A DNA stretch of 64,000 nucleotides from Candidatus Omnitrophota bacterium (GTDB lineage: Bacteria > Omnitrophota > Gorgyraeia > Tantalellales > Tantalellaceae). The stretch lies in contig JAQUQS010000006.1 in the NCBI GenBank assembly GCA_028715965.1, positions 50,163-114,162 of the forward strand. The letters are read 5' to 3'. This document shows positions 1 through 64,000 of this stretch, piece after piece (within the stretch, counting starts at the first letter, position 1; each line of letters starts with the position of its first letter). The position numbers and the translations under genes were made by a program. The notes under the pieces were generated by a model. It was not told where the DNA came from. It worked only from the letters and a program-made list of their open reading frames with translations, and ran no database searches.

Positions 1-507
1 GGTGAGAACGCCATAATCACATTGAACATATCCGGGAATGGCGCGCCGGAAAGTAAAACTGTTATTGTGCAGGACATCCAGACGGATCCCCTTAACGATA
101 CGTTCGTGCACGTGGACTTTCACGAGATATCGCTTACCGAAAAGATCAAGGTCAACATCCCGGTCGCCGTTAAGGGCGAATCGGTAGGGGTAAAGGACGA
201 AGATGGTGTCCTGACCCAGACGATATGGGAGATCGAGGTGGAATGTCTGCCAACGGATATTCCTGAGCACATAAACATTGACGTGACCGGACTTGCCATG
301 GGGGACGCGATACATGTATCCGATGTACCGCCTATACCCGGTGTCAAGATACTGGAGGACCCGGAAACGGTCATAGTGTCAGTGCATCACCATGAGGCGG
401 AGCCGGAAGAAGAAGCGGCCACGACCGTTGAAGGGGAAGAGCCCGAGCTTATAAAGAAGGGTAAGAAGGAAGAAGAAGGGGCTGAGGGAGAAGAACCTGC
501 CGAATAG
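1..507 (+). CDS. rplY: 50S ribosomal protein L25 / general stress protein Ctc, C-terminal part (5' end lies upstream of window)
   Basis: Frame 1 is open from nt 1. The product shows L25/Ctc beta-barrel motifs (VHVDFHEISLTEKIKVNIPV..GESVGVK) followed by the acidic E/P-rich tail typical of the Ctc form. It sits upstream of pth as in many bacteria. Confidence 0.8.
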   Translation, partial: GENAIITLNISGNGAPESKTVIVQDIQTDPLNDTFVHVDFHEISLTEKIKVNIPVAVKGESVGVKDEDGVLTQTIWEIEVECLPTDIPEHINIDVTGLAMGDAIHVSDVPPIPGVKILEDPETVIVSVHHHEAEPEEEAATTVEGEEPELIKKGKKEEEGAEGEEPAE

Positions 508-567
508 ATCGGGATACGCGCAAGCGGGCCTTGCCGGAGGACCCGGGCAGGAAAAGGTGGATACAGG

Positions 568-1113
568 ATGAAGATTGTTGTGGGGCTCGGGAATCCCGGA
601 TTACGCTACAGGAATACTCGCCATAACGCCGGGTTCATGGTGGTGGAGAAAGTAGCCGCTAAACATGGGCTTAAGATCAAAAAGAAAGGCTTTGGCGGGG
701 CGTACGGAGCGGGCAGGGTATGTGATGCTGAAGTGATGTTCTTTGAACCGCTAACATATATGAATCTTTCAGGGGAAGCTGTATCAGCTGTTTGTTCCGC
801 AAAGCTCGAAGATCCAAAAGAGCTCCTGGTAGTAAGTGATGATTTTAATATCCCGTTTGGCAGTATACGTTTACGCTCCAGTGGATCTGCCGGAGGGCAT
901 AACGGGCTCAGGTCGATAATCGAGCATATGGGGGAAGGCTTTGCCCGGTTAAGGGTTGGGATAGGAAGTAATATGCCGCCCGAAGGGGATATGTCCGGTT
1001 TTGTGCTATCCAGATTTTCGAAAGAAGAGAGAGGGCAGCTTGATACCATTCTGGACGAGTCCGTAGAAAAAGTGGAATTATGGCTAAAAAAAGGTGTTTT
1101 ACCCTCCGCTTGA
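568..1113 (+). CDS. pth: peptidyl-tRNA hydrolase
   Basis: The N-terminus GLGNPG..Y..TRHNAGF and a length of 181 aa are canonical Pth features. Confidence 0.92.
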   Translation: MKIVVGLGNPGLRYRNTRHNAGFMVVEKVAAKHGLKIKKKGFGGAYGAGRVCDAEVMFFEPLTYMNLSGEAVSAVCSAKLEDPKELLVVSDDFNIPFGSIRLRSSGSAGGHNGLRSIIEHMGEGFARLRVGIGSNMPPEGDMSGFVLSRFSKEERGQLDTILDESVEKVELWLKKGVLPSA

Positions 1114-1151
1114 CAGGGATAGGACCTCCACGGTAGTCGTGATAAAACCAC

Positions 1152-1180
1152 TTGATTATAAAGCTGATATGTGTTAATAT
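1152..1180 (+). promoter_or_regulatory. sigma70-like promoter for the rpsF-ssb-rpsR-rplI operon (TTGATT - 17 nt - TGT TAATAT, extended -10)
   Basis: TTGATT lies at 1152-1157 and TAATAT at 1175-1180 with a 17-nt spacer and a TG dinucleotide upstream of the -10. It is about 55 nt upstream of the rpsF ATG in an AT-rich intergenic region. Confidence 0.5.
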
Positions 1181-1235
1181 TCTGGTCGTATATTATATTA
1201 TAGATAACTATAACAGGGAAAGAGCTGACAACAAT

Positions 1236-1526
1236 ATGGAAAACAAAATATCGTATTCGGGACTGTTTATCGTAACACCGGAAAAAGAGGAAGCGATAGA
1301 CGAGATAAAAGGATGTATAACCTCAATTATCACCGAAAATTCCGGCAACATAGTGAAGGAAAATATGATGGGGAAGAGGACTCTTGCCTATCCTATTAAG
1401 AAAAAAGCGACCGGTATTTACTACGAGGTCACCTTTACTGCCCCTCCGGAATCGGTAGGTGATATGATGCGTCTTTTCCGTATAAACACGGATATATTGA
1501 GGACGCTTATTGAGAAGAATGTATAA
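1236..1526 (+). CDS. rpsF: 30S ribosomal protein S6
   Basis: The ATG at 1236 is preceded by GGGAAAGAG. The product MENKISYSGLFIV..EAIDEIKG..IVKEN..GKRTLAYPIKK matches S6, and the ORF-track start at 1152 is an upstream in-frame extension. Confidence 0.9.
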   Translation: MENKISYSGLFIVTPEKEEAIDEIKGCITSIITENSGNIVKENMMGKRTLAYPIKKKATGIYYEVTFTAPPESVGDMMRLFRINTDILRTLIEKNV

Positions 1527-1572
1527 GGGATAAGGGCTCGCATCCCGTGCCCGTCCGGGAAGGAAAAGGATA

Positions 1573-2040
1573 ATGGCCGCCAGTTTGAACAAGGTATTTC
1601 TTATGGGGAACCTTACCAGGGACCCCGAGATAAGGTATATACCGAGCGGTACGGCTGTAGCGAATTTCACCGTAGCGGTGAACCGTCCATACAAGGACAC
1701 GACCGGGGAGAAGAAGGACGAAGTATCCTTCATAAGGGTCGTGGTGTGGGGGAAAATGGCGGAGATATGCGGGGAATACCTGACGAAAGGTAGGCCGGTC
1801 CTGGTAGAGGGCCGGTTGAAGTCCCGGACATGGGAAGCCCAGGACGGGCAAAAAAGGAGTTCCATGGACGTTGTGGCCACGAGTGTACAGTTCCTGGGAG
1901 GCAAGGGAGACAGGACGCCTTCTGCCGGGGGGAAGAAAGATGTTGGGGCAGGGGCTTCTCGGGACGACGACCAGGGTTACGGAGAAGTGGAATCTATCGA
2001 TGTTGATCAAGGCGCGATGGATAATGAAGTGCCGTTTTAA
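1573..2040 (+). CDS. ssb: single-stranded DNA-binding protein
   Basis: OB-fold SSB motifs (NKVFLMGNLTRDPEIRY..G..VANFTVAVNR) are followed by a Gly/Asp-rich linker and an acidic C-terminal tail ending DNEVPF. Confidence 0.92.
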   Translation: MAASLNKVFLMGNLTRDPEIRYIPSGTAVANFTVAVNRPYKDTTGEKKDEVSFIRVVVWGKMAEICGEYLTKGRPVLVEGRLKSRTWEAQDGQKRSSMDVVATSVQFLGGKGDRTPSAGGKKDVGAGASRDDDQGYGEVESIDVDQGAMDNEVPF

Positions 2041-2067
2041 AAAAATCATGAACAGGAGAGATAAATA

Positions 2068-2388
2068 GTGAAGAAGACCAATACCGACAGGAACGAAAAA
2101 GGGGACAGGAACGAAAGACGGACAAAAAAAGGGCCAAGGATATTCAAGAAAAGACCCTGCCGTCTCTGTAAGGACAAGATAGACAAGGTCGACTACAAGA
2201 ACGTGGAGTTCCTTGAAAGATTCATCTCGGACAGAGGACGGATCATCTCTTCGAGAATAAGCGGGAACTGCGCGAAACACCAGAGGGTGGTGTCGAACGC
2301 CATAAAAAAATCCAGGGCAGCGGCGCTTTTACCGTTCGTAAAGGTCAAAGACGGGCTGCAGAGAAGAAGACCAAGGAGAGAAGAGTGA
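2068..2388 (+). CDS. rpsR: 30S ribosomal protein S18 with a basic N-terminal extension and a C-terminal extension
   Basis: A GTG start at 2068 follows AGGAGAG. The S18 core (KDKIDKVDYKNVEFLERFISDRGRIISSRISG..KHQRVVSNAIKKSRAAALLP) is flanked by a Lys/Arg-rich N-terminal extension of about 25 aa and an extra C-terminal stretch of about 12 aa. Confidence 0.88.
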   Translation: MKKTNTDRNEKGDRNERRTKKGPRIFKKRPCRLCKDKIDKVDYKNVEFLERFISDRGRIISSRISGNCAKHQRVVSNAIKKSRAAALLPFVKVKDGLQRRRPRREE

Positions 2389-2828
2389 AAGTAATTTTGA
2401 TCAAAGACGTAGAAAGTCTCGGCCAGATAGGCGACGAGATGGAGGTCAAGGACGGTTACGCGAGGAATTACCTGATACCCAATAAATTCGTCATAGAGGC
2501 CACTCCGGGGGCCGTGAGCATCCTCGAACAGAAGAAACGCCAGAAGGAACGTCGCGAAAGAAAGCTCATGGAAGCGGCCGGGCAGCTTGCCGAGAAGATA
2601 GCAGCGCTGTCGATAACGGTGTCTATGGAAGCTGGGGAAGAGGATAAATTGTTCGGAGCCGTGACTTCCGAAGTGATAGCGGAGTATCTGGCGGCCGAGG
2701 GCATCGAGATCGACAAGAAAAAGATAGTTCTGGACGACCCTATAAAGGCTTTAGGCGTATACAACGTGGAAATAAAACTGCATCCTGAGGTCAAGGCCCA
2801 AGCCAGGGTTTGGGTAGTTAAGAAGTAA
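2385..2828 (+). CDS. rplI: 50S ribosomal protein L9
   Basis: MKVILIKDVESLGQIGDEMEVKDGYARNYLIPNKFV is the canonical L9 N-terminal domain. The start overlaps the rpsR stop (ATGA). Confidence 0.92.
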   Translation: MKVILIKDVESLGQIGDEMEVKDGYARNYLIPNKFVIEATPGAVSILEQKKRQKERRERKLMEAAGQLAEKIAALSITVSMEAGEEDKLFGAVTSEVIAEYLAAEGIEIDKKKIVLDDPIKALGVYNVEIKLHPEVKAQARVWVVKK

Positions 2829-2852
2829 TTATCTCATTCCTGAAAAATAGAA

Positions 2853-4208
2853 ATGATCCCGAAGACTATTGTCGAAAAAGTACCTCCTCAGAACGTTGAA
2901 GCCGAGATAGCGGTCCTTGGATCAATGCTTATCGACCGGGACGCGATATCCAGGGCCGTTGAGTTCATCGGGGAGGCGTCCTTCTACTTGGAGGCCCACA
3001 AAAGGGTCTTTTCCTCCATCGTTAAGCTATATGATTCGAACAACGCGGTCGATATAGTTACTCTTACCGAGGAACTGCAGAAAAAGAACCACCTGGACGG
3101 TATCGGCGGACCCGCGTATATTTCCAGTCTAGCGAACAGTATCCCGACAGCGGCTAATGTAGAACATTACGCCAAGATAGTCAGGGACAAGCATCTTTTA
3201 AGAAAGCTCATAAATACGGCAACGCAGATCGTCACGGAAGGGTATGATCCCTCGAACGAAGTTGACGACCTTCTCGACAAGGCTGAAAAGCTCATATTCG
3301 ATATCACCTCGAACCAGCGTGGTGAGATGAGCGTGCTCCAGATGAAGGATATAGTCAAGGATACCATCGAGACCATAGATAATCTCTACCAGCGCAAAGA
3401 GAACATCACCGGCATACCCACGGGTTTTCATGATCTTGATGTGAAGCTCGCGGGACTCCAGAAATCAGATCTTATAGTGCTGGCGGGCCGTCCATCCATG
3501 GGGAAAAGCGCGCTGGCTCTTTCCATACTGGAATACGCAGGTGTAGTAGCCCAGGTGCCGTCCGCATACTTCAGCCTTGAAATGTCGAAAGAACAGCTTG
3601 CCCAGAGAATGCTGTGTTCCATTGCCGGGGTGAACGCCCATAAGGTCAGGACAGGGTTCTTTTCCCAGAACGAATGGCCTAAGCTGGTTGACGCGGCCGG
3701 CAAACTGTCGGAATCACCGATATATATAGACGATACCCCGGGCATCTCCGCGCTTGAACTCAGGGCCAAGGCGCGCAGGCTCAAATCCAGGTACAATATA
3801 CAGCTCCTGATCATCGACTATATACAGCTCATGAAAGGGGCCTCCAACATAGAGAATCGCCAGCAGGAAATATCGGACATATCAAGGTCGATGAAAGCTC
3901 TCGCGAGGGAGCTCGACATACCGATCATAGGGATAAGCCAGCTGTCGCGCGCGGTGGAGCAAAGGGCTGACCACAGGCCGATGTTGTCGGACCTCCGGGA
4001 GTCCGGAGCCATCGAGCAGGACGCTGATGTCGTTATGTTGCTTCTGAGGGAAGAATACTATGCGCCTACGGAGGAAAATAAGGGTAAAGCGGAAGTGATA
4101 ATCGCCAAACAAAGGCACGGCCCAGTGGGAAGCGTTATGCTGGCATTTCTGCCGGAATTCACGAAATTCGGTAATTTATCAAGAATAGAAGAGGAAGAAG
4201 GTTTCTGA
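2853..4208 (+). CDS. dnaB: replicative DNA helicase DnaB
   Basis: A DnaB N-terminal domain (PPQNVEAEIAVLGSML) precedes a RecA-fold helicase with Walker A (GRPSMGKSALAL) and the IIDYIQLM and GISQLSRAVEQR motifs. Confidence 0.93.
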   Translation: MIPKTIVEKVPPQNVEAEIAVLGSMLIDRDAISRAVEFIGEASFYLEAHKRVFSSIVKLYDSNNAVDIVTLTEELQKKNHLDGIGGPAYISSLANSIPTAANVEHYAKIVRDKHLLRKLINTATQIVTEGYDPSNEVDDLLDKAEKLIFDITSNQRGEMSVLQMKDIVKDTIETIDNLYQRKENITGIPTGFHDLDVKLAGLQKSDLIVLAGRPSMGKSALALSILEYAGVVAQVPSAYFSLEMSKEQLAQRMLCSIAGVNAHKVRTGFFSQNEWPKLVDAAGKLSESPIYIDDTPGISALELRAKARRLKSRYNIQLLIIDYIQLMKGASNIENRQQEISDISRSMKALARELDIPIIGISQLSRAVEQRADHRPMLSDLRESGAIEQDADVVMLLLREEYYAPTEENKGKAEVIIAKQRHGPVGSVMLAFLPEFTKFGNLSRIEEEEGF

Positions 4209-6529
4209 TGAAAAAGATGTTCGCAGCAATACTTGTGGTCTTGTCATTCCTTGTTGCCTTTTGTCTGCCATCCGCGGAACTCGCGCAAGCCCAGACCGGG
4301 AGCGCTAAAAAGATCTCGGATATCAAGATCAAAGGGAATAAAGCGGTAAGCACCGCGACCATAATGAACAAGTTGAAGATAAAACCAGGTGATGCTTTCG
4401 AAGAGCTGGCGCTTAACAACGAAATAAAAAGGTTGTACGCCACTGGATTCTTCAGCGATGTTTTCGTTGAAACGGATGACAGGGAAGAAGGCGTGCTCGT
4501 GATCTTCACCGTGATGGAAAAACCGACCATAAGCGGGATAAAGTTCAGCGGCAACGGGCGTATAGCCGCCGCGAAACTCATGAAAAAGATACAGGTAAAA
4601 GAAGGCGACCTTCTTGACTTCAATATGCTGGGCCAGGACGTCATCAACATCAGGACGAACTATACCGAGCAGGGGTATAGCAACGCGCAGGTAGATTACA
4701 GGATAGAGACGGATCCCGATACGGGCGCGGCCGTAGTGGTATTTGTCATAGATGAAGGTATGCCGTTCAAGATAAGGAAGATCGGTTTCGAAGGCAACAA
4801 AAGTGTTAAAACAAGCGAACTATTGAGTTACATGTCCACTAAAACGGCATGGTGGTTCATACGTAAGGGGGCGTTCGACGAGGACGTGTTCAAGGAAGAC
4901 CAGGAGAGGATACAGTCGGTATACCGCAGCAAGGGTTTTCTCGATGCCAAGGTGACAAGCCGGGTGGAATACTCGGAAGACGGGAAGAGCATATACCTGA
5001 CCGTTATCGTGGATGAGGGCAAACAGTATTATGTAGGCGACCTGAAGCTGGTGGGTACGCTCGCTTTTCCGGAAGAAGATGTAATGGCGACATTGAAGAT
5101 GAAGCCGGGAGACGCGTTCGATTATAAGCTCATAAAAGAGGATATGGATAACATAAGGGCCTTCTATTTCGACAGGGGATACATGAACGCGGAAGTGGAC
5201 CTGCAGAACAAGTATAATCCCGTTACCGACAAGATGGACCTTATCTACAAGATAACGGCGCACGAAGAGGTGTATGTCGGAAAGGTCAACGTATTGGGCA
5301 ATACGAAGACAAGGGATAAGGTCATACGCAGGGAGCTCAGGGTATATCCAGGAGAAATGTACAATGGTGAAAGACTAAAGACAAGTAAGGAGAGGATATA
5401 TAACCTGGGATTTTTCGAGGATGTTTACCTGGAGACCGTGCCTACGGACAAAAGTAACGTTAAGGACCTGGATATTACGGTGAAGGAGACCAAGACCGGC
5501 GAGCTTTCTTTCGGTGGCGGATTCAGCTCGGTCGACGCCTTCATTGGCTTTGCGCAGATACGGCAGAGGAATTTCGATATACTTAACTTCCCGAGCTTTA
5601 CCGGTGGTGGACAGGACCTTACCATAAGGGGGGAGATAGGCAGCACCAGGACCAATTATCTCCTTAGCTGGACGGACCCGTGGATATTCGATCTTCCTTA
5701 TCTTTTCGGGTTCGATCTCTACCGTACCGAATACGACAAATCAGGTCTTTCCGGGTATGACTATTACGAGAGGCGTACGGGGGGGTCTTTAAGGCTGGGG
5801 AAGGACATAACGGATAACCTGGCTACGGGACTCGTATATAACCTGGAAGAGGTCAAATTGACGGATATACCGGATGACGCCTCAGCGGATCTCCAGGCAG
5901 AAGCCGGGACCAACACCCTGAGCCGCGTTACCTGGAATCTTACTTATGATACCCGTGACAATAAATTCTCTCCGACAAAAGGTATCGTTACGGGTATGTC
6001 GCTCGAGAATGTCGGGGGTTTTATAGGCGGGGACAAGGATTTCGTCAAAGGAACGGTCTTCCTGACATATTATCGCACTATAATCGAAGAGGTGGTCCTC
6101 GAACTTAAGGGTCGCGGTGGTATGGCTGAGCCTTATGACGATACGGACAAGATACCGATATATGAAAGGTTCTTCGCGGGTGGCGCCACTACCATAAGAG
6201 GTTATAAACAAAGATCTGTTGGACCGCGGGACTCCAGGGACGGGGCTATCGCTATAGGAGGCGATTCTATGGTTATCGGTAACGCTGAACTCGCGTTCCC
6301 GCTGTATAAACAGCTTTTAAGGGGAGCTGTTTTCTATGATGTGGGCGCGGTACACACGAAAGCGGAAGATATCTTTGAAACATCGGGATATGTGATGGGC
6401 GCGGGCGTAGGAGTAAGGGTAAAAACGCCGATAGGTCCGGTAAAACTGGATTATGGTTATCCCTTAAGCGATAACCATGATGATAAGAAGGAAGGACAGT
6501 TCTATTTTAGTGTAAGCCATGGGTTCTGA
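4208..6529 (+). CDS. bamA: outer membrane protein assembly factor BamA
   Basis: A signal peptide is followed by five POTRA-like repeats and a C-terminal Omp85 beta-barrel that ends in an aromatic residue (..SHGF). Confidence 0.9.
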   Translation: MKKMFAAILVVLSFLVAFCLPSAELAQAQTGSAKKISDIKIKGNKAVSTATIMNKLKIKPGDAFEELALNNEIKRLYATGFFSDVFVETDDREEGVLVIFTVMEKPTISGIKFSGNGRIAAAKLMKKIQVKEGDLLDFNMLGQDVINIRTNYTEQGYSNAQVDYRIETDPDTGAAVVVFVIDEGMPFKIRKIGFEGNKSVKTSELLSYMSTKTAWWFIRKGAFDEDVFKEDQERIQSVYRSKGFLDAKVTSRVEYSEDGKSIYLTVIVDEGKQYYVGDLKLVGTLAFPEEDVMATLKMKPGDAFDYKLIKEDMDNIRAFYFDRGYMNAEVDLQNKYNPVTDKMDLIYKITAHEEVYVGKVNVLGNTKTRDKVIRRELRVYPGEMYNGERLKTSKERIYNLGFFEDVYLETVPTDKSNVKDLDITVKETKTGELSFGGGFSSVDAFIGFAQIRQRNFDILNFPSFTGGGQDLTIRGEIGSTRTNYLLSWTDPWIFDLPYLFGFDLYRTEYDKSGLSGYDYYERRTGGSLRLGKDITDNLATGLVYNLEEVKLTDIPDDASADLQAEAGTNTLSRVTWNLTYDTRDNKFSPTKGIVTGMSLENVGGFIGGDKDFVKGTVFLTYYRTIIEEVVLELKGRGGMAEPYDDTDKIPIYERFFAGGATTIRGYKQRSVGPRDSRDGAIAIGGDSMVIGNAELAFPLYKQLLRGAVFYDVGAVHTKAEDIFETSGYVMGAGVGVRVKTPIGPVKLDYGYPLSDNHDDKKEGQFYFSVSHGF

Positions 6530-6568
6530 TCCGAACGGAAGTGTTCTTAACAACGGAAGGAGAGAGAT

Positions 6569-7081
6569 ATGACGGGGCAGATGATAAAATATTGTGTGAA
6601 AGTAGTAACAGTAGTTACAGTTTTGGCTGTTTGCGCGGGGCCGTTAGCTTTCGCGGAAGGGAAAATAGGTTATGTCGATCTTAGAAAGGCTTTTTATGAA
6701 TATGAGAAAGCCAACTCACTTGACAAGCAGCTCACAGACCTTACGGAAAAACGCCAGAACGAGAGAAAGACCAAGATAGACGCGATCACCAAGCTGAGGG
6801 AAGAGGCCGAACTCCTGAGCCCGGAAGCAAAAAGCAAGAAACAGACCGAGATCGATCTCAAGTTGGTACAGCTTCAGGAATTTGATAGAGAGGCCAGGCA
6901 GGAACTTCTCACGAAAAAGAACGATATGTTCAAAGAGGTAATAACCGACATACAGAACGTAGTGGATGATTTCGGTAAAAAAGGCGACTATGATTATATC
7001 CTTGATTCAAGGAATATCATGTTCTCAAAGCCCGAATTCGATATGACGGACCAGGTCATAAAACAGCTTAACAAAAAGTGA
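6569..7081 (+). CDS. skp: periplasmic chaperone Skp (OmpH family)
   Basis: The product is about 170 aa with a signal peptide and a Lys/Glu-rich coiled-coil body. It sits immediately downstream of bamA, as in the conserved bamA-skp-lpx cluster. Confidence 0.8.
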   Translation: MTGQMIKYCVKVVTVVTVLAVCAGPLAFAEGKIGYVDLRKAFYEYEKANSLDKQLTDLTEKRQNERKTKIDAITKLREEAELLSPEAKSKKQTEIDLKLVQLQEFDREARQELLTKKNDMFKEVITDIQNVVDDFGKKGDYDYILDSRNIMFSKPEFDMTDQVIKQLNKK

Positions 7082-7172
7082 TCCATCTGAGTATATTCCC
7101 GGGGGCGGGTATCGACACCTTGCAGAAAGAAGGACGATACTGCCCCCGGACCGTTTAGGGGAGATATGTGAA

Positions 7173-8012
7173 ATGTCGAGACAGGCGACCATAGAAAGGG
7201 ATGTCAGTTTTTCCGGGATCTCCCTGCAGGAAGGGAAAAAGGTCGAGATCATCTGCAGGCCAGCCCCGGCCGGGACGGGTATAGTCTTTATCCGGACCGA
7301 CATAGGCCCTGATGCCCGGATCCCCCTGAACGAGAAGACGATATCCACCGGACCCGACAGGAGGACCACGCTAAGTGTTCCCGGCGCGGAAGTTCAGACC
7401 ATCGAACATTTCATGTCAGTATTATGGTGCCTTTCCATCGATAATATATATGTAGAGCTTAACGCGGAGGAGATGCCGGCCATGGATGGCAGCGCCGGCG
7501 GGTTTCTTGAGGTGCTGAGACCGGCTGGTAGGAAAGAACAGGACCGGCCACGACGGATCATCGAGATAAACAAGGAATTCCGGGTCGAAAAGAACGGGGC
7601 TTATGTGGCGGTGTATCCGGCGGAAGGGTTCGTAGTCTCATATTCCATAGACTATGGAATACCCTCTATCCCTTCCGAAAAGATGGAAGTCGAACTTTCT
7701 CCGTCCGTGTTCGAGAAAGAAATACTGCCGGCCAGGACCTTTTGTCTCAAGGAAGAGGCGGAAATGCTCCTCAAGGCGGGACTCGGCAAAGGGGCGACGT
7801 TCGAGAATACACTTGTAATGGCCGCGGACGGGCCTGTTGATACAAAGCTAAGGTTCAGCAATGAGCCTTTAAGGCATAAGATGCTTGATCTTGTCGGGGA
7901 CCTGTACCTTACAGGACGTCCGCTAAAGGGCAGGATCGAAGCCGTAAGGTCGGGACACAGGCTTAACGCTGAAATGGTCCGATATCTGTACCGGGAATAT
8001 AACGCGCAATGA
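7173..8012 (+). CDS. lpxC: UDP-3-O-acyl-N-acetylglucosamine deacetylase
   Basis: The N-terminus (RQATIERDVSFSGISLQEGKKV..PAPAGTGIVF.RTD) and a length of 279 aa are typical of LpxC, and the HKMLDLVGDL zinc-site region is present. Confidence 0.92.
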   Translation: MSRQATIERDVSFSGISLQEGKKVEIICRPAPAGTGIVFIRTDIGPDARIPLNEKTISTGPDRRTTLSVPGAEVQTIEHFMSVLWCLSIDNIYVELNAEEMPAMDGSAGGFLEVLRPAGRKEQDRPRRIIEINKEFRVEKNGAYVAVYPAEGFVVSYSIDYGIPSIPSEKMEVELSPSVFEKEILPARTFCLKEEAEMLLKAGLGKGATFENTLVMAADGPVDTKLRFSNEPLRHKMLDLVGDLYLTGRPLKGRIEAVRSGHRLNAEMVRYLYREYNAQ

Positions 8013-8036
8013 ACCATATTGAATAGGAGAGGGATA

Positions 8037-8492
8037 ATGGAAAAAAAGGTATTGGATGTAAAGAAGATCATGTCATTTATACCGCACAGATACCCGTTCC
8101 TTCTGGTCGACCGGGTCATCGATTACGAAAAGGACAAGTGGATCACGGCTATAAAGAACGTGACCATCAACGAGTCTTTTTTTCAGGGACATTTCCCGGG
8201 CGAGCCGATAATGCCGGGTGTGTTGCAGATCGAAGCTTTGGCACAGGTTGGCGGCATACTGGCGTTGATGTCCGACGATGAAAGTGATACTTCCGAAAAA
8301 CTGGCCTTTTTCATGACGATCAATAACGCTAAGTTCAGAAAACCTGTGGTGCCCGGAGACCAGCTCACCATGAAGGTGGAGATAGTCAAAAGGGTGAGAA
8401 AGAACATAGTGCAGACCCACGGTAAGGTGCTGGTGGATGACACGGTAACATGTGAAGCCGACCTTATGTTCAGCATTTTCGACAAAAAATAA
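8037..8492 (+). CDS. fabZ: 3-hydroxyacyl-[acyl-carrier-protein] dehydratase FabZ
   Basis: The hot-dog fold motifs HFPGEPIMPGVLQIEALAQ are present. The ATG at 8037 is preceded by AGGAGAGGG, and the ORF-track start at 8019 is a TTG extension. Confidence 0.9.
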   Translation: MEKKVLDVKKIMSFIPHRYPFLLVDRVIDYEKDKWITAIKNVTINESFFQGHFPGEPIMPGVLQIEALAQVGGILALMSDDESDTSEKLAFFMTINNAKFRKPVVPGDQLTMKVEIVKRVRKNIVQTHGKVLVDDTVTCEADLMFSIFDKK

Positions 8493-8504
8493 AGGACAGC
8501 TGGA

Positions 8505-9305
8505 ATGGATAAGATCGGTATAATAGCCGGTAAAGGCGCTCTCCCCATGGAATTCCTGGATGAAGCGCGGCAGGATGGCCGGAAAATAACGGTCTTTGCA
8601 CTGCAAGGCATCACGGATAAGACGATCACGGAGCATGCTGAAAAAGTGTATTGGCTAAAAGTGGGTGAATTCAAGAAATTCGCGTTCCTTTTGATACGGG
8701 ACAGGATCAAACAGCTTGCTCTTCTTGGTAAGGTGGATAAGTCCATACTTTACCGCGAGCACGGACAGGATGACGAATACAGGAAAAGCTATGCCCGTAT
8801 AGGGGACACCAAGGATTACTCCATACTGCAGGAGGTCACGCGAAGACTGGGCTTTATCGGGGTAAGCGTGATGGATAGCACGGTATATCTTAAACATTTG
8901 CTGCCCGAAAAAGGGTTTCTTGGAAGTGTAAGGCCTGATGATACCACGGAAAAAGATATCAGCTTTGGATACGATATCGCGAAAAAGATATCAGGTATGG
9001 ATATCGGCCAAACGGTCGTAGTGAAGGGCGGGACCATCGTAGCTGTCGAAGCCATAGAGGGGACTGACGAAACGATAAAGCGCGCAGGGGCCCTTGCCGG
9101 TTCCGGGTGTGTCATGGTAAAGGTAAGTCGTCCCCATCAGGATATGAGGTGGGATGTGCCCACGATAGGGGCCGATACGATAAGAACGCTTGTTGAGAAC
9201 AAGTTCAAGGCCCTCGCGATAGAAAGCGGCCGAATGTTCGTGATGGACAGGCAACAAGTGGCGGACATGTCGGGACAGGCGGATATTACGATCAAGGTTA
9301 TTTGA
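8505..9305 (+). CDS. lpxI: UDP-2,3-diacylglucosamine pyrophosphatase LpxI (DUF1009 family)
   Basis: The N-terminal IGIIAGKGALP motif and overall LpxI_N/LpxI_C architecture (about 266 aa, GADTIRT motif) match LpxI. The gene lies in the lpx cluster in the position LpxH would otherwise occupy. Confidence 0.75.
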   Translation: MDKIGIIAGKGALPMEFLDEARQDGRKITVFALQGITDKTITEHAEKVYWLKVGEFKKFAFLLIRDRIKQLALLGKVDKSILYREHGQDDEYRKSYARIGDTKDYSILQEVTRRLGFIGVSVMDSTVYLKHLLPEKGFLGSVRPDDTTEKDISFGYDIAKKISGMDIGQTVVVKGGTIVAVEAIEGTDETIKRAGALAGSGCVMVKVSRPHQDMRWDVPTIGADTIRTLVENKFKALAIESGRMFVMDRQQVADMSGQADITIKVI

Positions 9306-10439
9306 TCAGATACGATCCTTGCCCGCAAAACGGGCTATAGCTTTTGCGGCTCTTCCTGCCGCACCCTTTTCTCCCAGGGAACGTTTTACTTCCCTAATAG
9401 CGGCCAACATAGCCTCCCTTTTACCTCGATCGTTAATGATATCAAGTAAATGGCGCGACAGTTTTTCAGGCGTGAAGTCGTTCTGGAGGAGTTCCGGTAC
9501 CACTGTTCTGCCGGCGACCACATTGACAAGGCCTATGTCGCGGACCTTAGCGAACAGTTTGAAAAGGGCATATGTAAGGAACCCGCTCTTGTATACTATT
9601 ACCATTGGTCTTTCCATCATGGCTGTCTCGAGCGTAGCTGTGCCGGAAGCCACTACGGCTATATCACAATCCGACAGGCAGGAGAACGCGTCGTCGGTGT
9701 ATTCCTTTATCCGCAGTTCTGTGCCATACGTGGAAACGATATTATTATATAGCTCCGCATTAACATTGGAACTTTTCGCCAGCAGGATATGGGGAACATC
9801 CTTATTCCCGCGTATTTTACGGCAAGCCGCGAGCATTGTGGGCAACAGATTCTCTACTTCACGCGTTCTTGAGCCAGGGAGAAGCCCGATCGTCCTGGGG
9901 GGTGTAGCCGGATCTCTGGTCAATGTCCCGTCCGGGACCATGTCTACGAGAGGATGCCCCGCATATTCGGCGAAAATGCCGTGTTTCGCCAGAAGGTCTT
10001 TTTCGAAGCGGAAGAGGGTTATCGGAAGCGACACATGATTTTTTATATATCGTACACGGTCTTCTCCCCAGGCCCAGATCTGCGGTACCACATAATATAC
10101 CACCGGTATCCCGTTCTTTTTCAGGAACCTGGCCATGCGCAGGTTGAATCCCGGATAATCTATGAGTATGGCCATAGAGGGGCGTCTCTTTATTGCTTCA
10201 GCCTTCAGGGAGGCAAATTGGCGGCGTATCTTGAACAAGCTTGTGAGGAGTTCAGAAATGCCGACAAGCGAGAACGAGCGAATGTGGGTGAATAGTTCCA
10301 TGCCTTGGGATGACAGCATGTCCCCGCCGACCCCCCAGAAAGAAGTGCCTGGAAGAAGGGGGCGGAGTTCCTTGAGAAGTTCGCTTCCGCGCATGTCTCC
10401 GGAAGGTTCTCCCGCTATTATAAGGATATTCTTGCTCAT
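9306..10439 (-). CDS. lpxB: lipid-A-disaccharide synthase
   Basis: The N-terminus (ILIIAGEPSGDMRGSELLKEL) and a GT-B fold match LpxB. The probable ATG is at 10439 (the TTG at 10448 is an extension), and the stop codon abuts the lpxI stop. Confidence 0.9.
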   Translation of the reverse strand: MSKNILIIAGEPSGDMRGSELLKELRPLLPGTSFWGVGGDMLSSQGMELFTHIRSFSLVGISELLTSLFKIRRQFASLKAEAIKRRPSMAILIDYPGFNLRMARFLKKNGIPVVYYVVPQIWAWGEDRVRYIKNHVSLPITLFRFEKDLLAKHGIFAEYAGHPLVDMVPDGTLTRDPATPPRTIGLLPGSRTREVENLLPTMLAACRKIRGNKDVPHILLAKSSNVNAELYNNIVSTYGTELRIKEYTDDAFSCLSDCDIAVVASGTATLETAMMERPMVIVYKSGFLTYALFKLFAKVRDIGLVNVVAGRTVVPELLQNDFTPEKLSRHLLDIINDRGKREAMLAAIREVKRSLGEKGAAGRAAKAIARFAGKDRI

Positions 10440-10461
10440 AATAATCAATCCGTAATAGGGA

Positions 10462-11406
10462 TCATTTCGAAGCGGGGTTATTTTTTATCTTTTCCAATAT
10501 GGCAAGGGCTACTTCCAGCGCCTGGCGGCCTTCCTGGCCGGACACAAGAGGCTTCTGGCCGTTACGGACACAATCCACAAAAGACCGCAGCTCTATCTGC
10601 AGCGCGTTCTTCTTGTGGATATTTATTTTCTCCTTGATGAGGGATGTTTCCGTTTTACGGAAAAGTATGGCATCCTGGTGCAGAAAATCCAGCAGGATAT
10701 AAGAGTCTTCCTGGAATATCCTTATCTTGCGGGTTTCTTCCTTGGTCACGCGGCTCGCGGTTATGTCGGCGATGGCGCCGCTCTGAAAGCCAAGACGTAC
10801 GTTCGCCATGTCCTCATGCCGGGAAACGGTACTTACACCGACCGCTTCAATGCTCTTGACCTTTGACCGAAGTAAACCCAGGATGATGTCTATGTCGTGT
10901 ATCATGAGGTCCAGGACCACGCCGACATCCTTTATACGTTTTTTCTTTTGTATGGACCCGAGCCTCTGGCATTCAATGAATTTCGGTTTTTTGATGAAAG
11001 GTTCTATCGAGCGAATAGCGGAATTGAAACGTTCAATATGCCCTACCTGTATGATGAGCTTTTTTTTCTTCGCGATCGCGATAAGTTCGTCCGCTTCCTC
11101 AAGGGTCTTTGTTATCGGTTTTTCTATTAGGACATGCACGCCCGCCTTGAGAAAATCCTTGGCAACTTCATAATGCCTGGTGGTAGGTACGACGATGCTG
11201 ACAGCATCCACCTTGTCCAATAGTTCCCGGTGATCTGTATAGAAGAGGGTATTATTGCGATCAGCGACCTCTTTGGCAACGCTTTTACGTATATCGCACA
11301 CACCCACAAGGGTAAGACCGCATGTCCTGCGAAGGGAAGAATACATGTTGGCGTGGATCGAGCCTAAATGGCCAGCGCCGATGACAGCTACTCGTAGTTT
11401 ATTCAT
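10462..11406 (-). CDS. Gfo/Idh/MocA family NAD(P)-dependent oxidoreductase (lpx-cluster associated)
   Basis: A Rossmann GxGxxG motif (VIGAGHLGSIH) and the EKP motif (VLIEKPI) are present. The ATG at 11406 is preceded by AAAGG, and the TTG at 11418 is an extension. Confidence 0.85.
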   Translation of the reverse strand: MNKLRVAVIGAGHLGSIHANMYSSLRRTCGLTLVGVCDIRKSVAKEVADRNNTLFYTDHRELLDKVDAVSIVVPTTRHYEVAKDFLKAGVHVLIEKPITKTLEEADELIAIAKKKKLIIQVGHIERFNSAIRSIEPFIKKPKFIECQRLGSIQKKKRIKDVGVVLDLMIHDIDIILGLLRSKVKSIEAVGVSTVSRHEDMANVRLGFQSGAIADITASRVTKEETRKIRIFQEDSYILLDFLHQDAILFRKTETSLIKEKINIHKKNALQIELRSFVDCVRNGQKPLVSGQEGRQALEVALAILEKIKNNPASK

Positions 11407-11538
11407 AAAACCTTTCAATATTGAAGTAACAAAAGACTATCGCAGATTATATCATTATTACAATAATACGGCAAGAGCGTACTCCGGAATGTGGTCGAAT
11501 GGTGTTCGCGGGGCCGGAGAACAAGAGGACATTTTTAC

Positions 11539-11566
11539 TTGACAAAAATAGTAAGGAATTATAAAA
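11539..11566 (+). promoter_or_regulatory. sigma70-like promoter upstream of the nfu/iscRSU operon (TTGACA ... TATAAA)
   Basis: A TTGACA sits at 11539-11544, and TATAAA/ATAAAA follows 15-16 nt downstream. It is about 70 nt upstream of the nfu-like start. Confidence 0.45.
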
Positions 11567-11632
11567 TGATCGTGTTTAAAAGATACTGTATCGGTTTTCT
11601 TTGCTAAAAGATCTGGTCTCAAGGAGGAGAAG

Positions 11633-11854
11633 ATGGAAGAGGCGGTAAAAAACATCATAAATGAAAAGATCAAACCAGTTCTCCAGCAAGATGGGGGGGA
11701 TATAGAGCTTTTGTCCGTTAAGGACGGCGTTGTTAAGGTGAGCCTGAGGGGGGCATGCTGTGGATGTCCGATGAGTCAGCTTACTCTGAGAGGTTTTGTG
11801 GAACAGACATTAAAAAAGGAACTACCGGAAATCAAAAAGGTAGAATCGGAATAA
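11633..11854 (+). CDS. NifU-like (Nfu-type) Fe-S cluster carrier domain protein
   Basis: The 73-aa product carries the Nfu C-terminal domain signature GGDIELL...V.L.GAC.GCPMS. Confidence 0.8.
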   Translation: MEEAVKNIINEKIKPVLQQDGGDIELLSVKDGVVKVSLRGACCGCPMSQLTLRGFVEQTLKKELPEIKKVESE

Positions 11855-11875
11855 GGCTAGTATTTAAAGGAAGTT

Positions 11876-12346
11876 ATGCTTTTGACGACAAGATCGGCAT
11901 ATGGGGTCAGGTCGCTTGTTAATCTCGCCCTGAAGTATGAAGAAAGGATGCCTGTCTCTATTAAGGAGATCTGCGAGGCGGAAGGTCTGTCTTTGGTCTA
12001 TCTGGAGCAGATATTTAACCGGCTGAAACATTGTGGTATAGTGAAAAGCAGGCGTGGCCCGCGCGGCGGGTACATGCTTGTAAGAGCACCCGAAGATATA
12101 AGCGTATATGAGGTCGTGGTGGCACTTGAAGGGGGGATCTTCCCCGGCAAATGCGTGACCGCAAAAGGGAAAAAAGCGGTTTGCGTGAATGCCGGGACCT
12201 GTCCCTCCAAGGAAGTCTGGGACGAGGTTGCCAGGAAGATAAAGGAGGCTTTGGAGGCGTATTCCTTCAGGGACCTGGCCGATAAAGCCCGCAAGATCGA
12301 TCACGGGCTGAATGAAGGCGGTGTATTATGCGGAAAGTTTATTTAG
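11876..12346 (+). CDS. iscR: Rrf2 family transcriptional regulator (IscR-like)
   Basis: A winged-helix Rrf2 N-terminus (TRSAYGVRSLVNLA..PVSIKEICEAEGLS..YLEQIF..L...GIV.S.RG..GGY.L) and three clustered Cys residues are present. The gene sits immediately upstream of iscS. Confidence 0.85.
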   Translation: MLLTTRSAYGVRSLVNLALKYEERMPVSIKEICEAEGLSLVYLEQIFNRLKHCGIVKSRRGPRGGYMLVRAPEDISVYEVVVALEGGIFPGKCVTAKGKKAVCVNAGTCPSKEVWDEVARKIKEALEAYSFRDLADKARKIDHGLNEGGVLCGKFI

Positions 12347-13491
12347 ACTCGAACGCGACAACAAAGGTCCATCCATCAGTCCTGGAGGCGATGGCGCCTT
12401 TCTGGGACGAAGTATACGGGAACGCTTCCAGCGTTCATTTATTCGGCAGGGAAGCCCGGAAAGGGGTGGAGAAAGCGAGAGAGCAAGTCGCGGCGCTCAT
12501 AAACGCGTCACCGGAAGAGATCATATTTACCTCCGGCGGGACGGAATCAGATAACTTCGCGTTAAAAGGAACGGCAAATCTGTCCAAAAATAAAGGGCGA
12601 CATATAATAACGTCTTCCGTGGAGCATCACGCGGTGCTCAATACCTGTAAATATCTTGAGGCCCATGGATCCAGGGTCACGTATCTGGGGGTCGATGAGT
12701 CCGGAGTGGTCGATATGGACGAGCTCAGGGAGAGCATATCGGCAGATACCGCCTTAATATCGATCATGGCCGCCAACAATGAGACCGGAACGATAATGCC
12801 GGTCGAGGAGATCGGGCAAATAGCGCGCGAAAAAGACATCCCTTTCCATACGGACGCCGTACAGGCGATCGGGAAGATACCTTTTGATGTGGGGGCCCTT
12901 GGAACGTCCCTTGTGTCCATATCCGGACATAAGATATACGGGCCTAAGGGAATAGGGGCTTTGTACGTAAAAAAGGGGACCAGGCTGGATAAGTGCCAAC
13001 ATGGTGGTCACCATGAGAGGAATATGCGCGCTGGTACCGAGAACGTACCCGGGATAGTGGGGCTGGGCATGGCCTGTGAGCTGGCGAGGACGGAGGGTAT
13101 CGCCGCTTATGCGGACGTGGAAAAGTTAAGGGATAAGTTCTATCATCGGCTCGAGAACGAGATCCGGCAGATAAAGTTGAACGGGCATCCATCAAAAAGG
13201 TTGCCGAATACGTTAAATGTAAGCTTTCATTATCTGGAAGGAGAATCCATCATACTGAGCCTCGACCTTGAAGGTATCGCTGCTTCTACGGGATCGGCCT
13301 GTACGTCCGGAAGCCTGGAATCCTCACATGTACTGAAAAGTATGGGAGTGGACCCTCTTTTCGCTCAAGGGTCGGTACGGTTCTCTTTCAGTGTTTTTAA
13401 TACGGAAGAAGACATAGATCATGTCATGGAAAAAATGCCGTCCATAATAAACAGGCTGAGACAGATGAGTCCTGTGTACAAGCACGAGTGA
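12328..13491 (+). CDS. iscS: cysteine desulfurase (IscS/NifS)
   Basis: Class V aminotransferase motifs (YLDSNATT, SGHKIYGPKGIGALY with the PLP lysine) and the SSGSAC.S active-site Cys loop match IscS/NifS. Confidence 0.92.
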   Translation: MRKVYLDSNATTKVHPSVLEAMAPFWDEVYGNASSVHLFGREARKGVEKAREQVAALINASPEEIIFTSGGTESDNFALKGTANLSKNKGRHIITSSVEHHAVLNTCKYLEAHGSRVTYLGVDESGVVDMDELRESISADTALISIMAANNETGTIMPVEEIGQIAREKDIPFHTDAVQAIGKIPFDVGALGTSLVSISGHKIYGPKGIGALYVKKGTRLDKCQHGGHHERNMRAGTENVPGIVGLGMACELARTEGIAAYADVEKLRDKFYHRLENEIRQIKLNGHPSKRLPNTLNVSFHYLEGESIILSLDLEGIAASTGSACTSGSLESSHVLKSMGVDPLFAQGSVRFSFSVFNTEEDIDHVMEKMPSIINRLRQMSPVYKHE

Positions 13492-13539
13492 TAAGAGGCC
13501 TTATGCAGGGTGGGCCAATTAAAAAGATATGGAGAGAAA

Positions 13540-13917
13540 ATGGAATATAATGAAAAAGTGATGGAACACTTCAAGAACCCGCATAATGTCGGGGAAATAA
13601 CCGATGCCAGCGGAAAGGGGAAAGTAGGGAACGCCAGGTGCGGGGATATAATGGAGCTTTATATCAAAGTTAACGATAAGGGCGTTATTGAAGATGCCCG
13701 GTTCAAGACTTTCGGTTGCGGCGCCGCGATAGCTTCAAGTTCGGTCTTGACGGACCTTATAAAGGGAAAGACCGTAGAAGACGCGTTAAAGGTGTCCAAC
13801 AATGATGTTGTGGCCGCTCTTGGGGGGCTTCCGTCGGTCAAGGTCCATTGCTCGGTCCTTGCGGAAGAAGCCCTGCGGAAAGCGGTAGATGACTACTACG
13901 CAAGGTCTTCTAAATGA
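13540..13917 (+). CDS. iscU: Fe-S cluster assembly scaffold IscU/NifU (N-terminal type)
   Basis: The ATG at 13540 follows GGAGAG. The product carries the GCGD.M, FKTFGCG.AIASSS and HCS motifs, and the GTG at 13510 is an extension. Confidence 0.9.
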   Translation: MEYNEKVMEHFKNPHNVGEITDASGKGKVGNARCGDIMELYIKVNDKGVIEDARFKTFGCGAAIASSSVLTDLIKGKTVEDALKVSNNDVVAALGGLPSVKVHCSVLAEEALRKAVDDYYARSSK

Positions 13918-14040
13918 ACATCTTACGCTAATATAGCCCTTTTGTGGGGGGATAGATAGAAAATACTTTGCAAAAAATAAGAAAAATGTGGAAATTTTGC
14001 CGATTATAGGTTATCCTTAAATAGTAAAAATTAGATAACA

Positions 14041-14616
14041 ATGGTAGATAACACGAATATCATTAGAGGAAAAGAAGAAATAAGAAAGGAGATGATCAGG
14101 CGTCTTAAGGGCCAGGCTCCTTCTGCAAGGGACAAAAAAAGCCTAAAGATACAGAAGGAAGTGTTAGCGAGTGAAGAGTTCAAGGGCTCTAGGACTGTCA
14201 TGGCATATGTTTCGCTGCCTTCGGAAGTTGGAACGGATCAGTTCATCCAAGAGGCAATGGAACGGGGAAAAAGGATAGTGGTCCCGTATATCGGACCCGA
14301 CGATCAACGAATAATAGCTTCTGAATTGACATCTGTGGAAGAACTGGAAAAAGGCCCTTTTGGCATATCGCAGCCGGGGCAAGGCCGCTTCAAAGCTATA
14401 CCTTTAAAGGAGATAGATCTAATTGTGGTACCGGCAATAGCTTATGACAAAAAGAATATGAGGCTCGGAAGAGGTAAGGGATACTATGATAGGTTCCTTG
14501 CTGAGGAGGGCCTTTCTTCTGCCAATACCATTGGAGTTGCCTTTAATTTCCAGATAGTTGATGAAATTCCTTCAGACCCGCATGACAGACCTGTTCAAAG
14601 GGTAATAACGGATTGA
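14041..14616 (+). CDS. 5-formyltetrahydrofolate cyclo-ligase
   Basis: The MTHFS motifs MAYVSLPSEV and G.G.GYYDR are present in a 191-aa product. Confidence 0.85.
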   Translation: MVDNTNIIRGKEEIRKEMIRRLKGQAPSARDKKSLKIQKEVLASEEFKGSRTVMAYVSLPSEVGTDQFIQEAMERGKRIVVPYIGPDDQRIIASELTSVEELEKGPFGISQPGQGRFKAIPLKEIDLIVVPAIAYDKKNMRLGRGKGYYDRFLAEEGLSSANTIGVAFNFQIVDEIPSDPHDRPVQRVITD

Positions 14617-14743
14617 CCTGTCCAAGATCTCTTTAGTCGTGAAAAGAGCTGATAACAGCTTTTTCCCTTAAAATTAAGGGGAAAAGTCCTGAGAAGTACT
14701 TATCACCCGCCCCAAGGACACCTTTAAAAAAGGGAGGATATAT

Positions 14744-16321
14744 ATGACTATTGCAAGCGGATTAACAGTGTTCCATCTGGGTTTTGCCGTCCTGGGGTGT
14801 GCGTTCTTTTTTTATCTTGGTTATATATTGCGCAAATATACGGCCAAGATGAAAATAAAACGGGCTGAAGACAAAGCGAAGACCATAATAAACGAATCTA
14901 AGGTAGAAGCGGAAAGGCGTAAACGGGAATCGGTCCTGGAAGCAAAGGATCTTTCTCTGAAGATGAGGATGGAGTTCGAGGCCGAAACAAGGGAAAGGCG
15001 TAAAGAGCTCCTCAACATGGAAAAAAGGCTCATGCAAAAGGAGGAGAACGTAGACCGAAAGGTCGAGTTCATCGAAAAAAAGGCCGAGGAGCTAAAATCT
15101 AAAGAAGACCTTCTTGAACAGAAATATCGGGATGCCGACGCCAAGAAAGAGGAACTCAACGGTACCTTGCAGGCACAGAAAGAGAAGCTCGAGGAGATAT
15201 CCGGGATGAGCCGGGATCAGGCGAAGACCCTTCTCATGAAGAAAATGGAAGATGAAGCTCGCCAGGAAGCGGCGTACACGATCAAGAACATACAGGACGA
15301 GACCAGGGATAAAGCTGACCGGGAAGCGCGGAAGATAGTAGGCCTGGCTATACAAAAATGCGCGGTTGACCACACGGTTGATACTACCGTAAGCGTAGTG
15401 CCTCTTCCGTCCGAGGAGATGAAGGGAAGGATAATCGGTCGAGAAGGAAGGAACATCAGGGCTCTAGAAATGGCTACTGGAGTGGATGTGATAATCGACG
15501 ACACCCCGGAGGCTGTCATCATATCCGGATTCGATAAATTCAGGAGAGAGATAGCCAGGATATCTCTGGAGAGGCTTATAGAGGACGGAAGGATACATCC
15601 GGGTCGTATCGAAGAGGTCGTGGAAAAGGTAAAGAAAGAGATGGAAGCCACGATAAAGGAAGAAGGCGAAGCGACGTTGCTGGACCTGGGGATACACGGG
15701 GTGCATTCCGAACTGGTCAGGCTCTTGGGCCGGCTCAAGTTCCGGACAAGTTACGGCCAGAACGTTCTACAGCATTCCAAGGAAGCGGCGTACCTGATGG
15801 CAACTATGGCCGGGGAGCTGCGGTTGGACGTGAACCTGGCTAAACGTATCGGCGCGTTGCACGACATAGGTAAGGCTGTTTCGCATGAAATGGAAGGGTC
15901 GCACGCTACTTTGGGAGCGGACCTGGCGAAAAAATTCGGAGAGCCGGAAATAGTGGTACACGCTATAGCGGCACATCATGGCGATGTCGAACCGAAAACG
16001 CTGCTTGCTGTGCTGGCGCAGGCCGCTGATGCCATAAGCGCCGGACGTCCGGGAGCCCGCAGGGAGTCGCTTGAGCATTACATAAAAAGACTGGAAGACC
16101 TGGAGGCGATAGCGAACGAGTTCGAGGGTGTGGACAAGACATACGCCATACAGGCCGGCAGGGAGATAAGGGTAATAGTCCAGCCGGAAAAAATAGATGA
16201 TGCGCGCAACGCCGTTATGGCCCTTGAAATGAAAAAGAAGATAGAAAGCACCCTCCAATACCCCGGCCAGATAAAAGTGGTGGTAATACGCGAGGTGCGT
16301 TCTATCGAGTACGCCAAATAA
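14744..16321 (+). CDS. rny: ribonuclease Y
   Basis: The product has an N-terminal TM helix, a coiled-coil region, a KH domain (IGREGRNIRALE) and an HD domain (H..E.A.L..HDIGK). Confidence 0.92.
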   Translation: MTIASGLTVFHLGFAVLGCAFFFYLGYILRKYTAKMKIKRAEDKAKTIINESKVEAERRKRESVLEAKDLSLKMRMEFEAETRERRKELLNMEKRLMQKEENVDRKVEFIEKKAEELKSKEDLLEQKYRDADAKKEELNGTLQAQKEKLEEISGMSRDQAKTLLMKKMEDEARQEAAYTIKNIQDETRDKADREARKIVGLAIQKCAVDHTVDTTVSVVPLPSEEMKGRIIGREGRNIRALEMATGVDVIIDDTPEAVIISGFDKFRREIARISLERLIEDGRIHPGRIEEVVEKVKKEMEATIKEEGEATLLDLGIHGVHSELVRLLGRLKFRTSYGQNVLQHSKEAAYLMATMAGELRLDVNLAKRIGALHDIGKAVSHEMEGSHATLGADLAKKFGEPEIVVHAIAAHHGDVEPKTLLAVLAQAADAISAGRPGARRESLEHYIKRLEDLEAIANEFEGVDKTYAIQAGREIRVIVQPEKIDDARNAVMALEMKKKIESTLQYPGQIKVVVIREVRSIEYAK

Positions 16322-16334
16322 GGGAAAAGGCGAT

Positions 16335-17129
16335 ATGAGGATACTTTTCATCGGGGATATCGTAGGTAAGCCCGGACGTGATGTGGTAAGGGATAAGCTG
16401 GAGTACGTAAGGCAGCGGGAAGGCATAGACCTCGTTATCGCCAACGGGGAGAATGCCGCAGCTGGCAGCGGGCTTACGCCCTCTATAACGAACGAGCTTT
16501 TTTCGAATGGCGTGGATATTGTTACTTCCGGCGACCATATCTGGAAAAGAAGAGAGATATATGATGTCCTGGAAAAGGACAAAAGGATCCTCAGACCGCT
16601 CAATTATCCGGAAGGAGCTCCCGGCCGGGGAGCGGTCACGATAGACACCAGGACCATGGGCAAAATAGGTATCGTCAACATCGTGGGAAGGGTGTTCATG
16701 GACGCGGTGGAATGTCCGTTCAGGAAAGTAAAACACGCGGTGGAGAAGATTAGGAAAGAGACACACGTGATCATCGTGGATATGCATGCCGAAGCGACCA
16801 GTGAAAAGGTGGCGATGGGGTGGTATCTGGACGGGTTGGTGACCGCCGTGGTGGGTACACACACGCATATACAGACCGCGGACGAAAAAATATTACCAGG
16901 TGGCACGGCCTATATAACGGATTGTGGTATGACCGGGCCATATGATTCGGTCATAGGGCGGGTAAAGGAGAACGTTATAGAAAGGTTCGTATCACAGCTC
17001 CCGACAAGGTTCGACGTGGCGGACAAAGGAGTGGAAATGCATGGTGTGATCATAGATATGGACGCCGTGACAGGTAAGGCCACAGCCATAAAACGTATAC
17101 AGGAAAAGGGCGCGAACCTGACTATATGA
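16335..17129 (+). CDS. ymdB: YmdB-like metallophosphoesterase (TIGR00282 family)
   Basis: MRILFIGDIVGKPGR .. ANGEN.A.G.G.T matches this family. The gene is immediately downstream of rny, as in many genomes. Confidence 0.85.
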   Translation: MRILFIGDIVGKPGRDVVRDKLEYVRQREGIDLVIANGENAAAGSGLTPSITNELFSNGVDIVTSGDHIWKRREIYDVLEKDKRILRPLNYPEGAPGRGAVTIDTRTMGKIGIVNIVGRVFMDAVECPFRKVKHAVEKIRKETHVIIVDMHAEATSEKVAMGWYLDGLVTAVVGTHTHIQTADEKILPGGTAYITDCGMTGPYDSVIGRVKENVIERFVSQLPTRFDVADKGVEMHGVIIDMDAVTGKATAIKRIQEKGANLTI

Positions 17130-18388
17130 TCGGGTCAGGCAGTACGATGAATATGGGCGATACGCACATTTATACGGTAACAGAACTCACCCGGGACATA
17201 AGGGCGATCCTGGAGAATACGTTCAGGGCCGTGTGGGTCATGGGAGAGATCTCGAATTTTTCCGTATCCAGCGCGGGGCATACGTACTTCAGCGTAAAGG
17301 ACGAGAACAGCCTGATCAATTCCGTGATGTTCAAGGGCGGAGCGCAGAAACTTCGCTTCACGCCTAAAGACGGCACACAAGTGATCTGCTCCGGCCGGGT
17401 CAGTGTTTATGATAAGAGGGGCCAGTATCAGCTCTATGTGGAGACAATGGAGCCACAAGGGATCGGCGCTCTCCAGAAGGCGTTCGAGGAGCTGAAGAAA
17501 AAACTCAATGAAGAAGGCCTGTTCGAAGAGTCCCGGAAGCGGAAAATACCAGTATTGCCTTTGCATATAGGAATGATCACTTCTCTTACGGGAGCCGCAC
17601 TGAAGGACATGCTTAACGTGGCTTCGCGGCGTTTCGGAGGTATCAGGATAACAATACGTCCGGTCCTGGTGCAGGGTGATAAGGCAAAAGAAGATATCGT
17701 TTCAGCCATATCCGAACTCAACGGATACAACGACGTGTTAGAAAAAAGCGGGGAAGCCCCGATAGATGTCCTCATCCTAGCCAGGGGGGGAGGGAGCCTG
17801 GAGGATCTTTGGGCTTTCAACGAAGAATGTGTGGCAAGAGCGATATGCGCGTCCGATATCCCGGTAGTGAGCGGGGTCGGGCATGAGGTTGATTATACTA
17901 TAGCGGATTTCGTGGCCGATATGAGAGCCCCGACACCTTCGGCGGCGGCGGAACTCGTAGTGCCGATGAAACAGGAGCTTATGGATCTCCTGGAGGGGGC
18001 GGAGGAACGGATAACTTCCGCGATCAAAAGGAATGTGATGTTCTACCAGCGTTCCCTGGACGCTTTAAAGGATAGTTACATCTTGCGGTCACCGGTCAAT
18101 GTCCTGTCCCAATCAAGCCAGCTGGTGGATGACCTCCTGAAGAGGACGCATGCCGGCTTGAGATATCGCGTAGAGGTCGGGAACAAAGAACTTGGAACGC
18201 TGTCCGGCAGGCTTAATGCTCTCAGTCCCCTGGCGGTCATGGGCCGCGGGTTCTCGATCGTTTATAAGGGTGGGCAGATACAGAGGTCCGTAAAGGGAAT
18301 AAGAGTGGGAGACGATATTGAGACGCTTTTGGCTGATGGGTATGTGAACAGCAAGGTTACCGGGATAGAGCGGAGGAGCAAGACATGA
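17126..18388 (+). CDS. xseA: exodeoxyribonuclease VII large subunit
   Basis: The product has an N-terminal OB-fold (VTELTRDI..LE..F..VWV.GEISNF..S.GH.YF.LKD) and a catalytic core (ARGGGS.EDLW.FN). Its start overlaps the ymdB stop (ATGA). Confidence 0.9.
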   Translation: MIGSGSTMNMGDTHIYTVTELTRDIRAILENTFRAVWVMGEISNFSVSSAGHTYFSVKDENSLINSVMFKGGAQKLRFTPKDGTQVICSGRVSVYDKRGQYQLYVETMEPQGIGALQKAFEELKKKLNEEGLFEESRKRKIPVLPLHIGMITSLTGAALKDMLNVASRRFGGIRITIRPVLVQGDKAKEDIVSAISELNGYNDVLEKSGEAPIDVLILARGGGSLEDLWAFNEECVARAICASDIPVVSGVGHEVDYTIADFVADMRAPTPSAAAELVVPMKQELMDLLEGAEERITSAIKRNVMFYQRSLDALKDSYILRSPVNVLSQSSQLVDDLLKRTHAGLRYRVEVGNKELGTLSGRLNALSPLAVMGRGFSIVYKGGQIQRSVKGIRVGDDIETLLADGYVNSKVTGIERRSKT

Positions 18389-18615
18389 AGGACCTGTCTT
18401 TTGAGAGGGCCATAAAAAAGCTCGAAAAAGTAGTAGAAAGCCTTGAAACCGGGGAGCTGGGGCTGGAGGAGGCTCTCAAGCAATATGAAGAAGGAGTGAA
18501 GCTGGCGCGGGTCTGCCAGGAAAAACTCGATAATGCCAAGGGGAAAATAGAAGTGCTCGCGGGAGACAAGGGCATGACACCGGCAAGGAAGCCATATAAA
18601 CAACCCGAAGAGTGA
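18385..18615 (+). CDS. xseB: exodeoxyribonuclease VII small subunit
   Basis: The 76-aa helical product contains FE.A...LE.IV..LE.G.L.LEE.L..YE.G. Its start overlaps the xseA stop. Confidence 0.88.
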   Translation: MKDLSFERAIKKLEKVVESLETGELGLEEALKQYEEGVKLARVCQEKLDNAKGKIEVLAGDKGMTPARKPYKQPEE

Positions 18616-18636
18616 TCTTTATTCGGAAAGGTAATT

Positions 18637-20523
18637 TTGATGTACGACATTCTAAACAGTATAAGTTCACCACAGGACCTTAAGCGGCTGAAGAGAGAGG
18701 AGCTCAGGGAGCTGTCTTCGGAAATACGCGAGAAGATCCTGGATGTCACGTCAAGAAAAGGTGGACACCTCGCTGCCAGCCTGGGTGCTGTCGAGCTTAC
18801 GGTAGCGTTACATTATTGCCTGGAAAGCCCGAGAGACAAGATAGTGTGGGATGTCGGCCACCAGTGTTACGCGCATAAACTTTTGACCGGACGCAACGAC
18901 AGGTTCGAGACCCTCCGGGAAATGGGCGGGATAAGCGGGTTCCCCAATTCTTTCGAAAGTGAGCATGACCCTTTCATATCCGGGCATAGCGCTACAAGCA
19001 TATCTTCGGCGCTGGGCCTGGCGGTGGCCAGGGACCTGGCGGGCAAAGACCATAAAGTGGTGGCGGTAATAGGGGACGCATCGCTTTCGACCGGACTTGC
19101 CTTTGAGGGGATGAACCAGGCGGGGCATCTTGGTACCAGTATGGTCGTCGTGCTTAACGATAACGAACATTCCATATCAAAGCCAGTGGGAGCCATGAGC
19201 CGATATCTTAACTCCGTGATAACCAACCCTCTTTACAATAAAGTAAAGGAGGAGTCAGAGAAGATTGTTAAGAGTATCCCGAAGCTTGGACCCGTGGCGC
19301 ATAAGACCGTCAAGAAGTTCCAGGAAGGGCTCAAGAACCTTCTTGTCCCCGGGATACTTTTTGAAGAACTCGGTTTCAGGTATTTCGGTCCTATAGATGG
19401 GCACGATATCGATCAGCTCATATCCGTTATGAGAAAGATATTGGTGCTCAAGGAGCCCGTGTTCCTGCATGTAATAACAAAAAAAGGAAAAGGATATGGA
19501 TTCGCGGAAGCCGATCCCGAGAGATTCCATGGCGTAGGCGCGTTCGATCTGGGAACAGGTAATGACGTAAAACGGCCAAATGGCGAGGACCTTTCCTTTA
19601 CCGGGTATTTTTCACGTAAGATGTCCAAACTGGGAGAGAAGAACCCGAGTATCGTCGGGATAACCGCCGCGATGCCCGAAGGTACGGGACTAAAGGCCTT
19701 TGCGAAAGCCTTCCCCGAGAGGTTCTTCGACGTAGGGATAAATGAACCACATGCTGTTACGTTCGCGGCAGGACTGGCTAAAAGTGGGTTCACGCCCATA
19801 GTCGCGATATACTCCACGTTCCTGCAGCGGTCCTATGATCAGATGATACATGACGTGGCGCTCCAGCGCCTGCCGGTCATATTTTGCCTGGACAGGGCCG
19901 GCCTTGTAGGAGAGGACGGCCCGACCCATCATGGCATGTTCGATATCTCGTATTCAAGAATGCTACCGAATTTTGTGGTAATGGCGCCGAAAGACGGCAT
20001 GGAGCTTGAGGAAATGCTTGATAATGCGGTAAAATGGGTCAAGCCGGTACTTATAAGGTATCCGAAGGGAGACGCGACTAGAGTGGTTAGTTCGGCTTCC
20101 TGCAGGCCGATAGAAAAAGGTCTTTCAGAGACTTTGCGCAGGGGCGAGGACCTGACCATTATCGCGTTGGGGAGCATGGTGAACACGTCGCTTAAGGCGG
20201 CGGACATACTTTCCGGGAAGGGGCTGGAAGCAGAGGTCGTCAATGCCAGGTTCGTGAAACCCCTGGACCGCGAGATGCTGGACAGGGTAGCCCGCAAGAA
20301 GAAGAAAATATTCATAGTGGAAGAAGGGATAATAAGCGGCGGATTCGGGAGCGGAGTACTGGAGTTCTATGAACACCAGACCATACAAGGCCTTGGGGTC
20401 AGGTGCCTGGGGTTGCCGGATGAGTTCATTGAACATGGGAACAGGGAAGAGCTTCTCAGGAAATACCATATGACCCCGGATGGTATAGCGGAGATCATAA
20501 TGTCGGAGAAGAAAAAAACATGA
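18637..20523 (+). CDS. dxs: 1-deoxy-D-xylulose-5-phosphate synthase
   Basis: The 628-aa product has the TPP-binding motifs GHLA.SLG..EL..ALH and GDG..TGG.A.E. Confidence 0.93.
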   Translation: MMYDILNSISSPQDLKRLKREELRELSSEIREKILDVTSRKGGHLAASLGAVELTVALHYCLESPRDKIVWDVGHQCYAHKLLTGRNDRFETLREMGGISGFPNSFESEHDPFISGHSATSISSALGLAVARDLAGKDHKVVAVIGDASLSTGLAFEGMNQAGHLGTSMVVVLNDNEHSISKPVGAMSRYLNSVITNPLYNKVKEESEKIVKSIPKLGPVAHKTVKKFQEGLKNLLVPGILFEELGFRYFGPIDGHDIDQLISVMRKILVLKEPVFLHVITKKGKGYGFAEADPERFHGVGAFDLGTGNDVKRPNGEDLSFTGYFSRKMSKLGEKNPSIVGITAAMPEGTGLKAFAKAFPERFFDVGINEPHAVTFAAGLAKSGFTPIVAIYSTFLQRSYDQMIHDVALQRLPVIFCLDRAGLVGEDGPTHHGMFDISYSRMLPNFVVMAPKDGMELEEMLDNAVKWVKPVLIRYPKGDATRVVSSASCRPIEKGLSETLRRGEDLTIIALGSMVNTSLKAADILSGKGLEAEVVNARFVKPLDREMLDRVARKKKKIFIVEEGIISGGFGSGVLEFYEHQTIQGLGVRCLGLPDEFIEHGNREELLRKYHMTPDGIAEIIMSEKKKT

Positions 20524-20759
20524 AGAGACGCGGGCGTGTAAAGATCGATGCCGAGAAATGCAAGGGTTGTGTTCTGTGTGTGGATGTTTGTCCTAACGGG
20601 GTCCTGGCCCTGTCGGACAAGGTGAATAAAAAAGGGATGCAATATGTCGTGGTGGAACATCCTGAAAAATGTACTGGGTGCGGATTATGTGCCATCATGT
20701 GCCCGGATTGCGGTATAGAAATAGAAATAGAAAAAGATAGCGCGAAGAGGGGAAAATGA
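20520..20759 (+). CDS. 2x[4Fe-4S] ferredoxin, delta subunit of 2-oxoacid:ferredoxin oxidoreductase
   Basis: Two CxxCxxCxxxCP motifs (CKGCVLCVDVCP and CTGCGLCAIMCP) are present. The start overlaps the dxs stop. Confidence 0.85.
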   Translation: MKRRGRVKIDAEKCKGCVLCVDVCPNGVLALSDKVNKKGMQYVVVEHPEKCTGCGLCAIMCPDCGIEIEIEKDSAKRGK

Positions 20760-21811
20760 AGTATCTGTCGACGGGTAACGAGGCTTGCGGAGAAGGCGCG
20801 ATAAGGGCCGGGTGCAGGTTTTACGCGGGTTATCCTATAACCCCGCAGAACGAACTTACCGCCTATATGGCCCGCAGGATGGAAGAGACCGACGGTGTTT
20901 TTATACAGGCTGAGAGCGAGCTCGCGGCGATAAATATGGTTTTCGGCGCTTCGGCGGCCGGAGCCCGTGCCATGACGAGTTCTTCCAGCCCCGGAATAAG
21001 CCTTAAACAGGAAGGCATATCGTACATGGCCGGTGCGGAACTACCCGGAGTGATCGTGAACGTGATGAGGGGAGGGCCCGGATTGGGGAACATAGCGGGT
21101 TCGCAAGCGGATTATTTCCAGGCGACCAAAGGCGGAGGACATGGGGATTATAGGATGATAGTACTTGCCCCGTCGACCGGGCAAGAGATGTTCGATCTTA
21201 CATATGAAGCTTTCGCGCTGGCTGACAGATACAATAACCCTGTAATGGTGTTGGCAGATGGCATGCTGGGGCAGATGATGGAACCCATTGAGTTCGACGA
21301 TAATATAAAGCCTTCCGGTATCGTGGAAAAGCCCTGGGCAATGACGGGAGCAAAAGGACGTGCCGCAGGCAGCATCAAAAGCCTCTTGTTAAAGGACGGC
21401 GTACTTGAAGAGCACAACAAAAAGCTTCAGGAGAAATATACCAGCATGGCTAAAGAAGTACGTTGTGAGACCGTTGATACGGATGGAGCAGATGTGATAT
21501 TAGTGGCCTACGGTTCCATGGCCCGGATAGCAAGGGAATGTATGGGGATCCTGGCGGAGCATGGGATAAGAGCGGGGCTAATAAGGCCTGTCACGCTGTG
21601 GCCGTTCCCGTATGATGTCATAAGGGGTATTGCGGCGAAATGTCCGCGGTTCTTCGTTACGGAGATGAGTGCCGGACAGATGGTGGAGGATGTCAGGCTG
21701 GCCGTGCAGGATGACAGCAAGGTGTCGTTCTGCGGGCGTATGGGAGGGGGAGTTCCCTCGGTGGACGAGATCACGGAACAGATAATCGGTTCAGGGAAGA
21801 AAAAGATATAG
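20756..21811 (+). CDS. 2-oxoacid:ferredoxin oxidoreductase, alpha subunit
   Basis: GNEA...GA..AG..FYAGYPITP is the signature of the POR/KOR/VOR alpha N-terminal domain. Confidence 0.88.
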   Translation: MKYLSTGNEACGEGAIRAGCRFYAGYPITPQNELTAYMARRMEETDGVFIQAESELAAINMVFGASAAGARAMTSSSSPGISLKQEGISYMAGAELPGVIVNVMRGGPGLGNIAGSQADYFQATKGGGHGDYRMIVLAPSTGQEMFDLTYEAFALADRYNNPVMVLADGMLGQMMEPIEFDDNIKPSGIVEKPWAMTGAKGRAAGSIKSLLLKDGVLEEHNKKLQEKYTSMAKEVRCETVDTDGADVILVAYGSMARIARECMGILAEHGIRAGLIRPVTLWPFPYDVIRGIAAKCPRFFVTEMSAGQMVEDVRLAVQDDSKVSFCGRMGGGVPSVDEITEQIIGSGKKKI

Positions 21812-21826
21812 AGAACGGAGCATGTC

Positions 21827-22564
21827 ATGACCGAAAAGATAACCAGGCCGGCATCAATGAAAGACGTTGCCATGCATTACTGCCCGGGATGCGGTCACGG
21901 GCTTATACACAGACTTGTTTGTGAGGTCATAGATGAAATAGGTGTGCGGGAAAAAACCATAGCTGTAGCCCCGGTAGGGTGTGCCGTTCTGGCGTACGAT
22001 TACTGGGATTTCGACACTTTGGAGGCCGCGCACGGACGCACCCCGGCGGTAGCTACGGGTATAAAAAGGGTACATCCGGACAAACTGGTCTTCACTTATC
22101 AGGGGGATGGTGACCTTGCCGCTATAGGGACCTCCGAGATCATACACGCGGGCAACAGGGGAGAGGATATTTCAGTTATCTTTGTGAATAACGGGGTTTA
22201 CGGAATGACCGGAGGGCAGATGGCACCGACCACTTTGATAGGGCAGACCACGGCTACGTCCCTATATACCCGACGACCGGAAAAAGAAGGCTATCCGCTT
22301 AAGATAATGGAGATGATGGCGGTGCTCCCGGGGGTAGTATATCTGGAAAGGACTTCGGTGCATTCCCCGAAAGCGGTCCTGGCCACCAAAAGGGCGATAA
22401 GAAAGTCTTTCGAGATACAGCTGGATAGAAAAGGATTTTCGATGGTAGAAGTGTTATCTCCTTGTCCTACGTATTGGGGATTGTCCCCGGTAAAGTCGAT
22501 GGAACGAATAGAAAAAGAGGTCGTCAAGGAATATCCCTTGGGGACGATAAAGGACGTATGTTGA
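21827..22564 (+). CDS. 2-oxoacid:ferredoxin oxidoreductase, beta subunit (TPP-binding)
   Basis: A CPGCGHG motif is present, together with a GDGD..AIG TPP-binding motif. Confidence 0.88.
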   Translation: MTEKITRPASMKDVAMHYCPGCGHGLIHRLVCEVIDEIGVREKTIAVAPVGCAVLAYDYWDFDTLEAAHGRTPAVATGIKRVHPDKLVFTYQGDGDLAAIGTSEIIHAGNRGEDISVIFVNNGVYGMTGGQMAPTTLIGQTTATSLYTRRPEKEGYPLKIMEMMAVLPGVVYLERTSVHSPKAVLATKRAIRKSFEIQLDRKGFSMVEVLSPCPTYWGLSPVKSMERIEKEVVKEYPLGTIKDVC

Positions 22565-23103
22565 ACGAATCGATAATCTGTGCCGGGTTCGGCGGCCAGG
22601 GCATTATGATCATGGGCAAAGTCCTTGCCAGCGCCGGGATGATAAAAGGATTTAATGTTACGTGGATGCCTTCGTATGGCGCCGAGGTCAGGGGCGGGAC
22701 CGCGTATTCAATGGTGAGAATAAGCTCGCACGTGATAGGTAGCCCAATGGTACCTATGGCCTCTACCGTTATAGCCATGAACGAGCCGTCCATGGTGAAA
22801 TTCGAGGAAAAAGTGAAAAAGGACGGGCTGTTCATCCTGAACAGTTCACTCGTGGGCGCAAGTCCTTCCCGCGGGGACATTAAGGTGATAAGAGCTCCGC
22901 TTACGGAAGAAGCGATGAAAATAGGTAATGTGCGCGTCGCTAACATCATAGCGGTGGGTATTTACGCCGCTAAAAGCGGGATATTCGACAGGGCGACGCT
23001 TTCTCAGGTGATAGAGGAGTTCGCCGGCGACAAGAAAAAACTTATACCAATAAACATCAAGGCCCTGGAGAAGGGTATTGAAATAGCCGGAGAGGGGATA
23101 TGA
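22558..23103 (+). CDS. 2-oxoacid:ferredoxin oxidoreductase, gamma subunit
   Basis: The ATG at 22558 overlaps the end of the beta subunit. IICAGFGGQGIMIMGKVLA is the gamma-subunit signature, and the ORF-track start at 22462 is an extension into the beta gene. Confidence 0.82.
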   Translation: MLNESIICAGFGGQGIMIMGKVLASAGMIKGFNVTWMPSYGAEVRGGTAYSMVRISSHVIGSPMVPMASTVIAMNEPSMVKFEEKVKKDGLFILNSSLVGASPSRGDIKVIRAPLTEEAMKIGNVRVANIIAVGIYAAKSGIFDRATLSQVIEEFAGDKKKLIPINIKALEKGIEIAGEGI

Positions 23104-23104
23104 G

Positions 23105-24394
23105 ATGATAAAAGTAAGGTTCGCTCCCAGTCCCACAGGTTTTCTGCATCTGGGTAGCGCGCGCACGGCTCTTTTTAACTGGCTTTACGCCCGCCGTACC
23201 GGGGGGACATATGTCCTGAGGATAGAGGATACGGATAAGGAGAGGTCAAAGGAAGAATTCCTCAACGAGATCCTGGAAGACCTGAAATGGCTGGGGCTGG
23301 ACTGGGACGGAGACCCGGTCTTTCAGAGTGACAGGTTCGACATATACAGGCAAAAAGCGGAAGGCCTTGTGGAGCAAGGTAAGGCATATATGGAAGGCAG
23401 CGCTATCATCTTTCGGGTGGAAAAAGGGCGGGATATAGAGATAGACGATATGATACATGGCAAGATAAAATTCAATACCGACGAGCTGAAGGACCAGGTA
23501 ATGATAAAATCCGACGGATCGCCGGCATATAATTTCTGCTGCGTGGTGGACGACTCCGAAATGGGGATCACCCATATCATACGTGGGGACGACCATATCT
23601 CCAATACGCCAAAACAGATGCTCTTTTATGAAGCGTTCGGCTGTGAGCCCCCCAGGTTCGGGCATATGCCGCTCATGATGGGCACGGATGGAGCCAAGCT
23701 TTCTAAAAGGCATGGCGGCGTATCTGTGGAGGAATACAGGACGGAAGGGTTCCTGCCGCAGGCGCTTATAAACTATCTCATGCTGCTTGGTTGGTCTCCC
23801 GGGGAAGAACGCGAAGTGCTTTCGCTCGGGGAAGCGATAGATATCTTTGATATTTCCGACATGACAGGGGTCCAGGCGAAGTTCGACGTCCAGAAACTGA
23901 GATGGTTGAACGGCGAATATATCATGAAACTTCCCCTTACGGAACTTAGTGGGCTCTTATCCGAGAGGGTAAAAAAGGCCGGGCTGGAGATATCCTCCAT
24001 CGGAGATGAGGGGTTCGCTAAACTGGTTGAGCTTTATCGCATGAGGATAAAGACATTGAGTGAGTTCGTGCCGCTGACAAAGTTCTTTTTCTCGGATGAG
24101 TTTGAGGTCGACGAAAAAGGATGGAAAAAATATCTGGAGGACGAAGGTAACCGTGATAATCTCAGGGAATTCTCCTCGAGGTTGCCCGGGCCAGACCAGT
24201 TCACGCATGATAATATAGAGGCGGTATGCCGGGCAATAGCTGAAGAAAGACAGCTCAAGGCGGCTCAGATAATACATCCTACCAGGATGGCTATAAGCGG
24301 TATTACCCAGGGAGCGGGGCTCTTCGAGATGATGGAGCTTCTTGGAAGGGAAAAGACCGTAGAACGCATGGAGAAAGCCGCCTCGGGACGATAA
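23105..24394 (+). CDS. gltX: glutamyl-tRNA synthetase (compact ~429-aa form)
   Basis: Class I HIGH (HLGSART) and KMSKS (KLSKRHG) motifs are present with the RFAPSPTGFLH N-terminus. GlnRS is encoded nearby, so this enzyme is presumably discriminating. Confidence 0.9.
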   Translation: MIKVRFAPSPTGFLHLGSARTALFNWLYARRTGGTYVLRIEDTDKERSKEEFLNEILEDLKWLGLDWDGDPVFQSDRFDIYRQKAEGLVEQGKAYMEGSAIIFRVEKGRDIEIDDMIHGKIKFNTDELKDQVMIKSDGSPAYNFCCVVDDSEMGITHIIRGDDHISNTPKQMLFYEAFGCEPPRFGHMPLMMGTDGAKLSKRHGGVSVEEYRTEGFLPQALINYLMLLGWSPGEEREVLSLGEAIDIFDISDMTGVQAKFDVQKLRWLNGEYIMKLPLTELSGLLSERVKKAGLEISSIGDEGFAKLVELYRMRIKTLSEFVPLTKFFFSDEFEVDEKGWKKYLEDEGNRDNLREFSSRLPGPDQFTHDNIEAVCRAIAEERQLKAAQIIHPTRMAISGITQGAGLFEMMELLGREKTVERMEKAASGR

Positions 24395-24466
24395 ATAGAA
24401 AAAAGGCTTTAAAAATAAGGGACTTGTAGTATAATAATTTTCCGGAATTCGCACGACAAAAACACC

Positions 24467-24584
24467 GCTGGGATGTAGCCGCATACCAGAGATCCCGCGG
24501 ATCACGGTATACGGCGCGTGTAATTGGTAACAGGACCCCTGTACCGTGATCACGAAGTGATCTCTGGTACAGGGCAGCTGACTC
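24467..24584 (+). pseudogene. degenerate 5' fragment of tRNA-Gln interrupted by two ~40-nt mutually complementary insertions
   Basis: Three segments are identical to the downstream tRNA-Gln: aacaccgctgggatgtag, tgtaattggtaaca and cagctgactc. They are separated by insertions at 24479-24518 and 24533-24574. The first insertion contains accagagatc and gatcacggta, and the second contains their reverse complements taccgtgatc and gatctctggt. There is no anticodon 3' half, T-arm or acceptor 3' strand. Confidence 0.6.
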
Positions 24585-24662
24585 CGTGTATAATAAATGC
24601 ATTTTTTGATAATGTCTCAAGTTGTAAAGCAAAATAAGTAAGTTATACATAAAAAACACCGC

Positions 24663-24737
24663 TGGGATGTAGTGTAATTGGTAACACAGCTGACTCTGGA
24701 TCAGCCGTTCCTGGTTCGAGTCCAGGCATCCCAGCCA
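24663..24737 (+). tRNA. tRNA-Gln (anticodon CTG), CCA encoded
   Basis: Manual fold gives acceptor TGGGATG/CATCCCA (U1:A72), discriminator G73, D-stem GTGT/ACAC, anticodon stem GCTGA/TCAGC with loop CTCTGGA (U33, anticodon CUG, A37), T-arm CCTGG-TTCGAGT-CCAGG and an encoded CCA. Confidence 0.85.
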
Positions 24738-24744
24738 TATATAA

Positions 24745-24770
24745 AAAAACCCTCTTTTGAGGGTTTTTTT
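24745..24770 (+). terminator. rho-independent terminator after tRNA-Gln
   Basis: aaaccctc tttt gagggttt is followed by a T7 run. Confidence 0.7.
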
Positions 24771-25084
24771 ATATGCCCGCGGAAGCGGGGGACGAGGGGT
24801 ATAAGATAAGAAATACCCCGAGTGACTGAGGACGCAATGTCCGAAGAAATGCCGCGAAGTCCCCTGAGCGGCCTGACCAGATAGCTTTTAACCCCTAACT
24901 GTTTACAGAATAAGTAGATGGGAGTACAATAACTGGAGTTGGGATAATAAGAAGTTATGATGTGTTAATGCCGTCCTACAAATGTATTGACAGCTTTACT
25001 GTTATGCTAACAGGAGAATGATATTATAGATTTTTCTGATTGGGGATAAAATGGTTATGAAGAGAAGAATGGTAGGAGGACGAA

Positions 25085-26065
25085 ATGGCTAAGCCTAGGG
25101 TTTTTATAAGTTCAACTTATTATGACATGAGGAATGTTAGGGCGGATTTGGAGAGATTTATTTTAGAACAAGGATATGAGCCCGTTTTGTTCGAGAGAGG
25201 GCATATTGCTTATGGTACGGAAGAGCGGGTGGAAGAAGATTGTTATAGGGAAATTAATACTTGCGACATATTAATAAATATCATTGGTGGTAAAATTGGG
25301 ACGCAGTCAAGAAGCACACAATATTCTATTTCACAAAATGAGCTAAAAGAAGCAATTAAGTTGGGAAAGCAGATATATATATTTGTAGAACGGCCAGTTC
25401 TAGCCGAATATAGTACCTTTATTGCAAATAAGGAAGTAGCGGGTTTCAAGGCAACTGCCGTGAATGATTTAAAGGTATATTCTTTTCTTGAAGAAATATT
25501 CGCACTTTCTGGAAAAAATCCAGTGCAGGGTTTTGAGGTTTCAGAAAACATTACCACTTTTCTCAGGGAACAGTGGGCAGGACTTTTTCAGGTATTACTG
25601 CAGGAACGTGCTAGGCAAAAGGAAGTAAATTTACTAGGCAGAATTGAAACGACTGCAGATACATTAGATAGGTTAGTAAAGTTTTTAACTGAAGAACGAA
25701 GTCAGGGCGACCAGGCCATTAAGGATATTCTTCTAAGCAATCACCCATTGTTCAAGTCTTTAAAGAAGCAACTTAACATTCCATATCGTATCTTTTTTGA
25801 AACACGCGATGAAATGGAAGCTTTGCTTGTAGCCAGAAAAACTAATCTAATTGAAGAGAAAGAGTGGGATGATGCAGAATATATAGAGTATTTGTGTGAA
25901 TGGTGGAAGAATACCACAAAAATTCTAAAGATAAAAGAAGATCTTTTTGACGAAGAAGGAAGGCTAAAAATATTTAAACCAGATGAGTGGGATGAAAGCG
26001 CCGTTATTTTGGAAGAAATAGAAAAAAATAATACTAGTGGAGAAGATTTAGAAGTTCCTTTTTAG
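25085..26065 (+). CDS. hypothetical protein with an N-terminal TIR-like (DUF4062-like) domain, an alpha-helical C-terminal domain, and a C-terminal SSB-tail-like EDLEVPF
   Basis: AGGAGG lies 7 nt upstream of the ATG. The N-terminus RVFISSTYYDMRNVRADLERFI resembles the VFISST..DM..R..L signature of DUF4062/TIR-like domains, and a conserved Glu sits in IYIFVERP. The C-terminal 170 aa are Glu/Lys-rich and helical, and the last residues are EVPF as in the host SSB. Confidence 0.6.
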   Translation: MAKPRVFISSTYYDMRNVRADLERFILEQGYEPVLFERGHIAYGTEERVEEDCYREINTCDILINIIGGKIGTQSRSTQYSISQNELKEAIKLGKQIYIFVERPVLAEYSTFIANKEVAGFKATAVNDLKVYSFLEEIFALSGKNPVQGFEVSENITTFLREQWAGLFQVLLQERARQKEVNLLGRIETTADTLDRLVKFLTEERSQGDQAIKDILLSNHPLFKSLKKQLNIPYRIFFETRDEMEALLVARKTNLIEEKEWDDAEYIEYLCEWWKNTTKILKIKEDLFDEEGRLKIFKPDEWDESAVILEEIEKNNTSGEDLEVPF

Positions 26066-26117
26066 CTATTACTTATGTTTATATGGTGAGCGCTTGGGTA
26101 AATTCCAGTTGGACAAG

Positions 26118-26128
26118 TCCCAGCCATA
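26118..26128 (+). repeat. direct repeat of tRNA-Gln 3' end (att-like right boundary of islet)
   Basis: This is an exact 11-nt match, TCCCAGCCATA, to tRNA-Gln positions 24727-24737. Confidence 0.55.
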
Positions 26129-26132
26129 AAAA

Positions 26133-26158
26133 ATACCCGCCTTTGGCGGGTTTTTTTA
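26133..26158 (+). terminator. rho-independent terminator downstream of islet CDS
   Basis: cccgcc tttg gcggg is followed by a T7 run. Confidence 0.7.
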
Positions 26159-26452
26159 TGGTCAAAGGCCTGTGGCCTTTGTCTGTTCCCGGCTCGGGTT
26201 TCCGGCTGGGAACAAGTTCCCGCCGCTAAACCTCACCGGTTCCAGCTGTGATGCCTGGGATCCTGCGCATCTCGTCAGCTCGGTGCTGGTACGATCAGGG
26301 GACAACTTAAGCTATGGTTGGGGACAGTTTAAGCGGGAGTTTGTACCCGGTACAAGCTTTTGGCGTAGCCAGTACTTATTTACTGAAAAACTCCGCTTCG
26401 TATGATAAAATATCACATCAACAATTGTTATAACAAGTTAGAGGAGAGGGAC

Positions 26453-28141
26453 ATGGCGGGCGAGGAAAGACCTGTGACGAATTTCATAAGAGAGATAATA
26501 GATGAAGACCTCAAGAGGGGAAAGAACGACGGACGCGTGCATACGCGGTTCCCGCCGGAACCCAACGGGTACCTCCATATAGGACACGCCAAATCCATAT
26601 GCCTTAATTTCGGCCTGGCAAAAGATTACAACGGCCTGTGCAATCTGCGTTTTGATGATACAAATCCTGAAAAAGAAGAGGTAGAATACGTGGATTCTAT
26701 AATGGAAGACGTCAGGTGGCTGGGATTCGACTGGGCCGACAGGATGTATTACGCGTCGGATTATTTCGACAAGTTATATGAATTCGCGGTCACGCTCATA
26801 AAGACAGGGAAAGCTTACGTATGTGACCTTAACGCCGAACAAATGAGGGAATACAGGGGGACATTGACCGCGCCCGGGAAGGAAAGCCCGTACAGGAAAA
26901 GGAGCGTTGAGGAGAACCTGGAACTGTTTGCCGGGATGAGGAACGGCGAGTTCGATGAGGGGGAAAAGGTCTTGAGAGCGAAAATAGACATGGCCTCTCC
27001 CAATGTCACCATGCGCGACCCGATAATATACCGCATAAAAAAAGCTAACCACCACCGGACGGCTGATAAATGGTGTATCTATCCCATGTATGATTTCACG
27101 CATTGTCTTTCAGATTCACTTGAGGGGATAACCCATTCCATATGTACGATGGAGTTCGAGAATAACCGTCCGCTGTATGACTGGTTCCTCGACCAGCTGG
27201 GTGTGCATCACCCCCAGCAGATCGAGTTCGCGAGGCTCAACCTGGGGCATACTGTGCTTAGCAAGAGAAAACTTCTTGAGCTTGTAACCGAAAAATATGT
27301 GGACGGCTGGGATGATCCGCGTATGCCCACCATTTCCGGGTTGCGCAGGCGGGGATATACCCCGGAAGCGATCAGGGGTTTCTGTGAAAAGATAGGGGTC
27401 GCTAAATTCAACAGTATCGTTGATATGGTGGTCCTGGAGAACAGCATAAGAGAAGATCTGAACAAAACGGCCCCGCGCGTCATGGCCGTACTCGATCCGC
27501 TCAGGGTGGTCATAACGAATTATCCAGAGGGTAAGTCCGAAGAGCTCGACGCGGTCAATAACCCTGAAGACCCTTCGATGGGAAGGAGAAAGGTCCCGTT
27601 CTCGAAGGTCCTTTATATAGAGAAAGACGATTTTCGCGAAGACCCGCCGAAAAAATTCTTCAGACTCGCGCCCGGCAGAGAGGTCAGGTTAAGGTACGCG
27701 TATTTCGTAAAATGTGAAGATGTCATCAGGGATGATAGTACGGGAGAGATCATAGAGATACATTGTACTTACGACCCGGAGACACGTGGCGGTGACGCGC
27801 CGGACGGACGTAAGGTAAAAGGAACTATACACTGGGTGTCCGCGGAACATGCTTTTAAGGCAAAAGTAAGGTTGTATGACCATCTTTTCTCTAAAAGGAA
27901 CCCCAATGAAGAGGAAGAAGGAAAGGGATACAAAGATAGCCTTAATCCCGATTCGCTTATTGTCCGGGACGGATGTTTCCTGGAACCGGCGCTTTCGATC
28001 GCTGTCCCCGGATCGCGATATCAATTCGAACGAACGGGATATTTCTGTGTGGATACAAAGGATTCGTCTCCCGGCGCCCCAGTTTTCAACAGAACGGTAA
28101 CATTAAGGGACTCGTGGGCGAAGATAGAAAAGACCCAGTAG
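26453..28141 (+). CDS. glnS: glutaminyl-tRNA synthetase
   Basis: The ATG at 26453 follows GGAGAGG. Class I motifs HIGH (HIGHAKS) and a KMSKS-like motif are present with the [15 protein letters not shown]-terminus. Length and the anticodon-binding beta-barrels fit GlnRS rather than GluRS. Confidence 0.9.
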
Positions 28142-28373
28142 GGCTATTTATCCCGTAAAGATACTTCATATACCCGCAATACAGGTTTGCTCACCGGACC
28201 ATGCGTGTGTCCAAAAGGTTGTGGGCAAACAACTTACAAGCGCAATTTATCCTAGTTTACAACTTTTGTGAGGTAAGTTATAATTACTATTATTTAAATA
28301 AGCTGTATTATGTCTGAAAAGACACACAATGCAGCTGTTCGGATCTTAGTTGGAATAAAAATAACCTGGCAAA

Positions 28374-31300
28374 ATGCATATGAAAAGAACATATCCTTTC
28401 TATCTGGTGTTTATCCTTGCGCTACTCTTTACCAGTACCTTTTCGGAAGCCTACACAGAGGCCTACTCAGGACAGGAACTTGGACCTCGTGACGATATTA
28501 TGACAAAAAAACGCGTTAACGTGCTTTTAGAGGAAAGGGAGACCCTTCTCGAGGAACAGAAAGGTCTTTTGGAATACATGGGGATAATGGAAGAAGAGAT
28601 AGCAAGGCTCAAGAAAGAGGTTTCGGAATCCAGGAAGGGTCTTATGTCGGAAGTGGAAAAGACCAAAAAAGAACTTAGGGAACGGCTAGGGCAGCTGGAA
28701 GAAGAGAATGATACACTTAGGCGGCAACGGCAGATACTTGCCCGTAAATTAGTCGACCTTAAGGATGTAACGAAAACCTGGGACGGAGACACTGGTCCTT
28801 CAGGGGTGGATGATGCCGGGCTAAAAGGGCTAAAGAACGAGAACGATGAACTTTTGAAGGAGAATAGTGATCTTCGCGGGCAGATAGAGAAAGAAAGAAA
28901 AAAGAACGACAGGATCGAAGAAGATCTTAAGTCCGAAAAAGAAAAGGTCTCAAGGATCCAGAGATCACTCGAGAACGGGGTTAGCCAGGCTGCCGCGATC
29001 ATTGATGAAAAAGACGCGGAAATAAGGGAGCTTAGGAAAGAAAGCACGATCCTGTCGGTCAGGATAAGGGAAGCGGAGAAAGAGAACCTGGACCTCAGGA
29101 ACTCTTTAGGGGACTCCAAGACGGGGGCCGGTGTGGAAGATACTGGCAGTAGGGAGGATATCGCGCCCGGTCTTGAGGAGAAGATAAAAGAGCTTCAAAC
29201 GGTAATAAAAAGCCTGGAAAGGAAAAACCTTTCTTTACGGGAAGAGAATTCCAGGCTGGGAAAGACAGCTGTAAAGACCGGAACGCCCCAGGGAGGGCAG
29301 GACGAAGGGGTCGAAGGATACGTGTCCGATATAAGGGAAAAGAACGCCATCATATCGGAGTTACGTGGGGAAAAAGAAATGCTGGGAAAAAGGTTATCTA
29401 TCGCGATCAACGCCAAGAAAGCCTTAGAGGAAGAGCTTGCCAAGAGCCGGGTATCGACCGAAGCGGATGTTGACGCGGCGCGTCAGGAGCTCAAGAGCTC
29501 ATATGACGATATGGTTGAGGGGCTTAAGAAAGAGAACAGTGGCCTTCGGTCCGAGTTGTCGTCATCTGCCGGCAGGGAAAAGCGTCTTGTCGATGAGCTG
29601 GAAAAGACAAGGACGGGGATGAAGGAGCTTCTGGCGGACAACCAGAGAAAAGACCTGGCGCTGAAGAAGGTCATGGATCACCGCGAAGACGTCGAGAAAA
29701 AGCACAAGGACCTCGAGCGAAAGAATATCATGCTTGAGACCGAGCTGAAGAACCTCAACGCGCTCCAGGCCACAGAAAAAGAAAAGGCCCGGGAAGAGAT
29801 AAGCGCTGAGTACGAGGGCAGGATCAAAAGCCTGGCGCGAGAAAAGAACAAGCTGATGTCAGGGCTTGCCGAGCTGGAGAAAGAGCTCTTGGACATGAAG
29901 GATCGAGAGAAAGACGTGGAAAATGACAGGGTAAAAGAGCGGGATGAAAGAAAAGAGATGATCCGTGTGTTGACCAAGAAATACGCCAAGCGGGAAAGGG
30001 CTATCCTGGATGAGCGTGACGCCATGAAGGAAAAGATGGATGCCGCGAAGAAAGAGCTTGCCGATATACGGAAAGAAAAAGACGCGATACTGTTAGACAA
30101 AGAAGCGGCTGAAAAGGACAGGCAGGTCGCGGTGGAAGAAGCCCAGCTTATACGCCAGCAGGTTTCCCGGCTAAAGGATGATCTTTTAGAAAAAGAGGAG
30201 ATCGACAAGAAAAAGGCTAATGATTTCTATGTGCGAAAAGCGGCACTTCTTGAGAACGAGAACAAGGTCCTCAGGGATAACGTGAAAGAGATCAAAGAGA
30301 ACATGGCAAAAAAAGATGAAAGGACCAAAGAACTGCTTTCCGGCGCGGATGACATGAAGGCAGAGCTTGAAAAGGTTTCGCGGGAAAAAAGAGCCCTTTT
30401 GGAAGAGATAGATACGCTTAAGGCTTCAATGGAAAAGATAATGTCCGAAAAGGACGGTACCTATGCTACGGTCGAAAGCCTGCAAGGGAAGATACTGGCG
30501 CTTGAAAAAGAGCGTGACGATATGGGGAAAGAACTCGAGGGCTTGAGAGCAAGGAACAGCGTGGATATAGACGCAAAGCTCAGGGAAGCTGAGGGGGTGA
30601 TCTCCGAAAAGCAGGAAAGCATAAATACGCTTCTCGCCGACATCAAAGAGAAACAGGAAGAGGCGGAGAGGCTTTCGGGGGAAAAAGACGCGCTGGTAGA
30701 GAAAATGAAGGAAACATTGAAGGAGAAATACCTGTTGGAGAACAAGGCCAGGGACATCCTGAAGGAAAAATATGTCCTGGAAGAGGAGCTCGCGGCAGTA
30801 AGGGCCGGCGCGGAAAAGACCGCTACGAATGTGGAGGAATTTTCCGAGAAGGCCGGTGAGCTTGGGCAGCAGAACGCCGTTCTATCACGGGAAGTCAGGG
30901 AGCTTGAGGGTAAATTGGACGATATCTCCCGGGAGTTGGAGATGACTGAACAGGAGAACGAGGGGCTCAATGCCGACATTAAGGAATACCAGGCGCAGAT
31001 AAACGGGTTCAGCGCGGAGAGAGAGAGATTGAACGCCCAGATAAGGGCGATCCGGGGGCAAGCGGTCACCCCGGCAGGCGGAGCCAACGAGTTCGAGTCG
31101 TATATGTCTAAAATGGATACGGTCGTAGCGGAACGTGTAGAGGCGGAGAGGAAACTTGCTCAAGAAGCCTTTGATCGTAAGATAGAGGCGTACAAGAAAG
31201 AGGTTGGAGCATTGAGGGCGCAGCTTGACGCCAAAGGAAAAGATAGCGATACACGTGTGGATGTAAAAGGGGATTACGAGAGGCAGATGAAGGAAAAAGA

Positions 31301-31802
31301 CGGCAAGATCAAGGATTACGAAGATGCCTTGAGCAAGGAATTGGCCACCGTACGGGTCCTACAACGCAAGCTGAATGATACCAGGAAAAAACTCGCTGAT
31401 CTCGGATCGTCATTTGAGGCTACGATAACGGATAAGCAGAACATAATAGACAGGACGGGGAAAGACCTTGCCGCCGCGCGCAGCCAGGAAAAGGACATAA
31501 AAGAAAAATACCAGAAGGTCATGAGGGATCTTTCGAGCGCTTTACAGGGTAAGTCCAGTCTGGAGAAAAAACTCAAAGCCTACGGATCGGAAATAGACAG
31601 GATGAAAAAGAAAATAAGATCAAAGGGAACATCGGACAGCCGGGAGCCTTCCGGAAAACTTGAACGTGAAGTGCGGGCGTTGCGGGACGAGAACTCCGAA
31701 CTGAAACAACGGCTTGATATATTGCAGAAAGAGATAGAAGAGCTAAGGATGATGAACGCTAGGTCCCCCGTGCCGGTACATGTGGCCGGTGCCTCGAATT
31801 AA
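28374..31802 (+). CDS. giant secreted coiled-coil protein (1142 aa), function unknown
   Basis: The signal peptide is MKRTYPFYLVFILALLFTSTFSEA. More than 1000 aa follow of heptad-pattern Glu/Lys/Leu-rich sequence with no globular domain, and the C-terminus is Pro/Val-rich. Confidence 0.7.
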   Translation: MHMKRTYPFYLVFILALLFTSTFSEAYTEAYSGQELGPRDDIMTKKRVNVLLEERETLLEEQKGLLEYMGIMEEEIARLKKEVSESRKGLMSEVEKTKKELRERLGQLEEENDTLRRQRQILARKLVDLKDVTKTWDGDTGPSGVDDAGLKGLKNENDELLKENSDLRGQIEKERKKNDRIEEDLKSEKEKVSRIQRSLENGVSQAAAIIDEKDAEIRELRKESTILSVRIREAEKENLDLRNSLGDSKTGAGVEDTGSREDIAPGLEEKIKELQTVIKSLERKNLSLREENSRLGKTAVKTGTPQGGQDEGVEGYVSDIREKNAIISELRGEKEMLGKRLSIAINAKKALEEELAKSRVSTEADVDAARQELKSSYDDMVEGLKKENSGLRSELSSSAGREKRLVDELEKTRTGMKELLADNQRKDLALKKVMDHREDVEKKHKDLERKNIMLETELKNLNALQATEKEKAREEISAEYEGRIKSLAREKNKLMSGLAELEKELLDMKDREKDVENDRVKERDERKEMIRVLTKKYAKRERAILDERDAMKEKMDAAKKELADIRKEKDAILLDKEAAEKDRQVAVEEAQLIRQQVSRLKDDLLEKEEIDKKKANDFYVRKAALLENENKVLRDNVKEIKENMAKKDERTKELLSGADDMKAELEKVSREKRALLEEIDTLKASMEKIMSEKDGTYATVESLQGKILALEKERDDMGKELEGLRARNSVDIDAKLREAEGVISEKQESINTLLADIKEKQEEAERLSGEKDALVEKMKETLKEKYLLENKARDILKEKYVLEEELAAVRAGAEKTATNVEEFSEKAGELGQQNAVLSREVRELEGKLDDISRELEMTEQENEGLNADIKEYQAQINGFSAERERLNAQIRAIRGQAVTPAGGANEFESYMSKMDTVVAERVEAERKLAQEAFDRKIEAYKKEVGALRAQLDAKGKDSDTRVDVKGDYERQMKEKDGKIKDYEDALSKELATVRVLQRKLNDTRKKLADLGSSFEATITDKQNIIDRTGKDLAAARSQEKDIKEKYQKVMRDLSSALQGKSSLEKKLKAYGSEIDRMKKKIRSKGTSDSREPSGKLEREVRALRDENSELKQRLDILQKEIEELRMMNARSPVPVHVAGASN

Positions 31803-31830
31803 TTAGCTAAAAAACAGATGACGGGAAAAT

Positions 31831-34800
31831 ATGATGGTATGTAAGAGAATGGTACGTTCGAGTTTGCCGATCGCTTTCCTTGTGTTATCACAGGCGGTGC
31901 GGCCCATATATGCTGATGGAGAGGCAGCCACGCCTATCACGATCACGGCGAAAAGTAATAACGCCGTGATGTTCGGTAATAGCGGGAGGGATGAAAGCGG
32001 TATCGCCGATGGGCAGACAAGCGCTATCAGGCAGAAAGAGACGGAGATCGAGATATTAAAGGCGCAGCTTGAAGAAGCCAACGAAAGGCTGGCCACGAAA
32101 GAAAGATCTACCGGAGACAGCACGTCCAGATTGCGTAACCTGGTGGCGCGAATAGATGCCCTGGAAAAAGCTTCCAGGGAAAAGATCGCGTCATACGAGA
32201 AAGAGATAGCGGAGCTTAAAGCCGGGTCGGTCGAGAAGAACATATACCAGGGTACGGCCGGGGAGAAGGACCGGATAGAAATAAACAAACTCAAAACGGA
32301 GCTGGCCGGCGCGAAAGACGCTTTATCCCGTAAAATAGAAGAAGTCGCGGCCATGGACCGCGATCTCTCCCGCGTTAAGGAAGAAAAAAATAGCGCGCAA
32401 GCTGAAGCGGCATCTTTCAGGAACGCGCTATCGGAAAAGAGCCGTGAGTTAAGTTCCGTGCTGGAGGCGCATGCATCCCTGAAAAAAGAGCTGGATACCG
32501 CCATGGCGGGGATGAACGGGATCAAGGGGACAGAGGAAGATGGTGTTAAGGACGAAGAGGCTTTGTCCGTGCTGGAAAGCAAGGTACGGGACGGGGAAGA
32601 GACCATATCGTCCTTGAAAGAAGAGATAGTTTCCAGTAATATCAGGGCGGAAAAATATCTCGGGGATATCGAAGCGGCGAAAAAAGAGATAGAACGGTAT
32701 AAGGAGGACATCAGCAGGTTGTTGGCGGAGAACGCAAAATACCAGGAGAGGATAGACGCGTTGGACAAGGAAAGAACGGAAAAAGATATCGCGTCCGATG
32801 AGGCTATCTTGAAGGTCGAAGCGGCGGAACGGGAAGCGTCAGCGTACAAGGAAGATCTGTCCGCGGCCCAGGCGGAGGTGCGGAGCAATAAGGAGAGGAT
32901 AGACGCCCTCAAAAATGAAATAGCGGCCGGCGTGGCGAACATTAAGAAAAAAGAGGATATTATTAATGGGTTGACCGCTGAGATCGATTCCGAAAGAAAA
33001 AAGGCCCTTACTTACGCCGGACAAACGAAGGAGTATGAGGCAAAAATAAAGCGTATGGAGGAAGACCTGGCTCGCATGATCGACGCATCGGGAAAAAAGG
33101 ACGAGGAAATGACGTCACTCAGGGCTGAGATCGATGACTTGAGGAAGATCGAGGAACAAAAAGAGACCACGCGTGATAGTTTGAGCGGCGAGCTGGAGAT
33201 AAAGAAAAAGGAATTAGCTAATTTCGTAGAGGGGTTCGAGGCTTATAAAGAGAAGTATGCCGCGGAGGTCATCGATAGAGAAAAAGAGATAGAAAACCTC
33301 AGGAATGATCTTGCTGCCGGCAAGTCCAAGTTGGAAGACGCGAGGAAGGAGCTTGACAAGGAGAGAGGCGCCCTAAGGAACAAGGACGCGCGCATAAAGG
33401 AATTGGAGGGAAAGTTATCCTCCATGGAAGCCTTGGCCGAGGCAAAGTCCGCGGAAATGGAAAAGGGCCTGTCAGAACACCTGGAGACGATAAAGGTCAG
33501 GAACGAGGAAATAGGTAAGCTTAACGAAAAGATCGGGTCTTTTCAGGAGCAATTCAAGACCTTTTCCGACGCCAAGGATTCTGAAGTGGCTTTAAAAGAC
33601 AGCGAGATAGAGAGGCTAACGTCGGAAGTGAGGGGCCTGAAGGATGTCGCGATATCTAAGGATAAAGAGATCAACGCCCTCAAAAAGAACATGTCCGGGC
33701 TTGAGGGCAGGATAAAAGAAAATTCCATGAATTATGCTAAAGAACTGGACGCTTTAAAGGTGTCGATCGAAACAATAAGCAAAGAGAAAGAGGATATGGC
33801 CGCGGAGCTCAAGTCCAAGGCCGACGAGGTCAAGACTCTCACGGAAAGCCAGGAGGAAATGAACGTTTCTCTCGAGGCATACAAAAAAGACGTGACTTCC
33901 GGGGTGGCGGAAATAAGCGAGCTAAAGGCGCGTTTGGGGCGAACGGATGACGAGATGAAAACGCATCTTGCGGAATATGAGAAAGAGATCGCGGCGCTTG
34001 AGGCAGAGCTTGAGGAAAAGAACGCTAAAATGATCGAACTGGATTCGAGCCTGAGTTCGTATAAAGAGCAGTTCATAAGTTTTTCAGAAGAAAAAGACAA
34101 GGAGATAGCCGCCCAGAAAGACAAGATAACGTCACTTGAGAAGGAGAACGCGGTATTCTCAAAGGAGCGCATGGACCTCAAAGACAAAGAGTCGCGCCAG
34201 GCCGGCAGGATAAATGAGCTCGAGCGGGAAACGGGCCGGATAAAAGATAAGGCCGCGAAAATAATCTCAAAGTATAAGGAGGAAGTAGAAACGCTTGAGG
34301 CCAGATCGTTGTCGGTCCAGTCCCAACTTACGCAGGCACAACAGGAAGCGGAAGCGCTAAGGGATGAAAAGGCGAGAAAAGAACTTGAAAAAGACGAAAG
34401 GACCGCGCAATTCCAGTATATGTCGGCCAGTCTCAAGCGTGCTATGCGCAAGACCATAGACGCGGGTGAAGTGGCAGTTTCGGCCTCGGATAAGGGGGTT
34501 AAAGTATCGGTCCTTAGTGATGTCCTGTTCGGGCCGGGAAGTGCCGATATCAGTTCCGGGGGGAAAAGTGTCTTATCGGATATTGGTAACGCCCTCCAGA
34601 AAAGTATGTCCGGAAATAAGATCGTTATCGAGGGGCATACGGATAACGTGCCTATACGCAGGTCCGGATGGAAGTCGAATTGGGACCTGTCCAGCCAGAG
34701 AGCGATATCCGTATTGCATTATTTTACTGATGACCTTGGTATGACCCCGGATGATATGCGGGTGACCGGATATGGACAATATCGCCCGATAGCGGATAAT

Positions 34801-34869
34801 TCGACCGAGGAAGGGCGCAACCGGAACCGAAGGGTCGAGATACTGGTGCTCCCGGTGGCGGAAAACTAA
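31831..34869 (+). CDS. giant secreted coiled-coil protein (1012 aa) with C-terminal OmpA/MotB-type peptidoglycan-binding domain
   Basis: A signal peptide ending at the IYA-DGE cleavage region is followed by about 850 aa of coiled-coil. The C-terminal domain (VLFGPGSADISSGGKSVLSDIGNAL..IVIEGHTDNVPI..SNWDLSSQRAISVLHYF..TGYGQYRPIADNSTEEGRNRNRRVEILV) matches OmpA_C. Confidence 0.8.
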   Translation: MMVCKRMVRSSLPIAFLVLSQAVRPIYADGEAATPITITAKSNNAVMFGNSGRDESGIADGQTSAIRQKETEIEILKAQLEEANERLATKERSTGDSTSRLRNLVARIDALEKASREKIASYEKEIAELKAGSVEKNIYQGTAGEKDRIEINKLKTELAGAKDALSRKIEEVAAMDRDLSRVKEEKNSAQAEAASFRNALSEKSRELSSVLEAHASLKKELDTAMAGMNGIKGTEEDGVKDEEALSVLESKVRDGEETISSLKEEIVSSNIRAEKYLGDIEAAKKEIERYKEDISRLLAENAKYQERIDALDKERTEKDIASDEAILKVEAAEREASAYKEDLSAAQAEVRSNKERIDALKNEIAAGVANIKKKEDIINGLTAEIDSERKKALTYAGQTKEYEAKIKRMEEDLARMIDASGKKDEEMTSLRAEIDDLRKIEEQKETTRDSLSGELEIKKKELANFVEGFEAYKEKYAAEVIDREKEIENLRNDLAAGKSKLEDARKELDKERGALRNKDARIKELEGKLSSMEALAEAKSAEMEKGLSEHLETIKVRNEEIGKLNEKIGSFQEQFKTFSDAKDSEVALKDSEIERLTSEVRGLKDVAISKDKEINALKKNMSGLEGRIKENSMNYAKELDALKVSIETISKEKEDMAAELKSKADEVKTLTESQEEMNVSLEAYKKDVTSGVAEISELKARLGRTDDEMKTHLAEYEKEIAALEAELEEKNAKMIELDSSLSSYKEQFISFSEEKDKEIAAQKDKITSLEKENAVFSKERMDLKDKESRQAGRINELERETGRIKDKAAKIISKYKEEVETLEARSLSVQSQLTQAQQEAEALRDEKARKELEKDERTAQFQYMSASLKRAMRKTIDAGEVAVSASDKGVKVSVLSDVLFGPGSADISSGGKSVLSDIGNALQKSMSGNKIVIEGHTDNVPIRRSGWKSNWDLSSQRAISVLHYFTDDLGMTPDDMRVTGYGQYRPIADNSTEEGRNRNRRVEILVLPVAEN

Positions 34870-34962
34870 ATAAAAGAGCAAAATTTGTTTTTTATTCAAC
34901 TTGTGCTATACTATTACATAATATTAAAAGCACATGTGGAAAAAACGCTTTTTCACGGAAAC

Positions 34963-35472
34963 ATGATAAAAACCTTAACAATACCCATCATAACATTTTT
35001 TCTTTTAGCTATTTGCGCGCAAAATGTGCGCGCTGAGGATTTTAGCCATATAAAGGACCTTTTTGCTCTCCGTGAGAACCTGTCGGAACAGGGGTCTTCC
35101 CTGCCGAATGCCATAAAAAAGACCTCAGGGAAAGACCTTATGACGCTGGAGCGTATATTCGAGCTTAATACCTCGGCCTTGACGACCATAGAGGCTTATT
35201 TCCGGTTGTTCAAAATGGCGCTTGCCGCCGGGACCAACATGAGGGCGGAAGACATAAAGATCATAAACGAATGGCTAGAGTTCATCAATAACCAATGTAA
35301 ATACGATATCGAATATCTTGACGCAGCTATGAAAGAAACCTCGGATGGAGCTGTGCATGAGCAGATAGCCAGTGCTAAGGATAATATTGAAAGGCTTTCT
35401 CTGATCGCTGAGAAGGGTGTTAAGGAGAACTCCGCTATATTGACCAAGAACATGTCGCCTGCGGTAGAATGA
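34963..35472 (+). CDS. small secreted alpha-helical protein, unknown function
   Basis: The signal peptide is MIKTLTIPIITFFLLAICAQNVRA. The gene follows the OmpA-anchored coiled-coil gene, and the ORF-track start at 34885 is an upstream extension. Confidence 0.5.
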   Translation: MIKTLTIPIITFFLLAICAQNVRAEDFSHIKDLFALRENLSEQGSSLPNAIKKTSGKDLMTLERIFELNTSALTTIEAYFRLFKMALAAGTNMRAEDIKIINEWLEFINNQCKYDIEYLDAAMKETSDGAVHEQIASAKDNIERLSLIAEKGVKENSAILTKNMSPAVE

Positions 35473-35478
35473 CAGGCT

Positions 35479-35889
35479 CTAATCCTCTTTTTTGACCATA
35501 TTCTCGTCCGTAGTCTCCATTGAATTAAAACGCGATTTAGGTTGCAGCATATCCATTATCATGGGCTGGGTTATCGTGTGCTGGAGCCCGGATGTCGAGC
35601 CATCAAGGGATTCGTTGACCAACGCGCCTAATTTTTCCTCCAGCCGCGCTGAATACTTGGCCGCGGAACTGTTCTGTGTTTTTTCCATGGGGATCAGGTT
35701 AGATACTATTTCGCAGAAGAACAAGAGATCTTTGGTGTCTTGTTCCATCATTTTAAGTGAGAGGTTCTTTTTCTCTATTCTTGAGGAGAAGGAGGACATA
35801 TCCTCTCCCGTCCCTTCTCCGAATATGTTCCCAGCCGGGAAGAGAAGGAGGAATGATACGGCTACTACCCACAACAACTGACGTTTCAT
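35479..35889 (-). CDS. small secreted protein, unknown function
   Basis: The signal peptide is MKRQLLWVVAVSFLLLFPAGNIFG. The gene is convergent with the preceding gene. Confidence 0.45.
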   Translation of the reverse strand: MKRQLLWVVAVSFLLLFPAGNIFGEGTGEDMSSFSSRIEKKNLSLKMMEQDTKDLLFFCEIVSNLIPMEKTQNSSAAKYSARLEEKLGALVNESLDGSTSGLQHTITQPMIMDMLQPKSRFNSMETTDENMVKKED

Positions 35890-36384
35890 AACCTGCCCCT
35901 TCTTAGTAAATTCATTTAATAAGTTTTTTATCTACCCGCACCAATTATATCATGTAGCTTAGCTAAATAAAAAGCAAGAAAATCTAAATATTTCATGTTT
36001 AACTGAAAGGGTGATTTTCTTAGCTTTGGAATATTAAGGAGTTAGATGTAAAAAATGTGTTCTCATTCTTGGAGAGATTCACCATCGGCCTTAACAAAAA
36101 GTTAACAAAAAAACAGCTAGGTATAGCTTCTTGCTTTTTATAAATATACAGATAAACTTAGTATAGTAATGAACGTTCTTTAAAAGTAACTAAATCTGTT
36201 CGATAAGGGCAAACTATCCGAAAGGTTAGGACGCAAAACCGTGAGCCTAAAGCCTATATATAGGTAAAGGTCGTCCGGTTGCCGAAAACAATCCCGCATA
36301 GTATATCCATAAGCTGCGGAAACGCTGTTCGTCCTTTCGGGAATGCCACTTATCCTGGTGTGGAGAAAGAAAGGATGGACTAGT

Positions 36385-37725
36385 ATGGTCAATAAAGGCG
36401 TAAGACCGTGGCGATCCCATTGTAAAAGAACGGCTTGTTCATTTTTGGCAATTGTGTTCCTGGTGAGCACGATGATGCCGACTACATCTATAGGTATGTC
36501 CAGGGGCCTGAAGGTCCCGTATTTCCAGAAGGGTATTTGTTATGTGACCTGGGAAAAGGACAAATTCGCCAGTAAATATTCCGACCAGTCGATCGAAATG
36601 CTTAAGAACCTAGGTGTGGAATATCTGCAGATAAACGTAACATGGTACCAGCAGAGCTATAATTCCACCAGGATAGCGGAAACCGAACTTACGCCATCGG
36701 ACAAGAGCGTAAGGCACGCTATACAGAAAGCCCATAAATGCGGCCTGAAAGTCATGCTAAAGCCACATATTGATATTATAAACAGCGGTGATGGGTACTG
36801 GCGGGCGGATATCGGGTTCTATAAAGAGGAAGACTGGGACAAGTGGTTCAAGGAATACGACAACTTCATATCACATTACGCTAATATGGCACAAAAAGAG
36901 AATGTGGAAATATTCTGTGTGGGTACGGAACTTTCCTTCGCGGCACAAAAAGAAGAGAGATGGCGGACACTGATCGGCCATATCAGGGCTATATATCCCG
37001 GGAAGCTTATATACGCGGCCAACTGGGATAACTACAAGAACATAAGATTCTGGGACGCGCTGGATTATGCCGGCATAGACGCGTATTTCCCTTTAAGTTA
37101 TAAAAAGAATCCCGACCTAGAAGACCTGAAAAAAGGGTGGGAAAAGTGGATATACGAGATAAGTGTGTGGCACGCGGAGGTTAACAAGCCGGTCATATTC
37201 ACTGAAATAGGCTATTCCAGTTCCAGCATAGCGCCGAGCGAGCCGTGGAAAAACGGGGTGGGGGAAGCCGATGTGGCGTTGCAGGCTAGGTGTTATGAAG
37301 CGTTCTTTGAGTCAGTATGGAGATGTGACTGGCTCGAGGGGGTATATTGGTGGAGATGGGCGCCGACCGTCAAGGGCGGCGGTATGTATAACAGAAGGTA
37401 CACCCCACTTAATAAGCCGGCCGCCGAGATACTCGCGAAAAGGTATAAGGAGGTGAGCTCACCCGCGACCGGGTATACTACGGCGGAACGCATATCACGG
37501 GAAGCGGATCGCGCCCAGGAAGGGTCCGTGATGAAAAACGCGCCGATCGACGAGAAATTCGCCGCTTCCGCGGTATTCAAGGCCCAGAGGCAGGTGACGC
37601 CTGAAACGAATATACAAGCTATGGCCGGAACGGCTACCCTCATGCCGGAACTCAAGACAAAATACAAGAAAGAGTTCAGGAATGAATGGGAAATGAAACG
37701 CACGGAATTCATGGCAACGGAATAA
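36385..37725 (+). CDS. secreted glycoside hydrolase, clan GH-A (TIM-barrel) family
   Basis: The product has a signal peptide and a (beta/alpha)8-like motif spacing. A putative acid/base sits in CVGTELS and a nucleophile in the IFTEIGYSS (xTExG) motif typical of GH5-like enzymes. The ATG at 36385 follows AAAGGATGG. Confidence 0.55.
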   Translation: MVNKGVRPWRSHCKRTACSFLAIVFLVSTMMPTTSIGMSRGLKVPYFQKGICYVTWEKDKFASKYSDQSIEMLKNLGVEYLQINVTWYQQSYNSTRIAETELTPSDKSVRHAIQKAHKCGLKVMLKPHIDIINSGDGYWRADIGFYKEEDWDKWFKEYDNFISHYANMAQKENVEIFCVGTELSFAAQKEERWRTLIGHIRAIYPGKLIYAANWDNYKNIRFWDALDYAGIDAYFPLSYKKNPDLEDLKKGWEKWIYEISVWHAEVNKPVIFTEIGYSSSSIAPSEPWKNGVGEADVALQARCYEAFFESVWRCDWLEGVYWWRWAPTVKGGGMYNRRYTPLNKPAAEILAKRYKEVSSPATGYTTAERISREADRAQEGSVMKNAPIDEKFAASAVFKAQRQVTPETNIQAMAGTATLMPELKTKYKKEFRNEWEMKRTEFMATE

Positions 37726-37878
37726 GAATATGCGGAGATATATGTCCTCCGTGTCGCGGTCCTGTAGAGCGCGAACGGGGGACATTTCATATTATGAAGG
37801 CAATAACTTGTTTTTTTAGCGAATGACATATAAAATAGCATTATAAAACATTGGCCCACACGGGTCGATTTCAAGGTT

Positions 37879-38976
37879 TTGTTTATGAATAATACTCCTG
37901 AAAAAAGATTTATCAAAGTTCTTATTGTCGAGGATGAGCCTACCAGCAGGAAACTGGTGGATAATATGCTCAAGGCGGCCAGTGAGAACACTTACGCGAC
38001 AAAAGATGTCGGCACGTTAAAAGAGGCCCGGGAAATGATGTCCTCGGATAAGGTGCCATATGATGTGGTCCTTCTTGACCTTAACCTTCCGGATAGCACC
38101 GGGTTGGACACTCTTACCGCCATGGACAAGGAATTTTCATGGGCGCCGATAGTCGTGATAACGGGGGCCTATGAGGAGGAATTGGGACTGGAAGCTGTAT
38201 CTAAAGGGGCGCAGGATTATTTGATAAAAGGGAAATACGACATCGGCATGCTTACCAAGACCATTCTCTATGCCATCGACCGCAAGAAACTGCAAACGCG
38301 CCTATTGCAATCGGAAAAGATGGCGGGCATAGGTACCATGGCCGCCAGTATAGCCCATGAACTCCGGACACCGTTGGGGGTTATAGAGCTGGCGGTAGAT
38401 AACCTGACACATTACCTGAAACCGGAAGATGAAAAAGTAAAAGTCCTGATCAGCAATATACTGAAGAAAATACGCGAGACAGAAAAGACCATCAACGATA
38501 TATTGAGCTATTCCAGGCTGAGCAAGCCGGTTTTTACCAAAGCCGATATAAATGACGTGGTAAAATGCGCCTTGAACGATGTGCGGGGTCTGTTCCTGGA
38601 TTATGATATAAAAATAACGGAAGAATACGAGAATGTGCCCAACATCAAGATCGATGAGGTACAGATGGCCGGCGTATTCCAGAACATAATCAAGAACGCT
38701 TATGAATCCATGGACAGGATAGGACACCTGGAGATCAAGACATCGTTCAGTGAGGGCGACGGAAGCATATATGTACGCATATCGGATACGGGGTGTGGGG
38801 TCGCCAAGCAGAACATCGAAAAAATGGATAAACCGTTCTTTACGACCAAGGCTAAGGGGATAGGCTTAGGGCTCGCTCTCTCGTCGCGGATAATAAAGGA
38901 GAACCACAAGGGGGACTTTGAGATAGTCAGCGACGTGGACAAGGGTACAACATTCATCATAAAGCTGCCGCTTTGA
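37879..38976 (+). CDS. hybrid response-regulator receiver / histidine kinase (REC-HisKA-HATPase_c), cytoplasmic
   Basis: An N-terminal REC domain (KVLIVEDE..D.VLLDLNLPD..G) precedes an H-box (IAHELRTPLGVI), N-box (FQNIIKNAYES), G1 (DTGCGV) and G2 (GIGLGLALS). There is no TM segment. Confidence 0.85.
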   Translation: MFMNNTPEKRFIKVLIVEDEPTSRKLVDNMLKAASENTYATKDVGTLKEAREMMSSDKVPYDVVLLDLNLPDSTGLDTLTAMDKEFSWAPIVVITGAYEEELGLEAVSKGAQDYLIKGKYDIGMLTKTILYAIDRKKLQTRLLQSEKMAGIGTMAASIAHELRTPLGVIELAVDNLTHYLKPEDEKVKVLISNILKKIRETEKTINDILSYSRLSKPVFTKADINDVVKCALNDVRGLFLDYDIKITEEYENVPNIKIDEVQMAGVFQNIIKNAYESMDRIGHLEIKTSFSEGDGSIYVRISDTGCGVAKQNIEKMDKPFFTTKAKGIGLGLALSSRIIKENHKGDFEIVSDVDKGTTFIIKLPL

Positions 38977-39004
38977 ACGGTGGAAGCCTATTTAAGGGGA
39001 ATTT

Positions 39005-39391
39005 ATGGCGGAAAACAGGAAAAAAATATTAATAGTAGATGATGATGAAACTTTCTCGCAAATGGTCAAGATGAACCTGGAGGAGATAGGCGGGTTTGAG
39101 GTGAGGGTGGAGAACAACTCATTACAGGCTCTTTCCTCGGCCAGGGCGATGCAGCCCGACCTGATACTTCTGGACATGATGATGCCTGATATGGATGGTG
39201 GAGAGGTCGCCCGCATGCTACTGATGGACCCGCGTCTTCGCCGGATACCTGTGATCTTCCTTACCGGTATAGTGCAGGAAGAAGAGCTGGCTTCTTCGGG
39301 CGGCATGATGGGCGGAAGGCATTTTATAGCGAAACCCGTGAGTACCCAAAAATTAATAGACGATATCAACCGTGTACTGGACAGGGTGTAA
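39005..39391 (+). CDS. single-domain response regulator (CheY-like receiver)
   Basis: KILIVDDDETFSQMVKMNLEE..PDLILLDMMMPDMDGGEV, together with the conserved Lys in the FIAKP region, matches a CheY-like receiver. Confidence 0.85.
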   Translation: MAENRKKILIVDDDETFSQMVKMNLEEIGGFEVRVENNSLQALSSARAMQPDLILLDMMMPDMDGGEVARMLLMDPRLRRIPVIFLTGIVQEEELASSGGMMGGRHFIAKPVSTQKLIDDINRVLDRV

Positions 39392-39397
39392 AGTAGT

Positions 39398-40324
39398 TCA
39401 GTCTAGGTTTTCCAGGGCTTTCTTATACATGCTGTACGCTTTTTTGTATTCCCCGCGATCGTAATATTTATCTCCCTGTTCTATCAGCCTGGCGGATTCA
39501 CGTACTTTCGTGTCGCCAGTAAGGCTTTTAGGGGCAGGGTTGATCGTGGCGGGCGGGGTCGCGGAAGCCGCAGCTGTCGTGGTCCCAGGTGTTTCACTTT
39601 TCTGCCCGGATTCGAGTTTCTTGACCCGGGCCTCCAGTTGTTCCAGCAAGTTGATCTCGTTCTGCTGGCTGGCCGAAACAGGTCTTATCACAGGTTCCAC
39701 GCTCTTGTCGGTAATGTCTGGTGCCCCAGTGTTCCCATCCCGGGGGGCGAGATCGGCGGAACAAAGCGCCAGATATTTCCGCGCGTCCATGTTTTCCGGG
39801 TCATTTTCCAGCGCTTCCGAAAATTTAGCGCTGGCATTATCAGTATCACCATTATCAAGGAATATCTTGCCTTTTTTGACCAGTATTTTCGCCGCGAATA
39901 TCTTTTGCGCCAATTCTTTTACCGCGTCATCACTTGCCTGGACATTTTCCGGGGCGGACGCAGGGAAGGTTACGTCGGTCCCGGAGGACGATATCCCCGA
40001 TGGGCTTTCCACGTCAGGCGTAACGGAAGTGTCCGCCGGGCCTATCATGTCCAGAAAGCGTCGGGCTTCGCTGTTCTCGGGATCTTTTGCCAGGGCTTCC
40101 TCGAATTTCATTCTGGCCGTGGCTACGTCGCCGTTATCATAACACCGGCTTCCTTCTTTCACGAGAAGAGAGGAGTGGTATATGTTCTCGGCGAGGAGAG
40201 TTACCTCATCCTGGCGGCCGGCTGTCGCGGTATTGTCCGAAGAATGGGCGACCTTAGGGCCCGTTGCCAGGAACGCGCATATGATCAGAAAAATACAGGT
40301 GTATCTACCGGTAAAGTTACTCAT
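39398..40324 (-). CDS. secreted TPR-repeat protein
   Basis: The probable start is the ATG at 40324 (signal peptide MSNFTGRYTCIFLIICAFLATG), since the upstream in-frame extension would overlap the preceding gene by about 150 nt. The body has repeated TPR-like units (YDNGDVATARMKFEEALAKDPEN, LDNGDTDNASAKFSEALENDPEN, YDRGEYKKAYSMYKKALE). Confidence 0.7.
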   Translation of the reverse strand: MSNFTGRYTCIFLIICAFLATGPKVAHSSDNTATAGRQDEVTLLAENIYHSSLLVKEGSRCYDNGDVATARMKFEEALAKDPENSEARRFLDMIGPADTSVTPDVESPSGISSSGTDVTFPASAPENVQASDDAVKELAQKIFAAKILVKKGKIFLDNGDTDNASAKFSEALENDPENMDARKYLALCSADLAPRDGNTGAPDITDKSVEPVIRPVSASQQNEINLLEQLEARVKKLESGQKSETPGTTTAAASATPPATINPAPKSLTGDTKVRESARLIEQGDKYYDRGEYKKAYSMYKKALENLD

Positions 40325-40982
40325 AATAGCCTTTGTACCCTTCGTAATTTTTATGTTGAGCACCATAACCTTTATACCCTTTGTAAGAATTGGACTCATC
40401 TTGCCCCGATACCGTCGAACCTCTGCCATAGCCCAGCTCAAGTAACCTTTGTTTGAGCTTATGAACATATGTGATCTGTTCTTTGTATGGATTGGACGAA
40501 GGGGCTGATGTGTCGGAATAGGACGACACTTTTTCGTCTGACGCGGCCAGCCGGTCTTCGGCCAGGTCTTTTTGCGCGTCGGCCATCAATCTAAGCTCTT
40601 TGTTCTTTTCGGCGATGAAATCCAGGAGGGAAGGGTCCTCTTCGGCCATATTTATGATCTCTTTGTAGCATTTAGCGGCCTTGATAAGGTCTCCACGCTC
40701 CTCCATTTTAGCGGCAAGATCATAAAAATCCTTTATTTCAGCCTGTTTTTCCTCCAGCCGTCTCTTCCTTTCCTGTTCTACTATCTCAGCCTTGAGGATA
40801 TCAAGCGAATTGAGCGAAGTCGTGTACATATCAGCTATATCCGCCCCACGGTCATTATTCAGCGGGTCAGAGGTATCTGTGTCAGTGGACGCGCAGGTAA
40901 TAGCGGCCACAAGAAGGGACATAGCCGTCACTGTTATGGCGAGAATGGGTCTTGTTATGCTCAAAATGTCCTTGAATGGCAT
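40317..40982 (-). CDS. secreted protein with coiled-coil middle and C-terminal Tyr/Lys/Gly-rich repeat tail (YKGYKGY..YEGYKGYYE)
   Basis: The product has a signal peptide with a hydrophobic segment, a Glu/Lys-rich helical region and a C-terminal YKGY repeat. Its start is translationally coupled (TGATG) to the upstream TPR gene. Confidence 0.55.
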   Translation of the reverse strand: MPFKDILSITRPILAITVTAMSLLVAAITCASTDTDTSDPLNNDRGADIADMYTTSLNSLDILKAEIVEQERKRRLEEKQAEIKDFYDLAAKMEERGDLIKAAKCYKEIINMAEEDPSLLDFIAEKNKELRLMADAQKDLAEDRLAASDEKVSSYSDTSAPSSNPYKEQITYVHKLKQRLLELGYGRGSTVSGQDESNSYKGYKGYGAQHKNYEGYKGYYE

Positions 40983-41737
40983 CAGTATTTTATCTCTTCC
41001 GTGTTTATCCCCAGATCATCATAAGGGTTCTCGGGTTTTTTCGCCCCGCGTTTAAGTGATGCTATCCTCATCTTAACCTCAAAAAGGTCTTCCGCGTCCG
41101 GCTTCATCGCCAGGTATTTCTCGTAATACTTAATAGCGGATGTATTGTCGTGCTTGACCAGATCGTATATGTATGCCATGTTGTAATAAGTATCGGCGTT
41201 ATCCCCGTGAGTATCAATGTAGTTCTGGAAAGTCTTAAGGGCGTCATCGAACATCTTTGCTCTCACATAAGCGAGAGCCATATCGTATTTCAACGCTTCT
41301 ATTTCCCGTTGAAGGTCGGATATGGTCTGGGCCTGTTCCGGTGATCCACCGTCCGAATAATTCTCGTAATATTCGATGCGTTTAAGCGCCAGTTCCTTTA
41401 CTTCCTTGGCGTAGTCTTTTAATTCTTTCATCTCAGGGGGTATGTTGTCGAGCTCACCGGAGGTAGAATAACTGGCAAGCGTGGTCTTGGAACGAGGTAT
41501 GGTAGCCAGGGTCTGTTCAAGCCGGGCTTTTTCTTCCGCCAGCGTGTTTTTCTCGTCGAGCAACCGTTCCTTGCTGGTAAGTATCTCTTTTACGACCGAG
41601 GAATTGTCCATCATGCGTTTTTTCAGTGTAGCATTTTCATTGTAGAGATAAAATCCCAGGGCAAAAGACGCTATAAGAAGCACCAGCAACAATAAGTACC
41701 CGAGTACGTTCCCTGTATCAGTTCTTGCCTTATTCAT
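40982..41737 (-). CDS. membrane-anchored TPR protein (MshN/PilF-like)
   Basis: An N-terminal TM helix and coiled-coil precede TPR units (AYVRAKMFDDALKTFQNYIDTHGDNADTYYNMAYIY, KYYEKYLAMKPD). The gene is immediately downstream of the secretin. Confidence 0.6.
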   Translation of the reverse strand: MNKARTDTGNVLGYLLLLVLLIASFALGFYLYNENATLKKRMMDNSSVVKEILTSKERLLDEKNTLAEEKARLEQTLATIPRSKTTLASYSTSGELDNIPPEMKELKDYAKEVKELALKRIEYYENYSDGGSPEQAQTISDLQREIEALKYDMALAYVRAKMFDDALKTFQNYIDTHGDNADTYYNMAYIYDLVKHDNTSAIKYYEKYLAMKPDAEDLFEVKMRIASLKRGAKKPENPYDDLGINTEEIKY

Positions 41738-41758
41738 TTTTCCAACTCCGATCGTGTT

Positions 41759-43270
41759 TTATATTTTACGTGTAGGATTCTTCAGCTTGTTCACGTTGAA
41801 TTCGGGCCCGGATCGTTCGTAGTCCATGTAATCCGAGTTTTCCGGTATCTTCTCACGTTTTTTTCCGTTCCATATGTTCTTGTCCACTCCCTTGATTATG
41901 TGGGGAGTTATGAAGATTATGAACTCAGATGGAGTATCATATACAGAACTTTTGATCCCGGCTACCATTGCCGTGTTGTTGTCTTGTACCTTCAGCGTAG
42001 TCTCCGCGGAAGAACTGTGGATCCGGCGCGGTGAGGACGAGGAAGTAAAATGACCGTCTTCTTCAATATAGCTTATTTCCGGATGTACCCGCAGGGTGAC
42101 GAAACCATCCCTGTTGATAGTAGGTTTGACCGACAGTTTTATGCCAATATCCGTAAAATTGACCTTGCCGGGCTGCCCCCCGTCAGGCCCCGCCATGGAG
42201 AGAACGTCGGTCGTGAAGGCTTCTTTCGTCCCGACGTGGATCACCGCGTTCTCATTATTGGCCGATATTATGCGGGGACTGGCTATAAGCTTTATTTCCC
42301 CCATCGAGGTCATTTTATCGATAGTGGAACGTACTTGCCCGCCTTCGAATCCCAACACCTGTATCTCGGATATGTTCCCGGACGCCGAAATGTCCCCTTC
42401 TTCCATTGGCACTGGAGTGCCGGGAACGACCTGGCCCCAGTCGGATATTTCCGGAGAGCCGTTCCGGGAATAGAATTGTGCGATCTCGAACTCGAGGTAT
42501 ACCTGCCGGGTTTCCTGGTCTAGAAGGTATATGGCCTGTTTTACGCGGTTCATGTTACCGGACAGATCGGTCACTATAACGGAATTGGTCCGGGCATCGG
42601 CAATGACGCTTCCGGTGCCTTTGGTAACGAGCGAAGAGACTATCTTTTCAATATCGGCCGCGCTGGCGTATTGCAGCTCGAAGGTCTCTGTTTCTATGGG
42701 TTGGTCCAGATCTTCGGCCGCGTCTCTCATCAGTTTGAGCCTGTAAGGCGTATCCATCAGGATAAGGGTCCCGGTAGCTTCATCCCAGACGATCTTCCCC
42801 ACACGGCTTTTGAGCTTATCCATGGCCTCATATACCGCTTTCGGCTGGGCATGCCTGAGTTTTATGGTTAAAGCCTTCCTTCTCTCGTTGAACTTCTCCC
42901 CATATTTAGATTTGTACTCGTCCTCGGTCATTACGATGATGAGGTTATTGCCTTTTTTTTCATAAGCCAGGTCCTGGGTCTCCATTATGACATCCAGGAC
43001 CTCATCATAACTGACGTTATCCAGGAACAAGGTTATTTTGCTGGTTACGTTCTTGCTGGGGATTATGTTCTTTCCCAGTTTCTGGGATAGTATCTTGAAG
43101 AGCTGCGAAGGTTCTATGCCGCGCAGGTCCAGAGATAACCTTTCCCCGGAAACAAGGTCCAGGGAGGTATCCTCCGGTATCGCCGATACCATTGGGAACG
43201 ACCATGTGAGCATGATCGACGCGACCGCGACGGAAAGCACCAGTTTACCTAAGTATCGCTTCGCCATCAT
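41759..43270 (-). CDS. type II/IV secretion-system secretin (PilQ/GspD/MshL family)
   Basis: A signal peptide is followed by secretin N-domains (VIVTDLSGNMNRVKQAIYLLD) and a C-terminal secretin domain (NNTAMVAGIKSS..IIFITPHII). Confidence 0.85.
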   Translation of the reverse strand: MMAKRYLGKLVLSVAVASIMLTWSFPMVSAIPEDTSLDLVSGERLSLDLRGIEPSQLFKILSQKLGKNIIPSKNVTSKITLFLDNVSYDEVLDVIMETQDLAYEKKGNNLIIVMTEDEYKSKYGEKFNERRKALTIKLRHAQPKAVYEAMDKLKSRVGKIVWDEATGTLILMDTPYRLKLMRDAAEDLDQPIETETFELQYASAADIEKIVSSLVTKGTGSVIADARTNSVIVTDLSGNMNRVKQAIYLLDQETRQVYLEFEIAQFYSRNGSPEISDWGQVVPGTPVPMEEGDISASGNISEIQVLGFEGGQVRSTIDKMTSMGEIKLIASPRIISANNENAVIHVGTKEAFTTDVLSMAGPDGGQPGKVNFTDIGIKLSVKPTINRDGFVTLRVHPEISYIEEDGHFTSSSSPRRIHSSSAETTLKVQDNNTAMVAGIKSSVYDTPSEFIIFITPHIIKGVDKNIWNGKKREKIPENSDYMDYERSGPEFNVNKLKNPTRKI

Positions 43271-43769
43271 TTGACCTCAGGTAGACATGCCTGTCAGTTA
43301 TTTTTTCAACTTTATATTTGCCGATGTTCTCTCCTTCGTAGATCATGTAACTTTTATTGGACCCGGTATCCTCGACAACGGCCTGGGGCCTATCGCTCCA
43401 GAAAATGCCGACAAGATTAAGCCCGGGCGGGGTCCTCAGTGTATCCGGTGCCGGTCGAGCGCTATCCGTTCCCGTAATGCCAATAAGGGTCTGTATGCCG
43501 TTAAGTTTTGTGTCCAGGTACCTTTGCTGGAGCAGGAAGAACCCGGCAAGGGTCATCAGCATTAACAGGAAGACCAGCAGGAAGACCTTTAAGAGCGTAC
43601 TCTTGATAAGTGGCCGTCCAGTCTTCCTTCCTTTTTGCGTAGTATCTTCAAGGGATGGGTCGGTCTTTTGTTCCGCGGTCACGGACTCCTGGGACAAAAG
43701 ACCCCCGGGTACTTCTATGAAATGCAGTAACTTTTCCTCAGCTGTAAGTTTTTTGTTGGAAATGCCCAT
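43245..43769 (-). CDS. PilP/GspC-like secretin-associated inner-membrane protein
   Basis: The ATG at 43769 (MGISNKKL) gives an N-terminal TM helix (LLKVFLLVFLLMLMTLAGFFLL) and a C-terminal beta-domain (LVGIFWSDRPQAVVEDTGSNKSYMIYEGENIGKYKVEKI..VYL). The longer ORF-track start would overlap the upstream gene by about 100 nt. Confidence 0.45.
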   Translation of the reverse strand: MGISNKKLTAEEKLLHFIEVPGGLLSQESVTAEQKTDPSLEDTTQKGRKTGRPLIKSTLLKVFLLVFLLMLMTLAGFFLLQQRYLDTKLNGIQTLIGITGTDSARPAPDTLRTPPGLNLVGIFWSDRPQAVVEDTGSNKSYMIYEGENIGKYKVEKITDRHVYLRSNDGEAILR

Positions 43770-43789
43770 TAGCAGGCCAAGCCTCCGTT

Positions 43790-44617
43790 TTATATTATGA
43801 TCTCCTGCGCGACAAGATGTCTTATAACGTCCCCGGTCACTACCGTTTTGTCGTGCATTATCAGTTCGCGTAAGGCGTTGTGGCAAAGCATGCCTATGCG
43901 CCTTGGATATCCCTGCGTATGTTCGTATATTTCCCTGAAGGCCTCGTCCGTAAAGAGCGGAGTGTTGCCGGCGTATCCCGCGGTCTTGAGGCGAAAATTT
44001 ATGAGCTCTTTCATTTCGCTGAGCTCAACGATAGGGTTCAATATGTATTTAAAGCTGATCCTGTCAACAACGTTCCGTAACTGACGCAGCTGTTCCTGCA
44101 GTTCAAGTTGGCCGACAAGGACTAGTTGAAGTAATTTGAAATCATTGGTCTCATAATTGAGCAGTACCCGAAGTATCTCAAGGGATGGAAGTGAAAGTTT
44201 CTGGGCTTCGTCAATGAGAAGTACTATCGTCTTGTCCTCTTCCACGGTTTTCTGGAAAAGAAAATCCTGTAACATTTCCTTGCGTTCCGCGGAACTGAAG
44301 ATGCGATGATCCGTGTTAATGCCGAAGGCCTTCATGAGGGAGTCCAGAAAGATCGTTTCGTCGCTAAAATCCGGATCCAGTATCATTGAAAATTCTATGT
44401 TGTTCCGTTCTTTGAACATTTGCAGAAGCTTTCTGCACAGGGTGGTTTTGCCTGTTCCAACGTCACCCATGATAACGGAAAGTCCTCGTTTAAGCCGTAC
44501 TTCTATCATGGCCTTGATCAGGGCCGCTTTGTGTTCATGTGACGCATAAAAAAATTGAGGGTCGGGGCTGGTCGAGAAAGGTTCTTTTGTCATTCCTAAA
44601 AGCTGATAATAGCTCAT
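43790..44617 (-). CDS. ExeA/MshM-like AAA+ ATPase (secretion-pathway protein A family)
   Basis: The ATG at 44617 follows GAGGGCGC. MSYYQLLGMTKEPF and the Walker A motif GDVGTGKTTL define the ExeA family, and the ORF-track extension to 44755 lacks an RBS. Confidence 0.8.
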   Translation of the reverse strand: MSYYQLLGMTKEPFSTSPDPQFFYASHEHKAALIKAMIEVRLKRGLSVIMGDVGTGKTTLCRKLLQMFKERNNIEFSMILDPDFSDETIFLDSLMKAFGINTDHRIFSSAERKEMLQDFLFQKTVEEDKTIVLLIDEAQKLSLPSLEILRVLLNYETNDFKLLQLVLVGQLELQEQLRQLRNVVDRISFKYILNPIVELSEMKELINFRLKTAGYAGNTPLFTDEAFREIYEHTQGYPRRIGMLCHNALRELIMHDKTVVTGDVIRHLVAQEIII

Positions 44618-44862
44618 TATGCGCCCTCGGTCCGGTACTACATGTAGTGTTTTTCTGAGGAGATAATATCTATATCTATGATATAACTTTTGCCATGTAT
44701 ATAATACATTATAAAGTTTAAGATTGTCAATAGCAATAAAAGGTATAAATGACAATATCGGATCGACATCAAGGTGGAAAACTCGGGTTTTACGGCCGAG
44801 AGGCCGAACGGAGACATGGATAGGTCTTTAAATAATTAGTATTGTAGGCCTATCAGACAAAA

Positions 44863-44886
44863 AAACCTGTCCTTTGGACAGGCTGT
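44863..44886. terminator. bidirectional-looking terminator hairpin (cctgtcc tttg gacagg flanked by A-run and T-run)
   Basis: aaaaaaacctgtcctttggacaggctgtttttt is read as a hairpin followed by T6 on both strands. It ends copy 1 of the tRNA-Leu trailer repeat. Confidence 0.6.
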
Positions 44887-44890
44887 TTTT

Positions 44891-44963
44891 TGGTGCTTTT
44901 GTTATTCCTTCGAAGCCATGGGCGAAAGCACCATAGCGAAGTAGAATGGTGCGCGAGGCGAGA
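44891..44963 (-). repeat. copy 1 of 73-nt direct repeat = last 17 nt of tRNA-Leu (tctcgcctcgcgcacca) + 56-nt trailer
   Basis: This is a 72/73 match to 45148-45220. It contains the tRNA-Leu acceptor/T-stem 3' fragment but no remainder of the tRNA. Confidence 0.8.
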
Positions 44964-45120
44964 AAACCAGCTACCGCCATTACCTTGAAAAACAAAGCGC
45001 AGGATCCTCGACTCGCGAAATGTGCCGGAACGAGGTATTTAGCCGGAAAAGAGGTTTTCGGGAGAAAGACCGAGAGGAGGCGCAATAGGTCTTAGTACAA
45101 TAAGACCTATTATAGCAAAA

Positions 45121-45147
45121 AACCCGTTCACCAGAACGGGCCTATTT
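45121..45147 (-). terminator. rho-independent terminator after tRNA-Leu trailer
   Basis: The minus strand reads gcccgttctggtgaacgggttttttgc. Confidence 0.65.
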
Positions 45148-45220
45148 TGGTGCTTTTGTTATTCCTTCGAAGCCATGGGCGAAAGCACCATGGCGAAGTA
45201 GAATGGTGCGCGAGGCGAGA
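45148..45220 (-). repeat. copy 2 of 73-nt direct repeat (3' end of intact tRNA-Leu plus its 56-nt trailer)
   Basis: This copy is identical to copy 1 apart from one A/G difference. The period between copies is 257 nt. Confidence 0.8.
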
Positions 45221-45289
45221 TTTGAACTCGCACAGGATTGCTCCCGCCAGCCCCTCAAGCTGGTGCGTCTGCCATTCCGCCACTCGCGC
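45204..45289 (-). tRNA. tRNA-Leu (anticodon GAG), class II with long variable arm, CCA encoded
   Basis: The reverse complement folds as GCGCGAG-TG-GCGGAATGGCAGACGC-ACCAGC-TTGAGGG-GCTGG-CGGGAGCAATCCTGTGC-GAGTTCAAATCTCGC-CTCGCGC-A-CCA. The anticodon loop is UUGAGGG, giving anticodon GAG. Confidence 0.85.
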
Positions 45290-45356
45290 AACGCTACCGG
45301 TCATATTAGCGGGTCATAATTATTCATGGCCGGTCCCGTGGTATCTCACCGGCAAA

Positions 45357-45434
45357 TGGTAGCCCCAACGGGATTCGAACCCGTGTCGCCAGAATGAGAA
45401 TCTGGTGTCCTAGGCCAGGCTAGACGATGGGGCC
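45357..45434 (-). tRNA. tRNA-Glu (anticodon CTC), CCA encoded
   Basis: The reverse complement is GGCCCCA..GTCT(11-nt D-loop)GGAC-A-CCAGA-TTCTCAT-TCTGG-..ACGGG-TTCGAAT-CCCGT-TGGGGCT-A-CCA. Positions U33, CUC and A37 are as expected, with a G1-U72 wobble. Confidence 0.75.
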
Positions 45435-45699
45435 ACTGCGTAAAAACCCGAAAATATAAAGAACGAGGATTTCAGGTAAGAAATATTAGCATAGCGGGCA
45501 GGCTTTGTCAACTCAAATGCGCTTATCATGTTATGTATAAGGACCTTACCAAAAAACAGGGGGATGTGCCTATTTTTATCCATATGTCCGGTCGCCGCGG
45601 ACAGAGGACCTTTCGCGTAGAGTATCGGGTAATTGACTCGGATAACTTTTCAGGTATACTTTCTTGTAGATGATGTTAAGGGTGGTGTGAACGGAGTAT

Positions 45700-46131
45700 T
45701 TGAAAGGACTGATGATGGGAAAAGGCAGCAAGTCGGACAAGCGGAAATATGCCAGGCTTGATCTTATGAGCAAGGTGAATTTTATCGTGATCGAGACCGG
45801 GGGGGGAGAGGCGCCGGCCAACAGGTTCCGTGCCGTAGGTAAGAATATAGGGGTAGAAGGGATACTTTTTACCGCGGACAAAGAACTTCCTAAAGGCACG
45901 GTAATAGATCTCGAGATATTCCTGCCAGGCAGGGCCGATCCGGTATATATAGAAGGGGAAGTAATGTGGTGCGCTTCCGTTAAGCAGCGCGGCAAGAAAA
46001 AGATGGAATATGATATAGGGGTCAAGTTCCTTACGATGGACAAGAACCATGTGCTGCTATTGATAAAATATGTATGCGGAGAACTTGCTGAAGATACGAT
46101 CGGGCCAAAGGGCAGGCTCGCTCGGCCATGA
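45700..46131 (+). CDS. PilZ-domain protein (putative c-di-GMP receptor)
   Basis: An RxxxR motif (RKYAR) is followed about 25 aa later by a N.G..G motif in a beta-barrel-like region. Length fits a single PilZ domain, and the exact start is uncertain (45700, 45712 or 45715). Confidence 0.5.
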   Translation: MKGLMMGKGSKSDKRKYARLDLMSKVNFIVIETGGGEAPANRFRAVGKNIGVEGILFTADKELPKGTVIDLEIFLPGRADPVYIEGEVMWCASVKQRGKKKMEYDIGVKFLTMDKNHVLLLIKYVCGELAEDTIGPKGRLARP

Positions 46132-47187
46132 TCATACGCTGAACTTGATCGAGACTATGTCGCCGTCCTTTACGATATAATCTTTGCCTTCAAGCCTGAA
46201 TTTCCCCGAGCTCTTGACCTCACGCTCGGAACCCAGTCCACGTATATCATCGTATGAGAATACCTCGGCCCGAATAAAACCGCGCTCCAGGTCCGAATGT
46301 ATCTTACCCGCGGCTTTGACCGCGGGAGTCGCGCTATTTATCGTCCATGCACGCACTTCGTCCTCTCCGACCGTAAAGAAAGAGATTAGCCCCAGTGTGG
46401 AATAAGCTTTTCGTATAAAGGAATTGAGCGAAAGTTCCTTTATCCCGATATCGTCCAGGAAGGCCTGACGGTCGGCCTCGTCGAGCCGGCGTATTTCCGC
46501 TTCGATATTTGCGGACATGGCCATGGAGTTCGCAAGCCCGGTCAGGAGTTCAGAAGTACGCGGAGTGTCCGCGGCGTCATCGGAAATATTCAGTAACGTA
46601 AGTACGGGTTTCATGGTGAGGAACTGGAACGAACGCACGCTTTTTTCTTCTTGCTCGGTAAGTTCGGCTTCCGAAGCGTTCTTTTCCGCCATCAGGAGAT
46701 CCAACACTTTTTTCAGCGCGGAAAGCTCGGTTTTGTCCTGTTCTGTTCCCGCGCCTTTCGACACGATCTTCTGAAGTTTTTCCAGCCGCTTTTCCGCGAT
46801 GGACATGTCGGCTATTATAAGGCCTGTCTTTATCTGTTCAAGGTCGCGTAGGGGGTCAATGCTGTTAAGTGGGTGCGGGACATTATCGTTATGGAAGTCG
46901 CGTATCACGAACACAAGGGCATCTACTTCGCGCGCGACCGCGACTATTTTCGGGTCGGAAGAATCATTTATATTCCCGGGGATGTCGACGAACTCAATGG
47001 TCGCGTATACGGTCTTTTTCGGGTTATACAATCCCGAAAGCCAGTCTATGCGCTCGTCCGGAACGCGGACGATGGATATATGAGCTTCTATTTTTCCGAA
47101 AGCCCCGGCTTCCTTGTCGGCGCCGGTCAACGCATTAAAGACCGTGGTTTTTCCTGAACGGTCGAGGCCTATTATGCCTAATTTCAT
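46132..47187 (-). CDS. ychF: ribosome-binding ATPase YchF (Obg family)
   Basis: The ATG at 47187 follows AAGGAG, and the upstream ATG at 47208 overlaps the RBS. G1 (GLDRSGKTTVFNALT) and a C-terminal TGS domain (AGKIHSDLERGFIRAEVFSYDD) are present. Confidence 0.85.
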   Translation of the reverse strand: MKLGIIGLDRSGKTTVFNALTGADKEAGAFGKIEAHISIVRVPDERIDWLSGLYNPKKTVYATIEFVDIPGNINDSSDPKIVAVAREVDALVFVIRDFHNDNVPHPLNSIDPLRDLEQIKTGLIIADMSIAEKRLEKLQKIVSKGAGTEQDKTELSALKKVLDLLMAEKNASEAELTEQEEKSVRSFQFLTMKPVLTLLNISDDAADTPRTSELLTGLANSMAMSANIEAEIRRLDEADRQAFLDDIGIKELSLNSFIRKAYSTLGLISFFTVGEDEVRAWTINSATPAVKAAGKIHSDLERGFIRAEVFSYDDIRGLGSEREVKSSGKFRLEGKDYIVKDGDIVSIKFSV

Positions 47188-47391
47188 ATTTGGCTCCTTT
47201 TGTGGCATAATATATCATGGATAGAAAGATATATCAATCCGGTTTTTTTTCATGTTCGTGAAAAGTTGCTATCCGGGGGTGAGGCCGGGCACATTGTGGA
47301 ATAAAATAGCTAAATTAACGCTTTTTTATACATTTTTTCCCAAAAAAAACTGTATTTTAGCTTTTAGTGGAGTAAAATTAAGGAGTATGTT

Positions 47392-47790
47392 ATGGGCCGT
47401 ATGTTCAAGGACAAGATATCCCGAATGATCGGAATGATCGAGATCTTCATAGGTACGGTCACTTTTCTGGTATGTACCGCTGTTCAGTTCTTTAAGATAT
47501 CGAACATGACCGCGAAGCCGACAGGAGTTTTTGTATTTGTTGCGATAAGTGCCATAATCGCACTGGTGTTAGGAGGAGGGATACTATGTGAGCGGAAATG
47601 GGCGAAAAAATATCTTATGTATTTTTCCGGATACGTTATCATGTTGAAGGTCATGGCTTACATGGGGGTCATATCGATGAAGGGGCCCATATTCGTTGTC
47701 TTTCCCTTGTGGATCAAGGATATCATCTCGATCGTCTATCATTTAGCGGTCATTTATTTTCTTTCTGGGATAACATTTACAAAAAGTTAG
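47392..47790 (+). CDS. small integral membrane protein (4 predicted TM helices), unknown function
   Basis: Four hydrophobic segments are present in a 132-aa product. Confidence 0.4.
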   Translation: MGRMFKDKISRMIGMIEIFIGTVTFLVCTAVQFFKISNMTAKPTGVFVFVAISAIIALVLGGGILCERKWAKKYLMYFSGYVIMLKVMAYMGVISMKGPIFVVFPLWIKDIISIVYHLAVIYFLSGITFTKS

Positions 47791-47957
47791 CCGAAGTCCC
47801 TCCCTGGATCAACGAGGAATTTTTAATATATATCAAAGCCAGATTTGACTTTTCACATCTTGTTAGGTATATTAATAAAAAACTTAAAAAGTTAGATTAT
47901 GCCTTTGAATAAGCAAAACTAAGTTTTTATATTTTACGGGACAAAACGGAGGTAGAA

Positions 47958-49091
47958 ATGGAAAAGAGCGATAATACCATCCGGTTCTTTAATATACGCC
48001 CCGAGAATGAAAAACATATATTCAATCTCAAGGTCTTCGGCGATATAAAAAAATACGGGAAGGTCCGTACGGAAGATATGGCGGGTCCCGCTTGTGACGT
48101 AGAAGCGCAGGTTTCCCAATATCTAAAGTCCGCTTTGAGCGAAGGGATAATAAAGGTAGGCGGAGAGGATGGTCCTGCGGCTGTTACATTCATCGCTTCC
48201 GAGAAAAAGATGGTCGGAGTGGGGTTTACCGACACCAGCGCGTATCTTACGGCGATAGATACTTCCGGAGAGATCTCTGACAGCGAAGAAATAGAGATAA
48301 GCAGGATATCCAGGTTAGAGGGGAAGAATAAGGAGATAAAAAGTATAGCCGAGACTATCAGCGCGGCCAGTGTGCTGAGGAGCTCGGGCCTGGATTCTAT
48401 AGGTATAGCCATGCCTGCGCGGTTAATGGAGATCAACCCTAAGGCGGCGCGTATAATGAACCAGGTACTGACAAAAGCGTTCAAGAACAAGATATTCATC
48501 GGGAGAGAGGCTACTGCGGCCGGGTATGGAGAAATGGATTCCAAACGCGAATTCCGGGACAAGAACGTGCTGTCGATGTATACCGATGCCGGAGACGGGG
48601 CGATGATAAAAGGAGAGAATATTTTCGAAGCGGATTCCGCCTCGCAGGGTAATCTGGCGTATCTGAGCCCGTGGAACCAGTTCAGCATAGTCGCTACAGC
48701 CAAAGAACTGGTGTCAAAAGGCGTAGGTACCGAGATAGTTAACCTGGTCAAGGGGAACATAGATGACATCTCCCTGGAAGTTATACTTCAGGCCGCCGAC
48801 AATAAGGACGAATTGGCGGACGATCTCGTGAAAAGGGCCGCTTTAGCTCTTGGCGTAAGGGTAGCTTACCTCGTGAATATGTTCAACACGGATGTCGTTA
48901 TTCTGAGCGGGGGTACAGAAAGAAGAGAAGGCGGATTTCTGGGGTACGTCGAAGAAGGCGCGAAAAAATTCTATCTTAAAGAAGTATCCGGCAAGGTCAG
49001 TATGGTGCCAGGTATTTTGGGCAAGAAAGCGGTGTCAATAGGCGCGGCATTACTTTGCCGGAGACAACTATTCATGGAGGTTGGGGTATGA
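47958..49091 (+). CDS. ROK family protein (sugar kinase / regulator)
   Basis: ROK motifs include VGVGFTDTSAYLTAIDTSGE (ATP-binding beta-hairpin) and VAYLVNMFNTDVVILSGG. Confidence 0.7.
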   Translation: MEKSDNTIRFFNIRPENEKHIFNLKVFGDIKKYGKVRTEDMAGPACDVEAQVSQYLKSALSEGIIKVGGEDGPAAVTFIASEKKMVGVGFTDTSAYLTAIDTSGEISDSEEIEISRISRLEGKNKEIKSIAETISAASVLRSSGLDSIGIAMPARLMEINPKAARIMNQVLTKAFKNKIFIGREATAAGYGEMDSKREFRDKNVLSMYTDAGDGAMIKGENIFEADSASQGNLAYLSPWNQFSIVATAKELVSKGVGTEIVNLVKGNIDDISLEVILQAADNKDELADDLVKRAALALGVRVAYLVNMFNTDVVILSGGTERREGGFLGYVEEGAKKFYLKEVSGKVSMVPGILGKKAVSIGAALLCRRQLFMEVGV

Positions 49092-49447
49092 AGAAGAACT
49101 CACGCACGGAAAAAACATGTATCATATGCGGAAAGCCGTTCGTACCGAACAAGTACAGGCCGAACCAGAGCGTATGTTCAAGCCTGGAATGTCAGTATCA
49201 GCGGCAACTGCAGAACATGAAGGTCTGGAGAGAGAAGAACCCCAATTATTTCAAGTACAAAGAATCTCAGGATAAATCGTGGAAACAGGCCTGTCGGGAG
49301 CGTTCCCTGGAGTGGAGGAAGAAGCATACGGAATATCTGCAGCTTTACAGGGAAGCTAATAAGGAAAGGCATCGGGAATACATGAGGGATTACATGAGGC
49401 AATACAGGCAGAAGAAAAGACATGACAGGGAAGAACCCGAAGGATAG
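49088..49447 (+). CDS. small basic zinc-ribbon protein, unknown function
   Basis: The ATG at 49088 overlaps the ROK stop (ATGA). A CIICG ... CSSLEC motif forms a CxxC-x17-CxxxC Zn-ribbon-like cluster, followed by a Lys/Arg/Tyr-rich tail. Confidence 0.45.
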   Translation: MKKNSRTEKTCIICGKPFVPNKYRPNQSVCSSLECQYQRQLQNMKVWREKNPNYFKYKESQDKSWKQACRERSLEWRKKHTEYLQLYREANKERHREYMRDYMRQYRQKKRHDREEPEG

Positions 49448-49524
49448 AGCGTGTCGAACCGTATCCGGGAGTTTGTTGACTGAAAAGACCCAGAACGCAG
49501 GCAAAAATTCAAAGTGGAGATGAC

Positions 49525-52500
49525 TTGGTAAGACACGACTTGGCTGATAACTCGGGGATGAAAGATAGAATAAGGAGAGGGATGAGGCGTCTCCTTATAT
49601 CTGTTGTCGTAACGCAGATGACATTTTCCCCCTTTACCTTCGCGTGGTCCCAGGATAAGGCCGCTTTTTCCGATGAGGAAAAGGACAAGATGAGAGAAGA
49701 TGCCATGGCGGAAGCCATGCGCAGGCTCAAGGTCCGTGAAGCTGAGGAAAAAGAAGCCGTTGCTGAAGCCAGGAAAAGGTTGGAAGAAAAAGCCAAACAG
49801 GATGCTGTCCTGGGAGCGGCGAATGAATTTGTGCTCAAGGCTACCCAGGCGTTGAACGAAAAGGATTTCCGGAACGCTAGAAAATACGCCAAAGCCGCCC
49901 TGGAAATAGCCCCGGACCTCGCTCAGGCGGAAGAACTCCTGAAGATGGTGGATTTCGCGGAACTGGAATATGAACCGGGGCAACGGGAACTATTCAGGAA
50001 AGAACGGACTACAGGCAAGGACGCCGCACAAGAGGAAGAAGGATCATCCGAGCGGAGCGCAGAGATATCCGCGAGCCTCAAGGCCGCGGGAGCGTACCTG
50101 GCGCAAGGGGACACCAGAAGGGCCCGGGCAGCCGCAAGAGCTGTTCTTGCCGAGGATGACAAGAACAAACAGGCCCAGCTACTGCTTGCCAGGACGTATG
50201 TGGCGGAAAAAAGATCGGCACGTCCTGTTGTGCCCGCCGGCAAAACCTCTGCAGGAAGCTCGCAAAATACTACCAAACAGACCATTGACAGTTATCTTTC
50301 CAGGGCTAAAGCCAGCCTGGAACGGAACGAATTATACGCGGCCAGGATATTCGCGGAAAAGGCCTATCAGCTTGACAGCATGGATCCTGATGTGGACAAC
50401 GTTATTTCCCGGATAGCCTCGGCGGAGCAGGAGTATGCAGCCGCGGAAGAGAGGCTGCGCCGTGAGGCTGAAGAGAAAAAAAGAGCTGAGGAAGAAGAAG
50501 CCAGGAGAAGGGATGAAGAAGAAAGGCTTGCCAGGGAAAGGACTAGCAGGATAGAAGAACTTCTCGACCAGGCGGACAGACATATAGAGGAAAACAATTT
50601 TATCCGGGCAAGGAAAGCTGCAGATGATCTCAGGGGCATGGGAGAAACAGGCACGGCTGATTCTCTTTATGGCAAGATCCAGGACGCTGAGCTTATATAT
50701 AAGGAAGAAAAAGCGATCGCGGAAAAAGCCGAACGCGTAAAAAAGTTCGTACAGGAAGGTGAAAAGGCCTTGTCTTCAGGCGACCTGGAACTTGCGCGTA
50801 AATACGCGGATGAGGCGTTAGGGGAAGAAGGCGGGGATGGTACAGCTGAGGATCTTTCCGCCCGGATTGACAAGGCGAAAAAGGAAGTGGAGGCGGCGGA
50901 AGCTCTCCGCAGGGCGGAAAGAGTGGCGGCGGCCCTTGACCAGGCGCGTAAAGAGCTGGAAAATAACGGTTTCGAAAAAGCGCGTATATATGTGCGGGAA
51001 GCCCTTCAGCTTGAGAGCGGGAACGAAACCGCCCAAAAACTCCTGAAGGAGATATACCTGGGAGAAGAGGAGTATCGCGCTGAAAGAGAACGGAAAAAGA
51101 GGCAGGCGGAGGAAGAGGAAAGGAACAGGCTAGAAGCGTTGAAAAAGGCCCAGCAGGAGCGGGAACTTGAGCAGAGAAAGGAACGGGTAGCATGGTATCT
51201 TGAGCAGGCCGCGGAAAAGAACAAAGATAGAGAGTTCGACCGGGCCAGGGAGTACGTGAAGAAAGCCCTTACAATAGATCCGACCAGCGAAAAAGCCAAG
51301 AAGACCGTCAGGGTAATAGACGCGGACGAAGAAGAGTATATAAATGAGTTGCGACAAAGGAAGAAGGTCTCGGAGGAAAGGAAGAAAGAGGAGGAAGAGG
51401 CACGCGCCAGGGAAGAAGAGGCGGCCAGAAAGAGGGAACTGGAAGAGGCCAGGAAGCGTAAAGAGATCCAGGACCTGGAAAGAACGACGAGAGTAAATGA
51501 CCTTCTCGAAAAAGCGGAATTGGCGCTGGACGGCAAGGATTTCAGCGCTGCGCGTGAATATGTGAATAAAGCCCTTACCCTTGAAGGCAATAACGTTAAA
51601 GCAATAAGCGCGATGCAGGGCATAAACAGCGCTGAAAGGGAATATGAGGCTAATAAACTGAGGCGGCAGGAAGAACTTAACAAACAGCAGAAAGAGGAGA
51701 AAGCCGCCGCGGAAACAGCCCGTATAGCGATGGAAGAACAGCTAAAACGCGAAGCTCAGCCGGGCGTCAGTGAATATATCGACAAGGCGGAGGAGGAGTT
51801 GTCCCGGGGGAATTATGAGGAGGCTAGGGTATATGCCCGGAAAGCGATAGGAGCTGACCCCAACAATGTTGTGGCTCACAGGCTGATCACACGTTCTTAT
51901 ATGGAAGAGAAGAAGGGTGTGCTGGATGATCCCCGGCAGGAAGAGAAAGCGCCTGAAGTTCAGGAAAAGCCGGCATCTGAGGGTAAAGCGGGATCTTCCG
52001 CGATAGACAATGAACTTGTAGCGGCGCGCGAAAAAATGGCGGAAGGCGATTTTTCGGGAGCCAGGACACACGCGCGGAAAGTCCTCAGCGTTGATAGCAA
52101 TAACCTGGAGGCGCAGTCCATAATGACCACTTCGTATTTGAGGGAAAGAGAAAAAATACGGGGAAAGGACACGGTTCGCGCCCTGAAAAATAAAGAAGAA
52201 GCCGCTCGACCTTCATCGCGGGAAATAAAGAGCGTTATGGATGAAGCCATAGCGGCTCTTAACGAGAACGAATTCGAGAAGGCAATGGGCCTTGCTGAGA
52301 AAGCTCGTCAGATGGATCCCTCCAACGAGGAAACGAAGACCCTTATCGAGCAGATAGGGCAGTTACGGGCGTCCTATGAAAGGGACGTGAAAGCGAAAGA
52401 GCAGGCCGAAGCGGAAAGCGAGAAACAAAAGGAAGAACGGGAAGCCAGAGCGAGAGAAGAACAGGAAGCCAGAGCGAGAGAAGAACAGGATGCCAGGGCG

Positions 52501-55500
52501 AGAGAAGAACAGGAAGCCAGGGTAAGGGAAGAACAGGAAGCCAGGGCGAGGGAAGAAAAAGAAGCAAAGGGATTTGAGAAAAGGATAACCGGATATCTTG
52601 ACAAGGCCGAAAGGTCCTTGGAGGAACAGGATTTCAGCAAGGCGCGAAGCTATGCTGAGAAGGCACTGGAACTGGCCGGGAGTGACGAGCGGGCCAGGGA
52701 TATGATAGATGCCATCGACTTGGCGCAGAGAACATACGCGGAGGAAGAGCGGAAGCGTAAAGAGGCCGAAGAAGCGGCGCGTAAAGCCCGGGAAGAAGAG
52801 GCCAGAAGGTCGGAAAAAGAACGGGCCCGTGAAAAGGCACTGGAAAGCATGTCCTATTTCAAGACGGCGAGCGATTTGATGGGGCAGGGTAAATTCGATG
52901 AGGCCCGCAAGAACATATATCTCGCGTTCAACATACCCGAAGACAGCCTTCAGGCAAAAATATTACTTTCGGAGTATGATTTCCACGACAAGAACGGGAA
53001 GAAATTCACTTCCATGAAGGAGATCAGGGAGGGTTCCCTTTCCAGTATTGACGCGGAGGAACGCAGCAAGAAAGAGATCGAAGAAGCGGCGCGTAAGGCC
53101 GAAGAAGAGGAAAAGGCACGGGAAAGAGAGCTCCGTGAACGCGAGGAAAAGATAACCGGGTATCTGGACAGGGCCAGGGGATATCTTGAAAAAGGAAGCT
53201 TTGACCGGGCGAGAGGTTACGCGGAAAATGCGCTGAAAGTCGACGAGAGCGACGAGCGGGCCAGGGAAATGATAAATGCCATAGACTCGGCGGAGAGAAC
53301 ATACGCGGAGGAAGAACGGAAGCGTAAAGAGGCCGAAGAGGCCGAACGCAAGGCCAGGCAGGAAGCGGCGGCCAGGGAAAAGGAAGCGCGCGAAGCGGCC
53401 GAGCGCGAGAAAAAGATAACCGGGTACCTGGACAGGGCCAGAGGATATCTTGAAAAGGACAGCTTCGGACGGGCGAGGAGTTACGCGGAAAATGCACTGA
53501 AAGTCGACGGGAACGACGAGCGGGCCAGGGAAATGATAGATGCCATAGACTCGGCGGAGAGAACATACGCGGAGGAAGAGCGGAAGCGTAAAGAGGCCGA
53601 AGAGGCCGAACGCAAAGCCAGGCAGGAAGCGGCGGCCAGGGAAAAAGAAGAAAGAGAAGCCGCTAAAGCCGCTGAGAAAAGCATGGCGTATTTCAAAAAA
53701 GCGAGTGATATGCTTGACAGGGGAAGGTATGACCAGGCGCGTAAGTACGTGGATATAGCGTTCAACATACCCGAAGACAGCGCCCAGGCAAGGATAATAT
53801 TGTCCGAGTATGAGTTCCTGGACAAAAATGGTGTCCAGATCACTACGATACAAGGCATAAGGGAAGGATCGTTGTCCAAGATCGAAGAAGCGGAAGCGAC
53901 CACGGCCGCGGGACGTCTGGAAGAAAAGGTGCAGGCTGAGAGCGTTGATCCGGGCGTCGACGCATCCGCGGAAAGGTCTGAAGCCGACCAGGAAAAGATT
54001 AATAACTATCTCGCAAAGGCCAGGGGATATCTGGACCAGGGGAATTGTGCGAAAGCAAGAGCGATGATGGACAAGGCATCCAGGCTCGGGGCCGCGGGGA
54101 CAGATGCTGATATTTTAAGGATCGCCATCGAGAACGCCGAGCGGAAAGAACGCGAGCGTCTTGTTGATGAGAAGGCCGCGCAATACGCCGAAAAAGCCGA
54201 GAAAGCCCTGGACAGGAACAGGTTCGACGAGGCCGAGAACTATGTCCAAAAAGCCTTGGAGCTCAAGGAAGGGGACGAAGCGCTTAACGGCCTGCTGACC
54301 AGGATAAGCTCCAGGAAACAAGAGCATGAAGCCGAGATGCGGATGACCAAGGAGGAAGAAGAAGCCAGGAAACAGGCTGAAGAGGCTGTAAGGGCCAGGG
54401 AAAAAGAAGAGGCCAGGAGGGAAAAAGCCCGACAGCAAGCAGATAAGGATATAGCAAAAGCACAGGAATTCTTTGACGCGGGGGATTACGGGCAGGCCAG
54501 ACATTATCTGTACCAGGTAAAAGACTCTGTGCCGGATGATTCCCGGGCGAATGAGATGTTGACGGAGATAGACAAGGCCGAGATGTTCGGCAAACGCGAG
54601 AAATTGGATGATATAAGACGGGAAAAACTGGAATTGTCCATGAAAGAGCCGGACGGCGACCCGATGAAGGAACATAACGAGCCCAAGGGTTGGATGGACC
54701 AGATGACTGGTATGTTCGAGAAGAGAACAGATGGGCCGCGTAACGATACGTTGAACGAATCCCATGAGTACACGATTGATGAGTGCGTTAACGCGTCCCT
54801 CAACGCCAACCAGAGAGTAGTTGTCGCTGATAAACAGGTCAAACTGGCCGAGATGAGGTTGTGGGAGACCAGGCGGGAATTGCTTCCGTCAGTTACCGGT
54901 AAGATCGAAAGGTCGTACGGTAAAATAGGCCAGGGGTCCTCGGACAGGCATTACCAGGGTGAAAAATATCAGGTAGAACTTAAGCAGACATTATGGGATG
55001 GGTTCGGGACATGGTTCAAGGTAAAACAGTCGCAGACAAATCTTGAGATAACCATGCTTGAAAGGGGAAAGATAGAGAACGAGGTGGTAGAGACCACGAA
55101 GAAGGCTTACTATAACCTGGACAAATCCATCAAGGCATTCGACCTGCAGGAAAAATTCAACGGAAAGGTCTCGGAGATCCATGAATTTACCGAGAAAGCC
55201 TATGAGCGAGAACTCATCCCGAAAGTGGAATACCTGAAGGTCAAGGGACAGAAAATGCAGTCAGATTTCCAGAAAGATTCAGCGAAGGAAGACGTCAGGC
55301 TGGCCGAAATGATATTGCTCCAGGCTATGGATATGGACTCGGACAAGCATATAATGATAAAGCCGGTAAGGCGCCCCGGGGAATGGTTGACCATTGGTCT
55401 GGAGAATTGTTACAGTTTGGCGTACGCGAACAGGCCCGATTTCAAGATAAAGGAAAAGACGATAGAATATTATGAGTTCGAAAGAAAGATGATGAAAGCA

Positions 55501-56193
55501 AAAGGATGGCCTAAGTTCGAGTTCAACGGTTCGTTCGGGCAGTCCGTGGAAACATACCAGCCCACATCCAGCGGGGGAGAACAGCGCGGATTGGCCCCTG
55601 AATGGTATGCCGGCGTTAAAGCCAGCTTGCCTATGTGGGGGAACACCCTTGAGTACAACTACGTAAGGGAGAAATGGGCGCCGACCGTCTCATCGTTCAG
55701 GGGCACCGAAAGCGCCACAAGTTATTTCTCGTTCAAGCTCCTTGACGACCTGGCGTATTTCTCGAACCTGCAAGAATCCCAGGTAGGGTTTGAAAGCGCC
55801 AAATATGAATATCTTAAGGCCAAAAAGGATGTTACGGTCGAAGTTAAAGAGGCGTATTTCAGCTATAAGAAGGCGTTACTGCAAATGGAGGTCGCCGAGG
55901 CCAGGATAGAACATCAGAAAATGTATGTAAAGACGGTAGAGGAAAGGATGCGGTACGGGGAGACCCTGGAGCCGTCACGTATACTTGAAGAATATGAAAA
56001 ATTATCGACTGAGGAATACAGCCAAGTCGATAGCGATTCGAACTATTATAAGGCCCTGGTTGACCTTAATAAGGCTATAGGTGTATCGGAATATTTCAAG
56101 CCCGAGTATGAGGATATGGAATACGAAGAGTGGAAGAAGGCCACCAGGTATGCTGAACTTGATCTGGAAATGCCTGAGGAACAGAAGGAATAG
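49525..56193 (+). CDS. giant (2222-aa) secreted protein: ~1700 aa of alternating TPR-like pairs and ER/K-rich charged helices fused to a C-terminal TolC/OprM-type outer-membrane efflux (OEP) domain
   Basis: The signal peptide is MRRLLISVVVTQMTFSPFTFAW. At least 15 units of the form ..(F/Y)..AR.YA.KAL..(D)P....A..L follow, each followed by E/R/K-rich segments (EEERKRKEAEEAARKAREEEARR). The C-terminal 480 aa carry the duplicated OEP signature (TIDECVNASLNANQRVVVADKQVKLAE..LLPSVTG; LTIGLENCYSLAYANRPDFKIKEKTIEYYEFE) and end YYKALVDLNKAIG. Confidence 0.8.
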   Translation: MVRHDLADNSGMKDRIRRGMRRLLISVVVTQMTFSPFTFAWSQDKAAFSDEEKDKMREDAMAEAMRRLKVREAEEKEAVAEARKRLEEKAKQDAVLGAANEFVLKATQALNEKDFRNARKYAKAALEIAPDLAQAEELLKMVDFAELEYEPGQRELFRKERTTGKDAAQEEEGSSERSAEISASLKAAGAYLAQGDTRRARAAARAVLAEDDKNKQAQLLLARTYVAEKRSARPVVPAGKTSAGSSQNTTKQTIDSYLSRAKASLERNELYAARIFAEKAYQLDSMDPDVDNVISRIASAEQEYAAAEERLRREAEEKKRAEEEEARRRDEEERLARERTSRIEELLDQADRHIEENNFIRARKAADDLRGMGETGTADSLYGKIQDAELIYKEEKAIAEKAERVKKFVQEGEKALSSGDLELARKYADEALGEEGGDGTAEDLSARIDKAKKEVEAAEALRRAERVAAALDQARKELENNGFEKARIYVREALQLESGNETAQKLLKEIYLGEEEYRAERERKKRQAEEEERNRLEALKKAQQERELEQRKERVAWYLEQAAEKNKDREFDRAREYVKKALTIDPTSEKAKKTVRVIDADEEEYINELRQRKKVSEERKKEEEEARAREEEAARKRELEEARKRKEIQDLERTTRVNDLLEKAELALDGKDFSAAREYVNKALTLEGNNVKAISAMQGINSAEREYEANKLRRQEELNKQQKEEKAAAETARIAMEEQLKREAQPGVSEYIDKAEEELSRGNYEEARVYARKAIGADPNNVVAHRLITRSYMEEKKGVLDDPRQEEKAPEVQEKPASEGKAGSSAIDNELVAAREKMAEGDFSGARTHARKVLSVDSNNLEAQSIMTTSYLREREKIRGKDTVRALKNKEEAARPSSREIKSVMDEAIAALNENEFEKAMGLAEKARQMDPSNEETKTLIEQIGQLRASYERDVKAKEQAEAESEKQKEEREARAREEQEARAREEQDARAREEQEARVREEQEARAREEKEAKGFEKRITGYLDKAERSLEEQDFSKARSYAEKALELAGSDERARDMIDAIDLAQRTYAEEERKRKEAEEAARKAREEEARRSEKERAREKALESMSYFKTASDLMGQGKFDEARKNIYLAFNIPEDSLQAKILLSEYDFHDKNGKKFTSMKEIREGSLSSIDAEERSKKEIEEAARKAEEEEKARERELREREEKITGYLDRARGYLEKGSFDRARGYAENALKVDESDERAREMINAIDSAERTYAEEERKRKEAEEAERKARQEAAAREKEAREAAEREKKITGYLDRARGYLEKDSFGRARSYAENALKVDGNDERAREMIDAIDSAERTYAEEERKRKEAEEAERKARQEAAAREKEEREAAKAAEKSMAYFKKASDMLDRGRYDQARKYVDIAFNIPEDSAQARIILSEYEFLDKNGVQITTIQGIREGSLSKIEEAEATTAAGRLEEKVQAESVDPGVDASAERSEADQEKINNYLAKARGYLDQGNCAKARAMMDKASRLGAAGTDADILRIAIENAERKERERLVDEKAAQYAEKAEKALDRNRFDEAENYVQKALELKEGDEALNGLLTRISSRKQEHEAEMRMTKEEEEARKQAEEAVRAREKEEARREKARQQADKDIAKAQEFFDAGDYGQARHYLYQVKDSVPDDSRANEMLTEIDKAEMFGKREKLDDIRREKLELSMKEPDGDPMKEHNEPKGWMDQMTGMFEKRTDGPRNDTLNESHEYTIDECVNASLNANQRVVVADKQVKLAEMRLWETRRELLPSVTGKIERSYGKIGQGSSDRHYQGEKYQVELKQTLWDGFGTWFKVKQSQTNLEITMLERGKIENEVVETTKKAYYNLDKSIKAFDLQEKFNGKVSEIHEFTEKAYERELIPKVEYLKVKGQKMQSDFQKDSAKEDVRLAEMILLQAMDMDSDKHIMIKPVRRPGEWLTIGLENCYSLAYANRPDFKIKEKTIEYYEFERKMMKAKGWPKFEFNGSFGQSVETYQPTSSGGEQRGLAPEWYAGVKASLPMWGNTLEYNYVREKWAPTVSSFRGTESATSYFSFKLLDDLAYFSNLQESQVGFESAKYEYLKAKKDVTVEVKEAYFSYKKALLQMEVAEARIEHQKMYVKTVEERMRYGETLEPSRILEEYEKLSTEEYSQVDSDSNYYKALVDLNKAIGVSEYFKPEYEDMEYEEWKKATRYAELDLEMPEEQKE
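52432..52556 (+). repeat. in-frame 24-nt tandem repeat x5 (REEQEARA)n inside giant gene
   Basis: The unit gaagaacaggaagccagRgcgaga is repeated with point differences, encoding REEQEARAREEQEARAREEQDARAREEQEARVREEQEARAREE. Confidence 0.85.
52560..53900 (+). repeat. near-identical intragenic module repeats (264-nt/88-aa units at 53151 and 53415; ~480-nt module at 52570-53060 re-used at 53415-53890)
   Basis: Long stretches are over 90% identical at the DNA level, for example gagcgggccagggaaatgataRatgccatagactcggcggagagaacatacgcggaggaagaRcggaagcgtaaagaggccgaagaggccgaacgcaaRgccaggcaggaagcggcggccagggaaaa. Confidence 0.85.
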
Positions 56194-56227
56194 AAGCTTT
56201 AAAGTTTGTGTATGACATTCCAAGATT

Positions 56228-57523
56228 TTGCGGAGGGGTATTATGGATGAAGATAAAAAAGATATGTTCTTCGAGGAAGATCCCGAAAATGGCGCGCGGG
56301 AAGAAAAGGATCCCGTAGAAGAAGGCGAGGACGACCTTTTTGCCGATGAGCCGGAACAGGGGAACACCGAAGAAACGCTCATGGAAGAGGCGGATGCCCC
56401 GAAAAAACGCTGGAAGTTCAAGTTTTCCGGGATAAAGAAGAACTATATGTGGATAATTGTCGGGCTTCTCGTATTGAGCTTCGTGCTGATAAAGACCGTT
56501 GGCAAGATATCGCAGATATTCATGGGGGAGAAAAAAGAGGTCAAGGAAATGGTCGAATTCCTGGAGACCATGCCGGTCAAGGTATACAAGGTTAAGAAAA
56601 TGGATTTCAAGGATACGTTGCCGGCAATGGGCAGGATAGAAGGGTTCAAGGAGATAGACCTTATGTTCGATGGGAAAGGGATCCTGGAAAGTTTCAACTT
56701 CGAGGAAGGAGAGCGGATACTGGAGGGGGATATTATCGCCAGTCTTGACAACAAGGACGCGATCCTGAAACTGAAATACGCGGGCCTTGAAATGGAAAAG
56801 GCGCAGAAGCTTTATGAAATAGGCGCTGTTGAGAAAATGGTGCTGGACCAGAAGAAGCTCGAGTACGAATCCGCCAAGAACGATCTCGAGAAAACAAGCA
56901 TATACGCCCCGACCGACGGCTATCTTGCCAGCAAGGAAAAGCATACTGGCGCTTTTATCGGGCCTACGGATAAGATAGGGACGTTCGTTGATTATAGTGA
57001 GGTATATGCCGCGTTCGACATAATCGAGGAGGATTCCCCGAAGATCGACCTGGGCCAGACCGCGGAAGTGTTCCTGGACGCTTATCCCGGGGTGTCGTAC
57101 AAGGGCACAATAGACATGATATCCCCCGTAATAGAGGGCAGGACCAGGACGCAGAAAGCAAAAATTGAATTACAGAACGAAGAGAACAAGATGAAACCCG
57201 GCATGTTCGCCCGGGCCATCATAAATACGTACGAGAAGAAAGACGCGCTGATCATACCGTCGTCTTCTTTCAAGAAGAAAGAGAATAAATATTTCGTATA
57301 TATCGTTCATCCGGATGAAGACGCGGAGGGAGAAGCTAAGGAAGATGAAAGCAAGATGGGGACGGTAGAGGAGCGCGAGATAACAATAGAGTACCTGACA
57401 CATGACGCGGCTGAAATATCAAAAGGGTTGAGCGAGGGCGAGCTGGTGATCAGGGAAATACACCAGGATTATAAAGACAAGGATAAGGTCGAGATAACCG
57501 AAGTACAGGAAACAATGTTCTAA
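56228..57523 (+). CDS. membrane fusion protein (HlyD/AcrA family periplasmic adaptor) with acidic cytoplasmic N-terminal extension
   Basis: An acidic N-terminal extension of about 60 aa precedes a single TM helix (YMWIIVGLLVLSFVLI), alpha-hairpin/coiled-coil, lipoyl and beta-barrel regions (IIASLDNKDAILKLKYA..IYAPTDGYL). Confidence 0.8.
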   Translation: MRRGIMDEDKKDMFFEEDPENGAREEKDPVEEGEDDLFADEPEQGNTEETLMEEADAPKKRWKFKFSGIKKNYMWIIVGLLVLSFVLIKTVGKISQIFMGEKKEVKEMVEFLETMPVKVYKVKKMDFKDTLPAMGRIEGFKEIDLMFDGKGILESFNFEEGERILEGDIIASLDNKDAILKLKYAGLEMEKAQKLYEIGAVEKMVLDQKKLEYESAKNDLEKTSIYAPTDGYLASKEKHTGAFIGPTDKIGTFVDYSEVYAAFDIIEEDSPKIDLGQTAEVFLDAYPGVSYKGTIDMISPVIEGRTRTQKAKIELQNEENKMKPGMFARAIINTYEKKDALIIPSSSFKKKENKYFVYIVHPDEDAEGEAKEDESKMGTVEEREITIEYLTHDAAEISKGLSEGELVIREIHQDYKDKDKVEITEVQETMF

Positions 57524-57653
57524 CGCGCGGACCGGACGAGGATGTATCGGGCAGCCCTGACACGTCTTTTCCCGTTCCGTGGCGATATTGTCCATAACAG
57601 GGCACAGAACACGGGGGCCCTTAACTTACCTGTAGACAGTTGCGAGCATAAAT

Positions 57654-60600
57654 ATGGGATTACCTGAATTTTCGACAAAAAAGCCAGTCACAACCGTGAT
57701 GATATTCATAGGTGTGATGCTGTTCGGCTTCATTTCGCTTACGAAGCTCCCTCAGGAATTGTTCCCGCCGATCACATATCCGCAATTAACGGTTTTTACG
57801 GGATACGCCAATGCTGCTCCTGAAGAGGTCGAGACACTCCTGACGAAGCCTATAGAGGAGGGTGTCGGTACCGTTAGCGGGCTCAAGATGATAAGGTCCA
57901 TATCCAAGGAAGGTGTATCGCTCGTAATAGCGGAGTTCGATTGGGACCAGAACATGGATTTCGCTTCATTGAGGACGAGGGAAAAGGTCGACCTTGTTAA
58001 GGCCAGGCTTCCCCGGGATTCCACCGAACCGCTTGTTGTGCCTTTTAACCCGTTCGAGATGCCTATAATGACGATAAGCGTTACCGGGAACAGGAGCCCT
58101 GTTGAGTTAAGGCGCATCGCGAAGGATACCATAAAAGAAGAGCTCGAAAAGATTGATGGCGTTGCCTCCGCGTCGGTCGAAGGCGGGCTCGAAAGGGAGA
58201 TACTTGTTGCCGTTGACCAGGGAAAGATGAACGCTATGGGCGTGTCGATACTGGATGTGTCGGACGCCATAACCAATTCCAACTTGAATTATCCGGCGGG
58301 CACCATAAAGGAAAGTTTTTATGAATACCTTATAAGGACCCTGGGGGAATTTTCTACGATAGACGAGATCCCGGAAGTCGTGGTGAAGAACAACGACGAA
58401 GAGCCGGAACAGAGAGAGATGCCCTATGACAAGAAATTGAAAGAAAGAAAATCGAGTTCGTCGCCTAAAATGGTGGCCATAAAAGATATAGCTGAGATCA
58501 AGGATACGTTCAAGGAAAGAAGCAGCTATTCCAGGTATAATGGCAAGGAGAACGTATCGGTGTCTATCCAGAAGCAGGCGCAGGCTAATACCATGCAGGT
58601 AATAAACCGTATCCGACAATCTTTCGATCGCCTGCATAAGATATTGCCGAAAGATGTAAAGCTCCAGGTCATACATGACCAGTCCATATTCATCAAGGAC
58701 GCGATAAACGGGGTAAGGGACGCGGCGTTCCAAGGTGGTATACTGGCCTTCCTGGTGCTTCTGGTGTTCTTGAGGAATGTCAAGTCCTCCGCCATAGTTA
58801 CTTTGAGCATACCTATATCCATCATGATCGTTTTCACGTTCATGTATTTCGGCGGGCTTTCGATAAACATGATGTCGCTGGGCGGGTTGGCGTTAGGTGT
58901 GGGTATGCTGGTCGATAACGCGATAGTCGTAATGGAGAACATCTTCCGCCATCGGGAGATGGGGAAACCACCGGAACAAGCCGCTACGGAAGGGGCTGAA
59001 GAGGTTTCCAACGCGATAGTAGCATCCACCCTTACTACGATAGCGGTTTTTCTTCCTATGGTGTTCGTTGTTGGCGTGGCCGGCCAGCTTTTCAAGGAAT
59101 TGGCGTTCACCGTGACCTTTTCACTGATAGGGTCATTATGGGTCGCATTGACGCTGATCCCTCTTTTAAGCTGTAAGCTCGGCGGGGACAGCAAAGAAGC
59201 GGCAAAAGGCGCCGCGGCGTTCGCCGGCGGAGAGAAATGGAAACAGATGCTTACGCGGTACGAAAAGATGCTGCGGTTCTTCCTGGATCATAAGGGTATA
59301 GGCTTATTCTGTGTGTTTCTCATATTCCTGGCAAGTTTTGGGCTTTTCGGCGGGCTTGAAAAAGAATTGATGCCAAAAACCGACCAGGGACAGTTCGTGA
59401 TAAAGGTCGATATGCCGGTAGGGACCAAGTTGGACGATACGGATAAGGTCGTCAGGCTGATAGAGGACCAGGCCATGAAGGTCCCGGAAGAGGAATCCGT
59501 GAGTTCGGTGATCGGGTCCACTTCAGGCGATTCGGCGAAGGACCTCATAACAAGGCTGGGGTCGCATCAGGGAGAGATAATTGTGAACCTTAAGGAGAAA
59601 AGAAAAACGACCACGGGGGATGTCGTGGTGGCGCTTAAGGAAAAAGTTTCCAGGCTGAGGGAGGCGAAGGCGGCCAACATAGAGTTTTCCATGCAACAAG
59701 GCATGATCTCGGGGGCATTTGGATCTTCAGGAAAGCCCATCATGGTAGAGATCAAGGGCGAAAAAATGGAGGTAATGGAAAGCATCGCCAAAGAAGTCGA
59801 AAAAAGGCTTGAGAAGATAGACGGTATTTTCGGGATAGAGGATGATATCCCGGAACCTTCCCCGGAAATAAGGGTGAATATCAACAAAGATAAAGCCGCC
59901 TTGTATAACATTTCCGTGGTGGATCTGGCAAGGATAGCTCAAATGGTCCTCAGGGGATATATATCGTCACAGTTCAAGGAAAAAGGGCGAGAGGTCGATA
60001 TCAGGGTGCGGATGAGCGAGAAAGACAGGGATTCTTACGCCAAGCTCCACAGGATAAAGATAAGCGCGCCCGGAGGAACACAGGTCCTGCTGTCTAAACT
60101 TGCCGAATTCACGCGTGGCAAGGGCCCCAGCGAGATAAAAAGGCTGGGGCAGGAGCGTACCATGACGGTCTCGGCCAACGTTATCGGCCGAAAACTTTCG
60201 GATGTTTTCGGCGAGGTAGAAAAGAGCCTGAAAGCCATGCAAAAACCGAGTGGGTATGTCGTGAAACTTACGGGTGAATCCGAGGAAATGAAAAAGTCCT
60301 TTAACAGCCTCAGGTTCGCGCTTATACTTTCCATTGTTCTCGTATACATGATAATGGCAGCGCAATTCGAGTCGTTGTCGCAGCCGTTGATCATACTTTT
60401 CACTGTGCCGTTATCGCTCATAGGCGTCCTTGTCGCGCTTTACGTAACGAATACATCTATAAGCGTGGTCGCTCTTCTTGGGGTCATAATGCTGGGCGGT
60501 ATAGTCGTCAATAACGGTATAGTCCTGATCGATTACACGAACATCCTTATGGCCCAGGGAAAAGAGATGAAAGAAGCCGTAATTGAAGCCAGCCTTGCCA

Positions 60601-60818
60601 GGTTAAGGCCGATAATCATGACCGCGCTCACGACGGTACTTGGTCTTTTCCCGATGGCCCTGGCTGTCGGAAGAGGGTCTGAACTCAGGGCTCCCATGGC
60701 GGTAAGTGTAATGGGCGGGCTTATGGTGTCCACTTTCCTTACCCTTGTGGTGATCCCTTCCATATTTGTTCTTGAGCATGAAATAAGGAACAGGATACGG
60801 AAAGTATCAGTGAAATGA
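57654..60818 (+). CDS. RND family efflux transporter (AcrB/MdtB-like), subunit 1
   Basis: The 1054-aa product has 12 TM helices in two halves with large periplasmic loops. Its N-terminus is KKPVTTVMIFIGVMLFGFISLTKLP.ELFP and it contains the conserved motif GLA.G.GMLVDNAIVV.ENI. Confidence 0.9.
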   Translation: MGLPEFSTKKPVTTVMIFIGVMLFGFISLTKLPQELFPPITYPQLTVFTGYANAAPEEVETLLTKPIEEGVGTVSGLKMIRSISKEGVSLVIAEFDWDQNMDFASLRTREKVDLVKARLPRDSTEPLVVPFNPFEMPIMTISVTGNRSPVELRRIAKDTIKEELEKIDGVASASVEGGLEREILVAVDQGKMNAMGVSILDVSDAITNSNLNYPAGTIKESFYEYLIRTLGEFSTIDEIPEVVVKNNDEEPEQREMPYDKKLKERKSSSSPKMVAIKDIAEIKDTFKERSSYSRYNGKENVSVSIQKQAQANTMQVINRIRQSFDRLHKILPKDVKLQVIHDQSIFIKDAINGVRDAAFQGGILAFLVLLVFLRNVKSSAIVTLSIPISIMIVFTFMYFGGLSINMMSLGGLALGVGMLVDNAIVVMENIFRHREMGKPPEQAATEGAEEVSNAIVASTLTTIAVFLPMVFVVGVAGQLFKELAFTVTFSLIGSLWVALTLIPLLSCKLGGDSKEAAKGAAAFAGGEKWKQMLTRYEKMLRFFLDHKGIGLFCVFLIFLASFGLFGGLEKELMPKTDQGQFVIKVDMPVGTKLDDTDKVVRLIEDQAMKVPEEESVSSVIGSTSGDSAKDLITRLGSHQGEIIVNLKEKRKTTTGDVVVALKEKVSRLREAKAANIEFSMQQGMISGAFGSSGKPIMVEIKGEKMEVMESIAKEVEKRLEKIDGIFGIEDDIPEPSPEIRVNINKDKAALYNISVVDLARIAQMVLRGYISSQFKEKGREVDIRVRMSEKDRDSYAKLHRIKISAPGGTQVLLSKLAEFTRGKGPSEIKRLGQERTMTVSANVIGRKLSDVFGEVEKSLKAMQKPSGYVVKLTGESEEMKKSFNSLRFALILSIVLVYMIMAAQFESLSQPLIILFTVPLSLIGVLVALYVTNTSISVVALLGVIMLGGIVVNNGIVLIDYTNILMAQGKEMKEAVIEASLARLRPIIMTALTTVLGLFPMALAVGRGSELRAPMAVSVMGGLMVSTFLTLVVIPSIFVLEHEIRNRIRKVSVK

Positions 60819-60882
60819 GCGGCGGGATGATCTCTACGTGTCTCTGGCGGCCATGTCCCCGCGCTCATGGAAAGATAGAAAT

Positions 60883-63800
60883 ATGAGCCTATCCAGTTTT
60901 TCCATAAAAAAACCTATTACCACGATAATGATATTTACCGCCCTGTGCCTTATGGGGGTCATATCGCTTACACGTCTTCCGGTAGAGCTTTACCCGGATG
61001 TCTCCTTCGGCCAGATAAGTATCATCATGTACATACGCGGCGGCATACCTCCGACCGAGGTCGAGACAATGGTGACCAAACCGATAGAGGAGGCAATAAG
61101 TACGGTCTCTCACCTGGAGCGTGTCCTGTCCATATCCAAGGAAGGGGAAGCTACGGTCGTTCTGAGTTTTGACCGTGGCATAGACATGCAGCTTGCCGCG
61201 ATGGAGGTTCGGGAAAAGTTCGCCAAAGTGAAAGAAAAGATGCCCAAAGAGGCGGAAAAACCCATCATCGCGCAGTTCTCCCAGACAGACGTGCCGATAG
61301 TCATATTCGCGGTCACGAGCAGGAAGAAGACAACGGAGGAATTGCGCAAGATCGTCGACGAGAATATCAAGGAGAGGATAAAAAGGATAAACGGCGTGGC
61401 CAATGTCGAGGTCGGCGGGGGCAGGGAGCGCAAGATAATAATAGAAGCGGATGAACAGGCGCTTAAAAGATACGCGGTTTCGCTTAACAGGCTTATATCC
61501 GCGCTGGGCGCGAACAATCTTAACCTGTTAACGGGAGAACTCGAGAAAGAGGACAAAAAGGTCCTTATAAGGGCCATCGGCCAATATGTTACCGTTGAGG
61601 ATATCAAGTCAACGGTCGTATTGTCCAGGCCCGACGGTTCAACGGTCAGGGTGCGTGATCTTGCCGATGTAAAGGATTCCTATCTGGAGCCGCAGACGTA
61701 TGCCAGGATAAATATCAAGCCCATTGTGTCCGTGTATGTCCAGAAGGAATCCAAGGCCAATACCATAAAGGTATCGCAGGCCATCCTGGAGGGTGTCGAA
61801 GAGTTGAGGACGATCCTGCCGGATGATATAGAGCTCATTGTTACAAAGAACCAGGCAGAGTTCATCCGGACGTCCATATCTAACTTGAAAGACTCACTTT
61901 TAAGGGGCGCCGCGATGATCATTTTCATACTCATGCTTTTCATGGGTAAACTCGGGAGGCACGCGGCTTATATAGTTCCGGTAGGACTGGGCGTGTCCGT
62001 TTTCGCGCCTCCGCTGTTCCTCTATGTACTGCTGATCGGACTTGTGGGGTTTCTCTTATTGTTCAAAAGTTACCGGCCCATATTCATTGTAGCGGTCTCG
62101 ATCCCTATCTCGCTCATAGTAACGTTCGGTCTTATGGATATGTCGAACATGTTCGTGCCCGCGATAATGGACCTCACGATAAACTTCATAACCCTTTTCG
62201 GGCTCGCGCTGGGCGTCGGGATGCTGGTCGATAATTCCATAGTTGTTTTCGAGAATATCGTGACAAAGAGCGAACAAGGCCTGGACCAGGTTGAGGCGGC
62301 GATAAATGGAAGTACTGAGATGAATGTGGTAATATTCGCATCCACCCTGACAACGGTCATCGTGTTCCTCCCGATGCTTTTTGTGAGTAAATCCATGAGC
62401 CTTTTGTACGGGGGCGTGGCATGGACCGTTACTTTTTCCCTGTGTGTGTCGCTGTTCGTCGCGCTGATGATAGTGCCGCTCATGAGCTCCAGGGTAAAGG
62501 TGGCGGAAAAAGGAGGTATGTCCCAGGAGGTCAAGGAAGGGTTCCTCAAACCATTCTACGCGTTGCAGGAAAAAGCGCTTTTTTTCGTGTTCCGCAGGCG
62601 TTTTATGATAATAGGAATAGCCACGTTCCTGTTCTTCGTGGCCATGTTCATTTATGGAAAACTGGGCAAAGAATACCTGGGGACCACGGAACAGAACAAG
62701 TTCACGGTATTCATAGAGCTGCCCACGGGAGCAAAGCTCGATTCGAGTGATGATATCGTAAGGAATGTGGAGGAGATATTGCGAGAAGTGCCGGAAGTGA
62801 AGAGCTTTACCGCCAGGGTAGAAGGCTGGTCGAGCAAGGTGTATGTCGACCTGGTCGGGCTGAAATCCAGGAAAAGATCGGTGGCGGAGGTCATAGAAAG
62901 CCTGCGGCCCAAGGTGGAGAGGCTGCAGCCGGCGTTCATATATTTCGAGGAAGAACAGGAAGTCGGGACAAAGGAAATAATCCTTAACGTTTTTGGGCAT
63001 GATTACGAGATATTAAGGGAAATAGCCATAGCGATAACCACAAGGATGGGTCGTGTCCCTTATTTTACGGACACCAAGATACGTATGCGTGAAGGAAGAC
63101 CGGAACTAGATCTCAGGATAGATAAGCAAAAAAGCGCGCATTTCAACTTTAACACCAAAGATGTGGCTGATATGGTGCACGCTAAGGTCCGCGGTGTAAG
63201 GGCAACGATGTTCCATACCAGGTCCGCCGAGGTGGAAACGATCGTCAGGATGAAGGAAAAGGACCGGCGTACCGTCAAGGATATACATTCCCTTTCGGTT
63301 TCCAAGGCTGGGGACGACAGGGTCGCGCTTGACCAGATAGTGGATTTTGAGTATGGCCTTGGTCCGAGTGAGATCTGGAGGAAAGACAGGGCCCGGATGA
63401 TACAGGTGAGCGCGAACGTTGGGGAACTATCATTGGGGCAGGCCGCGCAAATATTGGACAAGGAACTTGTGGACCTGAAGCTCCCGGAAGATTATTTTTA
63501 TGAGATAGGAGGGGATTACCCTACTCTGATGAAGACCCAGAGTGAATTCGGGATGACGATCGTGGTCATCATAGTCCTGATCTACCTGGTTCTGGCGTCC
63601 ATATTCGAGTCTTACAGGCAGCCGTTCATAATAATGGTGACCGTGATGCTCGCTACCATAGGCGCGATAGGGGCTTTGTATATGACAAAGACCACCGTGG
63701 GTATGGGGGCCCTGATCGGGATGATGATGCTTGCGGGTATAGTTGTGAACAACGGTATTATACTGGTCGAACATGCTAATGAGCTTAAGGTCCAGAGGCG

Positions 63801-64000
63801 GAATATGTTCAGGATACTTATACAGGCCGCCAGGGACCGGTTAAGACCTGTTCTTATGACCACCGGGACCACCATATTCGGGCTTCTGCCCATGGCGTTG
63901 GACAAAAGTGAGGGGTCCAATCTATGGAATCCCCTGGCTATAACGGTTATTGGCGGGCTTTTGTTCTCTACGCCGCTCACGCTTGTCATGGTCCCGGCCA
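60883..64000 (+). CDS. RND family efflux transporter (AcrB/MdtC-like), subunit 2, 3' end beyond window
   Basis: The ATG is at 60883 (MSLSSFSIKKPITTIMIFTALCLMGVISLTRLPVELYPD). The frame stays open to the window end with RND topology and the motif GLALGVGMLVDNSIVVFENI. It is not listed in the ORF track because no stop occurs within the window. Confidence 0.85.
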   Translation, partial: MSLSSFSIKKPITTIMIFTALCLMGVISLTRLPVELYPDVSFGQISIIMYIRGGIPPTEVETMVTKPIEEAISTVSHLERVLSISKEGEATVVLSFDRGIDMQLAAMEVREKFAKVKEKMPKEAEKPIIAQFSQTDVPIVIFAVTSRKKTTEELRKIVDENIKERIKRINGVANVEVGGGRERKIIIEADEQALKRYAVSLNRLISALGANNLNLLTGELEKEDKKVLIRAIGQYVTVEDIKSTVVLSRPDGSTVRVRDLADVKDSYLEPQTYARINIKPIVSVYVQKESKANTIKVSQAILEGVEELRTILPDDIELIVTKNQAEFIRTSISNLKDSLLRGAAMIIFILMLFMGKLGRHAAYIVPVGLGVSVFAPPLFLYVLLIGLVGFLLLFKSYRPIFIVAVSIPISLIVTFGLMDMSNMFVPAIMDLTINFITLFGLALGVGMLVDNSIVVFENIVTKSEQGLDQVEAAINGSTEMNVVIFASTLTTVIVFLPMLFVSKSMSLLYGGVAWTVTFSLCVSLFVALMIVPLMSSRVKVAEKGGMSQEVKEGFLKPFYALQEKALFFVFRRRFMIIGIATFLFFVAMFIYGKLGKEYLGTTEQNKFTVFIELPTGAKLDSSDDIVRNVEEILREVPEVKSFTARVEGWSSKVYVDLVGLKSRKRSVAEVIESLRPKVERLQPAFIYFEEEQEVGTKEIILNVFGHDYEILREIAIAITTRMGRVPYFTDTKIRMREGRPELDLRIDKQKSAHFNFNTKDVADMVHAKVRGVRATMFHTRSAEVETIVRMKEKDRRTVKDIHSLSVSKAGDDRVALDQIVDFEYGLGPSEIWRKDRARMIQVSANVGELSLGQAAQILDKELVDLKLPEDYFYEIGGDYPTLMKTQSEFGMTIVVIIVLIYLVLASIFESYRQPFIIMVTVMLATIGAIGALYMTKTTVGMGALIGMMMLAGIVVNNGIILVEHANELKVQRRNMFRILIQAARDRLRPVLMTTGTTIFGLLPMALDKSEGSNLWNPLAITVIGGLLFSTPLTLVMVPA

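Follow-up and report, generated by a model that had tools for sequence, protein, structure and literature searches.

Why would a single TIR-like gene, set apart beside a tRNA gene, encode a protein that ends like the host SSB? The question arises in a 64,000-nt stretch of an Omnitrophota contig (the window), where an earlier note, made from the letters alone, had remarked that the protein of a small "islet" ends in EDLEVPF and the ssb product in DNEVPF. That note judged the match unlikely to be due to chance and proposed that the TIR-like protein docks into SSB-tail-binding pockets of RecQ, ExoI or PriA-type proteins, or onto SSB, as a sensor or a decoy.

The islet, its gene and the tail match

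The two C-termini are as described: the host SSB ends ...GAMDNEVPF before a TAA stop, and the islet protein ends ...NNTSGEDLEVPF before TAG (in short form, ...GEDLEVPF*). These are the only real genes ending in PF* within the window, and a six-frame scan of the window revealed no further long ORF with an acidic-PF end. The tip is written with different codons in the two genes (GAT AAT GAA GTG CCG TTT in ssb, GAT TTA GAA GTT CCT TTT in the islet gene). Since synonymous positions differ, recent capture of the ssb 3' end at the DNA level was ruled out; the likeness is one of protein, not of DNA.

The label of islet proved equally apt. GC content is 36-38% against ~50% in the flanks and is back at ~50% past position 26200, and on either side lies one copy of an imperfect direct repeat that comprises the tRNA-Gln 3' end and terminator; the copies are spaced by 1387-1389 nt and delimit ~1.39 kb (Table 1). 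The islet gene stands alone in this 1.4-kb low-GC segment at the tRNA-Gln 3' end, and an Rfam scan of the islet matched the tRNA and nothing else. An identical database protein (P0001) is annotated as [quoted passage not shown]. PADLOC (2023) left the islet protein unmatched, because its library is older than the DUF4062 systems.

Table 1. Features of the islet and of the host ssb gene, in window positions; residue numbers are those of the islet protein.
Feature	Position	Strand	Basis
Host ssb gene; tip D-N-E-V-P-F at 2020..2037	1573..2040	+	Pfam SSB, E 4.9e-40
tRNA-Gln(CTG), insertion target of the islet	24663..24737	+	ARAGORN; Rfam tRNA, 66.3 bits
Left direct-repeat copy: tRNA 3' end TCCCAGCCATA and terminator hairpin	24729..24772	+	Repeat search, pairwise alignment
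Promoter-like site TTTACA-17-TACAAT, 5' of the islet gene	24902..24930	+	Consensus match only, 10/12
Islet gene: 326-aa DUF4062/NIR TIR-like protein (catalytic domain, stalk helix, AUX, short linker, SSB-like tail)	25085..26065, stop codon counted	+	ORF list; Pfam PF13271
TIR-like / nucleoside-deoxyribosyltransferase-like catalytic domain, residues 1-150	25085..25534	+	AF2 pLDDT 85, beta-alpha repeats; Foldseek
E86 codon, predicted catalytic glutamate	25340..25342	+	Invariant in 106 sequences; alignment to KpSwz
Long stalk helix, residues 153-207, with conserved E162-Q163-W164	25541..25705	+	DSSP on model
AUX domain, residues 209-312, lineage-specific alpha+beta fold, net charge -9	25709..26020	+	
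Variable, low-confidence linker, residues 313-320	26021..26044	+	pLDDT 58-69
SSB-C-terminus-like tip D-L-E-V-P-F, residues 321-326	26045..26062	+	Sequence; family logo
Right direct-repeat copy, marking the islet end	26118..26159	+	Repeat search, pairwise alignment
Intrinsic-terminator-like hairpin and T-run 3' of the islet gene, inside the right-hand repeat	26135..26159	+	

The designation "TIR-like" was likewise upheld by a Pfam hit, the fold and a catalytic glutamate. DUF4062 (PF13271) scores 62.1 bits over residues 5-90 (cut-off 24.7, E 5.6e-17), and Foldseek searches with the model retrieved NDT, DNPH1, plant TIR and the SARM1 TIR at probabilities of 0.99-1.00. In the alignment to the Klebsiella pneumoniae protein KpSwz, E86 falls on the Ala at PDB chain position 84, corresponding to residue 97 in the deposited E97A mutant; the same chain offset also fits D71 at chain position 58. 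E86 is the counterpart of the catalytic E97 of KpSwz (10.64898/2026.05.01.722283), and equally of E87 in Eva01 and E98 in Vulcan. Across the islet family F7 is 99% conserved, Q163 is invariant, W164 is conserved in at least 90% and E162 is conserved as well. The stalk residues E162-Q163-W164 match the "Q/W/E" motif reported for DUF4062 (10.64898/2026.06.25.731849). From tested DUF4062 homologues of other lineages, we infer that the islet protein is an NADase.

Pfam returned neither an SSB nor an OB match in the islet protein, whose fold is TIR-like plus helix plus alpha/beta AUX; unlike SSB, it lacks the OB fold, and its body is a predicted enzyme. No match to the AUX domain was found among solved structures. 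The protein is acidic throughout (pI 4.8, with AUX at -9).

Conservation and host matching of the tail

The earlier note had proposed a survey of homologues for a conserved acidic-PF C-terminus. Its hypothesis survived that survey, which showed the tail to be conserved within the lineage, and so did its judgement that chance was an unlikely source. The protein ends in PF in 104/120 of the closest homologues, mostly as DDD[I/L/V]PF, and in 70 of 78 homologues from species-representative genomes. Among 120 diverse AUX-bearing representatives (50% identity), 77 carry an acidic-PF end and eight a DPFxDE variant; the tail is missing in 32, about a quarter, some of them possibly truncated ORFs, which indicates that it is not essential for every member. 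None of the 26 relatives with just the N-terminal core in common and another C-terminus ends in PF. A control on stop-terminated six-frame ORFs (at least 80 aa, 157 loci) gave 97 with a [DE][DE]xPF end out of 9,409, all but ~6 of them family members. The exceptions are three proteins encoded by phages (an SSB, a DUF3127 SSB-like protein seen on two contigs and a small ORF with no annotation), a split gene of the family and a further TIR-like protein. In the sequences surveyed, the SSB-like tail is a family trait confined to the AUX-bearing lineage, not a chance match.

The family logo reads D/E at -6 to -4, then I/V/L at -3, P and F. P325 and F326 are conserved in at least 90%, and the adjoining linker varies in length and sequence, linker and tail together spanning 6-18 residues rich in P, E, S and T; a variable linker beside a conserved tip indicates that selection acts on the tip itself. 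In the islet protein, too, a C-terminal acidic run and [I/L/V/P]-P-F follow a flexible, low-pLDDT linker, as in the SSB C-terminus (SSB-Ct). Isoleucine stands at -3 in 57 of the 100 PF-ending sequences among the 106 of set A1, valine in 16 and leucine in 15. The window protein has tail residues of low family frequency, E at -4 (18%) and V at -3 (16%).

These residues appear to follow the SSB tail of the host group, as judged from taxon-level SSB tails in the literature and from a survey of Omnitrophota SSBs. Of the 120 Omnitrophota SSBs closest to that of the window, 118 end in PF, most with E at -4 and 35 with V at -3, and the EVPF of the window protein agrees with them. Bacteroidota members end in LPF in 16/18 cases, and Bacteroidota SSBs in DLPF (PMC3991886); both Paenibacillus members, at separate tree positions, end in LPF, and Bacillota SSBs in DDDLPF (PMC5531588), EISEDDLPF (L072) having EISDDDIPF of Acidobacteriota as its neighbour in the tree. 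Pseudomonadota members other than Acinetobacter end in IPF in 26 of 27 cases, in keeping with the DIPF of gammaproteobacterial SSBs, and the cluster containing a Desulfuromonadales member ends in EDVPF, the Desulfotalea SSB having DVPF (PMC3991886). The association between the -3 residue and host group has a Fisher p of 3e-10, uncorrected for phylogeny, and part of it reflects shared ancestry, as the Bacteroidota members are essentially one clade. The match is imperfect in Acinetobacter, whose members end in LPF while the only documented Moraxellaceae SSBs, those of Psychrobacter, end in DIPF (PMC3991886), and in a Thermoleophilia MAG, whose member has IPF and for which the mycobacterial DDEPPF is the comparison (PMC3575820, PMC7847540). 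Positions -3 and -4 seem to track the host SSB tail, with these two groups as imperfect cases.

Relatives of the islet protein occur in 452 of ~185,000 species-representative genomes from many phyla. Some 30 full-length members were found on IMG/VR viral contigs, where they probably sit in prophages; these viral contigs also encode SSB-like proteins with ...DDLPF tails. Neither cultured phages (INPHARED) nor E. coli genomes yielded a member. Seven contexts and 121 neighbouring ORFs from 35 genomes revealed no recurrent partner gene, and defence genes, RM and PARIS-like ones among them, lie nearby. In a few genomes a ribonucleotide reductase lies upstream of the family gene, an adjacency that looks like an insertion hotspot and not a partnership. 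The tail is shared by a second, unrelated TIR/NDT-like family, with a [DE]LPF end in 109 of 120 members; this family was also found in a defence island containing Thoeris.

Relation to known systems

DUF4062/NIR NADases have been known as immune effectors only since three 2026 preprints, which describe single-gene abortive-infection defences that are switched on when the protein assembles on a multivalent phage structure (10.64898/2026.05.01.722283, 10.64898/2026.06.25.731849, 10.64898/2026.09.04.749371). Neither SSB nor an acidic-PF tail is mentioned in these reports on Swarozyc, Evangelion and Vulcan/Vesta, and a literature search on SSB-Ct-like tails in defence proteins found nothing relevant. 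Swarozyc (KpSwz; PDB 10wc/11cq/11cv) is, like the islet protein, the 326-aa product of a single gene, with a DUF4062 NADase core, a helical stalk and a C-terminal auxiliary domain. It shares with the islet family an occurrence in defence islands, horizontal transfer and the expected output, NAD+ hydrolysis leading to abortive infection. Only the catalytic core is detectably related, however (profile E 1.6e-5, residues 4-103): the HTH/winged AUX of KpSwz senses the phage portal, whereas that of the islet protein has no detectable similarity to it. The islet protein lacks a KpSwz-type HTH/winged AUX, and membership of Swarozyc was rejected at the sequence level.

Evangelion proteins (Eva01 and others) likewise combine, in a single gene, a DUF4062 core with a diversified AUX (10.64898/2026.06.25.731849), and their motifs are all found in the islet protein, namely the N-terminal aromatic residue (F7), the catalytic Glu region (E86) and Q/W/E. 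Phages escape Evangelion through mutations in their recombination proteins, and Evangelion binds DNA with ssDNA overhangs (10.64898/2026.06.25.731849). Its activation is connected with phage replication and recombination functions, and Eva01 prefers such overhangs; an SSB-tail mimic would target the same cellular arena. Unlike the islet protein, the Evangelion proteins are plasmid-associated and come from other lineages. PLSDB contained no full-length relative of the islet protein, the best hits reaching 27-33% identity over core and stalk only; an enterococcal plasmid homologue of 392 aa has an unrelated C-terminus, ...KQKLGIS, and no PF tail. Membership of Evangelion, whose Eva01-04 clades have a plasmid-associated short AUX region, was rejected at the sequence level, as judged through these PLSDB relatives. 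Avs2-NIR, Vulcan and Vesta share the effector domain and the catalytic Glu logic, and their NAD+ depletion follows infection (10.64898/2026.09.04.749371). The sensors of these NIR systems differ (STAND/terminase sensing, HEAT repeats sensing lambdap79, and a two-gene arrangement with a phosphatase), and no SSB-like tail has been described in them.

At its tip, the islet family resembles bacterial SSB-Ct (DDDIPF in E. coli) in the acidic residues at -6 to -4, the aliphatic residue or Pro at -3, the invariant Pro-Phe and the flexible low-complexity linker that precedes them, and both show the same taxon-specific variation at -3 (PMC3991886, PMC5531588, PMC7847540). The linker is far shorter in the islet family, 6-18 residues against ~30-110 in SSBs (PMC3991886). 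Retron-Eco8, Hna, AbpAB and DARNA also watch over the SSB-coated ssDNA of phage replication and answer by abortive infection (10.64898/2026.02.22.705581, 10.1101/2025.11.11.687766). These systems recognise phage SSB or ssDNA through dedicated domains, and a copied host SSB tail has been reported in none of them. The proposed contact would be the reverse of theirs, with the immune protein itself presenting an SSB tail.

Beta-clamp-binding motifs are of the QL[SD]LF type; the tail shows no Gln/Leu pattern and carries the acidic Pro-Phe signature instead, and we rejected this assignment. Acidic, Phe-ended C-terminal tails are shared by T7 gp2.5 and gp4, which through them dock on the same partner, a precedent for such tails in a non-SSB protein. 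Unlike the islet protein, gp4 is a component of the phage replisome, is no immune effector and has no Pro-Phe signature. The acidic C-terminal tail of gp2.5 itself ends in Phe (PMC10359462).

Possible roles of the tail

Taken whole, the reading that we favour, at somewhat short of an even chance, is that the islet gene, horizontally acquired and stand-alone, serves in anti-phage defence and encodes a TIR-like NADase of the DUF4062 ("NIR") type, from a lineage so far uncharacterised, which is placed at SSB-coated ssDNA hubs by an SSB-tail mimic lodged in SSB-tail-binding pockets. Enzyme activity and defence are attributed to it by homology to tested DUF4062 proteins, and binding and activation by clustering are our extrapolation. 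The tip would be a true mimic of the host SSB tail, (D/E)3-[I/L/V]-P-F-COOH, read by the SSB-Ct pockets of genome-maintenance proteins such as ExoI, RecQ, PriA, chi and RecO-type partners and, alternatively or in addition, by phage proteins of replication and recombination that work through the SSB hub. The tracking of the host taxon speaks indirectly for such binding. Docking would tether an otherwise inactive NADase to these hubs; upon infection, abundant replication and recombination intermediates would gather many protomers, which, together with the AUX domain, could rearrange into an active oligomer that hydrolyses NAD+ and shuts down the infected cell by abortive infection. Now that the 2026 work has made DUF4062 known as an NADase acting in defence, the "sensor or decoy" of the earlier note can be narrowed to sensor placement, or activation, of an NADase that acts by abortive infection. 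Further points in favour are the SSB-like proteins on viral contigs that bear the gene, the tail on the second TIR-like family and the recombination-linked escape from Evangelion; the AUX-bearing representatives without a tail, the imperfect host matching and the short linker count against it. The AUX domains of other DUF4062 proteins sense unrelated triggers (portal, lambdap79, the A1 nuclease pathway), so that AUX may be the sensor here too, with the tail in a secondary role.

A more particular form of this proposal, which we regard as doubtful, is that the host-matched SSB-tail copy serves as an integrated bait in at least two unrelated TIR-like effector families: phage proteins that dock on the SSB hub would bind the bait instead or as well, bringing about NADase assembly and abortive infection. 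If true, bacteria would have their own version of the "integrated decoy" logic found in plant NLRs.

The tip might, alternatively, fold back onto its own protein or a neighbouring protomer, at the TIR active site, the BB-loop region or AUX, and hold the NADase inactive until some trigger dislodges the tip, in which case the likeness to SSB-Ct would reflect similar physical chemistry and not shared partners. Acidic C-terminal tails are established intramolecular regulators in SSB, T7 gp2.5 and T4 gp32 (PMC10359462), the lack of a tail in about a quarter of AUX-bearing lineages is what a regulatory add-on would predict, and pLDDT is slightly higher at the extreme tip than in the linker. In a body this acidic, however, a basic surface for docking is not obvious, an internal pocket would not explain why positions -3 and -4 track the host SSB tail, and the second, unrelated TIR-like family has the same tip on a different body. 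We consider such autoinhibition unlikely.

Titration of SSB-Ct-binding host or phage proteins, which would block phage replication or shield the SSB hub and leave the NADase secondary, draws on the same tail conservation and host tracking as placement at SSB hubs. The stalk probably gives dimers or oligomers as in KpSwz, which would present several tails per particle, much like the SSB tetramer (10.64898/2026.05.01.722283). Against it, neither the catalytic Glu nor the DUF4062 motifs vary within the family, which points to enzymatic activity as the selected output, and a low-level defence protein could hardly titrate abundant SSB partners stoichiometrically; competition of this kind is quite improbable.

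We give still less credence, to the point of thinking it very improbable, to a C-terminal [I/L/V]PF acting as a ClpXP-type protease tag that holds a toxic NADase at low levels until infection stabilises it. SSB itself is a stable and abundant protein in most bacteria, which counts against this view. A protease adaptor reading the host SSB tail could also account for host tracking, and the C-terminal LPF of SsbA and SsbB suffices for ClpXP-dependent degradation in Streptococcus mutans UA159; yet this degradation is strain-specific: E. coli and other streptococci lack it, and in vitro assays did not reproduce it (PMC5143411). Similarly, in mycobacteria the SSB tail binds ClpX and activates it, but SSB is not degraded (PMC7847540). 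That the tail is a functionless chance likeness or neutral relic, with the shortness of the motif as the sole point in its favour, is a negligible prospect and effectively refuted by the homologue survey, given a tail kept in hundreds of homologues beside a hypervariable linker, its absence from all 26 relatives with other C-terminal domains, and its presence in only ~6 of ~9,300 background ORFs outside the family.

The islet lineage is widespread and bears a conserved, host-tracking motif that is otherwise a hallmark of SSB, a central hub of genome maintenance. If the tail acts as it does on SSB, it would be a simple route for wiring an immune enzyme to replication and recombination intermediates and, if this is true, the first case found of an immune protein that presents an SSB tail instead of recognising SSB. 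The occurrence of the same tail on a second TIR-like family suggests a reusable module, which could serve as a sequence flag for further defence genes.

Architecture and insertion site of the islet protein

The ORF at 25085..26065 (+) encodes a 326-aa protein (hereafter, the islet protein) that ends in ...EKNNTSGEDLEVPF, followed by TAG. Residues 5-90 matched DUF4062 in Pfam (62.1 bits; cut-off, 24.7), and an AF2 model computed with 106 homologues as input (pLDDT 85) delimited the segments listed in the table, including AUX, the C-terminal domain particular to this lineage. Foldseek searches with the model matched the N-terminal domain to nucleoside deoxyribosyltransferases, DNPH1, plant TIR domains, and SARM1; these hits and the Pfam assignment bear out the TIR-like label that the protein carried in the earlier note. 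The family keeps the DUF4062 diagnostic residues: in the homologue alignment E86 is invariant, with conservation also at F7 and across the E162-Q163-W164 motif. E86 is aligned to an Ala of the deposited KpSwz chain, which is that of the E97A mutant.

The islet gene lies between tRNA-Gln(CTG) and glnS, downstream of gltX, and GC content falls across it from ~50% to 36-38%. The tRNA 3' end and terminator hairpin are imperfectly repeated on its far side, which marks the islet as an insertion of ~1.39 kb at this end of the tRNA. No integrase was found within these ~1.39 kb.

Features of the islet, its flanks, and the islet protein
Feature	Position	Remark
tRNA-Gln(CTG)	24663..24737	flanks the islet gene on one side
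glnS	26402..	flanks the islet gene on the other side
Flanking repeat	24729-24772 and 26118-26159	first copy, tRNA 3' end and terminator hairpin; imperfect; spacing 1387-1389 nt
Promoter-like site of the islet	24902-24930	
Islet's own terminator	26135-26151	
TIR-like alpha/beta domain	residues 1-150	AF2 model
Single long helix	residues 153-207	AF2 model
Compact alpha+beta domain (AUX)	residues 209-312	AF2 model
Disordered end	residues 313-326	AF2 model

A partial second copy of the tRNA-Gln 5' half, called by neither ARAGORN nor Rfam, was observed at 24458-24584, lying upstream of the true tRNA gene by ~200 nt; it consists of three tRNA-identical blocks (24458-24478, 24518-24532, and 24575-24584) separated by two mutually complementary inserts of ~40 nt. 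Elsewhere in the window, and unrelated to the tail, two adjacent ORFs (28374-31802 and 31831-34869), each of >1,000 aa, are very rich in Glu, Lys, and Leu with a coiled-coil look, the second having an OmpA-like C-terminal end as judged by eye.

Conservation of the acidic Pro-Phe tail

The ssb gene of the window (1573..2040; Pfam SSB, E 4.9e-40) ends in ...DQGAMDNEVPF before a TAA codon, confirming the earlier note's claim that SSB and the islet protein share a tail, since both ORFs finish in EVPF. A six-frame scan revealed acidic Pro-Phe ends in only these two among the long ORFs of the window. The identity is restricted to the peptide level; because synonymous sites differ (GTG CCG in ssb, GTT CCT in the islet gene), a recent copy of ssb DNA in the islet gene was ruled out.

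An exhaustive profile search yielded 4,999 matches at E <= 1e-3, and a scan of 185,579 species genomes recovered 452 relatives. The proposal that homologues conserve the acidic Pro-Phe end survived this survey: 104 of the 120 closest (50-70% identity) end in PF, mostly as DDDIPF, DDDLPF, or DDVPF, as do 70/78 intact genes from species-representative genomes. A sample of 120 AUX-bearing proteins, drawn from the top 150 representatives of 50%-identity clusters, comprised 77 with acidic-PF ends, three near-variants, eight with DPF[AG][DE][DE], and 32 tail-less or other sequences, some probably truncated ORFs. None of the 26 representatives whose similarity is limited to the core and stalk ends in PF. 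The alignment uncovered a tip with D/E at -6 to -4 (counted from the C-terminal end) and I, V, or L at -3, where P325 and F326 reach at least 90% conservation while the 6-18 preceding residues vary freely in length and composition. As a background, six-frame translation of the fetched loci gave 9,409 ORFs of >=80 aa; 97 of these had [DE][DE]xPF ends, and all but ~6 of the 97 belong to the family. The remainder were phage SSB-type proteins, one small phage ORF lacking annotation, part of a split family gene, and another TIR-like protein. Similarly, only three proteins of S. mutans UA159 end in LPF, two of them SSBs (PMC5143411). The tail is thus a trait of the family, specific to the AUX lineage.

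Several variants were recorded alongside. In the DPF[A/G][D/E][D/E] subset (e.g. EYDPFADE; P0141, P0178, P0181, P0199, P0201, P0232, P0258, P0269; also locus L024 10001-10972 from WOR-3 and L043 10001-10966 from Chthonomonas), the Pro-Phe is internal and followed by three residues. The Dechloromonas sp. ARDL1 gene (L038 10001-10741, 13055-13582) is split, presumably by an insertion, leaving the N-terminal 244 residues ~2.3 kb from the end ...EYEEDEIPF. A few core-only DUF4062 matches of other lineages on IMG/VR contigs (L135, L137, L141) end in a hydrophobic residue plus PF without an acidic run (...YLCIPF, ...KFGFPF, ...EITGLPF), which could reflect either a weakened form of the theme or chance.

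Correspondence with host SSB tips

Family tails were compared with published SSB tips by taxon and with the 120 SSBs closest to that of the window. The reported tips are DIPF in E. coli, Photobacterium, Psychromonas, and Psychrobacter, DLPF in the Bacteroidota Flavobacterium and Psychroflexus, and DVPF in Desulfotalea (PMC3991886, Table 1), DDDLPF in Staphylococcus and Bacillus (PMC5531588, PMC3464605), and DDEPPF in mycobacteria (PMC7847540). Family members end in LPF in 16/18 Bacteroidota and both Paenibacillus, and in IPF in 26/27 Pseudomonadota other than Acinetobacter; the -3 residue was associated with host group (Fisher p = 3e-10, not phylogenetically corrected). Because the Bacteroidota members form one clade in the tree, inheritance could account for much of the association. 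The two Paenibacillus members stand apart, one of them (EISEDDLPF) adjoining Acidobacteriota sequences that end in EISDDDIPF, and a Desulfuromonadales member falls within a cluster ending in EDVPF. Viral contigs with an LPF-tailed family gene also encode SSB-like proteins ending in DDLPF. Counter-examples are a Thermoleophilia member with IPF and the Acinetobacter members, which have LPF where the SSB tips available for comparison, those of Psychrobacter, are IPF.

Among the 120 closest SSBs, all from Omnitrophota where a source is named, 118 end in PF, most with E at -4 (EIPF 35, EVPF 22) and with I 49, V 35, A 13, T 12, or P 9 at -3. The E at -4 and V at -3 of the islet protein occur in only 18% and 16% of DUF4062 family members; its closest homologue ends in EEEEVPF. 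Collectively, the family tail appears to track the SSB tail of the host taxon, with counter-examples, and part of this pattern may be shared inheritance. As a separate observation, Omnitrophota SSB tips (window 2020-2037; P0391-P0510) are unlike the textbook DDDIPF, usually carrying Glu at -4, a variable -3, and often a preceding Gly.

Genomic context and possible function

The family gene stands alone, with no recurrent neighbor across the contexts examined. It is cleanly inserted between bshB-like and glycosyltransferase genes in L007, and in several unrelated genomes (L002/L025 8644-9891, L003-L005, L020 5510-9945) ribonucleotide reductase genes lie directly upstream, a site that may be an insertion hotspot. 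In L009 1612-8606 (also L010 and L011) it resides inside an element encoding a serine recombinase, a DnaG-like primase, an HTH protein, and RuvC, pointing to a small mobile element or satellite as its probable carrier. Defense neighborhoods include type I and type IV restriction, PARIS-like AriA, and PDC candidates. One island of Flavobacterium sp. PS2 (L065, NZ_CP176426.1) carries, in this order, the family gene, a Thoeris ThsB/ThsA pair, and P0271 (12501-13280), a 259-aa TIR/NDT-like protein ending in EVDDLPF. P0271 belongs to a separate family of 1,648 homologues, the best 120 of which include 109 with PF ends, mostly [D/E/G]LPF; a second putative TIR-like effector, unrelated to the first, therefore also carries an SSB-like tip.

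Three preprints from 2026 establish DUF4062, now called NIR, as a TIR-like NADase behind abortive-infection defense against phages (10.64898/2026.05.01.722283, 10.64898/2026.06.25.731849, 10.64898/2026.09.04.749371); homology predicts both activities for the islet protein. Swarozyc/KpSwz is switched on by assembly on the phage portal (10.64898/2026.05.01.722283), Evangelion/Eva01 is tied to phage recombination proteins and ssDNA-overhang DNA (10.64898/2026.06.25.731849), and Avs2-NIR, Vulcan, and Vesta are further systems (10.64898/2026.09.04.749371).

Docking of the tail on SSB-tail-binding pockets, as the earlier note had proposed, is plausible after the homologue survey. Judging from the tail, we tentatively favor, at somewhat below an even chance, a mechanism in which the pockets that read SSB-Ct, the acidic SSB tip, would also read this tail and place the enzyme at SSB-coated ssDNA hubs; phage replication or recombination would concentrate it there and, together with AUX, turn the NADase on. 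Such a mechanism would fit both the side-by-side assembly of KpSwz on a multivalent scaffold and the replication and recombination link of Evangelion. An acidic tail acting as an intramolecular autoinhibitor is unlikely, being weakened by the acidity of the whole protein (pI 4.8, AUX net charge -9) and by the host tracking of the tail. A role as a stoichiometric decoy seems less probable still, and a ClpXP-type degron is more doubtful again, the LPF degron being strain-specific and not seen in E. coli (PMC5143411). Chance resemblance is very improbable.

The word SSB is absent from the Swarozyc, Evangelion, and Avs2-NIR/Vulcan/Vesta preprints, which leave the tail undescribed, and a full-text literature search combining SSB-Ct with defense terms found nothing. 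Retron-Eco8, Hna, AbpAB, and DARNA recognize phage SSB or ssDNA but present no SSB tail. The 2026 preprints had already established the effector domain and the logic of single-gene defense; what appears to be new is an uncharacterized DUF4062 lineage with a putative sensor end, including a candidate SSB-Ct mimic whose sequence tracks the host taxon.

What the first reader, a model, noticed from the sequence alone, without database searches (positions are those of the whole stretch)
28374..35889. Pair of giant secreted coiled-coil proteins, one with an OmpA-type peptidoglycan anchor, followed by two small secreted proteins
Two consecutive genes encode signal-peptide proteins of 1142 and 1012 aa. 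Both are almost entirely heptad-periodic Glu/Lys/Leu-rich coiled coil. An 850-aa coiled coil would be roughly 120 nm long if it were a continuous helix. The second ends in a clear OmpA_C/MotB peptidoglycan-binding domain, with its TDNVPI..N..LS..RA..V motif. Two further small signal-peptide proteins follow. This looks like a dedicated envelope module, perhaps a periplasm-spanning tether or spacer system or a surface-fibre system anchored to the sacculus. It is far longer than Lpp- or Ompalpha-type tethers.
Basis: partly seen in the sequence, partly recalled or inferred. Interest (0 to 1): 0.6.

Follow-up and report, generated by a model that had tools for sequence, protein, structure and literature searches.

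The report
Giant wall-anchored coiled-coil protein pair
Two adjacent genes of an uncultured ultra-small bacterium (Omnitrophota) encode exported rod-shaped proteins over 100 nm long, one of which grips the cell wall with a flagellar-motor-type anchor domain; the gene pair is real and unusual in size, but the two small genes next to it are an unrelated conserved pair, not part of a four-gene module.

Summary
P1 (28374-31802, 1142 aa) and P2 (31831-34869, 1012 aa) are real, non-repetitive ORFs in a Candidatus Omnitrophota MAG. Both have N-terminal signal peptides and about 800-1100 residues of heptad-periodic helix. P2 ends in a bona fide OmpA-family domain (Pfam E=4e-20), specifically the MotB/PomB subtype (PDB MotB E=1e-26).

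P2 is not an orphan. It belongs to an unnamed family with a signal peptide, a coiled coil of very variable length (578-1913 aa overall) and the same MotB-like domain. The named members are Omnitrophota. Its nearest shorter relatives are widespread 200-430 aa lipoproteins with a short coiled coil and the same domain.

P1 has no detectable homologue anywhere. None of six giant P2 homologues has a P1-like neighbour.

The two "small secreted proteins" are convergent: S4 is on the minus strand. They form their own conserved Omnitrophota gene pair, found elsewhere without any coiled-coil or OmpA gene. The four-gene module is therefore not supported.

A rod of about 120 nm cannot stand across the periplasm of cells that are typically 200-300 nm in this phylum. 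I favour a wall-anchored rod lying in or along the envelope (low confidence).

Verdict: a giant variant of a known but uncharacterised kind, of moderate interest.

The parts
28256..28284 (+). Promoter-like site TTTACA-17 nt-TATAAT upstream of P1. It is the best sigma-70 match in the region (11 of 12).
   Evidence: sequence read
28374..31802 (+). P1: 1142-aa ORF. Signal-peptide-like aa 1-26 (28374-28451). Heptad-periodic coiled coil about aa 45-1131 (28506-31766). No recognised domain, and no anchor at either end. The public annotation starts it at 28500.
31831..34869 (+). P2: 1012-aa ORF with a signal peptide (aa 1 to about 21-28), a short non-helical segment, a coiled coil and a MotB-type peptidoglycan-binding domain.
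32014..34458 (+). P2 coiled-coil rod, aa 62-876. Predicted helix with six short breaks. Longest unbroken heptad run is 239 residues.
34300..34851 (+). P2 C-terminal MotB/PomB-type OmpA-like peptidoglycan-binding region, aa 824-1007. The Pfam OmpA core is aa 899-1000. The conserved family block is KG[IV].V.VL.D.LF.SGSA...EGHTDN.PI..S.W.SNW.LS..RA.SVL...GYG...P.A.N.T..GR..NRRVEI.
34963..35472 (+). S3: 169-aa secreted four-helix-bundle protein from a well conserved, Omnitrophota-enriched family. It is not part of the P1/P2 unit.
35479..35889 (-). S4: 136-aa protein with a signal peptide, on the opposite strand and convergent with S3. It is the conserved partner of S3 in other Omnitrophota. It is not part of the P1/P2 unit.

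Best explanation
P1 and P2 form a two-gene operon in a diderm, LPS-bearing Candidatus Omnitrophota bacterium. Both products are probably exported by the Sec pathway and form long two-stranded coiled-coil rods, about 160 nm and about 120 nm if straight.

P2 is a giant member of a family built as signal peptide + variable-length coiled coil + MotB/PomB-type OmpA-like domain. Its C-terminal domain binds peptidoglycan non-covalently. By analogy with MotB-C and PomB-C it would act as a dimer, which fits a parallel dimeric coiled coil leading into it. P2 is therefore a sacculus-anchored rod.

The rod is about half a cell diameter long, and its length is not conserved in the family. It therefore most likely lies within or along the envelope as a wall-attached brace, mesh or scaffold, rather than standing across the periplasm as a spacer. 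P1 has no anchor and no relatives. It is most simply a lineage-specific partner that associates with P2 or with the same layer.

Shown: the ORFs, heptad periodicity, OmpA/MotB-type domain, family membership, lack of conserved synteny, and the independence of S3/S4.
Inferred: export of P1, oligomeric state, in-plane geometry, and any P1-P2 interaction.
For: - Domain: Pfam OmpA E=4e-20. NCBIfam MotD 1e-42 and MotB 9e-36 over aa 824-1008. PDB MotB 6ysf 1e-26 and PomB 3wpx 7e-19.
- Coiled coil: periodicity and register analysis. The a positions are I/L/V (plus 9% Asn in P1), the d positions are Leu-rich, and the e/g positions are E/K/R. AF2 gives helix 62-876.
- Family: an exhaustive HMMER search of 1.84e9 representatives found relatives with a signal peptide, a coiled coil and the same C-terminal block. 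These are P0005 (1303 aa), P0017 (1913), P0037 (1025), P0047 (1018), P0025 (828), P0028 (809), P0052 (651), P0012 (638) and P0008 (578). The named ones are Omnitrophota 'OmpA family protein'.
- Weak residual similarity in the coiled-coil part itself: P0005 E=4e-8 in a small local database.
- Shorter relatives are mostly lipobox lipoproteins with a short coiled coil and the same domain.
- Envelope context: BamA, LpxC, LpxI, LpxB, a TolC-type protein and a secretin in the same window show a classical outer membrane.
- Operon: one strong promoter-like site, a 28-nt gap and no terminator.
- Cell size 0.2-0.3 um (PMC10066038) and intact peptidoglycan synthesis in the phylum (bioRxiv 10.64898/2026.06.07.730766).
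Against: - No experiment or structure exists for any family member.
- The six helix breaks in P2 and 12-16 register shifts could let the rods fold back into much shorter bundles.
- The oligomeric state and orientation (parallel or antiparallel) are untested.
- P1's signal peptide depends on choosing the 28374 start over the annotated 28500 start, and neither has a ribosome-binding site.
- Nothing identifies what the N-terminal end of P2 touches. P2 lacks the TPR-like N-terminal hairpin that many homologues carry.
- P1 being an orphan means the pairing could be a recent accident.
- The cell size of this particular organism is not known.
Confidence: 0.5

Rival explanations
1. The rods stand perpendicular to the membranes and set or bridge an unusually wide periplasm, as a super-long Lpp/Ompalpha-type tether or spacer. 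P2 would hold the wall and its other end would reach a membrane.
For: - The architecture of coiled coil plus wall-binding end is formally like Lpp, Ompalpha or OmpM.
- Short relatives of P2 are lipoproteins, so their lipid end sits in a membrane and their PGB end on the wall.
- The same window encodes a TolC-type protein with an N-terminal helical extension of about 1650 aa. This could hint at unusual envelope dimensions.
Against: - 120-160 nm is about half the 200-300 nm cell diameter reported for the phylum (PMC10066038).
- P2 has no lipobox, transmembrane segment, SLH domain or beta-barrel at the other end.
- Coiled-coil length varies from about 400 to about 1750 residues among homologues, which is unlike a ruler.
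- P1 has no anchor at all.
Confidence: 0.12
2. One or both proteins, especially the anchorless P1, leave the periplasm and form surface fibres or adhesins. These would be used by a host-dependent nanobacterium to contact prey or host cells, with P2 as the wall-anchored base.
For: - Omnitrophota are proposed to be host-dependent or predatory and to use large surface proteins (PMC10066038; 10.64898/2026.06.07.730766).
- P1 is a fast-evolving orphan, as surface proteins often are.
- A secretin gene cluster lies 4-9 kb downstream on the other strand.
Against: - There is no autotransporter, type I, type IX or other outer-membrane export signal or domain in P1 or P2.
- A peptidoglycan-binding domain places the C-terminus of P2 under the outer membrane.
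- There is no adhesin-type globular head.
- The secretin cluster is a separate, oppositely oriented unit.
Confidence: 0.15
3. P1 really starts at 28500, as in the public annotation, and is a cytoplasmic coiled-coil (cytoskeletal or SMC-like) protein. Its adjacency to the periplasmic P2 would then have no functional meaning.
For: - The public gene call starts at 28500.
- There is no Shine-Dalgarno match before 28374.
- P1 is not found next to any P2 homologue.
- Its weak hits are to SMC and Rad50 coiled-coil arms.
Against: - The 42 upstream in-frame codons encode a textbook signal peptide (K/R n-region, 17-residue hydrophobic core, S-E-A cleavage motif), which is unlikely by chance.
- 28500 also lacks a Shine-Dalgarno match.
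- The SMC and Rad50 hits are far below cutoffs and cover only the coiled coil. There is no ATPase head or hinge.
- The 28-nt spacing and shared promoter suggest co-expression with P2.
Confidence: 0.18
4. P2 is a stator-like (MotB, PomB, TolR or ExbD-type) energised component that plugs an ion channel and transmits force to the wall.
For: The C-terminal 185 residues are most similar to MotB, MotD and PomB, including the region N-terminal to the OmpA core.
Against: - There is no N-terminal transmembrane helix with the conserved Asp and no plug motif. The only hydrophobic segment is a short signal peptide (motif test).
- There is no MotA, PomA, TolQ or ExbB gene among the ORFs scanned within about 8 kb on either side.
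- All MotB-family NCBIfam scores are below half of their cutoffs.
- 800 residues of coiled coil replace the short MotB linker.
Confidence: 0.03

Closest known systems
MotB / PomB / MotD C-terminal peptidoglycan-binding domain (OmpA_C-like, PF00691)
   Same: The best sequence matches of P2 aa 824-1007 are MotD 1e-42, MotB 9e-36, PDB 6ysf 1e-26 and PomB 3wpx 7e-19. The conserved GHTDN.PI...SNW.LS..RA...NRRVEI motif is present. A helical segment leads into the domain.
   Different: P2 has no channel-forming transmembrane helix with Asp, no plug and no MotA partner. About 815 residues of coiled coil take the place of a linker of about 50 residues. It has a cleavable signal peptide instead of a membrane anchor.
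Widespread short lipoproteins of 200-430 aa (lipobox + short coiled coil + MotB-type OmpA domain), and the NCBIfam PRK09039 'peptidoglycan-binding protein' models
   Same: The domain order and C-terminal domain subtype are the same. These are the closest non-giant relatives in both exhaustive searches. The PRK09039.1-1 model aligns with P2 aa 403-1004 (E=3e-30).
   Different: P2 has a plain signal peptide rather than a lipobox Cys, and a coiled coil 3 to 20 times longer. Its score is far below the PRK09039 cutoff (106 against 388 bits). These short proteins are themselves uncharacterised.
Braun's lipoprotein Lpp
   Same: It is a periplasmic coiled coil that links the wall to another envelope layer. 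Its length is known to set periplasmic width (PMC5736177, PMC8824477).
   Different: Lpp is 58 aa (about 8 nm), trimeric, lipidated at Cys1 and covalently attached to peptidoglycan through its C-terminal Lys. P2 has none of these features and binds through an OmpA-like domain.
OmpM / SlpA / Thermotoga Ompalpha
   Same: These have a long periplasmic coiled-coil stalk joined to a wall-binding domain, and act as outer-membrane tethers in some diderms (PMC10628300).
   Different: They bind the wall through an N-terminal SLH domain and end in a beta-barrel or transmembrane anchor. P2 has a C-terminal OmpA-like domain, no SLH domain and no membrane anchor, and its stalk is several times longer.
CpoB (YbgF) of the Tol-Pal system
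   Same: It is an exported protein that combines a coiled coil with TPR-type helical hairpins and acts at the wall. Many P2 homologues carry one TPR-like hairpin right after the signal peptide.
   Different: CpoB is about 260 aa, its TPR domain is C-terminal, and it has no peptidoglycan-binding domain. P2 itself lacks the hairpin. This is a resemblance only, with no detected homology.

Membership tests
OmpA family (Pfam PF00691, OmpA_C-like peptidoglycan-binding domain) | Match to the family HMM above the curated gathering score | tested here: met
   P2 aa 899-1000 cover model positions 1-98 of 98. Score 72.4 bits against a cutoff of 27.2, E=4.1e-20. P1, S3 and S4 have no match.
OmpA family (Pfam PF00691, OmpA_C-like peptidoglycan-binding domain) | Conserved peptidoglycan-contact residues (Asp of the TD motif, Arg of the RA motif, NRRVE strand) | tested here: met
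   GHTDNVPI, SNWDLSSQRA and NRRVEI are present. They are invariant in the 13-sequence family alignment: D128, R147, N189-R190-R191-V192. Actual binding is not testable here.
MotB/PomB flagellar stator B subunit | N-terminal transmembrane helix carrying the conserved ion-binding Asp, followed by a plug helix | tested here: not met
   The only hydrophobic segment of P2 is SSLPIAFLVLSQAV, which has no Asp. No Y[AS]D..T motif is present, although genuine MotBs among the hits show it.
MotB/PomB flagellar stator B subunit | Adjacent MotA/PomA-type channel partner | tested here: not met
   No MotA_ExbB-type domain was found among the ORFs scanned within about 8 kb on either side.
MotB/PomB flagellar stator B subunit | Whole-protein score above the NCBIfam equivalog cutoff | tested here: not met
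   MotD 146 against 283 bits and MotB 124 against 301 bits. Only the C-terminal part aligns.
Braun lipoprotein (Lpp)-type tether | Lipobox Cys at the mature N-terminus and a C-terminal Lys for covalent attachment | tested here: not met
   P1 and P2 have no L-x-[GAS]-C lipobox. Their C-termini are ...AGASN and ...PVAEN.
OmpM / SlpA / Ompalpha tethers | SLH wall-binding domain plus a beta-barrel or transmembrane outer-membrane anchor | tested here: not met
   There is no SLH or barrel match in Pfam for P1 or P2 at E<=0.01.
NCBIfam PRK09039 'peptidoglycan-binding protein' (coiled coil + OmpA) | Score above the curated cutoff | tested here: not met
   NF006542 scores 105.7 bits against a cutoff of 388, although the alignment spans P2 aa 403-1004.
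Unnamed giant coiled-coil/MotB-like family (named members Omnitrophota; P0005, P0017, P0025, P0028, P0037, P0047 and others) | Signal peptide, then several hundred residues of heptad repeat, then the shared C-terminal block | tested here: met
   P2 is 33-44% identical to 12 members over the last 200 residues or so, with 26 invariant columns. All have signal-peptide-like N-termini and 53-91% heptad-positive windows. Weak similarity extends into the coiled coil.
Unnamed giant coiled-coil/MotB-like family (named members Omnitrophota; P0005, P0017, P0025, P0028, P0037, P0047 and others) | N-terminal TPR-like hairpin (Y..EYAK.LY..G....A..EF.KAL.IDP.N..AK.YL) | tested here: not met
   The hairpin is present in 8 homologues. 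It is absent from P2, and also from P0025, P0028 and P0037. The HMM of the motif gives no significant hit in P1 or P2. It defines a subgroup rather than the whole family.
SMC / Rad50 (considered for P1) | ABC-type ATPase head halves and a hinge or zinc hook flanking the coiled coil | tested here: not met
   Only the coiled-coil arms align: TIGR02168 scores 67 bits against a cutoff of 567. No SMC_N or hinge domain appears in Pfam.

The most novel reading that the evidence does not exclude
Giant wall-anchored coiled-coil proteins of the P2 family, here together with a lineage-specific partner P1, assemble into a periplasmic, sacculus-attached filament lattice. This would be a true extracytoplasmic 'cytoskeleton' that braces or shapes the envelope of 200-nm Omnitrophota cells. 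The rapidly changing rod length would tune the mesh size, and the TPR-like hairpins seen in homologues and in the giant TolC of the same window would act as common docking modules.
Probability: 0.15. Interest if true: 0.75.

Novelty: new variant of a known kind. Interest (0 to 1): 0.45.

Why it matters
The way diderm bacteria couple wall and membranes is known from a handful of short tethers: Lpp, Pal, OmpA and OmpM. If the rods are straight, a family that places 60-250 nm of coiled coil on a MotB-type wall anchor, in cells only about 200 nm wide, would be a different structural solution. It could be a wall-attached lattice or long-range brace, and it occurs in a phylum with no cultured model other than Velamenicoccus. 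It also gives a concrete, searchable sequence signature (signal peptide + heptads + the KGIVVTVL...GHTDNVPI...SNWELS...NRRVEI block) for interpreting periplasmic densities in future tomograms of nanobacteria. The practical correction also matters: the four genes are not a module, and S3/S4 are a separate, well conserved, completely uncharacterised secreted pair.

Tried and rejected
1. Word-index homology searches with P2 and P1 returned only the proteins themselves, plus one unrelated multi-OmpA beta-barrel protein (P0002). Coiled-coil words saturate the candidate list, so I switched to the exhaustive HMMER search.
2. The genome-contig scan with P2 hit only the OmpA domain. L002 is a 228-aa OmpA protein. 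L004's '890-aa ORF' is an artefact of a high-GC open frame, and the real gene is a lipoprotein of about 250 aa.
3. The metagenome scan with P1 found nothing.
4. The top HMMER hits P0004, P0006, P0069, P0073 and P0109 are long for other reasons (tandem OmpA domains, or DUF11-like repeats plus OmpA). They were excluded from the family.
5. The AF2 single-sequence model of P2 did not fold the OmpA domain (pLDDT below 50). Domain identity therefore rests on HMM and PDB sequence matches, not on a fold search.
6. Homology between P1 and P2 was rejected. BLASTP gives E=0.006, coiled-coil composition only. P1 has no hit to any family member with composition correction.
7. Mis-assembly or repeat artefact was rejected: there are no DNA repeats and an independent assembly agrees.
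8. A homologue of S3 downstream of the P0005 gene was rejected (E=8.5).
9. The fold search of the confident S3 model (pLDDT 91.5) against the PDB gave only generic four-helix bundles, none at E<=0.001. S3's function stays unknown.
10. A stator function for P2 was rejected (see the membership test).

Full report
**Origin and setting.** P2's exact sequence occurs on contig JAQTUB010000005.1 (160,958 bp) of assembly GCA_028710465.1. P1 and S3 carry NCBI names from a Candidatus Omnitrophica/Omnitrophota MAG. The window also encodes BamA (five POTRA domains plus Omp85), LpxC, LpxI, LpxB, a TolC-type protein with HlyD and AcrB, and a secretin. The organism therefore has a classical LPS outer membrane and a periplasm. 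Omnitrophota are reported to be mostly about 0.2-0.3 um cells (PMC10066038) with a complete peptidoglycan pathway (bioRxiv 10.64898/2026.06.07.730766).

**Checking the observation.** The two large ORFs are as described: 28374-31802 (1142 aa) and 31831-34869 (1012 aa), same strand, 28 nt apart.
- Both proteins are rich in E, K, L, A and R, and proline occurs only near the ends.
- A 3.5-residue hydrophobic periodicity test against shuffled sequence is positive in 71% and 68% of 56-residue windows. About 5% would be expected by chance.
- A simple register-tracking model finds uninterrupted heptad runs of up to 207 and 239 residues. The a positions are I/L/V (plus 9% Asn in P1), the d positions are Leu-rich and the e/g positions are charged. 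This is the pattern of canonical two-stranded coiled coils. The hydrophobic enrichment at a and d is partly imposed by the model, but the Asn enrichment is not.
- The AF2 single-sequence model of P2 is helical from residue 62 to 876 with six short breaks. That gives about 121 nm if straight.
- P2's C-terminus matches Pfam OmpA over the full model (E=4e-20).
- There are no tandem or long direct DNA repeats. An independent Logan assembly encodes the identical protein. The genes are therefore not assembly artefacts.

**Two corrections to the observation.**
- The fourth gene is on the minus strand and convergent with the third.
- The public annotation starts P1 at 28500, without the signal peptide. 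Most genes in the window have a GGAG-like Shine-Dalgarno site, but neither candidate start of P1 does. I prefer 28374 or 28380 because the upstream 26 codons form a textbook signal peptide. This is an inference.

**What P2 is.**
- *Anchor domain.* It is specifically of the MotB/PomB subtype. The best NCBIfam models are MotD (1e-42) and MotB (9e-36), and they align from aa 824, well upstream of the OmpA core. The best solved structures are MotB and PomB periplasmic domains (6ysf 1e-26, 3wpx 7e-19).
- *Not a stator.* P2 has no transmembrane helix with the conserved Asp, no plug and no MotA-type neighbour. All whole-protein scores are below half the curated cutoffs.
- *A real family.* The word-indexed search found no relatives. 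The exhaustive HMMER search of 1.84 billion representatives found 64 hits below 1e-30. After removing proteins that are long for other reasons, a coherent family remains: signal peptide, then a heptad-rich region of very variable length, then a shared C-terminal block (KGIVVTVL.D.LF.SGSA ... EGHTDNVPI.YS.WKSNWELSSARALSVL ... GYGEYRP.ADNST..GR..NRRVEI). Overall sizes are 578, 638, 651, 809, 828, 1018, 1025, 1303 and 1913 aa.
- *Taxonomy.* The clusters that carry a name are all 'OmpA family protein [Candidatus Omnitrophota]'.
- *Shared ancestry of the rod.* P2's coiled-coil part retains weak similarity to those of P0005, P0012 and P0025. This suggests common descent with fast divergence.
- *Shorter relatives.* The rest of the top 150, and the best 80 JGI metagenome loci for the domain, are overwhelmingly 200-430 aa proteins. 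Most are lipoproteins with an L-x-G-C lipobox, a short coiled coil and the same domain. A minority are genuine MotBs. None reaches a curated NCBIfam cutoff, so this is a known architecture without a characterised function.
- *N-terminal hairpin.* Eight of the long homologues carry a TPR-like hairpin directly after the signal peptide. P2 does not.

**What P1 is.** P1 has no Pfam or NCBIfam domain beyond sub-threshold coiled-coil look-alikes such as SMC and Rad50 arms. It has no homologue in 5.8 billion proteins other than itself and none in JGI metagenome contigs. It shows no similarity to P2 or the P2 family once composition is corrected. It has no lipobox, no transmembrane segment after the signal peptide and no wall-binding domain. 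It is an orphan, anchorless coiled coil.

**Is there a four-gene module?** No.
- Six giant P2 homologues were located on contigs (L005, L006, L007, L009, L010, L011). Their neighbourhoods are all different: wall-remodelling enzymes, DnaG/RpoD, the Bat operon with HtpG, Wzz/Wzy, an M48 peptidase, IlvD. None contains a second long coiled-coil gene.
- S3, by contrast, is strongly conserved: 67 relatives at 42-68% identity, with named ones almost all Omnitrophota.
- In three other genomes S3 is always followed by a convergent small gene that is homologous to S4 (31-33% identity, shared motifs). There the pair sits next to SerRS and RtcB genes (archease in two of the three loci), with no OmpA or coiled-coil gene nearby.
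- S3/S4 is therefore an independent conserved pair, and its position beside P2 here is incidental.
- With a 43-sequence alignment, S3 folds confidently (pLDDT 91.5) as a four-helix bundle after its signal peptide. The PDB fold search returns only generic bundles.

**How it most likely works.**
- *Shown.* P2 is exported, because its wall-binding domain only makes sense outside the cytoplasm. It carries a MotB-type peptidoglycan-binding domain at the end of about 815 helical, heptad-periodic residues. P1 and P2 share one strong promoter-like site (28256-28284, 11 of 12) and have no terminator between them.
- *From established knowledge.* MotB-C and PomB-C domains bind peptidoglycan non-covalently and crystallise as dimers (my own knowledge of the 2zvy, 3cyp and 3wpw work).
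- *Inferred.* A parallel dimeric coiled coil leading into a dimeric anchor is the simplest reading. A straight rod of 120 nm (P2) or 160 nm (P1) is about half the diameter of a typical Omnitrophota cell, and the rod length varies more than threefold across the family. A perpendicular spacer of defined length is therefore unlikely. I favour a wall-anchored rod that lies in or along the envelope as a brace, mesh or scaffold, with P1 as a lineage-specific associate.

I put about 0.85 on the descriptive part and about 0.3 on the in-plane scaffold geometry. The overall confidence of 0.5 reflects the mixture.

**Alternatives.**
- A perpendicular tether (0.12).
- Surface fibres (0.15).
- A cytoplasmic P1 whose adjacency is meaningless (0.18).
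- A stator-like role (0.03).
- Folding back at the helix breaks into shorter bundles cannot be excluded and would weaken all length arguments.

**Comparison with known systems.** P2 passes the membership test for the OmpA family. It fails the tests for MotB stators, Lpp, OmpM/Ompalpha and the PRK09039 equivalogs (see the table). It works most like a non-covalent wall tether, but at a length scale with no characterised precedent that I found. Literature searches found no description of coiled-coil OmpA proteins in Omnitrophota.

**Verdict.** This is a real, unusual pair. P2 is a giant variant of a known but uncharacterised architecture, P1 is an orphan, and the proposed four-gene module dissolves. 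Interest is moderate (0.45). It would be higher if tomography or biochemistry showed a periplasmic lattice.

Noticed in passing
window 49525-56193 (+), with 56228-57523 and 57654-60818: This is a 2222-aa TolC-type outer-membrane factor. It has a signal peptide (likely start at the Met of MKDRIRRGMRRLL) and OEP domains only in the last 470 residues or so. An extension of about 1650 aa precedes them, built of roughly 15-18 repeats of a TPR-like hairpin followed by a very highly charged E/R/K/A helix that looks like a single alpha-helix. Some repeats are nearly identical. HlyD and AcrB genes follow, so it heads an RND efflux operon. A TolC with such an extension is very unusual.
   Followed up: partly
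window 34963-35472 (+) and 35479-35889 (-); L093 6996-7927, L094 10001-10978, L095 10001-10939: S3 and S4 form a conserved convergent pair of small secreted proteins that appears specific to Omnitrophota. Their stop codons lie 3-66 nt apart. S3 is a confident four-helix bundle with invariant motifs TLERIFELNTSALTTIEAYFR and NEWL.F..NQC.YD.EYL. Its function is unknown. In other genomes the pair sits beside SerRS and RtcB genes (archease in two of the three loci).
   Followed up: yes
P0005, P0017, P0047, P0012, P0052, P0008, P0011, P0015 N-termini; window 49525-56193 aa about 480-870: Many giant P2 homologues carry a TPR-like hairpin right after the signal peptide. A small HMM of it matches the repeated hairpins of the giant TolC extension in this window (E=2e-8 against three sequences, with weak per-repeat scores). 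This may be a shared envelope docking module, or it may just be generic TPR similarity.
   Followed up: partly
window 28374 versus 28500: The public annotation of P1 (hypothetical protein PHH49_04605, 1100 aa) starts 42 codons downstream of the start that yields a signal peptide. The protein is therefore likely mis-annotated as cytoplasmic.
   Followed up: partly
window 24400-26100 (ORF 25085-26065 +): A DUF4062-domain protein lies in a low-GC stretch (0.41 against about 0.49) inserted between the GluRS-type (23105-24394) and GlnRS-type (26402-28141) synthetase genes. This may be a small acquired island.
   Followed up: no
window 39398-44755 (-): A minus-strand cluster contains a secretin (Secretin_N + Secretin), an AAA_22 ATPase (ExeA/GspA-like) and several TPR proteins, downstream of a response-regulator/histidine-kinase hybrid gene (37879-38976). 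It is a separate envelope machine and is not linked to P1/P2 by orientation.
   Followed up: no
L005 7389-9804 and 10001-13912: In one genome (GCA_974496175.1) the 1303-aa P2 homologue lies directly downstream of wall-remodelling genes: Amidase_2 + LysM, PG_binding_1, a Peptidase_S11 D-Ala-D-Ala carboxypeptidase and YggT. This fits a wall-related role, but the context is not conserved in the other five loci.
   Followed up: partly

Follow-up and report, generated by a model that had tools for sequence, protein, structure and literature searches.

A TolC-family outer-membrane factor with a long arm of TPR units and charged helices heads a conserved RND-type export module in Omnitrophota

The DNA analysed here, a stretch of 64,000 nucleotides referred to as the window, comes from a metagenome assembly (MAG) of a Candidatus Omnitrophota bacterium, an uncultured nanobacterium sequenced with short reads. 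Six genes follow one another on one strand in a block whose order, ROK – small protein – extended TolC – MFP – RND1 – RND2, is conserved:

47958..49091, + strand: ROK-family gene, 377 aa, directly upstream of the pump block (Pfam ROK, 43.8 bits)
49088..49447, + strand: small conserved gene, 119 aa (sequence and conserved position)
49582..56193, + strand: extended TolC-family outer-membrane factor gene (open reading frame, Pfam, match to the NCBI annotation)
56243..57523, + strand: RND-type membrane fusion protein (MFP), 426 aa (Pfam HlyD_D23, 93.9 bits)
57654..60818, + strand: RND permease 1, 1,054 aa (ACR_tran, 846 bits; RND_permease_2 subfamily, 714.7 bits, below cut-off)
60883..64000, + strand: RND permease 2, leaving the window (1,097 aa on the source contig; ACR_tran, 714 bits)

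The maximal open reading frame of the extended TolC gene (49525..56193, + strand) comprises 2,222 open codons from a TTG at 49525, the length that the earlier note had assigned to the protein. We prefer the ATG at 49582, just 5' of which lies AAGGAG; it yields a 2,203-aa protein that is 100% identical to the one annotated by NCBI on the source contig (P0062). The notion of one gene with an unbroken frame thus stood, while the length had to be revised. A frameshift or assembly join at 54.0-54.8 kb had been set beforehand as the finding that would refute the fusion; the frame is continuous there. ATG 49555 is another possible start, and the existing annotation of the gene in the source MAG is "TolC family protein". 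Reading by eye placed a signal peptide at the N-terminus:

49582..49644, + strand: Sec-type signal peptide MRRLLISVVVTQMTFSPFTFA, followed by WSQ

No lipobox Cys was seen in this signal peptide by eye, which argues against a lipoprotein and for the non-lipidated TolC type rather than the NodT/OprM type. Comparable signal peptides are found at the N-terminus of all full-length orthologues.

The downstream genes bear out the proposal that an extended TolC heads a module of one MFP and two RND transporters, with HlyD_D23 and twice ACR_tran recognised on the same strand. The MFP gene begins 49 nt after the TolC stop; its product matches TIGR01730 RND_mfp over cut-off (174.9 bits), starts with an acidic tail of ~70 aa in the cytoplasm, crosses the membrane with a single TM helix and continues as the periplasmic adaptor. 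The two permeases are 35% identical, and both carry the TM4 motif 'MLVDN(A/S)IVV' with its Asp and, in TM11, 'RLRP'. Both score best to one NCBIfam subfamily model, below its cut-off. Their description as an MdtBC-like pair holds for the gene arrangement only: as in MdtABC/MuxABC, the order is MFP – RND – RND and the diverged paralogous permeases are conserved as a pair, but in the present operon the OMF gene stands first, and both permeases score higher to MdtC (RND1: MdtC 450 bits, MdtB 422; RND2: MdtC 394, MdtB 326), far under the NCBIfam cut-offs of 1,774 and 1,584. By these scores the two permeases resemble the products of a separate duplication. Type I secretion was rejected on two grounds, the RND identity of the partner permeases and a type_I_hlyD score of 31 bits where the cut-off is 208. 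The genes lie on the same strand with short gaps, and no convincing terminator was found within the module; spacing and synteny suggest that TolC, MFP and both RND genes are co-transcribed.

Upstream, the ROK gene possibly encodes a NagC/Mlc-type regulator, its matches to the NagC/Mlc NCBIfam models being weak and under cut-off. A promoter-like site lies at 47845-47873 (consensus match only). The start of the 119-aa gene overlaps the ROK stop (ATGA). Its product has a Cys-x2-Cys ... Cys-x4-Cys motif near the N-terminus and, after it, a tail that is basic and helical; it had no match in Pfam or NCBIfam.

The C-terminal part of the extended TolC protein contains the following features:

54775..56190, + strand: TolC/OEP domain, ~470 aa (Pfam, profile, AlphaFold, Foldseek)
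55642..55737, + strand: ~32-aa insertion after barrel strand S5, NTLEYNYVREKWAPTVSSFRGTESATSYFSFK (alignments and AlphaFold)

Pfam detected OEP (PF02321) in two stretches with 97.7 bits (cut-off 22), and the profile of the extended-TolC family matched E. coli TolC at 1e-8, as well as CmeC and OprM. In the AlphaFold model (pLDDT 87.9 overall, mostly above 90) the full TolC protomer topology is present, with H1-H9 and S1-S5 in TolC order and two 67-residue helices. A Foldseek search against the PDB returned ~39 solved OMF chains (E 6e-19 to 1e-13, TM normalised to the target 0.62-0.77), among them TolC, ST50, SilC, OprM and CusC; E. coli TolC itself matched at E~1e-18 and TM~0.7. As modelled, the C-terminal ~470 aa, rather than the 480 aa first proposed, adopt the TolC protomer fold; a C-terminal domain of another fold, the second finding named beforehand as refuting, was not obtained. 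The reading of one gene that joins a long stretch of helical repeats to a true TolC-fold factor is supported. With TolC, OprM, CusC, CmeC and SilC the domain shares the two OEP repeats, the protomer topology, the 67-residue tunnel helices and the barrel strands; known OMFs are likewise encoded beside an MFP and an inner-membrane transporter, and E. coli TolC is non-lipidated, too. Sequence identity to solved OMFs is, however, only 11-15%, and known OMFs measure ~430-500 aa, whereas the extended TolC has ~1,700 more residues N-terminal of the channel. A further difference is the insertion NTLEYNYVREKWAPTVSSFRGTESATSYFSFK, the best-conserved part of the family, which is modelled as an additional beta-hairpin and served as the pattern for our orthologue search.

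Between the signal peptide and the channel lies the arm:

49645..54585, + strand: arm, 19 single-TPR three-helix units, linked by helices rich in E/R/K and, in a few places, by Pro/Gly/Ser hinges
49831-49965, + strand: arm unit 1 (iterated HMM)
54451-54585, + strand: arm unit 19 (iterated HMM)
Starts of units 1-10: 49831, 50077, 50296, 50563, 50746, 50935, 51199, 51505, 51778, 52015
Starts of units 11-19: 52237, 52597, 52858, 53164, 53428, 53692, 54010, 54187, 54451
54586..54774, + strand: linker from the last unit to the channel (consensus of alignments A2 and A3)

The units, ~45-50 aa each and spread from aa 93 to 1677 of the ~1,700-aa arm, consist of one TPR plus a capping ('solvating') helix, with the consensus Y-LxxAxxxLxxxxFxxARxYAxxALxx(D)xxxxxAxxLxxxIxxAE-xY (alignment A1). 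They can be aligned to CTPR designs, including CTPR3, and the TPR consensus was matched in Pfam over all cut-offs (TPR_19 48.2 bits, TPR_2 37, Fis1_TPR_C 71.6). In the 2,212-aa translation used for this search, OEP and TPR-type families were the only ones found; no peptidoglycan- or other ligand-binding domain was detected, SLH, OmpA-like, LysM, SPOR and AMIN all being absent. Most units are only 24-44% identical among themselves, yet they keep the TPR core consensus, which argues for an old age and for purifying selection on the fold; judged by sequence, the array is old and retained. From unit to unit the spacing is 59-120 aa, with long helices in between. A stacked TPR solenoid of at least three adjacent repeats with a groove was not found, and no solved structure shared the global shape of the arm, TPR solenoids included (global TM 0.12-0.15).

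An earlier description of the arm as an uninterrupted array of TPR-like pairs alternating with SAH-like ER/K helices was right about the alternation and too strict about uniformity. Twelve to 13 linkers contain 44-66% E/R/K, are mostly free of Pro and Gly and have few hydrophobic residues, while 4-5 others are rich in Pro, Gly and Ser (e.g. aa 220-247, 787-820, 1425-1485 and 1678-1740). The ER/K linkers show dense opposite charges at i/i+3-4, an a/d hydrophobic fraction of <=0.36 and no heptad pattern of hydrophobic residues. By an ad hoc score, nine segments totalling 349 aa have both the composition and the pattern of SAHs, and AlphaFold drew continuous helices through them (pLDDT 64-95). 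In both AlphaFold models, long helices of 40-81 aa alternate with helices of 13-14 aa. With a pLDDT of 88 and a pTM of 0.36, they are reliable for the local structure, whereas the overall shape is not fixed. The last helix of a unit is predicted to continue through the ER/K linker and to merge with the helix that opens the following unit, so that rods of 40-81 residues (~6-12 nm) result; the models are of monomers, and the SAH behaviour of the linkers is itself a prediction. By our own estimate the extended contour of the arm is ~120-160 nm, far longer than a periplasm. The linker that leads into the channel was modelled with low confidence (pLDDT 47-66) and carries a clade-conserved motif, DP...KxW....G.F.K...YTIDEC.

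At the DNA level the arm, whose coding strand is 66% purine, contains two conspicuous repeats:

52432..52565, + strand: 24-nt tandem repeat, 5.6 copies, encoding (EEQEARAR)n within one ER/K linker
53137..53663, + strand: 264-nt duplication, two copies of one unit plus linker, 91-93% nucleotide identity

The latter is the only recent duplication in the arm. Its two units share 87% identity with one another and 62% with the unit of an older copy of the module at 52570-52832, which shows 70% identity. Apart from the 264-nt pair and the 24-nt repeat, the arm repeats have diverged in DNA (<=70%).

We then asked how far this architecture extends. Thirty-seven species-level Omnitrophota loci were recovered, with synteny in essentially all that have flanks. 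Synteny of the complete block extends over more than 25 species-level genomes, which answers the earlier question of whether the module is conserved as a unit; the ROK gene lies upstream in essentially all flanked loci, and at more than 25 loci the 119-aa gene separates ROK from TolC. The 28 complete orthologues form a continuous range of ~760–2,300 aa (stop-to-stop). Four of them are longer than 2,000 aa; from independent assemblies of other samples come P0067 (2,223 aa) and L007 and L016 (~2,100-2,300 aa, stop-to-stop). The extended TolC is the rule throughout an Omnitrophota clade rather than a singular oddity. At least one unit is retained in every close-clade orthologue, while arm length varies up to ~tenfold, also between close relatives (9 units in L008 and 13 in L043; 1,569 aa in L011 and 759 aa in L012). 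P0062 and P0067 are collinear over the C-terminal ~1,000 aa, including ~550 aa of arm, at 38.7% identity. Many orthologues carry one unit C-terminal of the channel, and L007 and L016 carry 10 each; arms at both termini are consistent with the two TolC termini lying together in the equatorial domain. In one lineage (P0064-66) the same array precedes the membrane helix of the MFP without a signal peptide, which places it in the cytoplasm. Among the best 150 matches from 1.84 billion representative proteins, 28 had spaced arrays, 17 of them TolC orthologues and 3 MFPs, so the spaced ER/K array appears, from sequence, largely specific to the extended-TolC pump. Our literature search found no paper describing a TolC with a giant helical-repeat arm, in agreement with the earlier statement that the architecture was not known from characterised efflux systems; the extended TolC is a real and conserved variant of a known machine, apparently one not described before.

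Parts of the arm resemble known elements. ER/K SAHs reportedly act as spacers, for example in myosin VI/X and caldesmon. The arm linkers compare well with these (29-51+ residues, 55-66% E/R/K, predicted to be isolated continuous helices), but many of them stand in series, fused seamlessly to TPR helices at both ends, and they are predicted to be exported to a bacterial periplasm. With TPR solenoids (CTPR, Hop/Sti1, OGT, PilF/PilW, BamD) the units share the TPR consensus and a solvating helix; they differ in being single, with linkers of 14-75 aa between them and neither superhelix nor ligand groove. OmpM and SlpA combine SLH, coiled coil and barrel, and the Tol-Pal system includes TolA domain II and the TPR protein CpoB. 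All of these place a long helical periplasmic extension on or with an envelope-spanning machine, and TolA domain II and CpoB, like the arm, combine a charged helical spacer with TPR elements. Unlike OmpM/SlpA, the arm lacks SLH, any other peptidoglycan-binding domain and coiled-coil heptads, is far longer and highly variable in length, and sits on an efflux channel instead of a porin. Judging by the titles of PDB entries 9v52 and 9tg4, TolC can carry an accessory partner, YbjP; going by the same titles, this is a separate small lipoprotein, in contrast to the covalent giant repeat arm described here.

Taken together with the arm model and the proposed role, the reading of this protein as the OMF of a tripartite RND-type export machine with a 19-unit arm appears moderately probable to us. 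TolC is said to consist of three protomers forming one channel, with both chain termini at the periplasmic equatorial belt. By analogy, three extended-TolC protomers would form one channel that docks on a hexameric MFP and a trimeric RND permease, and TolC topology would place the arms in the periplasm. Each channel would then carry three periplasmic arms, each ~100 nm or more when stretched out; the cell diameter reported for most Omnitrophota is ~0.2 µm, about twice the stretched arm. Family membership points to proton-driven export via RND, MFP and TolC, in which RND1 and RND2 might form a mixed trimer. Our best guess, offered tentatively, is that the arms may be flexible multivalent protein-binding tentacles or spacers that tie the channel laterally into the envelope. 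They could bind neighbouring pumps or other envelope proteins, would be neither a fixed-length ruler nor a radial strut, and might change length rapidly as modules of one unit plus linker are duplicated or lost. The scaffold or docking platform proposed in the earlier note is likewise hypothetical. So extreme a variation in length could also mean that distal units are idle. Given the cytoplasmic array in P0064-66, a purely periplasm-specific role cannot account for every occurrence.

The main rival to flexible tentacles is weakly constrained repeat growth, in which only the channel, perhaps with the proximal unit and linker, is functional and the rest is tolerated, slippage-prone, purine-rich expansion. 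We regard this as possible, though on balance doubtful. The wide length range, the differences of several units between near relatives, the recent 264-nt duplication and 24-nt repeat, the purine bias, and the occurrence of arms at either terminus or on an MFP in another compartment would all follow from it, and many very long proteins are documented in Omnitrophota (bioRxiv 10.1101/2023.11.21.568195; 10.64898/2026.06.07.730766). It fits less well with 5-kb frames that remain open in several independent lineages, with the TPR core kept in strongly diverged units, with the collinear ~550 aa of arm in two 2,200-aa orthologues, and with the concentration of the spaced array in this pump instead of proteome-wide. 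A tether or ruler, as the earlier note had suggested, would join the outer membrane to peptidoglycan or inner membrane and set the periplasmic spacing. Lpp and the SLH plus coiled-coil stalks of OmpM/SlpA are analogues, and rod-like ER/K helices serve as spacers; an integral outer-membrane protein carries the arms, which are predicted to begin in the periplasm. We nevertheless consider this role unlikely, since no peptidoglycan-binding domain was found by Pfam, tenfold length variation is incompatible with a conserved dimension, some orthologues have C-terminal arms, the estimated contour greatly exceeds the periplasm, and the P0064-66 array lies on the cytoplasmic side.

The arms, on TolC in the periplasm and in some cases on the MFP tail in the cytoplasm, might instead be docking platforms that recruit a giant protein encoded immediately downstream of RND2 and so couple it to the pump. 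Of the 7 loci examined with gene calls, 6 have a giant open reading frame after RND2, which measures 2,794-11,719 aa or is truncated where the contig ends; many transmembrane regions are described in giant proteins of Omnitrophota (West-Roberts et al.), and arms flanking the inner membrane on either side would suit a polytopic partner. Adjacency is no proof of interaction, however, and STT3 replaces the giant gene in one locus, the N-terminal 492 aa of the downstream giant frame contain no recognisable domain, and TolC and giant-gene lengths do not correlate cleanly (824/8,171, 954/2,972 and 2,203/11,719 aa), all of which makes docking improbable in our view. Least probable is an artefact, in which an assembly error, collapsed or expanded repeats or an overlooked frameshift would have fused a separate TPR gene to TolC, or else exposure of the arms at the surface, which is contradicted by the TolC topology reproduced in the model. 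The short-read source and the repeats within the gene count in favour of an artefact, and the separate 519-aa unit-bearing frame right before a 762-aa TolC in L031 indicates that split versions or sequencing errors do occur. Against an artefact speak the continuous frame and the divergence of most repeats in DNA, which makes mis-joining unlikely; moreover, the signal peptide precedes the arm and not the OEP domain, and the same fusion was found in more than 40 independent assemblies.

The + strand of the window holds one frame that is open from 49525 to 56193, with 2,222 codons counted from a TTG. An ATG at 49582 is preceded at the right distance by AAGGAG and yields a 2,203-aa product, the extended TolC, which is 100% identical to P0062, a protein annotated by NCBI as 'TolC family protein' (contig JAQTUB010000005.1, assembly GCA_028710465.1, Candidatus Omnitrophica MAG). 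Residues are numbered here from the ATG at 49555; subtracting 9 gives the annotated-start numbering. The N-terminus reads MRRLLISVVVTQMTFSPFTFA followed by WSQ, with no lipobox when read by eye, and we read MRRLLISVVVTQMTFSPFTFA as a predicted Sec signal peptide of the non-lipobox type. To our knowledge, every characterised TolC-family channel is compact (about 450-500 residues); few bacterial envelope proteins have been studied as closely as these channels. The extended TolC bears a repeat region of ~1,700 aa (the arm) N-terminal of its channel and stands in the following row of genes:

49582..56193, + strand: extended TolC
56243..57523, + strand: RND-type membrane fusion protein (MFP); HlyD_D23; TIGR01730 at 174.9 bits, above cut-off
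57654..60818, + strand: RND permease 1 (RND1); ACR_tran at 846 bits
60883 to beyond the window end, + strand: RND permease 2 (RND2); 1,097 aa in the contig, 35% identical to permease 1

The intergenic gaps are 49, 130 and 64 nt, and no convincing + strand terminator was found between the four genes. Both permeases contain the TM4 motif MLVDN(A/S)IVV (RND1 aa ~417-440, RND2 aa ~446-470), which places Asp-Asn at what we take to be the site of E. coli AcrB Asp407-Asp408; RND2 (VVNNGIILVEH) apparently has Asn at what is presumably the AcrB Lys940 position. Family membership is consistent with proton-driven RND export, possibly via a mixed RND1/RND2 trimer as in MdtBC, with neither permease being a demonstrable orthologue of MdtB or MdtC.

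The channel was recognised by several comparisons. Pfam OEP matched the C-terminal domain in two stretches. The C-terminal 497 aa alone gave no phmmer match against PDB sequences, and a profile of the family found E. coli TolC at 1e-8, along with CmeC and OprM; with a narrower profile TolC was lost and only TPR designs were returned. An AlphaFold model of residues 1480-2212, built on a 58-sequence alignment (mean pLDDT 87.9), has its elements in the same order as TolC: H1, H2, S1, S2, a 67-residue H3, H4, equatorial elements, H6, S4, S5, a 67-residue H7, H8 and H9. Foldseek matched it to ~39 solved outer-membrane factor chains (TolC, ST50, SilC, OprM, OprN, CusC, CmeC, MtrE, VceC), with E from 6e-19 to 1e-13 and TM (target) of 0.62-0.77 at only 11-15% identity. 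The predicted structure thus shows the C-terminal domain to be a genuine TolC-fold outer-membrane factor. The earlier note had described a giant TolC fusion, and this was borne out, with TolC fold, long helical array, MFP and two RND genes all present; a split gene or a C-terminus not folding as TolC, either of which would have spoken against it, was not what we found: the frame stays open through 54.0-54.8 kb, and OEP profile, AlphaFold and Foldseek all give TolC. A type I secretion channel was rejected for want of an ABC exporter, and a lipoprotein outer-membrane factor for want of a Cys.

The channel differs from known outer-membrane factors in an insertion of ~32 aa after strand S5 (window 55642-55737, + strand; NTLEYNYVREKWAPTVSSFRGTESATSYFSFK), the most conserved stretch of the family, which AlphaFold modelled as an additional beta-hairpin. 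Should this hairpin be part of the barrel, the trimer would count 18 strands instead of 12. As a marker of the arm-bearing clade the insertion was rejected, since it is also present in arm-less relatives from Omnitrophota and Elusimicrobiota.

The fusion of arm and TolC is not an artefact. Recent repeats are limited to one 264-nt pair (53137-53663, 91-93% identical) and a 24-nt repeat in 5.6 copies (52432-52565); the remaining copies are at most 70% identical at the DNA level. Most units share only 24-44% identity with one another (five units 62-87%), and orthologues of the same architecture occur in independent assemblies. Locus L031 (CAYSJU010000014.1) has three units on a 519-aa ORF of their own, immediately ahead of a short 762-aa TolC ORF, either because the arm gene is truly split there or because the MAG contains a frameshift or sequencing error.

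Iterating an HMM on the protein itself, we delimited 19 units, each ~45-50 aa long, from residue 93 to residue 1677, with the consensus Y-LxxAxxxLxxxxFxxARxYAxxALxx(D)xxxxxAxxLxxxIxxAE-xY. Each unit, one TPR plus a capping helix, matches TPR_19, TPR_2 and Fis1_TPR_C and can be aligned with the final repeat and solvating helix of CTPR designs. Linker length ranges from 14 to 75 aa. In 12 or 13 linkers, Glu/Arg/Lys (ER/K) make up 44-66% and large hydrophobics 7-19%, and Pro and Gly are absent over most of the length; four or five others are rich in Pro, Gly and Ser and probably act as hinges. Nine segments (349 aa) passed an ad hoc filter for single alpha-helices (SAH), and their best heptad a/d hydrophobic fraction of at most 0.36 makes a coiled coil unlikely; a coiled-coil trimeric stalk was rejected, there being no heptads. 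Residues 280-700, modelled by AlphaFold as a single sequence, gave a pLDDT of 88.1 and a pTM of 0.36. Both this model and the alignment-based one of residues 1480-2212 showed a helix of 38-81 residues, a helix of 13-14 residues and then another long helix, so that one unit's capping helix, the linker and the following unit's first helix would be continuous. As modelled, the arm strings together 6-12-nm rods, with three-helix knuckles as joints. No solved structure matched its global shape (TM 0.12-0.15; the likeness to TPRs is local only). We roughly estimate the stretched contour at 120-160 nm; most Omnitrophota cells are ~0.2 µm across (PMC10066038).

Purines make up 66% of the coding strand in the arm region. 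The 24-nt repeat lies in perfect frame on the + strand, encodes (EEQEARAR)n and is probably a slippage hot spot through which arm length varies. Elsewhere in the window, we found no further protein with the TolC-arm unit or an ER/K array of that type; two ORFs (14693-16318 and 28365-31799, both +) contain 40-aa stretches of at least 55% Glu/Arg/Lys and lack the unit.

The earlier note had called the machine unusual; its architecture recurs across Omnitrophota loci and is therefore not unique. The C-terminal 547 aa, used as query in a word-seeded search, brought up 61 proteins of 680-954 aa with 1-5 N-terminal units and often one unit past the channel; among those with a source name, nearly all were annotated Candidatus Omnitrophota/Omnitrophica. 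An exhaustive search of 1.84 billion representative proteins with a 19-unit profile, its matches classified by a local OEP HMM, recovered longer orthologues that the word-seeded search had missed: P0067 (2,223 aa, matched in 18 stretches), eight proteins of 1,498-1,568 aa and several more of 1,000-1,300 aa. Scanning one genome per species with a profile from the narrower family alignment gave 37 loci, and all those with a taxon-level name were Omnitrophota; some locus records carry the submitter label "uncultured Planctomycetia". The 28 complete stop-to-stop ORFs had a median of ~1,000 aa (11 above 1,300 aa, 4 above 2,000 aa). At L007 (3607-10497) and L016 (3526-9930) (Ca. Aadella gelida), ORFs of about 2,100-2,300 aa, stop to stop, carry the TolC domain centrally and ten units C-terminal of it. 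Long and short forms are interleaved in a rough neighbour-joining tree of channel domains, close relatives being several units apart. Over the C-terminal ~1,000 aa, of which ~550 aa belong to the arm, P0062 aligns collinearly with P0067 (38.7% identity). For P0062, P0067 and P0063, individual units could not be matched as orthologues, identities of 24-47% being too low and collinearity being clear only for the C-terminal ~1,000-aa block.

The same array occurs on the adaptor of one lineage. There the MFP is 1,593-1,619 aa long (P0064, encoded at L006 7923-12704, as well as P0065 and P0066), with ~1,190 aa of units and ER/K linkers ahead of a single membrane helix; the TolC of locus L006 has 1,498 aa. 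These three MFPs lack a signal peptide and have no room upstream for one, so their array must be on the cytoplasmic side. Among the best 150 matches of the exhaustive search, 28 proteins had spaced ER/K-linked arrays, 17 of them TolC orthologues and three this MFP; the other eight comprised three seemingly N-terminally truncated fragments and five proteins scanned with Pfam (three TPR-only, one without a match, one kinase). The spaced array thus belongs mainly to this pump and is no building block in general use across the phylum.

Essentially all loci with flanks share a conserved, operon-like block in the order ROK, a small gene of ~120-130 aa, extended TolC, MFP, RND1 and RND2. The window's small gene (49088..49447, +) and its ROK gene share an ATGA overlap at the ROK stop. 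A giant ORF follows RND2 in six of the seven gene-called loci (L004 and, beside it, L001, L003, L006, L044 and L046), with lengths of 2,794, 2,972, 8,171, 11,092, 11,719 or, at a contig end, at least 2,545 aa; L045 has STT3 in its place. The 11,719-aa ORF starts past the window end, ~540 nt after RND2 (L004 25137-26612, JAQTUB010000005.1). Its first 492 aa gave no Pfam match, and it is probably an Omnitrophota giant ('archaeovorin'-type) gene. We rejected the idea that the arm of TolC scales in length with the giant ORF downstream: the relation was apparent in four loci and broke with three more.

With modest confidence, we lean towards accepting the overall identification, architecture included. 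The TolC channel, as Koronakis and colleagues are said to have found in 2000, is a trimer whose termini both emerge at the periplasmic equatorial belt. A trimeric channel would thus carry three periplasmic arms, and equatorial termini, as inferred from TolC structural knowledge, fit arms at either end. The best-supported reading, which we hold only tentatively, is that the arms are flexible, multivalent protein-interaction arms tying the pump laterally into its surroundings. The earlier note had proposed a scaffold, docking platform or ruler; a fixed ruler or radial strut is unlikely because arm length varies and the contour extends far beyond any periplasm, leaving scaffold or docking as possible roles. 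Pfam found no peptidoglycan-binding module in the extended TolC.

The main rival, about which we are likewise doubtful, is weakly constrained repeat growth in which the proximal unit alone matters. Both the plasticity in length and the cytoplasmic occurrence of the array point to such low constraint. Against pure neutrality, however, 5-kb frames have stayed open in several lineages, the TPR core is kept at 24-44% identity, and arm segments remain collinear. The interaction-arm reading can be extended, as a rather improbable speculation, to the whole block: TolC trimers with three 100-nm-scale rod-and-knuckle periplasmic tentacles, joined in some lineages by cytoplasmic ones on the MFP, might mesh by multivalent contacts that position the pump and couple it to the neighbouring giant 'archaeovorin'-type protein, forming an unrecognised envelope-organising, periplasmic cytoskeleton-like scaffold of nanobacteria.

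We found no description of extended TolC proteins, in Omnitrophota or elsewhere, in a literature whose coverage was incomplete, so that absence is not proof; queries on Omnitrophota with TolC, on outer-membrane factors with a TPR N-terminal extension and on Velamenicoccus efflux gave nothing relevant. What was already known is the annotation 'TolC family protein'; what is new is a TolC/RND machine with giant, hypervariable helical arms. In a clade of Omnitrophota, the channel is routinely extended at its equatorial termini by hundreds to ~1,700 residues of helical repeats, and the adaptor occasionally carries them on its cytoplasmic tail. Functional arms would mean that tripartite pumps can form part of larger supramolecular assemblies; they would offer both a way into envelope organisation in bacteria that are ultra-small, probably predatory or parasitic and as yet unculturable, and a natural case of serial SAH spacers with single-TPR joints, useful to protein design. 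If they are mostly tolerated expansion, they present a clean case of how very long proteins arise in Omnitrophota.

The position of the pump block directly upstream of Omnitrophota giant genes is a context absent from the text of the giant-gene preprint (West-Roberts et al.), which mentions neither TolC, RND or efflux nor an adjacent TolC/RND block. The window's ROK gene and a 119-aa basic gene with a Cys motif (47958-49447, +), which precede the extended TolC in more than 25 genomes, may act together as sugar-responsive (NagC/Mlc-like) regulators of the block; 47845-47873 holds a promoter-like site. In the same preprint the giant genes are described as preceded by a conserved type II-like secretion locus, and the window neighbourhood at 39398-47208, mostly on the - strand, resembles that locus: a secretin gene (41759-43270, -) lies amid TPR-like and AAA_22 genes, and a PilZ gene (45700-46131, +) is followed by YchF (46132-47208, -).
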